Positions 1-60,608 of a stretch of 60,608 nt of DNA are shown here, piece after piece. The notes under the pieces are model-generated. The model had not been told where the DNA came from, ran no database searches, and saw only the letters and a program-made list of their open reading frames with translations. Origin of the DNA: Nemertoderma westbladi (Eukaryota; Animalia; Xenacoelomorpha); the NCBI GenBank assembly GCA_032718475.1, contig JAUCBJ010001688.1, positions 1 to 60,608 of the forward strand. The letters run 5' to 3'. A program made the position numbers and the translations under genes. Positions within the stretch are counted from its first letter, which is position 1; each line of letters starts with the position of its first letter.

Positions 1-174
1 TTAGCAACCCTTACAATTTAGTAATAGCACGCTCCTGATCCCCTTTACTTAACAGTAGAGCAGTCTTTGTGTCTTATTGGTTAGGCGGGAACTTATTAGG
101 TTGGCAGAGAAGTATACCAGTATTTGTCTGTTCAACAGTTCTGCTGTTAGTATAGAGGTCGCGGTTGTTTATCA
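1..174. repeat. Fragment of an interspersed, probably LTR-type repeat
   Basis: 137-174 (AGTTCTGCTGTTAGTATAGAGGTCGCGGTTGTTTATCA) is identical to 40660-40697, which lies inside an LTR-like insertion. Confidence 0.45.
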
Positions 175-872
175 CTCTGGGTATGGAATAATCCTCTAGC
201 GAAGATAATTCTGCCTCCCAGGTTTTCCATAAGTCCACTTGGTCTGATGAGATCGGCTCGTCCCATGTTAGTCCATCCTTCCAAATACTGCGCATATAAA
301 TTCTGGCTTGCAGTATTATTGGACTGATGAATCCTAATGGATCGAACAATCGACTCAATTTTGATAAGCAGGACCTCTTTGTCAGAGTGTTTTCTTGACT
401 GTCCAGTCTCACCTTCACTCGAAAGTTGTCCGTGTTTGGGTCCCAAAAGAGCCCCAACACCTTGGTCGTCGGTAGTGGTTCGAACTCTAGGTCAATGTCA
501 CCACCTCCACGCTCGGTCGTTCCGAATGAGTCTACCAATTCGGCACTGTTTGAGGCAAATTTGGTGAGGTTAAAACCTCCGCCCGCTAAGCAGTCCTGTA
601 ATTGATGTGCTACTGTTATAGCACGTTCTACTGTGTCACAACTCTGTAAACCATCGTCTACGTAAAAGTCACGTTCTACGATATTAATTATCTCTGGGTC
701 ATACATGTGTTTCTGATCCCTAGCGGCTTGCTTTAGGGCGTACATCGTACAGTTTGGGCTGTCCCTGGCACTGAAAACGCGAACTTGCATTTGGTAAGTC
801 GCCGGTGGTAGACTTAAGTCTCCTTCCGGGTACCAGAGGAACCTCAAACTGTCTCTGTCTCGCTCTAACGCT
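175..872 (-). mobile_element. Bel/Pao reverse transcriptase fragment, same family as the 12360-30670 element
   Basis: Translation ALERDRDSLRFLW...FYVDDGL...KVLGLFWDP...LFDPLG is nearly identical to the pol segment at ~20398-21092, with scattered substitutions. Confidence 0.95.
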
Positions 873-2330
873 GCCAAAGTACAAGATTATGTACTGGCTG
901 GTCCTCACGGCGAAAGCAATGTCCTGCAAAGCGGAGGCGATTTTGTTCTAGTGTCAAGCTTGGGGGAACCAATGAGACACCTCCAATGTTATATAGTGTC
1001 TGGTTGGAGATGTGTGCATTGTACTTGACACAATGAACCCGGCGTAGCATTCATGTGAATGTGCCATCCAGAGATTTGGTGTCCTCAGCATGGACTCCCA
1101 TAGAGGAGTACTGGAACTACTGCTGCTCTAAATAACCGGACCTTAAGTTTCCGATTAATTCTCGGTGACTTCCAAATCCTGGAAAGCCTATTCAAGGCTG
1201 CCCATGCCTTTCCCTTACGTATTCGAAGGTCCTCACCTGACTTCCGGATCCATGATCCCAGGTAACAGAAGTCATCCACATGCTCAAGCATACCACCATC
1301 TTTTGATCTTATGCTCATCCGATCAGTGACTTGCTGAGGACTTTCAAAGTTAACTGTCAAAATTTTGGTCTTTCTGGAGTTAATAAAAAGACCAACACTA
1401 GAAGCAGCATGTTCTAATGAGCTGAGGAGCCGTTGGGCTCCCTCTAGTGATTCTGAGAGTACTCCTAAGTCATCAGCAAAGTCTAGATCAGTTAGGTACT
1501 TGGCAGGATTTCCTCGACTTCTGGAGCCAGTAGGTGGAGTTATCATCACCCCATCATCATTGTGACGATCTAAAGACATGCGTAGAACATAGTCAACAAC
1601 AATTATGAACAAGAATGGTGCAAGTGTGTCTCCCTGGAGGACGCCCCATAACACTTCAAATGGTTCTGTGTCACCGTCAACAGTAGACACAAATGTTGTC
1701 GAACCATCGTATACTGATCTGATTGCTGCAATAATTTCATCAGGAATCCCTTATAATGAAAGTATGCTGAACATACATGAGCGAGAGACTGAATCAAAGG
1801 CCTTGAAGAAGTCAACAAAGATAACAGCCAGATGCCTGTCTTTCTTTTTTGATAACTCTTCAATTATCCTTCTAAGTGCCAAAATGGGCTCCATGGTCCC
1901 ACGACCTTTACGGAACCCATTCTGATTTCCACGGCAGTCTCTCAATGGGATCCCTGATGCGATTTAATATAATTCTATTGTATAGCTTTGCAGCAATCGA
2001 GATCAATGAGATTCCCCGAAAAGAACCATAGAGTGTTAGGTTGCCCTTCTTGGGAACTGGTACCAACTTATTTGTTTTCATTTCTTGTGGGATTCTTGTT
2101 GTACGGTACATGTATACTATGATGGGATAGATGAGCTTTAAACACTCAGGTATTTTAAAGACCTCAGGGGGGACACCATCTACTCCACTGGCACGATTGG
2201 TCTTAATGCTCTTTGCAGCAGCCTTCACTTCTGCAAAGGAGATATCACCAATGGGAATATCTGGGAGTACAGACTCAGACACTTTTACTTCTATAAAGTT
2301 ATCAGGCAAGTCGGCAGACCAGACCGGCAG
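870..2330 (-). mobile_element. RTE-clade non-LTR retrotransposon RT, frameshifted and truncated
   Basis: Motifs ASGVDGVPPE, PVPKKGNL..FRGISL, QNGFRKGR, VDFFKAFDSV, GVLQGDTLAPFLF, LDFADDL, YLGS spread over several frames. Confidence 0.9.
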
Positions 2331-2879
2331 ACCAGTACCGATGGCCGTCACTGGTACAGTTGTGCAGTCGTGGTCATCTATTAACAGTCTTCTGTAACAT
2401 CAACACCAAATAACAGTCTGTTAATCGAATAAATGTGTTACTTTTAAGTGTCCAGTGTTGTGCTGGTGCAACGACCGCCTAAAACTTTAACAAATTACCT
2501 GATGATGACCTGATGAATAACTGATATTGCGTCACTAGGGCTGATGCCCAAAGAAATCTGTAAACCGGAAGTAAAGAAGTTTTGGCTTCATAGACCAGAC
2601 TTTCTACAACGATCGTCACTTCAATGTCCATCGTTGTTTGACGCTGCTTCCAAAAGTATTCCTAAGGAGGCCGTGATAAAAACAAACTCCACTGTGGAAT
2701 CAAAGGCAAAAGGCTAAGGTAAGCAAAAAACCGGTCGTTCCGCCAGACTGTCCACCAGATTTTCCACCAGTCTTTCCACCAGATTTTCCACCAGAAACCT
2801 CGCCGTATACGTCTCAAGACGTGTCACTGCACATTTCGCTGGATGTTCCGCGAGATGTTTCTCTTCATGTGTAAAGAAC

Positions 2880-3113
2880 TTGTCCAGTTGGCTAAGGAAT
2901 GGTCGAGGGCTGAAGTTTGGAATTCCTATGATTTGGAGGGAGCAACAAAATCATGTCACTGATTGCTACTTCTGCATGGTTCCTCTCATAGCTGGTCACA
3001 ACAAGAAAACCAAGAAATCTCTTGTGTATCCAAAAGTTCCGTCTGCGATACTTCCAGTAGAGCACTGTGACCAGATTCCAGTGCCAGTTCCTATTAGTAT
3101 CAGTTCCTATTAA
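2880..3113 (+). mobile_element. DNA transposase N-terminal fragment (Chapaev3-like)
   Basis: PMIWREQQNHVTDCYFC...YPKVPSAILPV.H motif recalled from Chapaev3-type transposases. Confidence 0.55.
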
Positions 3114-3338
3114 GGAAACTGACGATTCAACAACTGGAACTGACGTCGTTTATCATATTAATTGTATATTTTTAGGTTCATTGTCATTGTCAAAGTAATA
3201 TAATATAATATAAAATGTAAAATAATTTGTTCTAATAATTAAGGACCTCATAACAGGAAAAATATATCAGCCCAATAATTGGTAAGCAGAATATTACCGT
3301 GTCTGATTGTGGCCACTTAATTTCAGATTTTTTATATT

Positions 3339-3555
3339 TGTCACCTGGGTGACAATTATTTATCACCCGGGTGACAATTATTTGTCACCCGGGTGACAAT
3401 TATTTGTCACCCGGGTGACAATTATTTATCACCCGGGTGACAATTATTTATCACCCGGGTGACAATTATTTATCACCCGGGTGACAATTATTTATCACCC
3501 GGGTGACAATTATTTGTCACCCGGGTGACAATTATTTATCACCCGAGTGACAATT
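3339..3555. repeat. 22-bp palindromic minisatellite, 10 copies
   Basis: Unit TCACCCGGGTGACAATTATTT(G/A) at 22-bp spacing from 3341 to 3539. Confidence 0.95.
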
Positions 3556-4376
3556 CTGCAAAGGGTGGAAACTGTATACTTTATACTGTAGTTCATGGTA
3601 CCGGTACATCCTATGTAAATACGTAATGTGGGGCTGGGCGATATAGGTGTAAGGTGTATATACTGTAATATTTTCAATACAGTACAGTACGTCATATGCT
3701 ACTTATCTTGCTGTTCTACACTGCCCTACTGTAGGCTACATAGGAATTGCAGAAATATATGTATGCTATGATAGTAGTAGTATCAGTATGTCGATTAGAC
3801 TCCCAAAATCTCGAACCCAAGGCCGCATTCGGCATGGAAGGCGTGCACTATTGTCAGAATTGAGATGCCAAATAACATCGCGAGTAGAAGATATAAATTC
3901 GGAAATGTCTGATGGCAGCTCAGATGATATCGTTAACTCACAATCAATCGCAACAGCCCGCTCCAATAGATTACAATCTACTGCTACAGGTTCGACTATT
4001 ACAGCACCCATATCATCTTCTTTAAGAGTGGGACGTGGACGTCCTATGACAACGACTAATACTGTTGTTGTCAAAGTGAAAGTACTCCAAGGGAATGATT
4101 CTGTTTTGGTTCGAAAACCACTTGGAGAAACAAATGCAATAAAAATTCCGCTACCAATGGATGCTGATATTAACGACGCTGTAAGTGTAGTTGTTGGAAA
4201 GCTTTTCGGGGGAAGAAAATTTCAATAAATCCCTTGATGCTTTGGGCTTTCCGGGTAATAAAGATTCCTATGTTATCCATTTCGGAAATATGAGTGGTAA
4301 TTCTTTGGCGGCTTATAAAACGCTTCGAGAATAATATGTTGTGGATAAATGTGTATTAACAGACAGATCAATTATT

Positions 4377-4558
4377 CTGCACAACTACAGTACAAAAATA
4401 CGATTTGGTAACTGCACAACTACAGAACAAAAATACGATTTGGTAAATGTGCACAATTACAGTACAAAAATACGATTTAGTAAATCTGCACAACTACAGT
4501 ATAGAAATACTATTTAGTAAATCTGCACAACTACAGTACAAAAATACGATCTAGTAAG
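4377..4558. repeat. ~36-38-bp tandem repeat, ~5 copies
   Basis: Unit CTGCACAACTACAGTACAAAAATACGATTTGGTAA. Confidence 0.9.
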
Positions 4559-5084
4559 TTTGCCTTATCGGGCAGGCCCGATAAGCATAGCCTATTCATT
4601 ATTTAGTTGATCAAGAGTGGGTTGGTTCAGCCCCGTCAACTAAATAAGTCATTGGGGGCTATAGCGCCTAGGGCACCATTGAAGGCAAAGGCTTGATACT
4701 CATCTGCATTAGAGATGATACAAGCCCCGCCCTGTCTATACTGGATGCTCCTCTACCAGTGTTAGGTAACCTAACCCAGGAGGCACACTTGGTTCAGGGT
4801 GTAACAAATGGACCCCTACAGTCGGCAGCAGGGCTGTAGGCCATGAATAGGCGGAAGGTAATCAACCAATGGCTAGACATGCTGACAAGGTCGGCGGAAG
4901 GTAATCAACCAACGGCAACCTACTGCGAAGACGCTTGTAGGAGTTGCGACCACAAGCGGTTTACTCCCGCAACTGAAAGATATGAGTATGAGAACCCTCC
5001 AGGAGAAATACCAGCTCGGTCGTCGCCCGGGTCAACAAGGACCGCGTCCCTCAGTGGTACACCAGGCTGGGGTCGATAAATTGG

Positions 5085-6060
5085 CTACTGGAACATACCA
5101 GAATATATCAAAAATCCAATGAATCCAGTTAACTCTTCCAGTGTAAATGGAGTAAAGGCAGGTGAGTTCCACAAACCCTCTTCATTTGAGTACTTCAGAA
5201 CCACCGACATCAATGCAACATTGAACAACAACTGGAATGCATGTATTGGTTCTACAATATTCAAATCTCGAACATGTCGGGGCAATCCTGAAAAAAATAA
5301 AATAAAACAAATTTAGACAATAGGCTACTGCTACTGGTAGCCAACAAGTAGGGCATACCTAAATAACTTAAAATTAAAATTATTTGGATTGGATAGATCT
5401 TATAGATCTACAGATCTAGATAGCCTCAACTGATATTATCTGTCAGGCTAGACATCTATAGCCACATCGATCGGGTACAGGCTATATCAGTATATGGTAT
5501 GCCCACCACAGCTCATACAAACAAACTACTACAGCCTACTACTACCTACTACAGTACCGGTACTACAACAAACCGGCAAACAAACCTGAAGATGAACGGC
5601 AAATATTTATCTCACGAGTCTTTCCTGTGGTTGGAGCCTTACTGGCCCACAAATCAGTCACCACAACTTTCTTATTTACAAGTTTGTGAAAGACGCCAGA
5701 AGGTACATGTAGAGGCGGTATTGGTACCGGTACATCATGTGGTTGAGCTGATTCACCATCGGTACTGGTACCAGCATGACCAGTTGCAGTTGTAAGTGTT
5801 GTACCGGTAGGCAAATCCACAGAATCATCTCCAGATCCAGATGATGATTGAGATTCTACATTATCAGCTTCTGAATTCGACCATTGAAGCCCATCTTCAA
5901 CATCAGAAAGGCAACCTTCCTCCTCAGACTCACTTTCGAAATCGGGCCTATCAAAGAATAGATCTTGACGGGGTATGCGAGTTCTCCTTGGATATTCCTT
6001 GCGCGATGGGGTATCGTCCAAACGAGACGGCCTGAATCCTTCATTTTTAACCATGAACAA
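5085..6060 (-). mobile_element. piggyBac-like transposase 5' remnant, probably with an intron
   Basis: Acidic N-terminus (ESESEEEG..SDVED) followed by FQLLF...YSN...EELTGFIGFLIYSG, typical of piggyBac DDE_Tnp_1_7 N-termini; minus-strand TTTTTTTCAG acceptor near 5288. Confidence 0.65.
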
Positions 6061-6256
6061 AACGACAGGCAGTGACAGGACAGGTCAATGCAGGTTGAAC
6101 GTGAACACACTGTACAGGTACTGGTACAGACTGCTGACTGGCCTATGTAGAGTACGGGTACTGCTGTACGGTATACAGGTATAGTGTATATATGTATGCA
6201 CAAGGCCTACTAGAGAACCTTAGGCCTTGGTATAGCAGTACTGCAGTAGCATACTC

Positions 6257-6782
6257 GCTTAGTAGTGTGATTAATTTAACACCCGCCACACCCCACCCGC
6301 ACTAAGTACTGTGGTTAATTTAACACCTGTCCCACCCAACCCGCGCTTAGTACTATGGTTAATTTAACACCTGTCCCACACAACCCGCGATTAGTACTGT
6401 GGTCGATTTAACACCTTCCCCATCCCACCCGCGCTTAGTATTGTGGTTAATTTAACACCCCCCCCCCCCCCCCCCTCCCGCGCTTAGTACTGTGGTTGAT
6501 TTACACCTGCCCACCCCACCCGCGCTTGTTACTATGGTTGATCTACCACCCCCCACCTGCGCTTAGTAGTGTGGTTAATTTAACACCTGCCCCACCCCAC
6601 CCGCACTATGTACTGTGGTTAATTTAACACACGTCCCACCCTACCCGCGCTTTGTAGTGTGGTTAATTTAACACCTTCCCCACACCCACCCGCGCTTAGT
6701 ATTGTGGCTGATTTACCACCTTTCCCACCCACCCCCTTGTGGTCGATTTAACACCCGCCCCACGCCATCTGCGCTTATTACT
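6257..6782. repeat. ~40-44-bp C-rich minisatellite, ~12 copies
   Basis: Unit CTTAGTACTGTGGTTAATTTAACACCTGTCCCACCCCACCCGCG. Confidence 0.9.
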
Positions 6783-7264
6783 ACACACTATTCAATGAAT
6801 TTATAAAATACATAAATAAAATACATATTTATATTCTCCTCTTGAATAACTCTCTGTTATAAGTATTACATAACTTACTACTAGAAGTTATAAACTATAA
6901 TAACCGACATTTTATTACTAGATTCTCAGTCCACGGCTTCCATTTCCGAATATGTTGCACGAAGGGATTCCACCAACCCGCTGACAGCTGTGTGTGTAAT
7001 TTATGTGGTGAGGCCGCCCCGCTATATCACCTCATCGCCTGTTCCAGAAATACGAAACCGCAACTGCCTGGGCTTCATTATAAATCCACTACACAAATTT
7101 ATAACTCTTTTATTTGATGGTTTTTATATTTATTTTATCATTTTGTGCTAATAATTTTAATGCAATTGTGTACAGTAGTCGGTGCCAAACTTTGGCTTAA
7201 TAAATAAATATTATAACTTATTACTAGAAGTTATAAAGTTTAATCTAATATTTAATATTTTCAG

Positions 7265-9139
7265 AGATGTGATATGCGGTCTCACCTTTCATATATTGCA
7301 CAAAGATCGCGATGCATCGGAGCGATTTTTCAGAATGGGAATTCGAACCGGAGCCACTATTAGATTAGAGGAACTGGAATTCCAGTCCTCAACGAGGGGT
7401 GTTGGCATTTATAGCACTGATTGCCCTGTCCAAGTCTTCCGACAACCCCTCCAGACATTTACGGAACTGTACTTCAACTCGCCAGTGCTATCCGGATTTG
7501 CCATTTTTATGGAACACTTAGATTTGCAATCTGTAAGTATTTATTTATTATATAATCTAACCATTCATATTATGGGGGTGGAAGGAGATATACCGTTTTT
7601 TGACAACCTTTTAGATTTATAATTCTCAAATTATCATAATTTTTAGGGTTTTGTATTTATTTTGTAATATACGTAGGTACCCAATGTGATATTCTACATT
7701 ACAGGTCAGAATTTTTTTTTTTCGTTATTTAATATTAGTTAATACTATTTAAAAATTAAAGAATCTTGCTTGGTCTTAAAACCCTAAGGCTTTTACAGTT
7801 TTGAATTTAATCACCTTAAATTTATTTAATATGATAGATGAGGGATGGCATTACAAACTATCGCGCTAATTTTGATGAAAATAAACCTTCTCCTCTATAA
7901 GGCGCCTCAAATTTATACTGAACTAAATTTATACTTAGTATTATTATAAATAGTATTAACTAAATATTTCAAAAAGTTATACGTTGTTCAAAAATTTGTG
8001 CAGGGTTACTATGTAAGCACCCACATGAATTTTCAGACTTATTGCTCAAATATTTTACATGTGGTAGGTTTTTTAAAAAACATTTAAAGATAATAGACAT
8101 TGCAATTTTTACATAAATAGTAATTTCAATAGGTTTTTCTACATGAATTCCTTATAAGTTAAAAAGTAAAACAGGTATTAAATAGCGGTTTTCTGATTTA
8201 ATTTTGCATTATAATAGAAAATAGATCATAAAAAGAATTTCGAAACATTACCAAAATAACCCCCCCCCCCCCCCCCCCCATAAAACATTTACATTTACAG
8301 AGTTTATTTGATTTTTTAAAAAGCAACCGATAAATTATTGCTGAACTTAATGTTCTACAACATTTGGTTTATTTAACGAAGGAATATGTATCTTCAAATG
8401 TATATGAATATTAATATTAAATAAATAATAATTAAAAAGCAATGCATAAGTTTCTCAGTATCGGACGCAATGCTGCATTATTATGTTGTATAAAATTATT
8501 TTTTCTACTTGAGTTATAATGATAATTATTAAATTTTAAGATAACAATGATATCCTCCTGCAAAGGAGCGATTTGCGACGGGGTTTCGGGCCCGTATGCG
8601 AACTGTAGCTGTTACGATTCTAAGCTTTCTTTCACTTCGATATGGACTATAAAAGCTAAAGTAACTATACTGGGATCTATTGATAAGGAGGGGGAAGTTG
8701 TTCAACCGCATCCGTTTAAATCTAAATCCTTTACATTATTATTTTCCAACGAGTTTGCACTAACCGTAAGTTTATTATATTTTTTTAATAATTATTTACA
8801 ATGTTTAATATCTTATAATAAATATGTTTGATATAAATTTAAATTAATTGTATCGTATTTCTGAACAAAGTGTTTTCAGAAAAGATATGTAATTAATTTA
8901 ATATTATTTAGACCCGGAATCAGCCATTTCCTAACGTTGATCTGAGAAGACACATCCGTGAGCAATTAAGATGATACGAGGCTGAAGGAAATGGCTGGGA
9001 TGTGACGGGGTGGTGGAAGTCGGCAGCTCAGGCAGAAAAAAGTGAGGGAGAAAAGGAGTGGGAACCTGCCCGGCTCCATGTAACATCAATAACGCCCACT
9101 AATATACAATATCGATTTCGGCAAATACAAGGTATATAA
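7265..9139 (+). pseudogene. Unknown Cys-containing gene family, copy A (exons 7265-7532, 8541-8765, 8912-9139)
   Basis: GT-AG bounded, phase-compatible exons. Homologous to copies at 35988-37245(-) and 43428-44130(+). One in-frame TGA in the last exon. Confidence 0.6.
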
Positions 9140-9689
9140 ATTTACTATTAACAAAACAGGAGAATATTTAATTTATCCTTTTTTAAAATAATATTTTTTA
9201 AAATTGTATAATTTATTGTTTTGGTTACATCTACCCGAATCAGTTGTTAGGACTGGACAGGAACTGGGGGAGTATCCACTCGGACATATCTGCTAACATA
9301 TGGGGCACTGTCGCTGTTAGCCTGCTGCGAAAAACTCGTTGGTGATGGATAAATTACATCTGCAGGATCTGCATCATATAAGTACATTGGTGCCATATCA
9401 ACTAGGTTACTAGAACGAAGATTGAAAAACCTAACTTTCAATTTCTTTAGGTTAAACATTAATTTTAATTCAAAATATTGCAGAATATCTAATTGCGAAT
9501 AATGTAGGCCAACCGCAACAAAATCATGGGTCGCAATTGTCCGGGTCGCAATTGTCCGGACACTGTGGCACGGTAATGCTCAACCTTTTCGGATACAGAC
9601 AACACAGCCATAAGATTCAAAAAATTACATTCTGTATAGAAATTGAAGTAATTGGTCAACATCTAACGTGACAAAATCATAAAAAATGG

Positions 9690-11420
9690 ACATGCTATTC
9701 ATTGGCTTCCTATATGGATTACGGGACATTTCAGATGGCAGTATATAAATATAATATTGCTTGTCCACAGTACCCTCTAAAAGTTGCAGACAGGATCTCG
9801 AAAGGGTTAATTTTATAATGAACTTATGTTTAATATTTTCAGACGCAACTACAGATGATCTACCATTGATGACTTACCATGCTGCCACCACTATCTCCAC
9901 CCAAACCACCACCATTGGCACCCAAACCATCGAGACGAGGGTGGAAGCAGTCACTCCCTACTTACAAGATTTATTGACCCAGTTTATATGGCCCAGTTGG
10001 AGAAGAATCGGTACTACCTTTCTTCCATTATAGACATTGTGCGATTTCTTAAGGTAAATGGTCTCCCCTTGCGCGGTGATAAGGAAGATAACATAAGACA
10101 ATGTATAACTACATTAGACTACTACTACTACTACTAGGATCGGCATGCTGCATTGCAGCTGCATTTTTAAGAATGCTGTGCCGGCTTATCGACAAAATTG
10201 CACCGCCAAATTCCCTATCACCCATGACATTTGCTAGATCATCCGCATCTTCAAGGCCAGTGTCCTTTAAGATGCGTCTCAAGAAAGTCATGGGCTGTCC
10301 ACCATGCTTATTCACTCCATGAGGCTGCCAAAGTACAAGATTATGCACTGGCTGGTCCTCACGGCGAAAGCAATGTCCTGCAAAGCGGAGGCGATTTTGT
10401 TCTAGTGTCAAGCTTGGGGGAACCAATGAGACACCTCCAATGTTATATAATGTCTCGTTGGAGATGTGTGCATTGTACTTGACACAATGAACCCGGCGTA
10501 GCATTCTTGTGAATGTGCCATCCAGAGAATTGGTGTACTCAGCAGTTAGAGCCCAGCATGGACTCCCATAGAGGAGTACTGGAACTACTGCTGCTCTAAA
10601 TAATCAGACCTCAAGTTTCCGATTAATTTTCGGTGACTTCCAAATCCTGGAAAGCCTATTCAAGGCTGCCCATGCCTTTCCCTTACGTATTCGAAGGTCC
10701 TCACCTGACTTCCGGATCCATGATCCCAGGTAACAGAAGTCATCCACATGCTCAAGCATACCATCTTTTGAGCTTATGCTCATCCGATCAGAGACTTGCT
10801 GAGGACTTTCAAAGTTAACTGTCAAAATTTTGGTCTTTCTGGAGATTATAAAAAGACCAACACTAGAAGCAGCATGTTCTAATGAGCTGAGGAGCCGTTT
10901 GGCTCCCTCTAGTGATTCTGAGAGTTCTCCTAAGTCATCAGCAAAGTCTAGATCAGTTAGGTACTTGGCAGGATTTCCTCTACTTCTGGAGCCAGTAGGT
11001 GGAGTTATCATCACCCCATCATCATTATGATGATATAAGGACATGCGTAGAACATAGTCAACAACAATTATGAACAATAATGGTGCAAGTGTGTCTCCCT
11101 GGAGGATGCCCCATAACACTTCAAATGGTTCTGTGTCACCGTCAACAGTAGACACAAATGTTGTCGAACCATCGTATACTGATCTGATTGCTGCAATAAT
11201 TTCATCAGGAATCCCATATAATGAAAGTATGCTGAACATGAAAGAACAGAAAGATGGTGACATACAGTTTAGAATACATGATCCATTTCCAGGTGATCCA
11301 GGGTCATCAGAGGCAGTGGAAAATTCTCTACAGAAATTATGCCTACATTTTTTTTATCAGAAAACCGAAAGTGGTTAGTTGTTGTCATGGATGGTTTGCC
11401 ATATTCTCTGGCTATTGATA
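9690..11420 (+). mobile_element. hAT-like transposase remnant interrupted by an RTE copy
   Basis: DIVRFLKVNGLPLRGD at ~10033-10080 resembles the DUF4371 FLxxxGLxxRG motif; PYSLAID at ~11400 resembles the first catalytic Asp region. Confidence 0.4.
10119..11238 (-). mobile_element. RTE LINE, 5'-truncated copy with 3' end and (TAG)n tail
   Basis: Near-identical to 870-1775. (CTA)n at 10119-10136 corresponds to a minus-strand microsatellite tail. Confidence 0.92.
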
Positions 11421-11701
11421 TTCTAAAAAAAATACGGAGCTGGCATCACAAATTATATTAAAGCCTGGACTTGGACATATTCACAAAATTTTTATGGATC
11501 TATTTGAGATATAATTCCATATAACATAATGCATAACTATATAATAATTCAGCTGGTCGAGACAATGACAAATATAGAATAGGCCCTATAACAATATTAT
11601 AGATATATAATAATAATGAAATTTATAGAGGCACATAAATAATGGCTATAATAATGTAGCACATACTGAATTTGTAAGCCGGAAGTGTTTTCGAAATATT
11701 T

Positions 11702-12126
11702 AGTTTGAATTTATTTGCATTATTTTCCATTTAAATAGTTAAGTTTTTACGTTATTCAAAGATTATATTATGAAGTCCTTGTTGCATTGGTATAGTACAA
11801 AATTGTGGGTTTGTGCTTAACGCGTATGTGTATGTATGTCATACATACACATACGCGTTAAGCACAAACCCACAATTTTGTACTATACCAATGCAACAAG
11901 GACTTCATAATATAATCTTTGAATAACGTAAAAACTTAACTATTTAAATGGAAAATAATGCAAATCAATAACACAAATAATGTGTATGTCATACATACAC
12001 ATACGCGTTAAGCACAAACCCACAATTTTGTACTATACCAATGCAACAAGGACTTCATAATATAATCTTTGAATAACGTAAAAACTTAACTATTTAAATG
12101 GAAAATAATGCAAATAAATTCAAACT
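11702..12126. repeat. Perfect foldback (126-bp arms, 1-nt spacer) plus tandem duplicate of one arm
   Basis: 11713-11838 is the reverse complement of 11840-11965; 11990-12126 is the reverse complement of 11702-11838. Confidence 0.95.
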
Positions 12127-12483
12127 GTATGTGTATGTAAATTGTATGTGTACGTATTCTGCACAGTTCCCATAGCATACGGCATGCTACGGGAAATCCC
12201 TAACGTATACCCATAGAATGTGCACTTATTAATATAGTGTTAGGTAGCTACCGGTACCGGCTAATCCGGCCACCACCTGCATAAAACCATTCTGCCAGTT
12301 CTCAACTGTCAGACAGTTGCATGTTGTGGAGATAAGCTGTCTGGCTGTACAGCTGTAGGTATAGAATTATATTCCCTAAATGCCGTGGATTTTCAAAATT
12401 TTATTTTAATCGAATTAACTTTGTAAAGATTGCTTTGAGTTCTCATTAGTATTGGTTCTATCTATTGTGTATCTATCGGTCAA

Positions 12484-12572
12484 GTGGTTCAGTAGCTCAG
12501 TTGGTAGAGCGTTGGAAATTATATGTGTAGTAGGTATCGAGTTCGAATCCTAGTAAGTGCGAATTATTTTTT
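12484..12572 (+). ncRNA. tRNA-like Pol III unit in the 5' LTR (not a canonical tRNA)
   Basis: A-box TAGCTCAGTTGG, D-arm GCTC..GAGC, B-box GTTCGAATCC, T6 run at ~12567-12572; no intact anticodon arm or 3' acceptor strand. Confidence 0.6.
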
Positions 12573-12629
12573 GTGCAGAATTTCAACTCATTTAAATTAA
12601 CCGCTACAAATTAATTGCATTTGTCTGTA

Positions 12630-12916
12630 CCAATAAGGCTGTAGTTATTTGATTGTAACCAATGTCGTGCAAGTTATATATTAGCTGGACCAATAAGCTA
12701 TCTTTAAAACCTTGTTAGAACCCATAGAACAATCGAGAATTTTCTCGATTGATTGCGGCACAAATTTAGTATATAAAGGTGCGATTTCGTTCATTAGTAT
12801 ACTTTATATCTCTCAATCTTATATCTCAATCTTTCTCAGATTATCTTATCAATATTCTGTCGTGCTTAGTTTATTCTCAGATTACATTGTATTATAATTG
12901 TGTCTTCTGTAATAAA
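12630..12916 (+). promoter_or_regulatory. Putative LTR Pol II promoter and polyadenylation signal
   Basis: Three CCAAT boxes (~12630, 12659, 12690), TATATAAA at ~12770, AATAAA at 12911. Confidence 0.55.
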
Positions 12917-15096
12917 GTCAGAATATTCTCTCAGCTTTTCTGTTTTACTATGAATTCACTACGGTGAACAAACTCAGGGACAGGATGGCCGGCTAGAGAT
13001 CGGGCCGCAGCAATGAACGGGAACATCACGGGAATGTAGACGAGAGACAACTCGCAATACCATTTTAGAGTTATTCGCCCATCGCCTGAAAGGTTAGACA
13101 GCGTTCGATCCTTGCTACCTAAGTATAAGACCAAAAGATCAAAAGGTAGACGTAGTGACACGCTGCAAGCCTAAAATTACATCATAGGGACTGTACTGTC
13201 TTGATTCAGGAAAACCCACAGTAGACCTTCACATTCCTACGGGGGAGAGGGAGAGCATAAGCAGATACTAGTACGCAGATAGGACGTGGGCACACCGTTA
13301 CAAGGCATACACATTGGTTAGGGTGCAGCAAACTGTACGCTTAACTCTTGCTAAGTACAGGTGTGTGTGCGACTATTTGCAGTACGACGGTGTCTATTAC
13401 ATCAGAACTTGTAGGCTAGGGGGGTTGCTGTGTTTTCACCTGAATTGGGATTGTACCGTTCAGGCGGTAGGGCAGTTTACACTAGGCGCAAATAAATTGA
13501 GGCTATCAGGGATATACTAACATCTACCGTGTCCCCGCCAACGCCCTAATAGGAAGTTACCCGGACTACCTGGGTGACTAAAATTCTAGATAGGAGCCAG
13601 GATAGCTATTAGTACCCGTACGCCTACAGTAGTAAACTAACACATCTCTTCTTAGTATCAGGGACCTGGTACCTAAAATTGCCGAATTCTGGGCGTAGTA
13701 TTAACCTTATGCCTGAATTTGAGTCCTGGAAATACGCAAGAGGGGAAGGAACCTTATCATTCGTGAGTATTGGACCTACAAGTTATAAAATTAGAATATT
13801 CGTAAAATGCACACCGTACCCAGTAATTATATATGTGAAGGAGCAAAACTGTTTTGACCGTTCAGAATTAACACACGCGCGTTAGAAATTATTTACACCT
13901 CGAAATATATAAAATTAACTTTGTCCGTACTGTGCTTTGCCCGCTAGTTAGACATCTCCAAATCTGCTCTATACCTAGCTAGCGTCCCTTTGCCCAACCA
14001 TATAAATCACACCGCGGCAAAGTATACGAGCCCCTTAGTCCGTCAGTGAGTCAGCCTGATTTTAGGATTCGCTGCGCGGGATTTGTTTTACCGAAGTTTG
14101 TCTGCTCGTAGACTGTTTTCTGCCTCACCGGTTATAAGAGATCGATACTGCAATATATTCGCTTACTTAGGGTTTACTGTTTTGGTGAGAAGGTCGGATT
14201 TATGATTTGATTTACAAACTTTACAGTAGGATATTGCAGGTATTGTTACCGTCTCTTCCGATAGTAGGAATAGGCGTATCTCTTCAATTAGTAGGAATGT
14301 GTTTTACTGAACTACGGTTCGGTAGGACTAAAGTTATTTGAAAATTTTGTATTTTGAGGTAAAAATTTGTATTTGATTAGCTAAGTGCTAATTTTTTGAA
14401 ATAAAATTTGATTTGAACCGCGTGTAAAATATTTTGGAATTGAATACCGGTGTTTAAAAGGGTTTAAATACCATATTGTACCGGTACAAAATTTTCGTAA
14501 AGTAAAACCTAACTCTTTTGTTTTTCAGGATTCAGAACTCATTTCTAGACTGTAACGGGAGCAAGACCGTGTTTAGCAAGTTTGGGAGATAGATAACCCA
14601 ACAACTTTGGTTGGGAAAATCGCGTTTCGTCCGCAACGTTAAAAACGGAAAGGTTCACGTTCGGTTTGTATCTGGGAATCTGTTTTTCTGGAGAATTATT
14701 GGAGTGGGTGAGTTCGAAAGGTTGCATAAATAAGTTAGGCATTACCGTATTAGTTAAAATTATTGTGGGTTCCACTGTCTCAAGTATTTATGCATTCCGT
14801 ATGATTTCTTTGTTCATTGCTGAATTAGTCCGTATTATTGTATTTAATTTACCTTTTGATAACGCATATCGTTATCCGATTTATTTGTTATAAAATTGGC
14901 CGCTAGGCTAATTTTATTATATACTTATTCCGTGACATTTATTTTCTGTAAAATTGGCCGTTTAGGCTAATTTTATCCATCTGCTATAAAATCGGCCGGT
15001 AGGCTAATTTTATATGACTGTAATTAGTACCGTTTTATACAAATACGGTAAACTCGATACTTTGACACTCACTTCACTTGACTTACAACTACCGAA

Positions 15097-18000
15097 ATGA
15101 GTGACAAACAAGACTATACGAAGAATACACAAACCGACTATGACTCGTGTGACGGAGATAAGTCAGCAGCGGAAGAACAACAGGGGAAGACTCGCGAGCC
15201 TACCGAACCTACACCGTGTGCGTCACCAGTACATCCAACGGGAGTACCGGATGCCGTAGTACGAGGCGACGGCAGGACCGAGGACTTTCTAACTGTTCCG
15301 CAACCTAGATATAGGGAAACGGAAATGGTAAGTTCAGCAGGAAGCACAGAAAGTGTGGTTAGAAGCGTCGGTGGATACATGGCGCATATAACCAGGAGCA
15401 TTGGAGAAGGCCAACGCATATTATACGGGTTGACCGCTCCGATGTCTCGATTCGAGTTCTACACCCTCCAGGTTAGAGTACAGAGTAAAGTATATAAGTC
15501 CGTAGATAATCTAGTTGGCCTACAAGATCTAGCCAGACAGAGACAGGACATGGATACTCAACTTAGAATCCTCGAGAAACTAATGATCACTAGAGAGAAA
15601 CTGATTCAGTTTAAGTCGACGATTAGACAGATACAACAGGAACAAGCGGACCAGTTGTTAGGTGAGTCAGTTTCGGACGAATTATTACAGCCCGAGGAAG
15701 AACAGGAACTGTACCGACTGGATGGACAATTAAAACACCTGACGGACCACTTACGCATGTGCGGCAAAGACGTCGGCGATTTGGAAACTTCATTCGCACA
15801 AATCGAATCAGCACCGGGAATACTAAATCAATCATTGGTAAGTATTCGTAGCGAAATCTGCGAGGGAAGTATAGTCACGTCAGAAGTTGCTCGACAACAG
15901 CAACAGTTCTACAGACAGCAACACGAGATGGAAGAACAAGCTCAACTTCTAATGATACAAACAGCAGTAGAGGAAGAGAAAATACGTGTTGCGAATGTAG
16001 CGAGAATCTCTCATCTGCAGGAACAAGCCGAACTCGAAGCGGCCGAAATGGAAAGGTTAGAGTTGGACATTGCCCAACAAGCGGCAGCGGCCGAGTTAGC
16101 GCAACGAACGGCAACAGCCGAGTTAGAGCGACAAACGGCAGCGGCAGCGGCAGCGGCCGAGTTAGAGCGACAAACGGCAACAGCCGAGTTAGAGCGACAA
16201 ACGGCAGCGGCAGCGGCAGCGGCCGAGTTAGAGCGACAAACGGCTGCGGCAGAGTTAGAGCGACAAACGGCTGCGGCAGAGTTAGAGCGACAAAGATTAG
16301 TTTCGGAAGCCAGAGTCGAGATGAAGACACGGCAAATAAAAGCCGAACAAGCGATACGACAAGCAGAGTTCGAGGCGCAACAACAACAATCGGAACAACG
16401 AGAAAAGGAAGTTAAACTTCGTTTCGAACTTGAGAAAAGGGCGAGAGAATTAGCCGAAACCAAGGAAAATCTGGATCTTCTAGCCCGCGATCGATCGATG
16501 AGATCTCGTGACGGACATGATTTGGACCAGTTAGAGGTAAGACATCGCCAAATTCAGGAACGGAAGAAGGAAGGAAGCGTAGGAGCACCCAGACGGGAAC
16601 GACAATTAGTAAAAGACGTGTGTCAACGATTCCCACAGGTAACTCATATGTTTGCACCGGTTACGACTAAGGAACCAGTTTCGATTGCGGGTAGTAGTGA
16701 TATTTCTCCTATCCATGGTGCGACGGAACACAGGTTTGTTATTCCGGACGAGTTTATACCGCCAAGAGCAGCGTCGTCGCCTATTCCGAGAGTCAAGGTA
16801 AGTAACCCACCGATTACAGATCGTAGTAGTTTATTAGTCGGACCTGCACTACTGACGACAAAACAGGTGAGTCCACCTTTGACACCTAAACCCGTTACAC
16901 ACTACGCTTACCCAATGACGTTTCGACCAACAAGGCCTTTGGATTCAAATGCTGTCATTCGCCCACCGTTCAACCAATTTACATCGCAATCTACGACTTC
17001 GAGGAAGACTTGTGAGCCTACCGAACAACGGAGAACAGTGGAGACGCGACCATTCAACCAATTTACATCGCAATCTACGACTTCGGGGAAGACTTGTGAG
17101 CCTACCGAACAACGGAGAACAGTGGAGACGCGACCATTCAATCAGTTTACGTCACAATCTACGACTTCGAGGAAGACTTGTGAGCCTACCGAACAACGGA
17201 GAACAGTGGAGACGCGACCATTCAATCAGTTTACGTCACAATCTACGACTTCGAGGAAGACTTGTGAGCCTACCGAACAACGGAGATCAGTGGACGATGT
17301 TCCGAAACGAGCCGTTAGAATTCGAACGACGCAACGGACGCGAGCACGTCGACCACCATATCCAGATGATAGTAGTACTTCGAGCGAATCGGATTACCCG
17401 AAACGCGAGGTATTTAGAACAGGGGTGGCCGATGAATATAAACGCGAGCGTTCAGACAACTCCTTTGCAGACAATCCTCCACAGAATACACCAATACAGA
17501 AGGCGTTACAACCAACGGACGCAATTAGTACACAACAGTTCGCCGACATTCTGCGACCAGTTGTCAACAAGTTGGCTCAGATCGAGGAGCGTCTGGAGGA
17601 AGTTCAAACCGATAGTTCGAGGAACATCGAATTCGAACACAATAGACACCCGAAGGCACCACAAAGACCGGTACCTTCAAACCCCACATCGTATCAGGGA
17701 AAAGCGCCTAGAAGGGAGAACATCAACCAGGTTACCAACCAAGGACGCGAAACTCTGAACGTTGCCGAGGAGATAGCGAAATTCGCAGCCAGACAGGGAT
17801 TGCCGGTACAACAACCACCGAAGTTCTCCGGTAGCTCAAAACACTGGCATACCTTCGTAGACTATATCGAATCCCAGATCGCCGTGTGCGCCTTTACATC
17901 ACGGGAGAAGTTCAATTACCTGCTCCAAACGTTGTCAGGAGAACCTAAACGTTTGGCGGAGACTTTCGTCGGTGTACCGGACGCTTTCGAACTAGCGTAC

Positions 18001-21000
18001 GATCGTTTAACTTCGATATACGGAGGTACAGTGAGTATGGCCAGGTCAGTAATAGAGGAACTCTGTAAGGGAGGGGCTATCACTAAACCCGTCGACTTAC
18101 TAAAACTAGCTGACGAGATCAAGAACGCTATCACTACCTTAAGATCAATTGGACAACTTGATTACGGGAATACCCCTACAGTTCTATTAAAGATAATAGG
18201 ACGACTCCACCATCGACTTCGTCGGGAGTGGAGGAAGGTCGAATACCAGCGAGAGGAGCGAGGAGGATTCCTAAAATTAGAAGATGTGTACCTTTTAATA
18301 TCCAGGGAGGCGGTAGTAGAAACTCGATCTAACTATACCGACCAGCACATCGTGGCAGAAGGGATCACACTGCCATCCTCCAACCGACAAAAACCCCAGA
18401 CAACATCCACAAAGACGGCCACTTACGCCACACCGACGGAATCACGACAATTCTCAGACGGTAATAGAGTATCTGCGCCCATTGGGACGAAACAGACGAG
18501 ACAGCAACTCAGCACCGACTTCAACGGCTGCCAATACTGCGAACATCTAGGTAAGCGGTATGTTGGTCACAAGTTACGAGGTTGTCGACAATTTCGCGAG
18601 TTGAACTCGGAAGAACGACGGCTGCAGATACGGCCACTGGACTCTTGTTGGCGGTGTACGCGACACGGACACGTCCGTAAGGATTGCCCAAATACCGACA
18701 CTTGTCCATCCTGTGGACGCAACCACGACGGTCTGCTCCACACAGACAGCCACACGCCGACGAAACGCTTCGCCAGGGAACACCCGGAAGCAGCAGCGAG
18801 ATGTGATGCGGCTTACCGAAAACGAGAATCGAAAACGACTCCAACATTCGTGACCCATATTGAGGATTGCTTCTCAGAACAATCCGGATCGTCGGACGAA
18901 GAATCAGAAAACGACGACGAATATTCTAATGGGGACGAACAACCGTCGATCGCCCTTCTAACCACTGACCAACTGAAGGGATTCAGTGTAATCCCGATTA
19001 AGGTTACTGGCACAAAGGGGAGCAAGAGGATCTATGCGATTCTAGATTCAGCCTCATCCCATAGCTACGTGGATGAAAAGATAGCTGACGTCGTAACGGA
19101 TCTCAGACAAGGTAAACACGTCAGTTATACAGTAAGTAGTATGCACGGACAGCGTGCAATACCAGTGACACGAGTTAAGTTGGACTTAGACTCTCTTCTT
19201 CCAAAATCGCAACACAGCGAGAGGGAGAGGTCTTTGTTGCCCTTTAGAGATCTAACCTTTGCGGCCACGAAGGACTTTAGTAACCTACTAGGTCCAGTGC
19301 CGGAACAATCTCTGGAGGACCGTAAGTATTTCAGACACCTTGGTGTACCCGAATGTCCTGTCAATTATAGATCGGTAGCAATGCTGATCGGGACGGACCA
19401 ATTCAACCTACATCAGGTGTGGGAAACCAGACCATCGGCAGTTGTAGCAGGAAACGCATACGCCTGCAGAACGCCGATAGGGTGGTATACTCGAGCGCCT
19501 GTGCGCACACTAGACGTAAGTGACGAGGGAGACGATGTACAGAGTACATATAGTTTATTGACTACAAATTCAATTCATTCCTTTTCACACGACGTGAACC
19601 ATACTACGCTACAGTCGACAAAACATCACAGACGTGTAACTAGTATGATAAGTCACAAGGAGCAGCTAACCCACAAGGTGAGTTTAGAACTTGGGGAGAA
19701 GACGAATCAGCTAGAGATTCCATCGACGACAGATGATAGGCTTGCGAGTCTACCTACCCCAATAACCTCAACAGTGCCCGTCGATATCGATGATGACGCG
19801 TTGAGAAATCATCAGTTGGAACAAGCCGCCTTGGACAAAGAATTAACGGAAAAGACTATCAGGTGGTTAGAACAAGATACAGCTGAACCTGGTAGCTACG
19901 AACCTTGTATGTCGGAACAGGAGAAACAATCTCTGAAGATCATGGAGGATACTATCCGACAGACGGAGGACGGACATTACGAGGTGGGTATGTTATGGCT
20001 TAGCCAAAGTCCTAAACTTATAAACAACTATCCACTGGCTTTAAGACGTCTACACTCAATACGACAACGTCTATTAAAGGACGAGAAAGCCCATCTGCAG
20101 TACAACACTCAGATGGAGACGTATTTGACTGAAGGATACGCTATCCGAATGACTAACCCGGAGCGAGTGACCGACCAGACATACTACCTGCCACATCACT
20201 ATGTGAGACATCCCGACAAACCAGATAAAGTACGCGTAGTCAATGACTGTGCGGCTCTGTTTGAGGGAATGTCCCTCAATAGTGAGTTGATGGATGGACC
20301 GAACATGAATAATTATCTTATGGGGGTGATTATGCGCTTCCGTCAGCGTCAAGTAGCCTTTACTTGCGACGTTGAAGCGATGTTTCACCAAGTAAAAGCG
20401 TTAGAGCGAGACAGAGACAGTTTGCGGTTTCTCTGGTATCCGGAAGGGGACTTAAGTCTACCACCAGCGACTTACCAAATGCAAGTTCGCGTTTTCGGTG
20501 CCAGAGACAGCCCAAATTGTACGATGTACGCCTTGAAGCAAGCCGCTAGAGATCAGAAACATCTGTATGACCCAGAGATAATTAGAATTGTAGAACGTGA
20601 CTTTTACGTTGATGACGGATTACAGAGTTGCGACACAGTAGAACGTGCTACAACAGTAGCACATCAATTACGGGACTGCTTGGCGGGCGGAGGTTTTAAC
20701 CTCACCAAATTCGCCTCAAACAGTGCCGAATTAGTTGACTCATTCGGAACTACTGAGCGTGGAGGTGGTGACATAGACCTAGAGTTCGAACCACTACCGA
20801 CGACTAAGGTGTTGGGGCTCTTTTGGGACCCAAACACAGACAACTTTCGAGTGAAGGTGAGACTGGACAGTCAAGGAAACACACTGACCAAGAGATCATG
20901 CTTGTCAAAATTGAGCCGATTGTTCGATCCGTTAGGATTCATCAGTCCAGTGATACTGCAAGCCCGCATTTATATGCGCAGTATATGGAAAGATGGACTA

Positions 21001-21396
21001 ACATGGGACGAGCCGATCTCATCAGACCAAGTGGACTTATGGAAGACCTGGGAGGCGGAATTATCTTCACTAGAGGATTATTTCATACCCAGGGTTTACT
21101 TTCCATTACAGAGTACATTTCCTGACAACTTGGAACTACACTGTTTTTCTGACGCCAGTGACAACGGTTTTGGTGTGGCAGCGTATTTGCGCAGACAAGT
21201 AGAATCGGACGAGTTCGATGTTTCGCTCATTACTTCCAAGGCTAAGACCATGCCTACTAAGTATATGACGACACCACGAGCCGAGCTACAAGCCGCAACC
21301 CTGTCAACCACCATCGTGAACCTCATACAGACAGAACTACAGTCGAGTTTACAGATATTTTATTGGACTGACGCGACTTGGTTTTATTTTACATAA
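15097..21396 (+). CDS. gag-pol: Bel/Pao Gag-protease-RT-RNase H polyprotein (5' part)
   Basis: Pao gag domain (PPKFSG..W..F, KFNYL...LSGEP), three Zn knuckles (incl. CWRCTRHGHVRKDC, CPSCGRNHDGLLH), protease AILDSAS, RT YYLPHH/DVEAMFHQV/FYVDD, RNase H FSDAS/PRAELQAA/WTD. Confidence 0.97.
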   Translation: MSDKQDYTKNTQTDYDSCDGDKSAAEEQQGKTREPTEPTPCASPVHPTGVPDAVVRGDGRTEDFLTVPQPRYRETEMVSSAGSTESVVRSVGGYMAHITRSIGEGQRILYGLTAPMSRFEFYTLQVRVQSKVYKSVDNLVGLQDLARQRQDMDTQLRILEKLMITREKLIQFKSTIRQIQQEQADQLLGESVSDELLQPEEEQELYRLDGQLKHLTDHLRMCGKDVGDLETSFAQIESAPGILNQSLVSIRSEICEGSIVTSEVARQQQQFYRQQHEMEEQAQLLMIQTAVEEEKIRVANVARISHLQEQAELEAAEMERLELDIAQQAAAAELAQRTATAELERQTAAAAAAAELERQTATAELERQTAAAAAAAELERQTAAAELERQTAAAELERQRLVSEARVEMKTRQIKAEQAIRQAEFEAQQQQSEQREKEVKLRFELEKRARELAETKENLDLLARDRSMRSRDGHDLDQLEVRHRQIQERKKEGSVGAPRRERQLVKDVCQRFPQVTHMFAPVTTKEPVSIAGSSDISPIHGATEHRFVIPDEFIPPRAASSPIPRVKVSNPPITDRSSLLVGPALLTTKQVSPPLTPKPVTHYAYPMTFRPTRPLDSNAVIRPPFNQFTSQSTTSRKTCEPTEQRRTVETRPFNQFTSQSTTSGKTCEPTEQRRTVETRPFNQFTSQSTTSRKTCEPTEQRRTVETRPFNQFTSQSTTSRKTCEPTEQRRSVDDVPKRAVRIRTTQRTRARRPPYPDDSSTSSESDYPKREVFRTGVADEYKRERSDNSFADNPPQNTPIQKALQPTDAISTQQFADILRPVVNKLAQIEERLEEVQTDSSRNIEFEHNRHPKAPQRPVPSNPTSYQGKAPRRENINQVTNQGRETLNVAEEIAKFAARQGLPVQQPPKFSGSSKHWHTFVDYIESQIAVCAFTSREKFNYLLQTLSGEPKRLAETFVGVPDAFELAYDRLTSIYGGTVSMARSVIEELCKGGAITKPVDLLKLADEIKNAITTLRSIGQLDYGNTPTVLLKIIGRLHHRLRREWRKVEYQREERGGFLKLEDVYLLISREAVVETRSNYTDQHIVAEGITLPSSNRQKPQTTSTKTATYATPTESRQFSDGNRVSAPIGTKQTRQQLSTDFNGCQYCEHLGKRYVGHKLRGCRQFRELNSEERRLQIRPLDSCWRCTRHGHVRKDCPNTDTCPSCGRNHDGLLHTDSHTPTKRFAREHPEAAARCDAAYRKRESKTTPTFVTHIEDCFSEQSGSSDEESENDDEYSNGDEQPSIALLTTDQLKGFSVIPIKVTGTKGSKRIYAILDSASSHSYVDEKIADVVTDLRQGKHVSYTVSSMHGQRAIPVTRVKLDLDSLLPKSQHSERERSLLPFRDLTFAATKDFSNLLGPVPEQSLEDRKYFRHLGVPECPVNYRSVAMLIGTDQFNLHQVWETRPSAVVAGNAYACRTPIGWYTRAPVRTLDVSDEGDDVQSTYSLLTTNSIHSFSHDVNHTTLQSTKHHRRVTSMISHKEQLTHKVSLELGEKTNQLEIPSTTDDRLASLPTPITSTVPVDIDDDALRNHQLEQAALDKELTEKTIRWLEQDTAEPGSYEPCMSEQEKQSLKIMEDTIRQTEDGHYEVGMLWLSQSPKLINNYPLALRRLHSIRQRLLKDEKAHLQYNTQMETYLTEGYAIRMTNPERVTDQTYYLPHHYVRHPDKPDKVRVVNDCAALFEGMSLNSELMDGPNMNNYLMGVIMRFRQRQVAFTCDVEAMFHQVKALERDRDSLRFLWYPEGDLSLPPATYQMQVRVFGARDSPNCTMYALKQAARDQKHLYDPEIIRIVERDFYVDDGLQSCDTVERATTVAHQLRDCLAGGGFNLTKFASNSAELVDSFGTTERGGGDIDLEFEPLPTTKVLGLFWDPNTDNFRVKVRLDSQGNTLTKRSCLSKLSRLFDPLGFISPVILQARIYMRSIWKDGLTWDEPISSDQVDLWKTWEAELSSLEDYFIPRVYFPLQSTFPDNLELHCFSDASDNGFGVAAYLRRQVESDEFDVSLITSKAKTMPTKYMTTPRAELQAATLSTTIVNLIQTELQSSLQIFYWTDATWFYFT
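16084..16292 (+). repeat. Coding repeat (AELERQT-A)n in Gag coiled coil
   Basis: About seven copies of GCCGAGTTAGAGCGACAAACGGC. Confidence 0.9.
16963..17295 (+). repeat. 84-bp coding tandem repeat x4 in Gag
   Basis: PFNQFTSQSTTSRKTCEPTEQRRTVETR x4; each unit carries the dispersed hairpin motif. Confidence 0.95.
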
Positions 21397-23948
21397 ACAA
21401 CGACACACTCGAATTCAAGACATTCGTAGCTAACCGTCGCGCAGAGATTCTAGACCGTTCGATAAAAGAGGATTGGCGACATTGTCCAGGACCACAAAAC
21501 CCAGCTGATATTGCGTCGCGAGGAATGATGCCTGAGGAATTCTGTAAACCGGAGAACAAAGAGTTTTGGCAACACGGACCCCAGTTCTTGCAGAAATCGA
21601 CACAAGATTGGCCTCCGTTATACGACAACAAATCCAACACCATTCCTAAGGACGCCGAAATCAAGAAACCAAAAAAGGGGAAGACAAAGAAAAGGACGAC
21701 GGCGACAAAACTCAAGAAAAAACCGAAGGCGAAATGGAAGGATATAACTTCAAAGGTCAAGAGAGGAAGACTTGCGAGCCTTTCTACACCAGACATATCG
21801 CCAGACGGTCAACCAGACGTTTTGACAGACATGTCACAAAATGTTCCACCAGACGTTAGTAACACACTGACAAACAGTAAAGCCGCAGTTTCTCTATTGG
21901 AGCGGCCTTGTATTGACAAACAACTTGATACGTTACCAGGCGTATTGCCAGACACATTACTAGACAGTCGACTAGACACTAGTAATGTATTGACTAACAA
22001 TAAAGCCGCAGTTTCCCTATTGGAGCGGCCTTGTATTGACAAACTACCAATTTTGACGCACTTGAGCAACCATAAGCATGGTGAAACCTCATGTATTGCA
22101 GATGTGGGTAGTACCTACGCTAATGTAAATACAGGTGTTACTTTGCGCTCAAGAGACATACCGAACTTACAACCTGTGGTGAGACCTGGGATTAATGTCG
22201 GCAGAAAATTAAGTTTACCAAAACCCACTGATCCCATAGAGTTCAAACCACCATTAACGATCGACTTACAAAGTACTGACGATCAAGGTAAGAAGACGAA
22301 GAAGGACAAATTACTTGTAGACCCGGACGGATCAACAGTCAACAAGGGAATACTTACCGGCGGACCCGTGGGCCCTTCTAGTAATTCAAAACCTTCCAAA
22401 TTCTCCATTGACTTACCTGATGACGTCACAAATACTTACGTCGACCGTATTGTAAACTTAACAGACTCTTGGTCGAACGCTTGCCGAAAACTAGCGTGGA
22501 TTGTACGTTTTGTACAATACGTTAAAGGCAAACGTGACTTTACACGTCGACTTACATTGGCTGAGATTGACAGGTGTGAGATTAAATTAATTCGCCATTA
22601 CCAACTGCGATATTTCGCGCGCGAATTCACATCTATAAATCAAGGTCAATCAATCAAGTCGTCACCGATACTGAGTTGGAGTCCGATTATTTATAATGGC
22701 TTAATTTGTCATAAATCTCGGCTTCAAAACATTGACTTTAACACAAACTTTAGGTACCCAATAATAATACCGCAACACCACGAACTACAACGTGCAATGA
22801 TACTGGACGCACATTTACATCTGAAACACGCTGGAAGACACCACTGTCTTTCCTACTTACGTACTAGATTTGTATTAATTAGACCCAGTAAAGCATTAAG
22901 TTCAGTGACACGTACGTGTATTATTTGTAAAAAGGTACATTCTAGAATAGGTACCCAAGAAATGAGTGAACTACCACAAGCACGACTTCAAGCATTCAGA
23001 CCACCTTTTACAGAGACTGGAATTGATTGCTTTGGTCCCATACATACGAAACGTGGACGTATACTAGTAAAACGCTGGGGACTGATTTTCACATGTATGT
23101 CCAGTAGGGCAGTTCACATTGAACGTGTGATGGATCTTTCCACCAACGCGTTTATACTAGCACTGCGGCGATTTATCGCTAGACGCGGACTAGTAAAATG
23201 CTTGTACTCAGACCAAGGGACAAACTTTGTTGGTGCTCGGAATGAGATTGCTAGAGCCTTTAAGAAATTAGATCATGATCAAATCTCGAACGAACTGCAA
23301 CCTCACAAGATTGTTTGGAAGTTTAATCCTCCAGATAGTCCTTGGAGAGGCGGAGTCTGGGAGAGATTGATTAGATCTATAAAGACAGCCATGGCAAAAG
23401 TCATTCCAGTAAACCACATACTGACAGACGACCAACTGACAACATTGTTTGTTGAAATCGAGGCAATACTAAATACTAGACCAATAGTATTAGTACCCGA
23501 TGACAAACAATCCCAGTTTGCTTTAACACCGGCACACCTGCTTATGCAGGCACCGACGACATTAACGCCGATTTCTATTCCAATAGAAAGCGATAGTTAC
23601 GGTAGAAAAGCGTGGAAAATCACGCAACTACTGGCTAACAAATTCTGGGAAATATGGCAAAACCATTATTTGCCCTCTATTTCTGCCAGAACAAACTGGT
23701 ATAATAACACCCGCGCATTAAAGCCGGGAGATCACGTGCTGTTGGCAGAAGTGAATCTAAAAAGACGCTTCTGGATAACAGGTGTCATTTTAGCCACACA
23801 TCCATCTATGGATGGAGTGACAAGAACTGTGACGGTACGAACAATTGACGGTCGCACAGTAGACAGACCGACTCAACGTCTCGTACTTCTTGAAGAGACT
23901 CGTAACGAGTCTGGAGACTACAAATCTCCACCTAATACTGGGAAATAA
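21378..23948 (+). CDS. pol: Pol 3' part: end of RNase H, long linker, integrase (separated from upstream ORF by a 1-nt frameshift)
   Basis: FVANR..EI, WRHCPG.QNPAD.ASRG, HHCC (H..HAG...CIIC), DDE (GIDCFG, YSDQGTNF, GVWERLI), Pao C-terminal domain. Confidence 0.95.
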   Translation: MVLFYINNDTLEFKTFVANRRAEILDRSIKEDWRHCPGPQNPADIASRGMMPEEFCKPENKEFWQHGPQFLQKSTQDWPPLYDNKSNTIPKDAEIKKPKKGKTKKRTTATKLKKKPKAKWKDITSKVKRGRLASLSTPDISPDGQPDVLTDMSQNVPPDVSNTLTNSKAAVSLLERPCIDKQLDTLPGVLPDTLLDSRLDTSNVLTNNKAAVSLLERPCIDKLPILTHLSNHKHGETSCIADVGSTYANVNTGVTLRSRDIPNLQPVVRPGINVGRKLSLPKPTDPIEFKPPLTIDLQSTDDQGKKTKKDKLLVDPDGSTVNKGILTGGPVGPSSNSKPSKFSIDLPDDVTNTYVDRIVNLTDSWSNACRKLAWIVRFVQYVKGKRDFTRRLTLAEIDRCEIKLIRHYQLRYFAREFTSINQGQSIKSSPILSWSPIIYNGLICHKSRLQNIDFNTNFRYPIIIPQHHELQRAMILDAHLHLKHAGRHHCLSYLRTRFVLIRPSKALSSVTRTCIICKKVHSRIGTQEMSELPQARLQAFRPPFTETGIDCFGPIHTKRGRILVKRWGLIFTCMSSRAVHIERVMDLSTNAFILALRRFIARRGLVKCLYSDQGTNFVGARNEIARAFKKLDHDQISNELQPHKIVWKFNPPDSPWRGGVWERLIRSIKTAMAKVIPVNHILTDDQLTTLFVEIEAILNTRPIVLVPDDKQSQFALTPAHLLMQAPTTLTPISIPIESDSYGRKAWKITQLLANKFWEIWQNHYLPSISARTNWYNNTRALKPGDHVLLAEVNLKRRFWITGVILATHPSMDGVTRTVTVRTIDGRTVDRPTQRLVLLEETRNESGDYKSPPNTGK

Positions 23949-24605
23949 TTAGGAGTTTACAAATAGATTTCCACGTACCTGTACACCGTAGTAAGGACAG
24001 CGGTAGAATTCCATTGTCTTTATATGTGAACATTGAGGGTAGTACCCTTATGTGTCACATAGGAGCGGGATTTGTAGGTATAAGAAATGGAATTCTACTT
24101 GGAACTCACAATATTGAGACATTTTCGAAATTTTAGACAATCCATTTGGATTTGAAAAATTTTAAAATTTTCTCCAGTGAATAGATTTCAGGGTACAGTC
24201 GGGTGGAACTTAAAATTAGAGAAACAAGAGAGGAAGACTTGCGAGCCTTTCTTAAAATTTTAATTAAATTTTACACGGTCTTGTTTCAATAAGTTACGTC
24301 AAAATAGACTCCCCTATATTTATTACTAATTCTTGACTGCTTATTTTCTGATAATAGTTTGGGATCAAAAGGTGAGTATTTTAGACTCACGGCCAGTTTA
24401 GCCCAAATTCGTTTTTACTTCGGCAAAAATTTTAGATAAGAAGCAGCGTGTCATTAAAGAAACCCTAGATCTTAGGCTATGGGTAGGAGGTTAGAGCGTT
24501 GTCGAAGCCCAAAGGGCAGACGAAACTCTCACGTCTCCTCACAACTAACTACAAACTCTGTTGTATTCCCTCTAGTAGTAATGATTATGTAACTACACCC
24601 TAATT

Positions 24606-25817
24606 ATGGAGAAAGGGATACAAGGAGAGCCGAGATGGGGATATGATATCCAAGAGGAGGCAGCAGCGCCATTCGAAAGATTTGGAGCCAAGGATTACAC
24701 TATATTTGGTATAAAAGAATTATCGGAAAGTACAGCGAAACTCGCGAGAACTAAATATGACTCGAATGTATTAAAGAGAAGGCAAAACGCATTAAACGAA
24801 AGAATCGAAAGTTTGCGCCAAACCTTCAACGAACTTTACCCGTACGATGCTTTGTGTGATACGGGAGACATTAGCGAAGACCCCGATACTGAAATTAGTC
24901 GTTTGTATCATACCATGCAATACCTAAAGGCGCACGAACCTATGCCCGCGGTACGCGATGAATTCGATGGAATGCATCTTTACAGACGAACTCGAGGGGA
25001 CGATAGAGAAACCAAGGAAGCATTTTCAGTTTATAAACTTTATTATCAATGCGGTTCTTGTATGCGCGAACAACGAAATGCGATTCCGATGCGTTTGAAT
25101 AAGGAAAATCCCGAACCGATATTGGCGAGGTGTTCGAATCATCAACAACTACGCTACCAGGAAGGAGGGTATCCTTTATCAAATCCATATCATTCATTTG
25201 CTATGACCGGACCAAAGGCGGGAGAAACTGTCATTTACCCACCTAAGGTTGTTGAACCCGATGTATTTGAACTTACGCTGGACGAGGCGAATCAGTCAAC
25301 CCGCGAAAAGAAAGAAGCTCTTAGCCTATACAGAGCCTACAAGGCTTTCGAGAAAGGTGAGATGGAAGAATGGGGTGGAAGACTCGCGAGCCTACCTTGC
25401 CATTGGACGTCACACGATCAAACTTCAGCTAAGGAGATGACACCGGAAGTTTTCGAGAGCATAAACTTTGCTCAAAACGTTATTCAGAGACTACAGATTG
25501 CATCCCCGGAGAGGCCAAGAGAAATACAACCGTATAGTACTTCAGCTACGAAACCATTGAGTACGACACTCAATTTCCCTATTAGTATACCAGTCCGACA
25601 GGATACGACGTACGAAATACCCATCGTGGATCATCCAGAAATCATTTCAAACTTGGAGTTTCTTCCTGCAGTTGTTTTCAGCGATATGAGTAAGATATAT
25701 GATTTACGTAGACATATTACTCAAAAGGTCGTGAACAACGTTCCACCTCATATCCAAGATTTTAAGGAACTGGATAACTGGAACCGATATAGTAAAGAAG
25801 ATGGACCAAGCTTGTAA
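24606..25817 (+). CDS. Extra ORF3, N-terminal part (unknown; CxxC...CxxH motif)
   Basis: 403-aa ORF overlapping the next ORF; comparison with the 51668 homolog suggests both form one ~1100-aa protein broken by a single extra base near 25812. Confidence 0.7.
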   Translation: MEKGIQGEPRWGYDIQEEAAAPFERFGAKDYTIFGIKELSESTAKLARTKYDSNVLKRRQNALNERIESLRQTFNELYPYDALCDTGDISEDPDTEISRLYHTMQYLKAHEPMPAVRDEFDGMHLYRRTRGDDRETKEAFSVYKLYYQCGSCMREQRNAIPMRLNKENPEPILARCSNHQQLRYQEGGYPLSNPYHSFAMTGPKAGETVIYPPKVVEPDVFELTLDEANQSTREKKEALSLYRAYKAFEKGEMEEWGGRLASLPCHWTSHDQTSAKEMTPEVFESINFAQNVIQRLQIASPERPREIQPYSTSATKPLSTTLNFPISIPVRQDTTYEIPIVDHPEIISNLEFLPAVVFSDMSKIYDLRRHITQKVVNNVPPHIQDFKELDNWNRYSKEDGPSL

Positions 25818-27948
25818 TATTGACGCTAGAATGTTACCGAAGATGGTAAGAAACATGATTTTAGATAAAACTGTTGTAAAGGTTGGATCAGGAGTAAGGG
25901 AGGATTTAATTAGCGACTTCGCCGGCATGACGGACAGCGATGACCGACTACCGACACCATACGTCGACACTCGACCTCTTATTCTGTGGTCTATAGAACA
26001 GGGATATTTTCGTGAGTATAATACTCAGAAGACTGGAACTGGATACATTTCCTACCTGTTATTCAATTGGGATTATAAGGAAGGTAAAAGAAACAAGTAT
26101 ATTGAAACTTATGGAGAAGGTGATACTCCAGATATGAGTGAGTTTGAATCACAACTTAAATGGAGAGGATGCGTGTATTGGGCTATTACGTCACCTCCAA
26201 GAGCGGTCTTACAATATTATTTAGCGATAGAGTCGTCAGTGAATGTTTGCCTAATCGCCGACATTGTGTCTCGGACTCTCAAAAGACATCCACTTTGTCT
26301 CGGAGAAGATCATACGTTCTACATGGAAGGGAGAATTCGTACCGACGTGTTTAGACGATTCCTTGAACCCTTCTACAACTCCGACGCTCAGTGTAATGCC
26401 TTTACTCGAGCAGGATTTAGTATATTTCGAGACGTGTATCTTCGCTGTGCGGGATCTCTTATCGAAAGACCATCTATGTTTACATTGTTACCCTATGAAG
26501 GAGAACGTATTGTGGAAATTACGGATGAATCACGGCAGACGCGCGCGCCTATCGGTCACCTCGGTGATGATTTCAACGTAACTACTACGATCACTGACGA
26601 TCCTTTAGAGGAACTTCTTGAGATCGAAAGGAACCTCCCGAAGAAATCTCAGACGGAGATTCGACAACTTGAAGCAACAGATGCTATAGTTTGCCTACAA
26701 CCTTCAGAAACCTACCAACCCATAGACCCAGATGATTACGATTATAGTATGGGAGGAAGCGCTCGACCGATTGGAGATCTTATATACGAACGAGTGTGGT
26801 ACCCTGCTAATACGATGTGTAGTAAATGTGGCGTCGCTGGACATCATATGGCAAAGTGCAGTGGAAAGCACATTACTACGACTCAGCTAATCTGTGGATG
26901 GTGTGGGGATCAAGGGTCTCATACCTTTTATACTTGCTGGAGATTTATGGCTCAATGTACTTACTGCAATATAAAGGGACATCGAGCATCTGAATGCCAA
27001 CTGAGAGACATACCTTATGAACACGAATCTGTAAAACTCGTGAGGAAGTTATTTGATGAGTGGGAAGATTTGGCCGACGAACATGTATCGGCACAAAGAA
27101 GACGGTTTCCGATGAGAGCGCATCTCGGATTTTGGGCGGTAAATCCTCAAACGATGATGTCGGAAGGATATATCTCCGCTATGCCCCAGTATGACGAACT
27201 TATCGAGGTTGTCGATATTTTGCCCCACGACAGCGGATTTCGAGTGGTGCGCGAGTATCTGTTACAGATTCACCCAGATAACAAAAACACGTGGAATTTT
27301 CAGAAAGTCGTAAATCGTATCACGTATGGTGAATTTGATCGTTTCCGAACCGAAAAGCGGAATAAAGGAGCTTGGTTAACCGTCGCATGGGCGTACCGAG
27401 CCGCGTTTTACCATAAACGTATACGAGCGAGCGTATTCGAGGAAGAGGAGGTCCTAGAGGCGACGAATATACCAGCCACTCCGGTTGCGCCGTCTGCACG
27501 TCACCCTCGGGAGGACGGGCAGGGTAGGATCATACGGGTCCAGAAGGTGGGCCAACAATTGAAGAAAATTATTAATGTGGAAGAACGCAAGGGAGTTGAG
27601 CCGACTATTCGAGTTACTCGGGATACGGTATCACTTCCAAGAGAACCGGTAGGAGGATCGGGACATACACCAGCTGATCAACAGGGGGCGCAAGCTACTC
27701 TTGGGTCTGCGTCGTCCGCCTTTCGCGAGTTCCCAGACGTTCTACCAACTGTAGCGACAACTGATCGGTCACGAGGAATTGGTCGAGGTTTTGGGATGCC
27801 AAATAGACGAATTTGTGAGGAAATAGTCGCACCGTCTCTTAACGTCCCAAGTAAACCAGTGACTCGCCCCATTAGTCTCATATCGCGAGCAAAGTCACCT
27901 GTGCGCAGTTTTCGAGGACGCGGCAGGGCTCGATCTACTAAGCGATAA
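25801..27948 (+). CDS. Extra ORF3, C-terminal part: DnaQ-like (WRN/EXD-type) exonuclease fold, 3 Zn knuckles, basic tail
   Basis: LPKMVRNMILDKTVVKVGSGVREDL...YVDT resembles the WRN_exo ExoII region; YYLAIE is ExoIII-like; CSKCGVAGHHMAKC, CGWCGDQGSHTFYTC, CTYCNIKGHRASEC. Confidence 0.7.
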   Translation: MDQACNIDARMLPKMVRNMILDKTVVKVGSGVREDLISDFAGMTDSDDRLPTPYVDTRPLILWSIEQGYFREYNTQKTGTGYISYLLFNWDYKEGKRNKYIETYGEGDTPDMSEFESQLKWRGCVYWAITSPPRAVLQYYLAIESSVNVCLIADIVSRTLKRHPLCLGEDHTFYMEGRIRTDVFRRFLEPFYNSDAQCNAFTRAGFSIFRDVYLRCAGSLIERPSMFTLLPYEGERIVEITDESRQTRAPIGHLGDDFNVTTTITDDPLEELLEIERNLPKKSQTEIRQLEATDAIVCLQPSETYQPIDPDDYDYSMGGSARPIGDLIYERVWYPANTMCSKCGVAGHHMAKCSGKHITTTQLICGWCGDQGSHTFYTCWRFMAQCTYCNIKGHRASECQLRDIPYEHESVKLVRKLFDEWEDLADEHVSAQRRRFPMRAHLGFWAVNPQTMMSEGYISAMPQYDELIEVVDILPHDSGFRVVREYLLQIHPDNKNTWNFQKVVNRITYGEFDRFRTEKRNKGAWLTVAWAYRAAFYHKRIRASVFEEEEVLEATNIPATPVAPSARHPREDGQGRIIRVQKVGQQLKKIINVEERKGVEPTIRVTRDTVSLPREPVGGSGHTPADQQGAQATLGSASSAFREFPDVLPTVATTDRSRGIGRGFGMPNRRICEEIVAPSLNVPSKPVTRPISLISRAKSPVRSFRGRGRARSTKR

Positions 27949-28730
27949 AAGGGAGGGCAAGGGTGGACGGAAGACTCGTGGGCCTTTCTTATGATTTGTG
28001 ATTTATTTTGAATTATATGTTTTATATTTAGAAAATTTAGTAAACTTATATTTTATATTTGTGCTTATTTCGAACTTATGCAATTTGTATTGTTCCGAAT
28101 TTATGAAATTTAGAAATAAGAACTCATATTTAGTAAACTTATATTTAGTAAGAATTTATATTTTATATTTACGTGATTATTTCGAACTTATGCAATTTAT
28201 ATTATTCTGAACTTATGCAATTTATATTGTTCCGAATATTATGCAATTTATATCTTATAAGCAGTATTTGTATTTACAGTGAAATAGAAAGTTTTATAGA
28301 TAGAAAATTTGTGCTCAGAAAGACTCATATTTGTAATTATTCCAAACTTATGCAATCTACATTTAGGTACGAAAGTATTTGTAATTACTTGAATTTATGC
28401 AATATTTGAGATGCAATAGTAGATGGAAGACTCGCGAGCCTTTCTTATTGTTTTCATTTATTTGTATTTGTAATTGTTTGAACTTATGCAATATTGAGAT
28501 GCAATAGATTTATATTGGTGAATTTAATTTAGATTTATATCGTACTTACTTAGTAAAGCCTTAAATGCGTAAAGTTTGAATTTGTAATTATTTTGTATCG
28601 AATCATTACGTAGAAAGGAAGTATTGTTTGAAATTTAATTGTAAATATGTAAGTACGCCCTAAGTATTCTATAGTTTGATTGATTATTGGTGAAAACCGT
28701 ATATTTTATGCACGATAATATCCTGTTTTC

Positions 28731-28739
28731 ATGGAGCGG
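28731..28739 (+). promoter_or_regulatory. Short polypurine tract
   Basis: ATGGAGCGG abuts the 3' LTR; the same TTTTC..GGAGCGG precedes the LTR start at 54452. Confidence 0.75.
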
Positions 28740-30670
28740 TATAGAATTATATTCCCTAAATGCCGTGGATTTTCAAAATTTTATTTTATTCGAATTAACT
28801 TTGTAAAGATTGCTTTGAGTTCTCATTAGTATTGGTTCTATCTATTGTGTATCTATCGGTCAAGTGGTTCAGTAGCTCAGTTGGTAGAGCGTTGGAAATT
28901 ATATGTGTAGTAGGTATCGAGTTCGAATCCTAGTAAGTGCGAATTATTTTTTGTGCAGAATTTCAACTCATTTAAATTAACCGCTACAAATTAATTGCAT
29001 TTGTCTGTACCAATAAGGCTGTAGTTATTTGATTGTAACCAATGTCGTGCAAGTTATATATTAGCTGGACCAATAAGCTATCTTTAAAACCTTGTTAGAA
29101 CCCATAGAACAATCGAGAATTTTCTCGATTGATTGCGGCACAAATTTAGTATATAAAGGTGCGATTTCGTTCATTAGTATACTTTATATCTCTCAATCTT
29201 ATATCTCAATCTTTCTCAGATTATCTTATCAATATTCTGTCGTGCTTAGTTTATTCTCAGATTACATTGTATTATAATTGTGTCTTCTGTAATAAAGTCA
29301 GAATATTCTCTCAGCTTTTCTGTTTTACTATGAATTCACTACGGTGAACAAACTCAGGGACAGGATGGCCGGCTAGAGATCGGGCCGCAGCAATGAACGG
29401 GAACATCACGGGAATGTAGACGAGAGACAACTCGCAATACCATTTTAGAGTTATTCGCCCATCGCCTGAAAGGTTAGACAGCGTTCGATCCTTGCTACCT
29501 AAGTATAAGACCAAAAGATCAAAAGGTAGACGTAGTGACACGCTGCAAGCCTAAAATTACATCATAGGGACTGTACTGTCTTGATTCAGGAAAACCCACA
29601 GTAGACCTTCACATTCCTACGGGGGAGAGGGAGAGCATAAGCAGATACTAGTACGCAGATAGGACGTGGGCACACCGGTACAAGGCATACACATTGGTTA
29701 GGGTGCAGCAAACTGTACGCTTAACTCTTGCTAAGTACAGGTGTGTGTGCGACTATTTGCAGTACGACGGTGTCTATTACATCAGAACTTGTAGGCTAGG
29801 GGGGTTGCTGTGTTTTCACCTGAATTGGGATTGTACCGTTCAGGCGGTAGGGCAGTTTACACTAGGCGCAAATAAATTGAGGCTATCAGGGATATACTAA
29901 CATCTACCGTGTCCCCGCCAACGCCCTAATAGGAAGTTACCCGGACTACCTGGGTGACTAAAATTCTAGATAGGAGCCAGGATAGCTATTAGTACCCGTA
30001 CGCCTACAGTAGTAAACTAACACATCTCTTCTTAGTATCAGGGACCTGGTACCTAAAATTGCCGAATTCTGGGCGTAGTATTAACCTTATGCCTGAATTT
30101 GAGTCCTGGAAATACGCAAGAGGGGAAGGAACCTTATCATTCGTGAGTATTGGACCTACAAGTTATAAAATTAGAATATTCGTAAAATGCACACCGTACC
30201 CAGTAATTATATATGTGAAGGAGCAAAACTGTTTTGACCGTTCAGAATTAACACACGCGCGTTAGAAATTATTTACACCTCGAAATATATAAAATTAACT
30301 TTGTCCGTACTGTGCTTTGCCCGCTAGTTAGACATCTCCAAATCTGCTCTATACCTAGCTAGCGTCCCTTTGCCCAACCATATAAATCACACCGCGGCAA
30401 AGTATACGAGCCCCTTAGTCCGTCAGTGAGTCAGCCTGATTTTAGGATTCGCTGCGCGGGATTTGTTTTACCGAAGTTTGTCTGCTCGTAGACTGTTTTC
30501 TGCCTCACCGGTTATAAGAGATCGATACTGCAATATATTCGCTTACTTAGGGTTTACTGTTTTGGTGAGAAGGTCGGATTTATGATTTGATTTACAAACT
30601 TTACAGTAGGATATTGCAGGTATTGTTACCGTCTCTTCCGATAGTAGGAATAGGCGTATCTCTTCAATTA
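28740..30670 (+). repeat. 3' LTR
   Basis: Direct repeat of 12360-14290. Confidence 0.97.
28864..28952 (+). ncRNA. tRNA-like Pol III unit in the 3' LTR
   Basis: Identical to 12484-12572. Confidence 0.6.
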
Positions 30671-30888
30671 GTAGGTACTGTATTGCACTATTGCGTACTG
30701 CAGACTGCAGTAGTACTGTAGTACTGGTACTGAAACTGATGTACTCGTACTGGCCTGGTACCTGGCACTGGCATCAGGCATAGCCATAACATTACTACAG
30801 CAGTACAGTACTAGCCTACAAGAACTGAAGAATAGTTACCCATTGACATTTTGCATTGCTACTTCTCTACTTGGGTTAAGCGGTAGAG

Positions 30889-31092
30889 GTGTCAAATAGG
30901 GGACCCTCCTAATCTGCTAACTTAAATCACCTGCTTGTCCTGGTATTTTGCAGGTGATAACAATATTCTTAACTCTCGTTTATTGTTTTGGTTCCTTTCA
31001 AGTTTCAATTCGCCTCTGTAACCTGCTCTTTTACTAACTGTTGCTTTAGTGATTTCAGGATTAGCAGGTTATGAGGGTCCCCTATTTGACAC
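30889..31092. mobile_element. MITE-like element with 20-bp terminal inverted repeats
   Basis: GTGTCAAATAGGGGACCCTC ... GAGGGTCCCCTATTTGACAC; interior resembles (reverse complement) the repeat unit at 45745-46035. Confidence 0.7.
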
Positions 31093-31216
31093 AAGTGCCG
31101 TCTAATTAAATTGATAATAACATATAATCATATAGGCTGATAGCAGTGATAGGTGAACTGCAACAATTCTAACAATATACTGATACGTAACAGTATTAGA
31201 TACCTGTAACTATACG

Positions 31217-33711
31217 ATGTCGAAGGACTGGAGTGCTGTTGATCTTCCGAGATCGAAACTCCTTTATACGAGGACGTTACTTAACATATTAAGAGATAAT
31301 TATGACAATGTTTCTTTGGAGCTTCCCAATGTTTCTGTCGATATGCATCCCTTGCCTTTGGGGGTGGTTACCGCGTTTAAACCTGTCGGTATTGTTGGGA
31401 AAGGACTTCATATGAAGTATTATCGCATGGATGCTAAGAAAGTTATTGATGGACAGGAAGTGACCCGCGTTGTGTACTATTGTGGTCATACAGGAATTCA
31501 GCAAACCATTGTATATGGAAGCGGCCGCAACGATCGGTACCTAAGTCTTTTTTCAAGGAAGGATAAATCTGATGAAAACGATGGGTGTAATGATGACGGG
31601 CAGGAGGATGTGCTGAAGAAAAAGCGCCATGTGCTAAGTGGGTCAGCACTTGATGCCATTGAAAATGTCTGTTCTGTTCTGGGCAATATAATTAAACCAT
31701 CAGTAGCTGCTGCGTCAATAAATGCAACATTGGGAACTGGAATGTTTAATACTTCATGTCTCTCGTCGAATGTTACTTCTCATCAAACGCCGCATTCAAA
31801 ATATAGATCCTCATACAAATATACTTATAATGAAATCCAATGAAGAAGACCCAACACGTTTTATTCGTGAATGTTCATATCTGGATTCTGTTTTTTTATA
31901 TCAGTTATATACCAATCGTCAACTTACAGAAGTTCAGCTATTTTGTTCTGGGCCCGGGGCATTTTCGCTAGGAGCTGATACCATATTTAATATTTCTCAA
32001 TGTTGCTGGGGTTTCTTTTCATCATATCGGTGTCCAATTTTCGAAGGAGATGCTGTATTAATAGGACCAGGTGGGTTGATACCATCGAAGGAAGAACTCT
32101 GCTATAGATGGATGTTGTCCCCCTTAGCCGATACAAGCTTAGCTAGAGACCTGGTGCACTATACTACAGACGGAGAACAAGCTATTGTAAATGCATTGGG
32201 TTTATTACTCCCTTTTGCAGTTCATATACGTGGTTTGGAACACTTGTTGGAAAATATTGCTGACAAGGCCCGCAAATGTGGATTAAATAAATCTGAAATT
32301 ACACGCATTAAGCAAGATGTCAACAGGGTCGTTCTTTCAGATGAAGTCGAAGCAGATTGGAATGCGCTCATGGACAACTACCTTCTAGAAAAATTGGACT
32401 GCAGAGTGATTGAGTATCTGACGAATATATTCAATGAAATCCGTGACCATTGCAACATCGGATTGTTGCATTTGCGCGATCGGCGTTTGCTCTACAATCA
32501 GCAGAGTGAGAGCATGAACAGTACTATTAAACGTTTTACAACTGGCCTACCAGTAGATGAGGCAATTCAGGCGATCAAGAAGGCATTATCATCGCAGATG
32601 GATGATGTAGTTAGAGGTTTATTGGGAGTGGGATCTAAGTACAAACTTAAGAGCTATTTACAGCAGTTTCAATTAAATGAGTCCAAATACTTCAAACTAG
32701 ATGACGAGGAACGTATGTGGTTGTATATGAAACGTATAAAGAAAATCAGTCATGAGTACCAGAAACATTTTCTAAACGAACCACTCGATTCTACAGCAAC
32801 CTCTGTTGATTTTCTTGTTGGAGATAAAGATGATGTTATACTATTAGATGTGGGTGAATCACCGACTCCTGTCCGTATAGACCAGGAAAACCAGGACTCA
32901 CTATAAGGCCCTTCATGTTCATATATACCTGTAACACCAGCTCAGGAAGTTGTTGAAAATGAACCCAATAATTCGGAGGAACATGTGTTACAAAAGTATT
33001 CTGAAGATTTGATAGACAGTGATCTGTCAGCATCACTAGTTGCTTCTATTGTAGCTTCGGGTAAAGAGTCTGTAAATCGTGTAGTCGGGATGAACAATGG
33101 CGATGTTATTGTGCGTTCTAAGCTAGGGCGTAAGGTCCATTACGTTAAAAAGCAGAAGCACGGTAAAAAAAGTTACCTTTTCATGCGTGTGTTTGGGCTA
33201 TAAAGCGAACAAGGTTTGTTCGCATGTTATTGCCGCTGGTCTGCACGCAAATTCCTTGGCCGAGATGCGAAACGCCATAAATGTTACTATAAAGAGAACA
33301 TTTTCCAAAAATATTTCGAATATTGCTTCAGTGGTCTTTGGCTCTGGTAAGAAGCCATCTGCGCATAGACGTGGAGGTAGAGCGCCACTAGTGCAGTCCG
33401 GAGGTTGCGGTAGTTCGTCTACCTCAGTCCCTGAGCTAATTCCTCGTACATCCAGCTCTGCACGTAAGTGTCACAGCTTCTCATACAACTTTAAGCAATC
33501 GGACGCAACCATTGTGAAGTGTTGGGCGATGTTGTCATTTTCAGTTGGCGGACAGATACAAACCAAACCGGGGTTCCAATATCTCCACTTTAATGAACTC
33601 TGTTGCAAGGACCTCAACGAAATTAAAATATCCTCAGCTGCTAAGGAACTTCTAACACCTGATGACTTTAAATCAATGGAAAAACACGGGATTGGAATTA
33701 TCCTCAACTGA
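31217..33711 (+). mobile_element. MULE-like transposase with SWIM finger, frameshifted
   Basis: GADTIFN, IGP, TTDGEQAIVNAL, H.R..EH, NQQSESMN and a C-terminal C...CSH SWIM-like motif across four ORFs. Confidence 0.75.
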
Positions 33712-34564
33712 ACAATCGCTGCTTCTGTTTCGCCATCGAGTGGACTATGGACTGGTTGCTAAGCTACGCTAAACTATGCTCCTATTGAACATTTCGTTAG
33801 TTTAATTCGAAAAAGTGTTATTTTTGTTATTTTGTTACTTGTTAAATTCCTTGTTGAATTGTTAAACATCATATGTGCTTATTTCGTTTTGTGCTTATAC
33901 TATACAGCCGCATATACTAACTTTGTTTTATATTATTTATCTTATATTTTTCTACCCAGAAAACACCGTCATTCAAGTTGGTTTTGTATGACTTACCCTT
34001 GCATGATTGATTGCTGTTAGTTTAAAATTTGCTGTTTAAAATTCTTTAAAATTTAAAATCAACCATTTGCTATGGAAACGCGATTTAAAATCCTGACTTC
34101 CTGAACTTTTCATTTACTTCACGCATACAGTACCACATTTCAACAAATTTGACCTAGCCGATGCTGAGATAGTGACATTTAAACATTGAGGCAGATAGAT
34201 GGCCGGATAGATGAACATTGCCGATCTGGTCCATACTAAACTGTGGGCACGGCCCACCCCCACATGACAGTCGGCCCTCGTGGCTCTCCCCACTCCCCAC
34301 ATTACAGCATTACTGAGCTCATTATGTAATATTTACTACTACTACTAGGTCGAGCGAACTCGGACAAAGTTAGAATAAACTTAAAAACCGCAAGTTAAAA
34401 GACACAAATTTCAATAAAACCGTATGTACGTTTTCTTATTATTTATGCAATGACAAAAAACCGCAAGTCTTGTTGACTTAATTAAGGCACTTACGGTCTT
34501 TTACCCTTGTAGCAGTTATGCGACATATGGTCTTTTCACATTGCATGGCAGAATTCACAGTTTT

Positions 34565-34640
34565 AAAAAAAAACAGTTGGTGTCGAACCCAGGCCATGGG
34601 TCATAAGCTACGCAATGATTAACCACTACACCGCGGAGCC
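34565..34640 (-). ncRNA. tRNA-derived Pol III/SINE-like head
   Basis: Minus strand GGCTCCGCGGTGTAGTGGTTAATCA...GGGTTCGACACC followed by a T9 run; acceptor stem not intact. Confidence 0.5.
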
Positions 34641-34728
34641 ATTATAACTCAAAATAATGGAATTGCCGTAGCATACCGTATGCCATGGAAATTGGCCAAA
34701 ATAGGTACAACATACCAATTTCGACAAC

Positions 34729-34816
34729 TTCCCGTAGCATACGGTATGCTACGGGAACTGTGCAGAATACGTACAAATACGTACACATACGCGTTAAATA
34801 CAAACCACAAAATTGT
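34729..34816 (-). repeat. Interspersed repeat related to 11795-11835 and 12143-12177
   Basis: TTCCCGTAGCATACGGTATGCTACGGGAA hairpin plus CTGTGCAGAATACGTAC match the ~12150 region in reverse orientation. Confidence 0.7.
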
Positions 34817-35987
34817 TCAAGTGGTTCAGTAGCTCAGCCCAAAAACAGTTGGCCCCGAGGTGCGTCCTAGGTGTGTCCTAGGCTAAGCTGAGGTCCGTCC
34901 TAGGCAGAGGGCTAAGGTACGTCCCAGGCAGAGACACGTTTGATTGGTTGTCCCACTTAGCTAGCTAGGAATTCCATCTTGAACCCAACTTAGTAACCGA
35001 GGCCTGTGAATGGCTAATTTAGAATTCATAAGCTGTTTGTAGTTGAAAACTTTCTGGATGCCGAGAATGGATTGTACTATGAATTAATAATAAATTCAGA
35101 GGTAACTAAAAGTATTTCATTACGGAAAAAAATTAACGAAAAATATGTGAATGCTCCATTTGAATATTTTTAATTTGCCTTCTTGTTAAAATCAAACAAA
35201 CATGTAAATAATGAGTTCTGTGGTGTACATTATCATACATTATCTGGCCCTCAAGCATAGCTGCATAGACCTTGCTTCTTTGTATCTTGACGTAGTGGAC
35301 AGCAGCCTTGTATTGTACATATCCAACCAGTGACTATCTCTCTCTGGGAAGCCAAGCACATACTGTAGACTCCATTATGTGGTTTACTTGTACTGGTAGT
35401 AGGTGCCACCAGCATCACCATAGCACTGTCGTGTGTATGAACAAACATGTCTTGATTATGTGGATTCTATTAGACATATTTTATTTAATTTTGTCAGACA
35501 TATCAACAATTCAACAATATGCGTACACATACCGAATACAGTATGTATTCGGATCTACCACAGCAGTAACACTTAAAGGGAAATTGTAGTCGGAAATATC
35601 CTAACTCAAAAAATGGGGAGGAGATGGGAAGGAATTGCAGTGACATAATTCTACATTTGAAAGGGGTATATTCACACATATCTCAAAAGTTAGGCGAGGC
35701 TACTAGTACATAAATATTACACCAAAATCATACATACTTCAACATTTTCGCAACTGGACAGTCGTACATAAAGTTTCTCGACAATAATGGTGGGAGGTAG
35801 GGGAGAGGGTGATAAATATTTATAGAGTTTAACAAAAACATACTAACGGAGAAACAGACAAACCAAAATACTATCGTAATATCGACAAGCGTCAAAATTT
35901 CCATAAAATTTCATGTTGATGATAAAAAAAAACAACTGTGAAATAATCTATTAATTTTTAAATCTTTTATTAATAAAATTAACTAAC

Positions 35988-37245
35988 ATTCATTGCAGCA
36001 TTCCCAATGAACATGGTGGTAAAGTCATTGGATTTGAATGCATTTAATCTCAAATCTTTTCTGTCAGCATCCAAAGGTAAATTTGGAAGTACTAAGTCAC
36101 ATTCTATTACCCATAGTTTTTGATTGGCTAACTTTCCGTACACACATGGGCACTTGTGGTATAACCCATATATACCTTTACATAGCGCGCCATTATGAGT
36201 AGATACAATATCAATCTAAAATTTAAACAATGTTATTATAAAATAGTTATATCATGTATAATATTATACTACAGTAATTTTAATTATACTACAGTAATTT
36301 TAATATACTGACACTAAAACAAATCCGCCTCCGCTTTGCAGGTTTTGCTTTTTTTAAACCGCTATTTCGAAAATGACAATAAAAATATCCTTGGGCCATG
36401 GTTCATGAAAAATTTCGTAACAAAAATTTTTTTTTATTACATAGCAATTATTATTATCATATGATAATATTGTTTGAAGGTCCTACACTAACAAAATCGC
36501 TCTCATTTGACAAATAAATACGATTTGATAATTATCTTTGTTTACATCGAAAATTTAATTAAAATATTTATATTAATATTTCTTAAATTTAATTTCAAAT
36601 ATAAAATAAGCATTGAAAAATTTAATAAAAATTTATATTAAATATTATATAGTTATAATTATATATTTATATGTACGTTATTATTATTAAATTTACGAAA
36701 TGATTGTACATATTATGAAATCAAATACAATTTTTAATTTTAGTTTCCACCACCACCAAAATTAAATTTAGTAAGAATTTTTACATCCCTCCACCAAACA
36801 CAAGTCTAAAACTTGGATTCAGTACCGGTCTTGGAGGTCAAACCCCCGCAGACCGGCACCGTCCCCAAATTATATATTTATTAGTATGGTTATTAAATAA
36901 ATATAAAAATAATTTATATTTTAATAATGTAGTTAAAATTGAAATGTACAATAATTAACTGAACTTACACCTCGCAATACTAAGTGTTCGACATCGACAC
37001 TGAAAGGTCTCATCTCTTCCACCAATGGTTCAATATTTACTTGAGGTAGAGGTTCCAGTGTTATAAGAATCCGATCAGGCTGCATAACGACGACTAGTAT
37101 TGGTATGTTGTGAGACGTATCGCCTCTATATGCAGGCTCATTAATACGTATCAAACTCCCTACGCCCACATTAGGGCTGGAAAAGTTTGTAGTCTGGGCA
37201 TTTCCATGATTAATCACGATGAACATCATGGATGATATCAAATCT
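35988..37245 (-). pseudogene. Unknown Cys-containing gene family, copy B (exons 37245-36969, 36215-35988)
   Basis: Same exon boundaries and phases as copy A; RDLISSMMF vs RDVICGLTF; GALC...KCPC...LW...FKSNDFTTMF vs GAIC...NCSC...IW...FKSKSFTLLF. Confidence 0.6.
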
Positions 37246-37744
37246 CTGAAAAAAATTTATTTAAAATAAAGTATATATTTTTCAAAAGTATATGACCATA
37301 TAAGAAATTCTACAAATAATAGACATGATATGATAAATAAAAAAATATAACTTACCAAAATAACTTAGAAACACACGATGCAAATTTAAAAATTTTCAAA
37401 TTAAGAGTCTTTCCAAAAAAAGAAACATCTATTTATAAAAAACTATCAAGATATGATGCGTATTATTAAGGTATCTCATCAAAAATAAAACAAAATAATT
37501 TGAAATAAATTAAGCCTCACAAAAGAAAAAACTGCTGAGTTAGAGCAAAACATATTTCGATAAATTGATTAGCAAAAGCCAACACACCTACGCTACATAA
37601 ATATTTTAAAGATTATTATATCAAAGAATATCACTGCAGTTCTAACATTTGTAAACTTCAATTAAAAACACTTCGATTTAAAAAAAATCCATCGATTAAG
37701 TTAAATACTGCAAAATACAATACACTTACAGAATAGCATAAATG

Positions 37745-37965
37745 TTTGATGTTTAGGGCTGCCCTTAGTAGTCTTGTGTAGCAACCATCAATTCGTTGTT
37801 CAAGTGATTTAGTCAGTGTCCAGGTCTCACCCCCATATAAAAATACACTTTCCACTGTGGCTCGAAAGAACTTAGTCTTCAGGTGCCTGGAGAGATCTGA
37901 TTTCCAGATGGTATCCATTTTTGATAGAGCTACCCAAGCCTTTGCTTTCCTAACTTCTATGTCGG
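37745..37965 (-). mobile_element. Diverged RTE LINE 3' fragment
   Basis: KAKAWVAL..IWKS...KFFRATVESVFLYGGETWTLT..RIDGCYTRLLR. Confidence 0.8.
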
Positions 37966-38407
37966 CTATGTCTAACGGCTATGTACTGTACAGTACAATA
38001 TCATATCATATCAATCATCGATTGAATATTTTGTTATAACTCGGATATTTATCGCATTTTTCTCTCGAGGTTGGATGGAAGAGTGAGTGGTGAGTTGTGA
38101 GGAGTTATAACAGTCCCGAGTTCGAACCCAGTTGAATATTTTGTTATCTGAAAAATTGCGAAATTAAATTTAGTTACTGGTGAAAAATTACGAAATGAAA
38201 AATAGTAGAAGTTACCTGTAGACACCCCTAGCGCCTGTAAAATTTTTATTTTTATTTAACTGATCGGACCGCACTATACTACTCTGTACCGGTACAATTT
38301 GTGCTACTGACATAGGCCTATATGAATGGTGATTTCAGTATTCTGTAAATTCTACAATTATCTAAGTTTAAACTCGCTACGATAACTCCATTAATTCTGT
38401 TCCTATC

Positions 38408-40507
38408 ATGGTAGTAATACATCGTGACTTGGTTTTCTTCATACCAGTAGTCGCGGCGTTGCTCCTACTGGTAAATGCACTCGTATTTCCAGTGTCTGAA
38501 GTAATGGCGGTGAAACAAACTCAACGACGGCGAGGATGTGCTGATAAGGAATATTCCCTAAGATGCATGTATCAGAATGTGCGCTCGCTGAATGAGAATA
38601 AAGTGTATGCTGTCAAAGAGGACATAATAGCTAGAACGCTAGACTTAGTATTCATAGTCGAGCTATGGAACAACGTTGAGTTCTTGAATCTCGCCAATCC
38701 GGAGGATTACTATAATCGGCATTTGACGAGGAAAGACCGTACTGGAGGAGGGGTGGCTGTTATAGTGCACAACTCGGTGAAACTGCGAAAAATACCCATC
38801 CTGGCTAATGAACAGTTTAAATCCTTGCTTCTAGCAACCGACAAAGACTTGTTCATGGTCGTTCATCGCCTCCCAAATAGTAAAAGGTATTCAACTTCAA
38901 TTGTCGAGTATAAGAAAATTATTGATAGTACATTGGAAGACATGTCGTTAAAGTTCGACACAATTACTATTTTTGGCGATGCGAATTTATGGTTAGAATC
39001 TGACAAGTCGTTCCAATATCTATTGGAGACACACGGTTTCTATTTCAAGAAGACGGGTCCAACGCATAAGGATAGTCATACTCTAGATTTTGTAGCTAGC
39101 CTGGGCTATAAAATCGCTGATGTTGATCTGGATCCTATAGACGAAGTGTTTAGTGATCATGCCAGTATGTGATGGATATCGAATCTGTCCAGAAATATCT
39201 CTAAATCTTATGAGGAACGGAGAAGTTTTCGAGCCTGGAAAAACTTTGATAAGGATAAATTTATAACGGAGCTGAAAGTTAATGGATTGGATAAGAGTAG
39301 TGGAGATTTAACATGCAAAGGGTTTGAGGCGTGGGTAAAGAACCTGAGGAATTTGTTTGAACGACATGTTCCCATGAAAGAGAAGATTGTAAAGATCAAC
39401 ACTAAACACTCGAAAATCAGGGAGGAAGATAGGGAGTGGATCCAGACTAAACGGAAGGAGAAGAGACGGTGTGAACTTGCGTTTCACAAAGAACGGACTG
39501 AGCAGAACAAAGTTAATTTAAATATAGCAAAGTCGGACCTAGCGAAATTGCTTCGCGATTCTACAAGGGCGTTTTACTGCGATTATATTAATACCAATTC
39601 GACTAACTCAAAACTTCTGTGGAAACAGTTCAAAAGGTTATTGGGAAAGGGAGGAAACCTTGTTTTACCGACTAAGCATGGCAATACTGCTGAGTTGGCA
39701 ACAAAATTCTCACATTTTTTCACTGAAAAAATTAACACTATTATGTTGACATTCAATACGAGCAGTCGATGTAATAATCTCCCAAAATTGTATAAAACAG
39801 ACTTTTGTGAATTTCAGCCTTTTCAAGAGGAGGACTTAGCTCAACTCATAAGGAAGATGTCAAATGCAACTTGCGAACTGGACTGTATGCCAACGCCTTT
39901 ATTTAAATCGGTAATTCCCGTTGTTATTCAGCCCTTAACGATGTATATAAACATGGTTTTAGCAGATGCGGAATTCCCAGCCTTTCTTAAACTGTCTATC
40001 GTAAGACCTCTCTTAAAGAAACCGGAGTTGGATGCTGAGATATTAAAAAATTATCGACCAGTGTCAAACCTTAGTTTCTTATCTAAGGTAGTTGAGAAAG
40101 TGATACTTTATAGAGCTACACCACAGCTAGCTTTTCACCAGACACAGTCTGGTTACAGACGGCACCATTCCACTGAAACTGCTATTCTATTTCTTCTAAA
40201 TAAATTTCTTAAGGGAATAGAAAATCAACAAGTTACTTTGTGCTCCTATATTGATTTGAGTGCGGCGTTCGACACTGTCCATCACAAAAACCTTATATTT
40301 AAGCTCAGTAAAGAATTTGGGTTCACTGGTGCTGCACTTAATCTCTTTGAGTCCTATTTAGCTGACAGACATCAATGCGTGAAAATTGATGAGAGTACAT
40401 CTGATAAAACATTGCTTCAAACCGGCGTGCCTCAGGGAAGTATCCTTGGGCCAGCACTTTATAATGCGTATATGACTGACCTGTTCTGGCGTGTGGATAA
40501 AGGCGTG
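38408..40507 (+). mobile_element. L2/CR1-like LINE ORF2 (AP endonuclease + RT), frameshifted and 3'-interrupted
   Basis: APE motifs YQNVRSL, VELW, GGGVA, GDAN, PTH..HTLD, SDH; RT motifs NYRPVSNLSFLSK, QSGYR..HSTETA, DLSAAFDTV, GVPQGSILGP; cut before YADD. Confidence 0.92.
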
Positions 40508-41070
40508 TGTTAAATTGTGGCATATAATAATTGTGGGGAAACACTCACAGGGAGTGCCAAAGTGACAATTAGTGTATAAGCCAATAGCGGGGAGGGAAGC
40601 ACGTGATTAGAGATAGGAAAGCATCCACTAGGTACAGAGGGCCAAGTACAGTAAGAGGTAGTTCTGCTGTTAGTATAGAGGTCGCGGTTGTTTATCAGTG
40701 TGTATCAATCATATATTATTCTGCATTACTGATTTACCGGTCAGTTCATTAGTTACACAGTTGCAGACTGGTCATAGTTTATGACCGTCACTGCCACTAA
40801 CATCACCAATTAATCTGTATATTTTTCTGCTGTTACTGATTTACCGTGATATCCATGACATACTGATTGTGCTATTATTGTTCGGAGTATTAATATCGAG
40901 AAACAGAAACTCTATTATTTTCCCTGACGGCCTTCGGCCAAAGCAAACTAGTGCAACTGCCCAGCAGAACGGTGACGGGTACAAATCTAATCCAGTCGAG
41001 ATCTTAGGATCCCGTCACAAGGAAGTTTATAAGGGTATCAACCATGACATCGAGAATCTCCGGGACTGAC
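40508..41070. repeat. LTR-like insertion truncating the LINE (right end uncertain)
   Basis: Begins TGTT at the point where RT homology stops; CCAAT/TATA-like signals; shares 38 bp with 137-174. Confidence 0.4.
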
Positions 41071-43427
41071 AGAGCAGATCAATGGAGGTTCTATAGGAAT
41101 ATCTCACATATGCGGACCTGTGATTTAATGTTTTCTCGTTAACATTTAATTGAAGGAAATAAGCAGGTTACAGAAGCAGGCTGTTCTAACCAAAACAATA
41201 AACGACCTTCTTCCCTACCTACATACCACGTACCGTACTATATATCGCATATGTCACGCACTTGGGGAGGAGGGGGTCGAGCTTGCGGACATTTTGTGAC
41301 AGAGGGAGGGGGGGGGGGGTCGACTTTTGTGACGGTCACGGCTATGTTCTATACTTTAATGTTCACTTGACTTTGACTTTCACACATGTGTAGAAGAGTG
41401 GGTAACTTTAAGGAAAACACTAAACTCAATAACATTGGGTATAATCGATTTCGATATAATTGATTGATATAATCGATATAATTTTTTGTGTGGGGGGGGG
41501 GGGGGGGGGGTTATTGTTTGGGGGTATTAGACCTACAAATTTCATAATGTAACATAGGGGGTGTGGGTCGAGTTTGCGTGTCACATTGTTGTGGTAGAGG
41601 GGGGAGATGGTTCAAAAGAAAATTTGCGTGACATACTTTATGAACGCACCCTACAGTGATTGTGTTTGTAGAGGTGATTGCAAATAGCAGAAATATTGTG
41701 ACGACCACACAGGGTATACGGACGGATGGCAGGATAGCTATAACGAAAAGACAGAAGGACAGGCTGACAGGCCGAACTGCGGTGTAGGTCTAGAAGCGTG
41801 TGGTAGTCCCGATATACTAATAATATTTTTCGCTAACGCACAGACATACATGGAAGTATATTTAGCCGTAAAGTCTAGTACAATAGTAAAAACGATGAAT
41901 ATACTGACAGACTGGTATAATGTAAGTTACCAGACTGTAATACGACCCATATATCGATGACCGTACATACAAATATGCACCGCTAACTAGTAACTAGAGA
42001 CTATGCAGCTATCAGGCTATGTCCTCGAACTGTAACTGTATCTATCGTCGGCACAATCACATATCTGAATGTGTCAGTATGTGTTGTGCTGAATACAGGA
42101 AAATCAGTCCTATAGGCCCGTGGTACGAATAAATATTGCACCGTACCACAGATCGGCAGTCTGTCAATCCGTGAAACACTGAAACTGTCCGGTACGTAAA
42201 ATCGTGGAGAATCCTGAGATATCCGCTAGATGGCGCTTTGTCGAGCGAGCGGATTTCACAGGCCCACCTAGATTTTCGGGTGCACCGGTGTAAACACGAA
42301 ATCTAAGTACAGTAGATAAGATGTTTAAGCTAACTTGTAAAATAATTTGAGACAAGAGTATGACTAAGGAAAATAAATTGCACAAACCGCGAAATGTTTG
42401 GAAAATATTGTAATTAATATATTTATTTATAATGTATATATTGCACATAAATTTAGAAAGGTAGGAGCCATGGGTTTTTTTTTTGTTATAACTCTTGAAG
42501 ACGACCAGTTGTCCAACAATACAACATTGAACTGAACAAATATACTGTAGCCAGGTTGTCGGGAGAAGGATGATACTAGAGGTAGGGTGATAGGATGGAT
42601 GATATAATACTCATGCATAAGGACCATTTCCAAGTATATTGCATTTTAACGCTATACTGGAAGGTCTTGGTCTTCCAACCTTGGGTCGGAGGAATGGGCT
42701 ACACCGTTAAGAATGAACGCCCTAATTACGGTTGACCGATCCTTAAGACACCTCAGGGTGTAGGTTAACAGAGCCCTCTTGAGGGTTGCCTAGCCTGGGG
42801 GTTGTCTTATAATGCATCATAGGTTGGTCCTGGATTTCTCCCTAAAAACCCTGTACAGTGGACACACAACAAAGGAACAGACAGGACAACTGGAGTAAGT
42901 CTCTAGAGCTAAACTGTTTTTAAATACATTATTTTAACGATCTTTCGGCCTGAGTTCTTACAAAGAGGTCCATTGCCGAAGGTGGCTGCAGCTAGGTCAG
43001 CCAACACCGTAGTAACCGTTAAATTAAATTACCAAACATTGCAAAATATATACGGTACGGTACCAGTAAGTACTTACGGTAAACTTACAGTTATGTCACG
43101 GTTAGTTGGGATTAAAAAGGTTTACAGGTCATGTTTTTTCTTTAATTTTATTAACACTTTATTTTCTAATTTATTATTATTATAGTTGCATTCAACTACC
43201 TAAAAATATAATAATATTTATCATAATATAATATATTAATAATATCATAAAAATACTTTAACTTTTATTTTACAGTTATATTTTAGCTTTATTTAATTAG
43301 TCTAGTCAAGCAAGTTAGGTAAAACACTTACCAATGGCGGTAGGTATGTACGTAAATCAGTATCACAAAATAAAAAGCATCCGATACCGATACCTCCTAT
43401 ATGTTGCATGCAATCAGTAGGCAGTAG

Positions 43428-44130
43428 ATGGCAGTTACGACAGGGAAGTTGTTCTCGTTGGTTTTACGAACAGCAGCCGAGGTGGGGACTACTTTATCAT
43501 TCTGGCGCGACGTAACTATCGGGGCGTATGTCGCCATCATTAAGCCTCACTACGAAGGAGAAACGAGTTTCGCGGTCGTGTCGACCCTCGAAGTCGTCGT
43601 CGCCATGATGGTCTGCATCGCCGACCTCCAGGTATTTCCCTTGATGTCGTCATATATTGACTGTTCTATGAGCAGCTTCGCAATAGAGTCAATGTTGGAG
43701 GTAGTTTCAATCGGGTTTGTGGGAGCCGCTTGTCCGGGTCCGCTGTGTGACTCCCGCTCGCCAGGGAACTGATGCTGCATGACCGGCGCTTTGAGCAGCA
43801 TTTGGGTTATGCAACTGGAGCTAGCGGGCCCGGGCTTCATTGATCTACCCGTGGCGCCCCTTCGCTCCCGCGCCTTCACAGCGTTGTTTGTAACAGATGA
43901 GACATTGTCAACCACGTTGACAGCGTGACCAGAGGTCGACGTTGACCAACTGGACGAATTCGTCTCCAATTCCATTGGGGGAGTAAACATCTTATGCGCC
44001 CTTTTGAAATTTGCCCCGCTATTTTATACACGTGGGCATAAGCACTACTAAAAGATTGTGGCATACTACGTTTCACAACGGCTGTGTTTACAACCGGAAG
44101 TTTTACTATTTTTGGAAAGTGGAACATCCT
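43428..44130 (+). pseudogene. Unknown Cys-containing gene family, copy C (intronless, with stops)
   Basis: IGAYVAIIKPHYEGET...CPGPLCD...CC..SIW...PLRSRAFTALF runs contiguously across the position of the intron in copies A and B. Confidence 0.55.
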
Positions 44131-44134
44131 ATAA

Positions 44135-44787
44135 ATGGACGCCGACTTCGACCAATGGCGAAGGGGGTGACTACCTAATACAGTATTAGAAGGTATTCAC
44201 CAAATGCTGAAACACTTACACCCCATGGTGTACCACGCAGTATGGGTAAGTGGGAGGAATTGTATGGGTTGGTGTCTGTAGTAAACGAGCTGTGGAGCAC
44301 TTTATTACAGATAAACAAATCAACTCTTGGTAAATATACTAGTACTTCCAATAGTATTGATGAATATGCCCATAATAAACATGTCAGCAATAGCTGATAA
44401 ATGGCAGGAAGTTGTTTTACTTTCGCCTATCTCTGACCCGCATTACCTTCTCCACCACGGGGTGTTGGAGGTACAGAGCTGTCATCGCAGTTTAATAATG
44501 TTAAATCCGTTGGCATGGAAAGACTCAAGGATGTTGTAGAATCTTCTTTGGGGCGCCAATGTGATGATGGTGATGTGCCAAATTATAAAAAGGTCCCAAT
44601 AACTAAGGATGAAGAATTCCTATCGAGTAGGATAATTAACTGGACCATTGCTGAGCTTACAACTCAGATCAAAGAACGTATTGCGTGTATGGGTGGGGCA
44701 GACAAGGATTCATATAATAAGTTAGTCAAAAATTGCAAGGTAAAATCAGACTTCATTGATCTATTAAATGAATTAACTTCTTTATAA
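44135..44787 (+). mobile_element. Degraded transposase-like sequence, paralog of 58380-58800
   Basis: PHGVPRSMGKWEELYGLVSVV vs PHGLPQTMQKWEELYGLVSIV; KKVPITKDEEFL vs KKIPISKDEEFL. Confidence 0.55.
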
Positions 44788-45144
44788 TATCTTATATTTA
44801 TAAACTACGGGGGGAGGGGGGGGGGGGGGGGGCTCTGGACGCAATCTATTTTGATCCACTATAATATTTTGCCCTAGTATGAGGTGAGTGTATGTTTGCC
44901 CGTACTTGTGTAGAATATTCCAGAATCTATTTTGATCTATTACTAAACTACGGGGGGGGGGGGGGGGGGGGGGGATTTGCCACTAACTTGCCATCTGTTA
45001 GTTATGGGCGTGCATAAACTCACCCCTCTGACTAAGTGGCAACAATGGGTATAAAGCCGCCAAAATTCAATTCATGAATAGAATTAATAAATTTTATAAC
45101 AATTTTTAGAACATTTTTTTTAATTATTATACATTAATGGATAT

Positions 45145-45460
45145 AGATGTATTTCCTATTATTAACTATGTACAACATTATGTACCGCGCGCTATACTGT
45201 AATAATTGATGATTATTTCCTATTAATATACTATATGTACAACATTAGTGCGTTACACCGTAATAATAGATAATTATTTCCTATTAATATACTATGTACA
45301 ACATTAGTGCGTTACACCGTAATAATTGATAATTATTTCCTATTAATATACTATGTACTGTACAACATTAGTGCGTTACAACGTAATAATTGATAATTAT
45401 TTCCTATTTCCTATAGTATGTACAACATTAGTGCGTAACACTGTAATAATTGATCATTTT
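45145..45460. repeat. ~55-bp AT-rich tandem repeat, ~5-6 copies
   Basis: Unit ATTATTTCCTATTAATATACTATGTACAACATTAGTGCGTTACACCGTAATAATTG. Confidence 0.9.
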
Positions 45461-45522
45461 TTGCAAATATGTAGGCTAGTGGAGTACCGGTACCAATATG
45501 GAGAAATTCAGAAATATGGAGT

Positions 45523-46449
45523 ACCGGTGTAACAGGAAAATATGCCCCCCCCCCCGGGAAATGTGCCCGGGGGGCATATTTTCCTAGGAAAAAATGCCCC
45601 CCCCGGGCAAATTTCCCTAGGAAAAAATGCCCCCCCCCCCTTAGGAAATTATGCCCCCCCTGAATTATACAATAAACAAAACTTATTACTACTAAAACTT
45701 ACAAAAATTATACAAAACAATAAACAGTCACTTTACCAAATGAAGGAAAGGAGCAGGTTACAGAGGCAGGCCTTTCTAACCAAAACAATAAACGATCATT
45801 TAACTAATTGAGGGAAAGGAGCAGGTTACAGCGGCGGGATTTTCTAACCAAAACAATAAACAGTCACTTTAGCAAATCAGGGAAAGGAGCAGGTTACAGA
45901 GACGGGATTTTCTAACCAAAACAATAAACGATAACATTACCAATTGAGAGAAAGGAGCAGGTTACAGAGGCGGGATGTTCTAACCAAAACAATAAACAAT
46001 CACTTTACCAAATCAGGGAAAGGAGCAGGTTACAGACTTAAAAAAGCTTGGAGCTGCTCGGCGCCCACACAACACTACACACTCGCACTGCTGTTATACC
46101 AGTACTTACTACAGTAGCCTACTGACTTAGATACTTCAGTATGCTGTTCTACATCCCTTACTGCCTTACCTGCTTACCTACCGGCAGACCGGTACCGTAC
46201 TTTTCTTCCAACTATTACAAGTTCTGCAGTTGGTAGATTAAAAGTGGCTACCAGCAGACCGGTATCATACCAGTTTTCAGACTTTTGAGGGGGGCTAATT
46301 TTCCTGAGGGGAGGCATTATTTCCTAAGGAGAAAATGCCCCCCCGGGCTAAATTTCCTAGGAAAAATTGCCCGGGGGGACATAATATCCTAGGAAATAAT
46401 GCCCTGGGGGGCATATTCTAGGGGGGGCTGATTTCCTTGTGACACCGGT
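45523..46449. mobile_element. Non-autonomous TIR DNA transposon with subterminal and internal repeats
   Basis: ACCGGTGT...ACACCGGT ends, inverted GCCCCCC/TTCCTAGGAA subterminal arrays, ~60-bp internal repeat x5 (GAAAGGAGCAGGTTACAG...CTAACCAAAACAATAAAC). Confidence 0.75.
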
Positions 46450-46936
46450 ACCGTACCAATATCCCATTCCCTAATTCCCTAATATCTAAGCACCCGTCAG
46501 CAGGGTCAGGGTTGAAGAAAAGAAGAATTAAAAAAACGCGATTTTTGCGTGGTTGGACATTTGAGATTGGTGCGTCTGTCCGTCGATATGATTTAAACTG
46601 CATAAGCCAGTAAGCAGATCAGCGTATGCAGCGCAGCTATGCCAGTATCGCAGTATCTCAGTTGCAGTTAGTAGGCCTATGCTGTTTAGCTGCGGTCCTT
46701 GACTGACATCAGTCCCGGCTCACGACATTTTTTAAATAGATCCTACCGCTAATCATATTTGAATCTTTCATTCATAGATTCATTCATTTTTAGCACTGTA
46801 GTAGCTTAAGCCCTGTTGGTTGCTGCACTGTTAATATAGGCCTACCACCGTAATTTAGGCCTAATCTTTTACCACAACCAGAACTACAACTACAGAACTG
46901 TAATATCACAAGGCGAAATATTTTTAGTAAAACACT

Positions 46937-48310
46937 GTGAAAAGCTTGCTGGCAGTTTTACCAACAGACATAATTTTAGAAAGTGGGGTAAACCCTGATA
47001 ACACATATGACGAAATTAAATGTGATGTAATTCGTCACCTTGCTGATAGTGACGAAAAACGACTTCACAAACTGTTAGGTGAGCAAAGCCTAGGTGATCG
47101 GAAACCAACTGCGGCACTACGCCATCTGCAGAGACTGGCACCTGGTAACGATAATGTAATTAGGTTACGCTTCCTTGATATGCTTCCTGAATCAATACAC
47201 ATAGTTTTAACGTCATTGTCTGAACTTCCAATATACAAATTAGCTGAAACAGCAGACAAAATGATTGAACAAACAAAAGGTTCACAAGCTAGTTACGCTA
47301 TATCGCAGAACTCCGAAATAGATATTCTACGAGATATGCAAGCTATTATGGCTGATCAAATTACAAAGCTGACAGCTGAAATTCGCGCAATAAATATGTC
47401 ACAGTCACAGTCCCCTCAATATTATAGATCACGATCTCCTGAGCGGTCTTTGAGGTCAAGACAATGGTCTCGATCCAGATCATATAACCCTATGGGACCC
47501 CTTTGCTTCTACCACTTCACATTCGGAGACCAAGCCAATAAATGTCAGGCACCATGTAAATGGGGATCAAACCTCCAAAGGCAATCTTCAGGAAACGATT
47601 CCACCTCGGCTTAGACACGGATGCGGTCGGGGTAAACGTTATACATATTGCCGTACCTGAAATAGGTTCATTGCTTGTAGATACTGGTAGTGACTGTTGT
47701 GTCCTACCCAGATGTAAGTCTACAGTAGGATCAAATTCAAACATAAAACTCACAGCGGCAAACGGCTCTCATATAGTAACTTATGGTATAACAGAAATTG
47801 AATTTAAACTTTCTTGTTTAAATACAAGTTTTAAATGGCAGTTTGTTATTGCAGACGTAGTTTGTTATTGCAGACGTTGCTCAGCCAATAGACATGGATT
47901 TTCTCAGATCCAATGGTATAGCTGTTGATTGTGCAAATAATACACTGGTGTTTAGTAAACATATAAATGATAATAAATTATACAAAATGCCTATTCATGA
48001 CACAAATATCAAAATAAACTTAATCCATTCTGAGATGTTATCTGAACATGACAATAGACAGTTACAAATGCTACTATCTGAATATAGTAAATTGTTTGAA
48101 CCTGTGGATGACTCAGTACCTGTCAATCATCCCATCAAACATCACATAGTAACATCTGGACATCCGTGCTATTCAAGACCACGTCCTCTACATGGATCCA
48201 TACTGGAAAAAGTAAAGAAAGATTATGCAGAGTTAGAAGCGCGTGGTATAATACAACGCGGTGAATCTCCATGGGCAACACCCCTGCTTGCCACCAACAA
48301 ACCAGACAAC
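46937..48310 (+). mobile_element. Gypsy/Ty3 gag-protease-RT(N) fragment
   Basis: Gag LGDRKPT..L, CFYHFTFG..A.KC..PC; protease LLVDTGS; RT start HHIVT.G.P...RP, SPWATPL. Confidence 0.9.
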
Positions 48311-48529
48311 TCACTTCTACTCACTTCAAATTTGTGCCACCCAGTTGAACAGATCGCGCTACGATTTAAATGATTTGGACAATAAAGGACAATAAAGATT
48401 TGACGACCTCTAAAACGAAAAGATCTAAAACTATTGCTGTCAAATATATGAACTTATATTATCTTCTATACACTCCAAATATAATGGTAAACTAGCAACT
48501 TTGGAGAATGTAGTGTATTACTCAGTTAC

Positions 48530-49225
48530 ATGACGGTAACTAGGATGCTGAAATATTCAGCAAATACTCAACAATCATTTGGGGATGGAGATATTTCAGT
48601 ACTAATTAACAACATGCAGTTTGTTGGTAAAACGTACCATGTATATAATCAAAAACATCTACCTGTATCAAAGGTCACAACTGTCCTCTCGATTTATCAC
48701 CCACCAAAAGATAAATACCAACAGATGAACATGAAACATTTAGAGCTTGGAGAAAAATTAGATAGCACACTAGACTCATTTTTGAACCAAAACAAAACAT
48801 TGTTTAGTTCGATTCATTCCCTGTTTGTCCTGTCGGAATTATCTGTCCTGAAGGGTCACCTCAAGTCATCATCAACGATATTCAATGACAAAACGTATGA
48901 AAGACGCATATCATTGTTGGAGGATCGAGGCACCATTGGAGCCACCCCTGATCCACTGTTTACGGATGTACAGGTCCATTCACCCATTGAAGGCGATCCG
49001 AGCTCGTATGCTGCTGTGGAGTCTATAATGGAGAGGACAATGCAAAATAATGGTGTCTGTGACCTGAGCTGCAGTAGGGAGTGGGTGGCTATGGTATTGG
49101 ATGGGAGTCCTATGTCCCTTGCCTTAAACTTGCTTAGTGACCATCCTGAATGGGTGAAGAAACTTTTATTAGTGCCAGGATATGCCCACATGGAGAAGAT
49201 CATGATGAAGGCTGCCATTGCCCAC
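48530..49225 (+). mobile_element. DUF6589/KDZ-like transposase fragment
   Basis: WVAMVLDG and LLVPGYAHMEKIM resemble the D and PGxxH motifs of DUF6589-type proteins. Confidence 0.45.
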
Positions 49226-50851
49226 CGTAAGTTCCTTAGATCAGGGTGAAGCGTGACGCCGTCCTGGGACACCATAAAATTTAGGACCAAATATCTCAGA
49301 TTCAGACAGGAAAAACCCGGGTCAACCTCTATCTCTTAAAGGTGCGAGCTGATGCTGTTTGTCAGTATGCGCAAGTAAATATACTAGGTGCAAATAGCAC
49401 ACTCTATAATTTGGTGATTTGCCATACTGGTGGTACAGTACTGGTTAGCTCTGTAGGCCTTACAGTTTGACTCACCTGCCTGAGTCCAAAGTAATTGCAC
49501 AGGCAAGAGGCAGCTTTCTGCTACCGGCACAGCACGCAGTACTTGAATAAACTTAATATAAACTCAATAAACTTAATAAACTCAATAAACTTGAATATTT
49601 GGTACTTGAGGACTCAGACAAACCCACGTGGAGTATAACACGCTCAAAACTGGAACCGGCTATATCTCATACCTAAGTTGGGATTATAAGGAGAGTAAGA
49701 GGAGCAAATATACGGACGTATATGGAGAAGGAGATATAGAAGGATATGGAGATAGGATATAGATTCGATTTACATACCAACAGTTGCTATGGATATCGAT
49801 CTTCACCACAGATATATGATCGAAAAACGGGACAGGGGACCAGCAGATGGAGGGGTGGTTGGTGACTTCCTGGAAGGAGTTAGGGTACATCAGGATTTGA
49901 TGCAACTGCTACCTGAGTGACAGTTTATCCAAATCCAGGAACTGATGATTCTGGATAGAAAAGCTGCAAAGAAAAGCATTGACAAAATATCAGTGTTCTC
50001 CCTACGGACACCTGAGTTAGTGTTTGTAAACTCACCGAAGTTGTACTTAACCTGGTTTGTGCGAATTACTCCACCCAGGAACGCAGACCAATCGGGTCAC
50101 TGGTGCTTGGATAGATGGCGACAATAGGATGGTGTAAATTCGACCTATTGTAATTCCCCTTCTAAAATATTTCATTAGAAACATCAATGATACTAATGTT
50201 AATTTTACTGTAAATTCTGCTAAAGTTTCTGCTATGTTTCATCTTGAATTTGGAACTTTGAATGGAACATTCGAAACCGAACACGATATTTTCTGTGTTC
50301 CAAATCTGAAGACATCGTTCATAAAAGCTGGGTTACTACCACCAGGAGTTTAAGGAAGAGAGCAGCTATTACAACATGTCAATTCATTAGGTGATGATAC
50401 GTTATTGAACAGATGCAGTGGCAGCCTGGAGGAACGCAGAGCCGAGAAAAGTTGGCCGTAGCTGCCTGGAATTGTCTCCGTGAGTTCTTTCTAAATAACA
50501 ACATATCCTGTTACAGTACTCCAGCAGTTTTGTATTTCGAATTGCAAGAAGAGGCAACATTAAATCTGTTTAAATCTGTTTCATTAAACCTGGGGGGGGG
50601 GGGGGGGGTGTGTCAAACATCGGGGAAATTTGCTTGACATAATTTATGAACGTCCCCATACGTATCATGGGACAACTATTTCCTCTTTCTTATACATTTA
50701 TTATTGCAGATCTATTCTGTCACTTATTAATTGATATGACGATTTTTGCTACCCAGTATATTGAAATGTAGTGAGTAATTTTTTATGATTTTTTAATTAT
50801 ATTTTTTTTGGCTAATTATATTTGCAGGTGACACAATCTGCAATGCAAGCG

Positions 50852-51137
50852 CACTACTAGGATCGGCATGCTGCATTGCAGTTGCATTTTTAAGAATGCT
50901 GTGCCGGCTTGTCAACAAAATTGCACCGCCGCAACTCCTTATCACCCATTACATTTGCTAGATCATCCGCATATTCAAGGCCAGTAGTGTCCTTTAAGAT
51001 GCGTCTCAAGAAAGTCATGGGCTGTCCACCATGCTTATTCACTACATGAGGCTGCCAAAGTACAAGATTATGCACTGGCTGGTCCTCACGGCGAAAGCAA
51101 TGTCCTGCAAAGCAGAGGCGATTTTGTTCTAGTGTCA
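50852..51137 (-). mobile_element. RTE LINE 3' end, third copy
   Basis: Near-identical to 10130-10410. Confidence 0.92.
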
Positions 51138-51480
51138 CCGGAGAAACGGTACCCCAACGGGAAAATAATAGATGAAGACCCCTATTGGGTTCACCCGAAA
51201 CCCAATCAACCTAAGGATGGCGCATCATGGTTTTGCAACCAGCCCGTTGGGAAGAATACCTTCGGTCAGATAATGAAAGATGTTGTAAAATGCTCGGGAA
51301 TCAACATGGATGGTTGCAAGATCACCCCGATGTCATATAGGAAGACAACTGCTCAAGCTATTGTTGACCAACATCTACCAGCGACATATGCCCAGAAACA
51401 ACTTGGCCACGACATCCCGTTACATCGACGCTATTGGAACGGCACAGTACAGCGTGAGCAACGCCCTCTCAAACGTTATA
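51138..51480 (+). mobile_element. Crypton-type tyrosine recombinase C-terminal fragment
   Basis: WFCNQPVGKNT..IMK...ITPMSYRKT...QLGH matches the DUF3504/YR HxxR and GH region (degenerate). Confidence 0.7.
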
Positions 51481-51667
51481 TCTGGCGGAAAAATTGCCTT
51501 AGATGTGGATAACAATACCACGACATTGCCTCAAGCTATGATGGCTTCCACCGCATCCAGTGCCGGATTAACAGCATGGCTAAATGGACTGCAGTCCAGG
51601 GCCTCCCAATATCTAGGGGCCTCGAAAATTACAACCTTTTTATTTAAATCTTATCGCTGACGCCCCT

Positions 51668-54007
51668 ATGTTACAGCGTCCGCCGATCGAGGCCGCTCGT
51701 GTTGACGGTATACTCGTTGAACCTCCGGACAATCGAGCGGATCTTGTCCGTCGTATGGTACACGATGTCAACATACGCGCTAGACCTTTACAGAACTCGT
51801 TTTATGGGATTAAAGACCACCCTTATTACGTTAATCTGACTCAATATTATATGGTAAAACCAGAAGACCCGACACATAATTTAAAGTTTCTACCACTAAT
51901 AAATCCTCTAGACATTGTCGAACTCGAACAATTGCAGAAACATCTGGATCAGTTAGTAAAGGTAAACTCATTTAGAAAACCATATAACATTTCTCGAATC
52001 GAGAAAGATATAGAACCTCCTTATAATCTCGATGGATTTATTAAAACTCGATTAGTCCATTGGAATCTAGATGTATTATTTGAAGAAGAGAAAATACAAA
52101 GATATGGAAATGTGGAGACGTATACCACTCGGCACATGAAGTATAGTGATCTCCCTGACGCTAACCAATGTGCCACCTTGTGGCATCCTGTAGGGATGAC
52201 CCTAGAGAACGCCACCAAGGAGTGGAATGAAACTCTTAATGTTATTGAGATGTATGGAGTTGTCACCTACGATAATGAAGGTAGCGTTCCGGTCGGAGAA
52301 CTAGGAACTACGCGCATGATCCACATACGCGGATTAGCTGGTTCTACCCACGTGTTTACTCGAGCGTGTTCCGACGTGATTGATTATTCTTTTGAAACTC
52401 TCACCGAAACACAAAAGAATCTCCGACATGGACAATTCGAACTCGCGCAGCGTTACGTCATTGACACCGAACGCAAACCGGCCATGGGCATCGATGGATC
52501 GATGTTACCCCAGCCCGTACTCGAGATGTTGTTCAACGAAAGAATCCTTAAAATCGGCTCAGCTGTTTATGGAGATCTCCAAAACGACTTTCGGAATATG
52601 GAGAACATTCCATACCCTTTCGTTGATACTCAGCTGATTGCTCCCTGGGCAGAAGGTCGAGGTTTCTTCCGCACCATGTATGCTAATACGTCTAGCAACA
52701 TTACAAAGGTGCAACGAACTTCCATCGGACATCTTGCCTTTCAGGAATACGGATGGAATTTCAAAGTCGGAAATCCCATTAACTATCAACAAGTATACGG
52801 AGATCATTATTCTCGATTGTACTTTGATGGACCATTAACCGCACCTGGCGCCGTGTATAGCTTCATGAGTGTTCCACTCCGTCCCTCCTTAGCTATCTAC
52901 ACGATCTTTGAAAACACCGCACTTGCCGGTTGGCTAGCCGATGTGTGCAGTCGTACTATACGCGCCCATCCATTAATACTTGGGACCAAACTCGCTAAGC
53001 TAGATGAACATAATAAATTCATCCGTTTCGAATGTTTCCGGCGATTTTTAACCCCGTTCCGCAACGTGGATAGCCAATTTAAAGACCGCGCTTTGACCAA
53101 GCTCAGCCTAAGAAACTCAGCTGCAGAGAAGTTGGATAGCGCTGGATTCGCCATTTTCCAAGAGATTTGTATATCGAACTTGCACTCCTCTGTTATACAA
53201 AGACCTCGAATCCCCACAGGTTATTCTGTCGTGGAAATTCAGACAATAGGTCCACCTGAAGAGACAGACACGCCCACCTCAGCTATGCACTTGGAAGACG
53301 AACCAATATGTCTAGAATCTGAGGAGATTCAGCCTATCGCGCCCCGGAACAGCGACAACGATTACATCATAGAATGGTATCAAGGTCCACAGTGTCTCAC
53401 TGCGTACGATTATCGACATGCCAACTATGTTTCTAGGCAACGTTGTCGGTTATGCGCATCGAGAGACCATGATACGCCCATGGACACAAACGTCCGCTGT
53501 TCCTATTTCCAAGAACAACCGACTATGGAAATTTATTGCGCATATTGCAGACTCAATAACTTGCATATCTTTGCGGTTTGCCCTCAATTTATGACTCAAT
53601 GTCACCATTGTCAACTAAAGGGACATGCCAGTTTCGATTGCCCTTTTAATCACGATTTGGAAAGCGTAGATGAAATGATCACACTACGTTACATCAGAGC
53701 TTGGGAAGCGAACGCTGATTTACATTGTGATTCGCGCCATCGCTATTATCCCGGACGCGCTTACGAAGGAGTTTATGCGTTCCATCCTTATCTATTCGCT
53801 TCGGTCGAACAGAAATCACGCATATCGAGTTACGAGCTACTGAAGCGCGTCGGAGAATGTATTTCAACCAAATTCGTACGCAAATTTCTCAGGAGTGTTA
53901 ATCCTAGCGACCTTCATTCCTATAACTTAATCAATTATATCCGTCAGGATCCGGACTATGGAGACTTGTTTGTTAACTCACACCCCGAGTTACAGGAAGT
54001 ATATTGA
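51668..54007 (+). CDS. DnaQ-like 3'-5' exonuclease + Zn-knuckle protein; homolog of ORF3 in a second, 5'-truncated LTR element
   Basis: ExoI-like VVTYDNEG, ExoII LPQPVLEMLFNERILKIGSAVYGDL, FVDT, ExoIII-like IYTIFE; shares AD..SRT...HPL.LG, FRRFL.PF, AGF.IF, FM.QC..C..KGH...C, W...AD.H with 25801-27948. Confidence 0.8.
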   Translation: MLQRPPIEAARVDGILVEPPDNRADLVRRMVHDVNIRARPLQNSFYGIKDHPYYVNLTQYYMVKPEDPTHNLKFLPLINPLDIVELEQLQKHLDQLVKVNSFRKPYNISRIEKDIEPPYNLDGFIKTRLVHWNLDVLFEEEKIQRYGNVETYTTRHMKYSDLPDANQCATLWHPVGMTLENATKEWNETLNVIEMYGVVTYDNEGSVPVGELGTTRMIHIRGLAGSTHVFTRACSDVIDYSFETLTETQKNLRHGQFELAQRYVIDTERKPAMGIDGSMLPQPVLEMLFNERILKIGSAVYGDLQNDFRNMENIPYPFVDTQLIAPWAEGRGFFRTMYANTSSNITKVQRTSIGHLAFQEYGWNFKVGNPINYQQVYGDHYSRLYFDGPLTAPGAVYSFMSVPLRPSLAIYTIFENTALAGWLADVCSRTIRAHPLILGTKLAKLDEHNKFIRFECFRRFLTPFRNVDSQFKDRALTKLSLRNSAAEKLDSAGFAIFQEICISNLHSSVIQRPRIPTGYSVVEIQTIGPPEETDTPTSAMHLEDEPICLESEEIQPIAPRNSDNDYIIEWYQGPQCLTAYDYRHANYVSRQRCRLCASRDHDTPMDTNVRCSYFQEQPTMEIYCAYCRLNNLHIFAVCPQFMTQCHHCQLKGHASFDCPFNHDLESVDEMITLRYIRAWEANADLHCDSRHRYYPGRAYEGVYAFHPYLFASVEQKSRISSYELLKRVGECISTKFVRKFLRSVNPSDLHSYNLINYIRQDPDYGDLFVNSHPELQEVY

Positions 54008-54373
54008 CGGCCTTACGAATACCGAGCCCGCGAACGCGAGTTGGAAAGAACCATTAAACCCCGGAGGTTTCTAACTGCCTATGGTCCACCCACGGCCCTC
54101 GTTCAGACCACTCGTAAAGGACCCGTAAGAGCGGCTGTCTTAAAACGAGCTCTCAAAGCCGTTAGACCCCTCTCCCCCGACGTTGATGTCAATCAACCCG
54201 GTACTTCGACTGGCGGATACACCGACCATAATCCTACACCCTCTGATGCAATCATATTGCACCCTTCACCCAGGAGTTATAGCCCTCCTTGTAAAGTGGC
54301 TCGCCCCAAAGAGAAAAGGACTCTGGCTAGCTTTAAAAAACTGCGTAAACGCCGTCCGCGCAAGAAAGACTAA
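54008..54373 (+). CDS. In-frame continuation (basic, Pro-rich tail) beyond a single TGA
   Basis: Same frame as 51668; ends KKLRKRRPRKKD, analogous to the basic tail of the 25801-27948 ORF. Confidence 0.55.
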   Translation, partial: RPYEYRARERELERTIKPRRFLTAYGPPTALVQTTRKGPVRAAVLKRALKAVRPLSPDVDVNQPGTSTGGYTDHNPTPSDAIILHPSPRSYSPPCKVARPKEKRTLASFKKLRKRRPRKKD

Positions 54374-54443
54374 CTGTTTAGAGTATTTACATATATTAGA
54401 AACTGTGATTTTTGTATATTTATAAACTTGAATCCCATTTTCT

Positions 54444-55680
54444 GGGAGCGGTGTAAAAGCTTTTGCGGATATACTCAGTCCCCCTCGCCCGCAAGGTACC
54501 GTTATAGGTGTTTTAACGGACATAAAAGTCATTCTTCTATATACGTGCTTTGGAGGACATGGTAAGGCAAAAAACCCGCAATGCACCAAATACCCTTGCA
54601 CAGCTTAGCCTTGATGATTCAGATTACGACATCTAACAGCTGGTTGCTGACATGGAAACGGCCATTGGACACATGGTTCTTTGTTTAGCTTAACAGCCAA
54701 TCAGAGCGATTTTTTCTGTCGATGTGGAGCTTTTTGGCAGATCATGCTAGGAGTGTTCAGTCTTACTGTTTTTTCTTGATACTGTTGTGTTGTTTCTATC
54801 TAGGCCAGGAACACCGGCTCTAGAGTCAACTCGTTTTCATACTTTAGAAGAAACATTAGTAGGCTTAAATTATAGAGCGTATAACTGTTATCTTATCTTA
54901 TCTCAATTCAGTCTTACATTATCGGTTCAACATACATTATTATACTGCTATTTACTGTTGTTTGGTTGAATATTATTTGGAGAATATTTATAAAGAACCC
55001 AAATTTCCCAATTTTCTTGATACACTACAGGTTAGAGAGACGGGTTATATATAGCGATTGCGACTTATATTATTGTGGTTTGTAGTGAATTTAATGCTAT
55101 TTGATAAGCACTACATGAGTCCGTTGCTGTTCTCTTTATATATGATAAAATTCATTGACGGTCGGCAAATTAGTGAGCAGTATTGTGTGTTACCGGTAGT
55201 GTGCCTGATTGTGACTGATAACTAAGCATTTCCTAAAGAATGCGCCTCATACGTGAATCATAAGCCTTACCGACTTGCCGTTGTGATTAGTATAAGTCAT
55301 ATCTCTGTTTACCTAGATAGAGCGCCACGTCCTAAAGGAACTGTTAATATTTCCCGAAAGTGAATAATATTAGTCAGAAATTATTTATTAACGATCAATC
55401 GAATAATACAGTAAGCTTACACTGCAATAATAATCTAAGCCCTCAGAATCCAGTCTCCCGGGTATATCCAGCGGGTGAATGGACGCGCACTAGGCTGGCT
55501 TCTGCTAATGTTGTGTTTATTGGTATTAAATATTTGTCAATTTCTAAAGTCTATTTATAAACCAAAAGACATATAAATTTTGGCAGGTTAAACTGCTAAA
55601 GGTCTTCAAAAGCGCGTACAGTAACACAGCATTAATACAGTTCACTAAATTGGAATTGACCACGCTTTCCAATAGGGCAA
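54444..55680 (+). repeat. PPT plus 3' LTR of the second element (right end uncertain)
   Basis: GGGAGCGG then TGTAAAAG at 54452; CCAAT at ~54696; TCTTATCTCAAT and CACTAC(A)GGT motifs echo the first LTR. Confidence 0.55.
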
Positions 55681-57889
55681 GGTTCCTTGAGGACCATTAA
55701 AATATCTTCACATAGATATTTTAATGTGTCATCATGATTTGGCCAGCGGTAATACCACGGTCCACTCCGAATCATTGTTGTCACTTTCACGTGGGTGCTG
55801 TCGGTTTCCATAGCACTTTCCCGGGGTAGTTCTCGTCGTCATATTTCACCAAAACCCACTGACCGGTCGACACGGTTAAACAACCAATTCCAGTTGTCAT
55901 ATTGAAGTAATTACTTCTTGTTGAATCTGAAGTAATTTTACATTGTAGCTGTAGCATTGTAGATTGTAGCGGTCAATCTCTGCCCCCCCCCCCCCCCCCC
56001 CCCCCCCTCACCAAATCCTAAATACGCCACTGGGGCGAGCAAGCAGAACCATTATTTAGTCTATTACAGGTCTGTTAACAGGAAAATAATAATGAATCTG
56101 TCACTCTTCATTCACAAAGTTATGGCTTTGAGATCTTGAGGTACTAATTATTTATTAAATATTAATACAAAATATTACACAAGTAATTACATTGCAATAT
56201 TACATTGGTATAATTTAATTTCAAAATAATCAACCAGCAATTAATATTATCACAATGACTGCACTACTTTTTCTTATTGACATACTGTAATTCTGTAACT
56301 ACAGTACTCGGATTTTTAGCATTTGCGTTACTTTGATCTCCTCAGTGTATATTAGCGGGACTACTGGTACCCACAACGTGTCTGTTTGTATACCAAAATT
56401 TATTGAACTGTAATAATGCTGTGTTACATATGAGTATATGTTTCCAAAGTTAATTTAGTATGTATTAATTCTTCTTATAATAGTCTTTATTATAAATTGC
56501 TTATTAACTGTAAATAAATTTCCGAAATAAAGTGACAAACATGTAAGCTTGACCAAGCTAAACCAGGACTTGGTCTATGTCCCATTGATGCAAGCCATAC
56601 AACCATACTTGAGTTGGCCTACTCTGCATAGAGAGAGAGACGGCAGCTCTACTACCTACCCTAAAGGCATCCCGCTGTTGTTAGTCCCTGCCAATCACTA
56701 GCCCAGTTACCTTTGAGCTGCAACATGCCGACAAACCACCAGTCTTACAAAGAGATCTTAAGAGATTAAATTCGGTTAGTTTCTGCTAAAATTAATTCTT
56801 AAATTACAAAAGAACTAATAAAGGGCCAAACTTCAAATTTTCAGGGTTAATTTATATTTGTATAAGGAGTTAGTTTTGAGTTTTTCAACGCTTAAATATT
56901 TTGTAGACCATTTTTAATTTTTGTAATTTTCGCTGATTTCGTACTTTTTAATCTGAACTAGCGACAACGTTTTTTTCTGTTTTAGAAAAAATAACTGACT
57001 AGAAGTACTAATGACACGTTAAATTATAAATTCAAACCATTGTTTTTATTTTATTTCGATGTGGGCTGTTTAAATTAAGGTTTTAAATTTGTCTTATTTT
57101 GAAATTTTCACCAATTTTTTACCAAATTTAAAGTGCTTTAATTCTTGGTCTACAAATTGGGCAAGTCATAATTCTTTGTATACTATTTAAAATGCTATCC
57201 ATGTTTACTATAAACTTGTTTTTAGCAATGTCCCGGCATGTAGACCATAAATAATTTGAATTTAATTTGGTCTGAATTTCTGGAATTGCCAACTTTGACC
57301 AGCCATAACTTCTGATCTAATAATTAAAATCAACTAAAATTTTCAGCGATTTATATTAACATTATTTGCAACATATAAAATAATTTTGAACCAAATCTCA
57401 GAGATAGTGCCACCGACATTTGTCGATTTTGGCTGGAATGACTCGAACATATACCCATGCTGCCAAGTACTCTAGCTTTATGAGATACCAACTGGCTGAC
57501 ATGGTGCCGGTAGCTACTACCTAGCGCTGTAAGCCTAGCTAAATCACAGTCTGTAGTGCCTGGCAGCCTGGTGTACTCTGAGACTGCTATGGTACCGGTA
57601 GGCCTACATGGTAGTATGGTAGGCCTACATGTAGGGCATATATAGTGGAGGTTCTATTGGCAGATAGGCCTAGTCAAAACGTTACATCAGATGCCTAATT
57701 TTAGTCAAAACGTACCCCATCTTCATATAGTTGACAGGTTGAGTAGGCCTATTGCTGTATTGTGAATCCAGGAATATCCAAGTACTCCTGTACTTAGTAT
57801 ACCGGTACCCACCTGCCCATGTACAGTAACTGGCTGACAGTTACCCTTAGTTTGAGGCTATAGATGATTGACATTTCTAGCAATGTTCT

Positions 57890-58800
57890 TAACGTAGGCA
57901 TTTTACTGGAAGTTCAACAGCCTGGGGTGGCTAAGGAGTTGTTGAGGAGCCACTGATCACCACAAATCATGGGAAGCCATAGAAATTGCTTTAATTGGGA
58001 CTACTCGCGAACAGTTAAGAAAATTTTTCTTAACAGTTAAGGAGACACTTACAGAAACTGAAACTATTGTTGAACTGCAGAAGTTTATGGACAACTGTCC
58101 TAATGACGGCTTTGTGGCACTCCTGCAGTTCAACACCACGTTTCTTTTAGCCATTATGATATTGCGTATTGGTATCCGTAGGAATTGTGCAGATTTGATT
58201 ATGTTTGCCGTAGTGAAGTTTGCTCCACTGTTCTTTGCGCGGGGACATGCGCATTATCAAAAAATAGTGGCATACATGGCCTGCCAACGCCTACGCTTTC
58301 CTAAAAACATTATTAATTATTTAGATTCTAATTCGACATTTAGGATAACGCTAACATCCGTGAATGGTGATAGGGCCGACTAGATGCTTAAACACCTGCA
58401 TCCACACGGCCTTCCACAAACCATGCAGAAATGGGAAGAGCTCTATGGGTTGGTGTCCATCGTTTATGAGATGAGGACAAACTGCCTGAAACTCTCTAAC
58501 GCCGCAACAGCGCGTAACACCGACAAAGACACTTCCCACTCGAGGCATATGGCTGCACCCATCAAAAGGTGGCAAGACGTCGTAGCCTCCTCTCCAATTT
58601 GCGACACCACACTATCCTTGCCAGCCAGAGGTATTGGCTGCACTCAGTTGTCGTCCCAATTTTCCGATATAAAAAAGGTTGGAGTTGAACGTTTTAAGAA
58701 TGTTGTAAAACGTTTTTTGAAGGAGTGGCCGACCTTTTTTGAAATCGACAGGCTGAAAAAAATTCCAATATCCAAGGATGAAGAGTTCCTTAACAAAACT
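57890..58800 (+). mobile_element. DUF6589/KDZ-like transposase remnant
   Basis: RIGIRRN...KFAPLFFARGHAHY motif; paralog at 44135-44787. Confidence 0.5.
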
Positions 58801-58825
58801 AACATCTTTATAATTGTTCATATCA

Positions 58826-59102
58826 AATCTCAATGTGTAGGATTTTCCTGTTTGCCTGAAATTAATTTTTTATCAATCAGTGGCTTATATTAAGTTTTAT
58901 ATAACTCTCAATGTGTAGGATTTTCCTATTTGCCAGAAATTATTTAAACAGTTTATCAATCAGTGGCTTATATTAAGTTTTATATAACTCTCAATGTGTA
59001 GGATTTTCCTGTTTGCCTGAAATTAATACAGTTTATCAATCAGTGGCTTATTAAGTTTTATATAACTCTCAATGTGTAGGATTTTCCTGTTTGCCTGGAA
59101 TT
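58826..59102. repeat. ~80-bp tandem repeat, ~3.5 copies
   Basis: Unit TCTCAATGTGTAGGATTTTCCTGTTTGCCTGAAATT...ATCAATCAGTGGCTTATATTAAGTTTTATATAAC. Confidence 0.9.
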
Positions 59103-59261
59103 AACTTTTTACCAATAACCCCAGAACAAAACTTTTAGTTAGGTGGAATGCTTTCCTTATATTTTGACAGGCGGACAGACAGAGACAGATATAATATACT
59201 TAGCTAAATATATAATAATAATAATTTGAAACAATTTAAAATATTCACAAGTATTCATAAT

Positions 59262-59855
59262 TCACAAGTTATTTAAATCAGAAAAACAGTACAACAAAGT
59301 TTTATAACAGCCGAGCGGGTGTTCTTTGGACACGACCTCCCTGTCCGACATGGTCACCCGTTGTTGGTCTGAACTGTGAACCTGCGCAGGTCTGTTCTTT
59401 GCACCTGGCGCGGGACTGTTCTTTGCACCTGGCGCGGGTCTGTTCTTTGCACCCAGTGCGGGTCTGTTCTTTGCACCCAGCGGGGGTCCGTTCTTTGCAC
59501 CTGGCACGGGTCTGTTCTTTGCACCCAGCGCGGGTCCGTTCTTTGCACCCGGCGCGGTTCCATTCTTTGCACCCGGCGCAGTTACGTTCTTTGCACCCGG
59601 CGCATGTCCGTTCTTTGCACTTGGCATGGGTCCACTTGAGCATGCCGCAGCGCGGTTATTCTTCGCATCCCACTTCGCCTTTAATAGAGCAGCTTCTTCG
59701 GGCGTTCTTTTCTTTCGACACTCTACGTGAGTCCTACAGACCCATTTCAGTCCTTCCATCTCGTATGACTCAATGAGTTCAATGCACTCAGCATGCCCCC
59801 ATACGCTGCAAAAATATAAATATGTTTCAATGTAGCACTTCGTGTGACGACACAC
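59262..59855 (-). CDS. Possible exon: partial PHD-like finger plus (GAKNxPAP)x10 repeat
   Basis: C.VWGHAEC...WVCRTH pattern; 24-bp repeat at ~59385-59625; minus-strand TTTTTGCAG acceptor near 59806. Confidence 0.4.
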   Translation of the reverse strand: MCRHTKCYIETYLYFCSVWGHAECIELIESYEMEGLKWVCRTHVECRKKRTPEEAALLKAKWDAKNNRAAACSSGPMPSAKNGHAPGAKNVTAPGAKNGTAPGAKNGPALGAKNRPVPGAKNGPPLGAKNRPALGAKNRPAPGAKNSPAPGAKNRPAQVHSSDQQRVTMSDREVVSKEHPLGCYKTLLYCFSDLNNL

Positions 59856-60608
59856 TGACAGGCCCTAAAACGAAATCCAGCCCGGCAAGAAAACTCCCAT
59901 AGTTTTAATTTTTAAGTTTGGTCGTCAACTTGCATACATTGCCAAAGACTGACAGACAGACCGACAGACAGACAGTCTATAGTAGGTAAAACGTTTTCAG
60001 TACAATGGATGAACCCAAACCTCATGAAATTTTCAGGAAATGTTCACAACATTGATTAGCAATCTTTCAATATTTAATTTTTTTAGAATTATTTGCTTTA
60101 TAAATTATGTCATAATCATGTGTTAATTATTGATTATTTGATTATTATGGCGCGAAATGACCGCAAACACAAAATAAATTTTAGTGGGTTTTAAAAATTG
60201 GTTTTATTTAATTAATTCATTTTATGTTAAGGGGAGATGAACACTTTGTAAGTTCCTTAATGATTTAAGTTAAACTTTTACATTTTTTCGGTACCATTAT
60301 TTTTTTAATAAAAGAGAACCAGGACTTGAAAATGAATGGAATGGATTTTCAAATTTTTGCTTCGTTGTCGCGCATGGGTGCAATATAACTTTGAAAAATA
60401 AAAAAAGTGAAATTTTTCATTATTTTCAAAATTTTATGCAATTTTGAAGAAAATCAAAGAGTTTTTTGGAAAAACCGTTCCATTCATCGAATTCAGTATA
60501 AAAAACTACCCCAAGTGACAAATTTATGTACTGTCCCCCGAACTCCTGCACCCAAAAATGGTACCGAAAAATGGACATCACACTAAAATATTCTTTTTCG
60601 GGAAAATC

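Follow-up and report, generated by a model that had tools for sequence, protein, structure and literature searches.

An 18.3-kb Bel/Pao retrotransposon of Nemertoderma westbladi carries, in the env position, a spliced third gene (ORF3) whose protein family combines a predicted DEDDy-type exonuclease domain, three CCHC zinc knuckles and a conserved C-terminal motif. The copy described here lies in the window, by which we mean the whole 60,608-nt stretch of contig JAUCBJ010001688.1 that was analysed (Table 1), and has lost part of the exonuclease domain through a deletion; the four complete members of the family keep the catalytic acids. We tentatively propose that the enzyme acts against host RNA silencing.

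Results

A young Bel/Pao insertion

The two LTRs differ by 2 mismatches over 1,938 bp (99.9% identical), and the empty-site joint 12354>30671 occurs in runs X1 and X2; the insertion is young and is not present in other samples. This joint leaves 7 letters ambiguous (one insertion), and the 5-bp reading of the target-site duplication was taken from the position of the polypurine tract. Bel/Pao elements usually have TG...CA termini and a tRNA primer site, features that are not strictly defining; here both the TG...CA termini and a TGG after the LTR are missing, as judged from one insertion whose boundary is ambiguous within 7 nt. The primer site also begins with the same 5 nt as the target-site duplication. 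The 5' LTR has a TATA box at 12770, an Inr-like site near 12794 and AATAAA signals at 12912 and 13492.

Between the LTRs and their short target-site duplication lies the Pao-type order of gag, protease, RT, RNase H and integrase, with three Cys motifs in gag (18529-18750), the protease motif LDSAS at 19042 and the RT motif YVDD at 20605. Pfam matches to DUF1759 (E 5e-11), Peptidase_A17 (E 7e-42) and DUF5641 (E 3e-21) bear out the predicted Bel/Pao identity. In this copy a frame break near 21,380 splits pol into two parts. Among the copies aligned to the element, identity falls as low as <90% and transitions are in normal excess; coverage of ORF3 bins is similar to that of gag-pol bins in X1 and X2. 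Contig depths in X2 are 7,012 and 10,304 for ORF3 versus 43-64 for the flank, rough values that are not a copy number.

Table 1. Positions in the window of the Bel/Pao element, its third gene and related sequences.
Feature	Position	Strand	Remarks
Left target-site duplication	12355..12359	+	5 bp; identical to 30671-30675
5' LTR	12360..14290	+	1,931 bp; ends TA...TA, not TG...CA
LTR 11-mer, candidate self-primer	13230..13240	+	second copy 29610-29620
Primer-binding-site position	14291..14301	+	no TGG start expected of a tRNA primer
Intron of subgenomic ORF3 message	14707..24574	+	GT..AG; cut exact to +/-1
Gag-protease-RT-RNase H part of Bel/Pao polyprotein	15097..21396	+	
Remaining pol with integrase (H2C2, DDE, DUF5641)	21372..23948	+	stop at 23948
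ORF3 N-terminal part	24606..25776	+	no family match; one C-x2-C-x24-C-x2-H motif
Break in this copy	25776..25783	.	other copies: about 390 further letters
ORF3 exonuclease domain, remaining part	25783..26385	+	
Three CCHC zinc knuckles	26818..26997	+	
Helical C-terminal motif E-x-[FLNY]-A-D-x6-7-R...G...P	27058..27300	+	invariant in 5/5 family members
Arg/Pro-rich low-complexity tail	27301..27948	+	basic stretch at end
Short polypurine tract GGAGCGG	28733..28739	+	abuts 3' LTR start
3' LTR	28740..30670	+	
Right target-site duplication	30671..30675	+	from empty-site joint; matches left copy
Exonuclease-domain scrap, related subfamily	49631..49735	+	28/35 residues identical
Second, distant family member (P0010)	51617..54373	+	28% identical over about 540 columns

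A third gene with its own splice form

The extra ORF of some 1100 codons that had been predicted between integrase and 3' LTR is found there, between the integrase stop at 23948 and the LTR start at 28740; it runs from an ATG at 24606 to a stop at 27948 (about 1,114 codons) and is spread over two frames (24585-25817 and 25735-27948). A GT..AG splice connects ORF3 to the leader, with the donor GGTGAGT at 14706-14712 and, at 24566-24578, an acceptor preceded by a pyrimidine tract. The joint 14706>24575 occurs in run X3 and is not among the joints listed for X1, X2 and X5. X3 has no depth over the left flank, and its depth climbs towards the poly(A) signal, a profile that resembles poly(A) RNA; the run is labelled 'DNA?', and no listed run is on record as RNA.

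Signal peptide, transmembrane anchor and fusogen homology are the marks of an env gene, and ORF3 has none of them. Its best 19-residue Kyte-Doolittle means (1.07 and 1.38) are too low for a transmembrane helix, as had been anticipated, and Pfam, NCBIfam and PHROG gave no fusogen match; an env identity was rejected on hydropathy and homology. The motif LPKMVRNMILDKTVVKVGSGVREDL...VDT and the three CCHC-type knuckles, on which the original prediction was built, are found at 25834-25908 and 26818-26997. The landmarks of the exonuclease domain are LP at 25834, KVGS at 25879, the ExoII Asp at 25903-25905 and the ExoIII Y-x3-E at 26218-26232, and an acidic linker of 150 residues precedes the knuckles. 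The final 50 residues of the N-terminal part show weak similarity to the second family member in the window, P0010.

A conserved family of exonuclease-knuckle proteins

The family has five members, namely ORF3 of the window, P0010 and three database relatives, of which all but the window ORF3 are complete. The relatives are 20-33% identical; the ORF3 piece matches the relative P0009 pairwise at E 5e-9, and the domain alignment has 17 invariant columns. ExoI D-x-E is found in all four complete members, and the ExoII Asp and ExoIII Tyr in all five. The fourth acid, four residues after the Tyr, is Asp in two members and Glu in the other three, including the window copy, a substitution that may lower activity. 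P0010 has ExoI D219/E221, ExoII D320, ExoIII Y428/E432 and the knuckles, with one internal stop at 54005; the GGAGCGG tract recurs behind it, with TG at 54452. No pol was seen upstream of P0010 within the window, and linkage of the gene to pol is seen for one family only. Basic tails in several members hint, from their sequence, at a nuclear site of action.

Neutral evolution, or absence of the ORF from other members of the element family, had been named as grounds for giving up the hypothesis. What we found is that ORF3 is a standard component of a multi-copy Pao family; a one-off capture was rejected. Compared with the diverged scrap, ORF3 has a pN/pS of 0.13 on 35 codons (binomial p 1e-6; pol controls 0.07 and 0.34), which in these sequences is a sign of purifying selection.

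The family profile matches EXD2 (E 4e-4 and 5.7e-5) and Egalitarian as well as both domains of trypanosome RNase D; EXD1 is also among the matches of the profile and fold searches. An AlphaFold model of P0009 reached pLDDT 65 (one of five models above pLDDT 50), and Foldseek placed it with EXD2 (E 5.8e-7). The P0009 model aligns to Nibbler with Z 13.4 and rmsd 3.5 over 180 residues, a match with which Pol I exo, diDNase, RNase D and WRN tie (Z about 13), RNA and DNA exonucleases lying within Z 1 of each other. The proposed WRN/EXD2/Mut-7-type DEDDy fold is supported by way of the relatives, and the RNase H-like/DnaQ fold whose lack would have spoken against it appears in the P0009 model; for ORF3 the fold is predicted from relatives at 20-33% identity. 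The window's own ORF3 piece gave no Pfam exonuclease match and no PDB sequence match, and none of the five members matched Pfam DNA_pol_A_exo1. Its model, from a 4-sequence alignment of a piece that lacks the first strands, had pLDDT 35.8 and returned only helical noise in the fold search, which is no evidence against a DnaQ fold.

Profile matches to HIV p51 (E 0.13 or worse) were taken as noise. Two of five matches, P0005 and P0007, were dropped as knuckle-only gag matches, and L001 and L002, from a metagenome scan with a two-member alignment, proved to be the same single prokaryotic locus and a false match. A metagenome scan with P0002 gave no match, and neither did viral-contig scans with P0009 and P0006. 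Word-index protein searches returned no relatives, though the collection contains them, and are uninformative on family size.

ExoI is deleted from this copy

The break in ORF3 had been read as a frameshift and ExoI as degenerate, and neither reading stood. In run X3 a contig of 1,887 nt follows the element to 25776 and again from 25783, the two parts being separated by 389 letters of other sequence; run X5 likewise has a loose end at 25783. These data show lost sequence, and a programmed or simple frameshift at 25.8 kb was rejected. About 130 codons are missing, and the matching stretch holds ExoI in all four complete relatives. Only 32 residues are left ahead of KVGS in this copy, compared with the 56-61 residues by which ExoI precedes it in three database relatives, and an ExoI-only profile had no match in the upstream half of ORF3. 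ExoI is therefore not degenerate but deleted, and because this stretch is lost the copy cannot make the enzyme. The suggested RNA-binding pseudonuclease is not supported, and a family-wide pseudonuclease was rejected on the catalytic acids kept in the complete members.

A primer site complementary to the element's own LTR

The first 11 nt past the 5' LTR are the exact reverse complement of LTR positions 13230-13240, and the complement begins at the first base beyond an LTR boundary set independently by the polypurine tract and the target-site duplication. An 11-nt match was reached by 12 of 5,000 LTR shuffles and at 13 of 14,300 internal positions. In predicted folds the pairing probability is ~1 for RNA starting at 13230 and 0.0 from the TATA-predicted start at 12794. 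Neither ARAGORN nor Rfam gave a match in the LTR. Tf1 is known to prime from its own RNA, and Tj1 has been proposed to do so; the primer sites of both are likewise complementary to their own LTR and not to a tRNA (PMC4600332). Their complement lies at the mRNA 5' end, whereas in this element it sits about 440 nt downstream of the TATA-predicted start.

Discussion

The architecture was thought to be undescribed, yet DEDDy ORF3s have been reported from bdelloid rotifers, in the LTR elements Juno and Vesta (Rodriguez et al. 2017, PMC5408684). We found no Bel/Pao case in the literature searched. Juno, Vesta and the Athena-Terminon elements resemble ours in having a third ORF after pol with an RNase D-like DEDDy exonuclease that, as here, is free of transmembrane or coiled-coil env features (PMC5408684). 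The differences are that those elements have GPY/F integrases, a dUTPase and LTRs of 159-551 bp as opposed to a Bel/Pao backbone with 1.9-kb LTRs, that the bdelloid motif is given as DEED versus DEDD or DEDE here, and that the parts of the report used here mention no triple knuckle for the bdelloid ORF3 (PMC5408684). Bel/Pao elements with env, such as roo and mosquito BEL with its chuvirus-like glycoprotein, are alike in having an extra gene after pol, as described in PMC13524379, but ORF3 differs from them in lacking a signal peptide, a transmembrane helix and fusogen similarity.

Among cellular proteins, TbRND (PDB 7c42/7c45) shares the order of a DEDDy exonuclease followed by CCHC fingers and is a fold match at Z 11.3, and its fingers bind RNA and enhance cleavage (PMC7797062). 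TbRND is a cellular guide-RNA trimmer with four fingers, while ORF3 has three knuckles, an acidic linker and extra N- and C-terminal regions; the two are only distantly alike, perhaps through convergence. EXD2, WRN exonuclease, Nibbler (Mut-7), EXD1 and Egalitarian have the fold and the LP...KVG.G...D...D spacing in common with the ORF3 family at <20% identity.

Our best guess for the function, held with rather less than even confidence, is counter-defence against host RNA silencing. A complete ORF3 is predicted to be an active 3'-to-5' exonuclease using two-metal catalysis, in which either Asp or Glu would serve as the fourth acid, and the three knuckles would grip single-stranded RNA. By analogy with trypanosome RNase D, whose C-terminal CCHC fingers raise RNA cleavage, we infer that the substrate is RNA; the nuclease would degrade the host's silencing RNAs, or the precursors of these, and would not be a proofreader of the reverse transcriptase. 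A defensive purpose is suggested by the repeated, independent capture of DEDDy genes by unrelated mobile elements together with the high copy number. Mature piRNAs have protected 3' ends, which counts against this reading. In bdelloids, LTR elements acquired DEDDy genes at least twice, Penelope-like Terminons also have them, and the proposed roles of the putative activity are RNA 3'-end processing or silencing (PMC5408684); Dada DNA transposases have a DEDDy domain with a proposed role in 3'-end processing (PMC3706591). Uptake by LTR elements, Terminons and Dada, which replicate in unlike ways, points to a general benefit. Against counter-defence we count that bdelloid DEDDy elements are still covered by piRNAs and that presence of ORF3 shows no clear correlation with copy number (PMC5408684). 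The basic tails, the Glu as fourth acid and the tie between RNA and DNA exonucleases in the fold search also weigh against it.

Other explanations have to be weighed against counter-defence. It is possible, though improbable, that the nuclease processes the element's own RNA, notably by trimming the LTR 11-mer RNA back to the end of the primer duplex, and as part of the same reading this would leave a 3'-OH at the LTR boundary. The missing TGG and the 11-nt complement, with its low frequency among shuffles, favour this, as does a second AATAAA (29871) about 250 nt beyond the 3'-LTR copy of the 11-mer; 3'-end trimming is typical of RNase D/Nibbler-type enzymes (PMC5408684), and Tf1 and Tj1 offer a precedent. 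The evidence comes from a single element, with pairing predicted from an RNA start at 13230 and not at 12794, and to our knowledge Tf1 makes its primer without such an exonuclease gene. That a Bel/Pao lineage has swapped tRNA priming for self-priming and encodes a knuckle-guided primer-maturation exonuclease in the env slot we consider doubtful. Equally doubtful is a proofreader or cDNA end-trimmer, packaged via the knuckles, that removes mismatched or non-templated 3' nucleotides or trims pre-integration ends. Pol I exo, WRN and diDNase do tie for the best fold match, the Dada domain is proposed to process 3' ends (PMC3706591), and the TA..TA termini with a target-site duplication equal to the start of the primer site suggest unusual end handling; ordinary-sized elements, however, carry the same type of gene (PMC5408684). 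Identities below 90% with a normal transition excess give no sign of unusual fidelity. Proofreading as such finds no support in these data, and we give it a low rank since the gene stands apart from pol, being spliced and fused to neither RT nor integrase, and since we know of no report of such a need in other giant LTR elements.

Slightly less probable still is an RNA-binding adaptor or decoy with little or no catalytic activity, resembling Egalitarian, EXD1 or Maelstrom, which would route element RNA or jam a host trimmer. The matches of the profile and fold searches include Egalitarian and EXD1, Glu is the fourth acid in three of five members, and the element transposed recently even though ORF3 is broken in this copy. 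Set against these points, four acids and the ExoIII Tyr are kept in all four complete members at 20-33% identity, the supposed degeneration of ExoI is a deletion, and a copy whose pol is broken too could be moved in trans. A neutral passenger, that is, a captured host gene fragment without function, is largely refuted already and very improbable: the pN/pS against the scrap is low, the motifs are kept in two distant members in the window and three elsewhere, and the gene has a dedicated splice form. In its favour are three of the five best-supported ORF3 variant sites listed, which change the residue (a tiny, truncated sample), and variation in bdelloid ORF3 that looked neutral within the genome (PMC5408684).

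New here are the Bel/Pao host lineage, the knuckle fusion, the indication of purifying selection and a primer site that matches no tRNA primer but is complementary to the LTR of the element itself. The range of enzyme-bearing third genes is widened from rotifer elements to the Bel/Pao superfamily, with a high-copy, recently active family, a splice form and the selection signal, all of which go beyond the rotifer study, and a protein family composed of exonuclease, three knuckles and tail motif is added that Pfam, NCBIfam and PHROGs miss. If ORF3 matures a self-primer, it would represent a new step in reverse transcription; if it breaks down silencing RNAs, an animal transposon would encode its own nuclease against small-RNA defence.

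Results

The element and its third gene

The element is an 18.3-kb, very young Bel/Pao insertion, and between its integrase and 3' LTR lies ORF3, a spliced, conserved gene in the env position that carries exonuclease motifs and CCHC knuckles. Self-comparison gave a repeat pair of 1,938 bp each (12358-14295 and 28738-30675) with 2 mismatches. If the 3' LTR is taken to begin directly after the polypurine tract GGAGCGG, the LTR length, the termini and a target-site duplication of 5 bp follow. Bel/Pao elements usually have TG...CA termini. The duplicated 5-mer is identical to the first 5 nt past the 5' LTR (14291-14295); counted on both strands, it occurs 69 times in 42,287 bases of flank, which puts the chance of such a coincidence at about 1 in 1,000. 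Since contigs of sequencing runs X1 and X2 connect 12354 directly to 30671, at flank depth and with 7 letters assignable to either side, the insertion is absent from those samples. Run X5, filed under a second organism label, covers most of the element at low depth with near-identical pieces (26 of the 30 bins of 12164-30755), which may stem from a relative, a mixture or a transfer. The polyprotein matches the Pfam domains DUF1759, Peptidase_A17, integrase H2C2 and DUF5641, and its protease, YVDD, RNase H and DDE motifs follow the Bel/Pao order.

Coordinates of the element, its relatives and other features of the contig
Feature	Position	Remarks
LTRs	12360-14290; 28740-30670	1,931 bp each, ends TA...TA
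Target-site duplication	12355-12359; 30671-30675
tRNA-like stretch in U3 of LTR	12478-12570; 28858-28950	A-box/B-box look and T run; not called by ARAGORN or Rfam
Polyprotein	15097-23948	single frame break near 21,380 in this copy
In-frame gag tandem repeats	16050-16300; 16965-17294	27/39/66 nt; 84 nt
Two further repeat copies	21812-22047	123-nt spacing, in long insert between RNase H and integrase
Upstream ORF	24581-24592	three codons, between splice acceptor and ORF3 start codon
ORF3 open frames	24585-25817; 25735-27948	overlapping, fill the space past integrase
Second exonuclease-knuckle gene (P0010)	51617-54373	catalytic motifs complete, one internal stop
Crypton-like tyrosine-recombinase fragment	50853-51660	weak DUF3504/phage integrase matches; adjoins P0010; repeats at 10130-10410 and 870-956
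Related Pao pol fragments	173-877 (-); 2523-2681 (+)	96% and 58% amino-acid identity to element
Palindrome	11702-12126	just left of insertion; near-perfect, 130 bp, plus third arm; X1 and X2 joint skips 310 bases
MULE-like transposase, LINE with RVT_1, gypsy-like gag-protease	31184-33711; 38372-40513; 46931-48373	mobile-element remains

No TGG of a tRNA-type primer site stands directly after the 5' LTR. The 11 nt that open the internal region (14291-14301) are the exact reverse complement of LTR positions 13230-13240 (second LTR copy, 29610-29620), a candidate self-priming site judged from sequence; when the LTR was shuffled by dinucleotides, 12 of 5,000 versions reached a complement of 11 nt, as did 13 of 14,300 positions of the internal region. 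In the predicted RNA fold the 11-nt duplex forms with a start at 13230, not with the TATA-predicted start at 12794. The Tf1 primer is cleaved by RNase H. For both Tf1 and Tj1, priming by the element's own RNA has been described (PMC4600332).

ORF3 belongs to the standard gene set of the element family. Its bins are covered in X1 and X2 to the same extent as those of gag-pol, and X2 contig depths are 7,012 and 10,304 over ORF3 versus 43-64 over the flank, rough values that do not give copy number. A joint in run X3, 14706>24575 (GT..AG), coincides with donor and acceptor motifs already located in the sequence and sets a leader 31 nt before the ATG at 24606. Because X3 depth is zero over the left flank and climbs up to where the 3' LTR has its first AATAAA, X3 looks like poly(A) RNA, its run label 'DNA?' being a guess; were X3 DNA, the joint would stem from a copy of a spliced form. 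In both cases, leader splicing of ORF3 took place, as for env messages.

The break in ORF3

The LP...KVGS...VDT motif and three CCHC knuckles of the original prediction are present in ORF3, and no TM-like segment was found, as had been claimed. Pfam recognised the knuckles alone, and searches of NCBIfam, PHROGs and PDB sequences gave nothing relevant. A 1,887-nt X3 contig aligns over both 24665-25776 and 25783-26168, differing at 6 letters, and carries 389 other letters between them, so that the present copy is short of about 130 codons; loose ends occur at the same break in X5 (83 letters at 25783, low depth, other organism label) and X1 (at 25776). Only 32 residues are left before KVGS, the ExoI-to-KVGS distance being 56, 61 and 61 in three relatives, and in P0010 about 155 residues, ExoI among them, separate the anchors flanking the break position, the upstream anchor being weak (E 0.013; 0.035). 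In the half of ORF3 upstream of the break, a profile of ExoI alone had no match. The 'degenerate ExoI' reported earlier is therefore a trait of this copy and reflects sequence loss at 25776-25783.

Relatives, selection and fold

A search of 1.84 billion representative proteins (E up to 0.001) returned five hits, three of which (P0006, P0008 and P0009; ENA singletons) have the exonuclease, the knuckles and the tail motif in common with ORF3. The other two match only the knuckles and were excluded. A profile built from the three relatives alone was run on the six-frame translation of the window (1,038 pieces) and recovered ORF3 (E 7e-18, circular in that the relatives were found via ORF3), a second gene at 51617-54004 (P0010, E 1e-11) and, at 49610-49759, a scrap (E 0.001). 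P0010 is 28% identical to ORF3 over 542 columns and is followed by the same GGAGCGG tract as in the element and TG (54445-54453). Neither pol nor a 5' LTR was seen for it in the window, the Crypton-like fragment lying upstream; it is probably the 3' remnant of another LTR family. The five-member alignment has 32 invariant columns; ExoI D-x-E is found in all four complete members (D219 and E221 in P0010), the ExoII D, a second D and the ExoIII Y in all five, the Y being followed by D in two and E in three.

ORF3 and the scrap share 28 of 35 residues, with 18 of 25 base differences at third positions, and pN/pS is 0.13 (binomial p 1e-6) in a small sample, uncorrected for saturation, whose scrap was picked by similarity. 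For comparison, the ratio is 0.07 over 233 codons and 0.34 over 53 codons in pol fragments of the window. Five ORF3 sites, a tiny sample, are among the 40 variants listed (676 further): 2 synonymous and 3 nonsynonymous.

The DnaQ-like fold proposed for ORF3 was recovered through its relatives. Family profiles match human EXD2 (E 4e-4 and 5.7e-5; 0.009 with five members), both domains of trypanosome RNase D, and Egalitarian. The P0009 exonuclease-region model was the best of five (pLDDT 65, pTM 0.62; the other four, 39-48), and with it Foldseek placed EXD2 first (E 5.8e-7), then Egalitarian, Nibbler, Pol I, Rrp6, WRN, EXD1 and RNase D. An independent structure aligner gave Nibbler at Z 13.4 (rmsd 3.5, 180 residues), with Pol I exo, diDNases, RNase D, WRN and EXD1 within Z 1 of it, and the top matches in the viral library were giant-virus 3'-5' exonucleases. 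Complete family members are predicted to have a DEDDy fold and an intact active site.

Discussion

The view in the original prediction that this architecture had gone undescribed is not supported: DEDDy ORF3s are known from the bdelloid elements Juno and Vesta and from Terminons (PMC5408684). Among Bel/Pao elements, our literature search, which lay outside Repbase and subscription journals, turned up neither a DEDDy ORF3 nor the exonuclease-knuckle fusion seen here.

What such a gene does for its element can be read in several ways. That ORF3 processes the element's own RNA or primer, where the 11-nt complement is a candidate site, seems rather unlikely, and proofreading or cDNA trimming more unlikely again; other giant LTR elements are not known to need a proofreader. 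A pseudonuclease adaptor is more doubtful still, and a mere passenger, in a gene spliced and conserved as this one is, very improbable; the remaining weight falls to other roles. The 3' ends of mature piRNAs are protected. By analogy with Trypanosoma brucei RNase D (PMC7797062), the knuckles would hold an RNA substrate. Since DEDDy genes are found repeatedly in elements that replicate in different ways, we tentatively rank first, at somewhat less than even probability, a purpose of ORF3 in counter-defence against RNA silencing.
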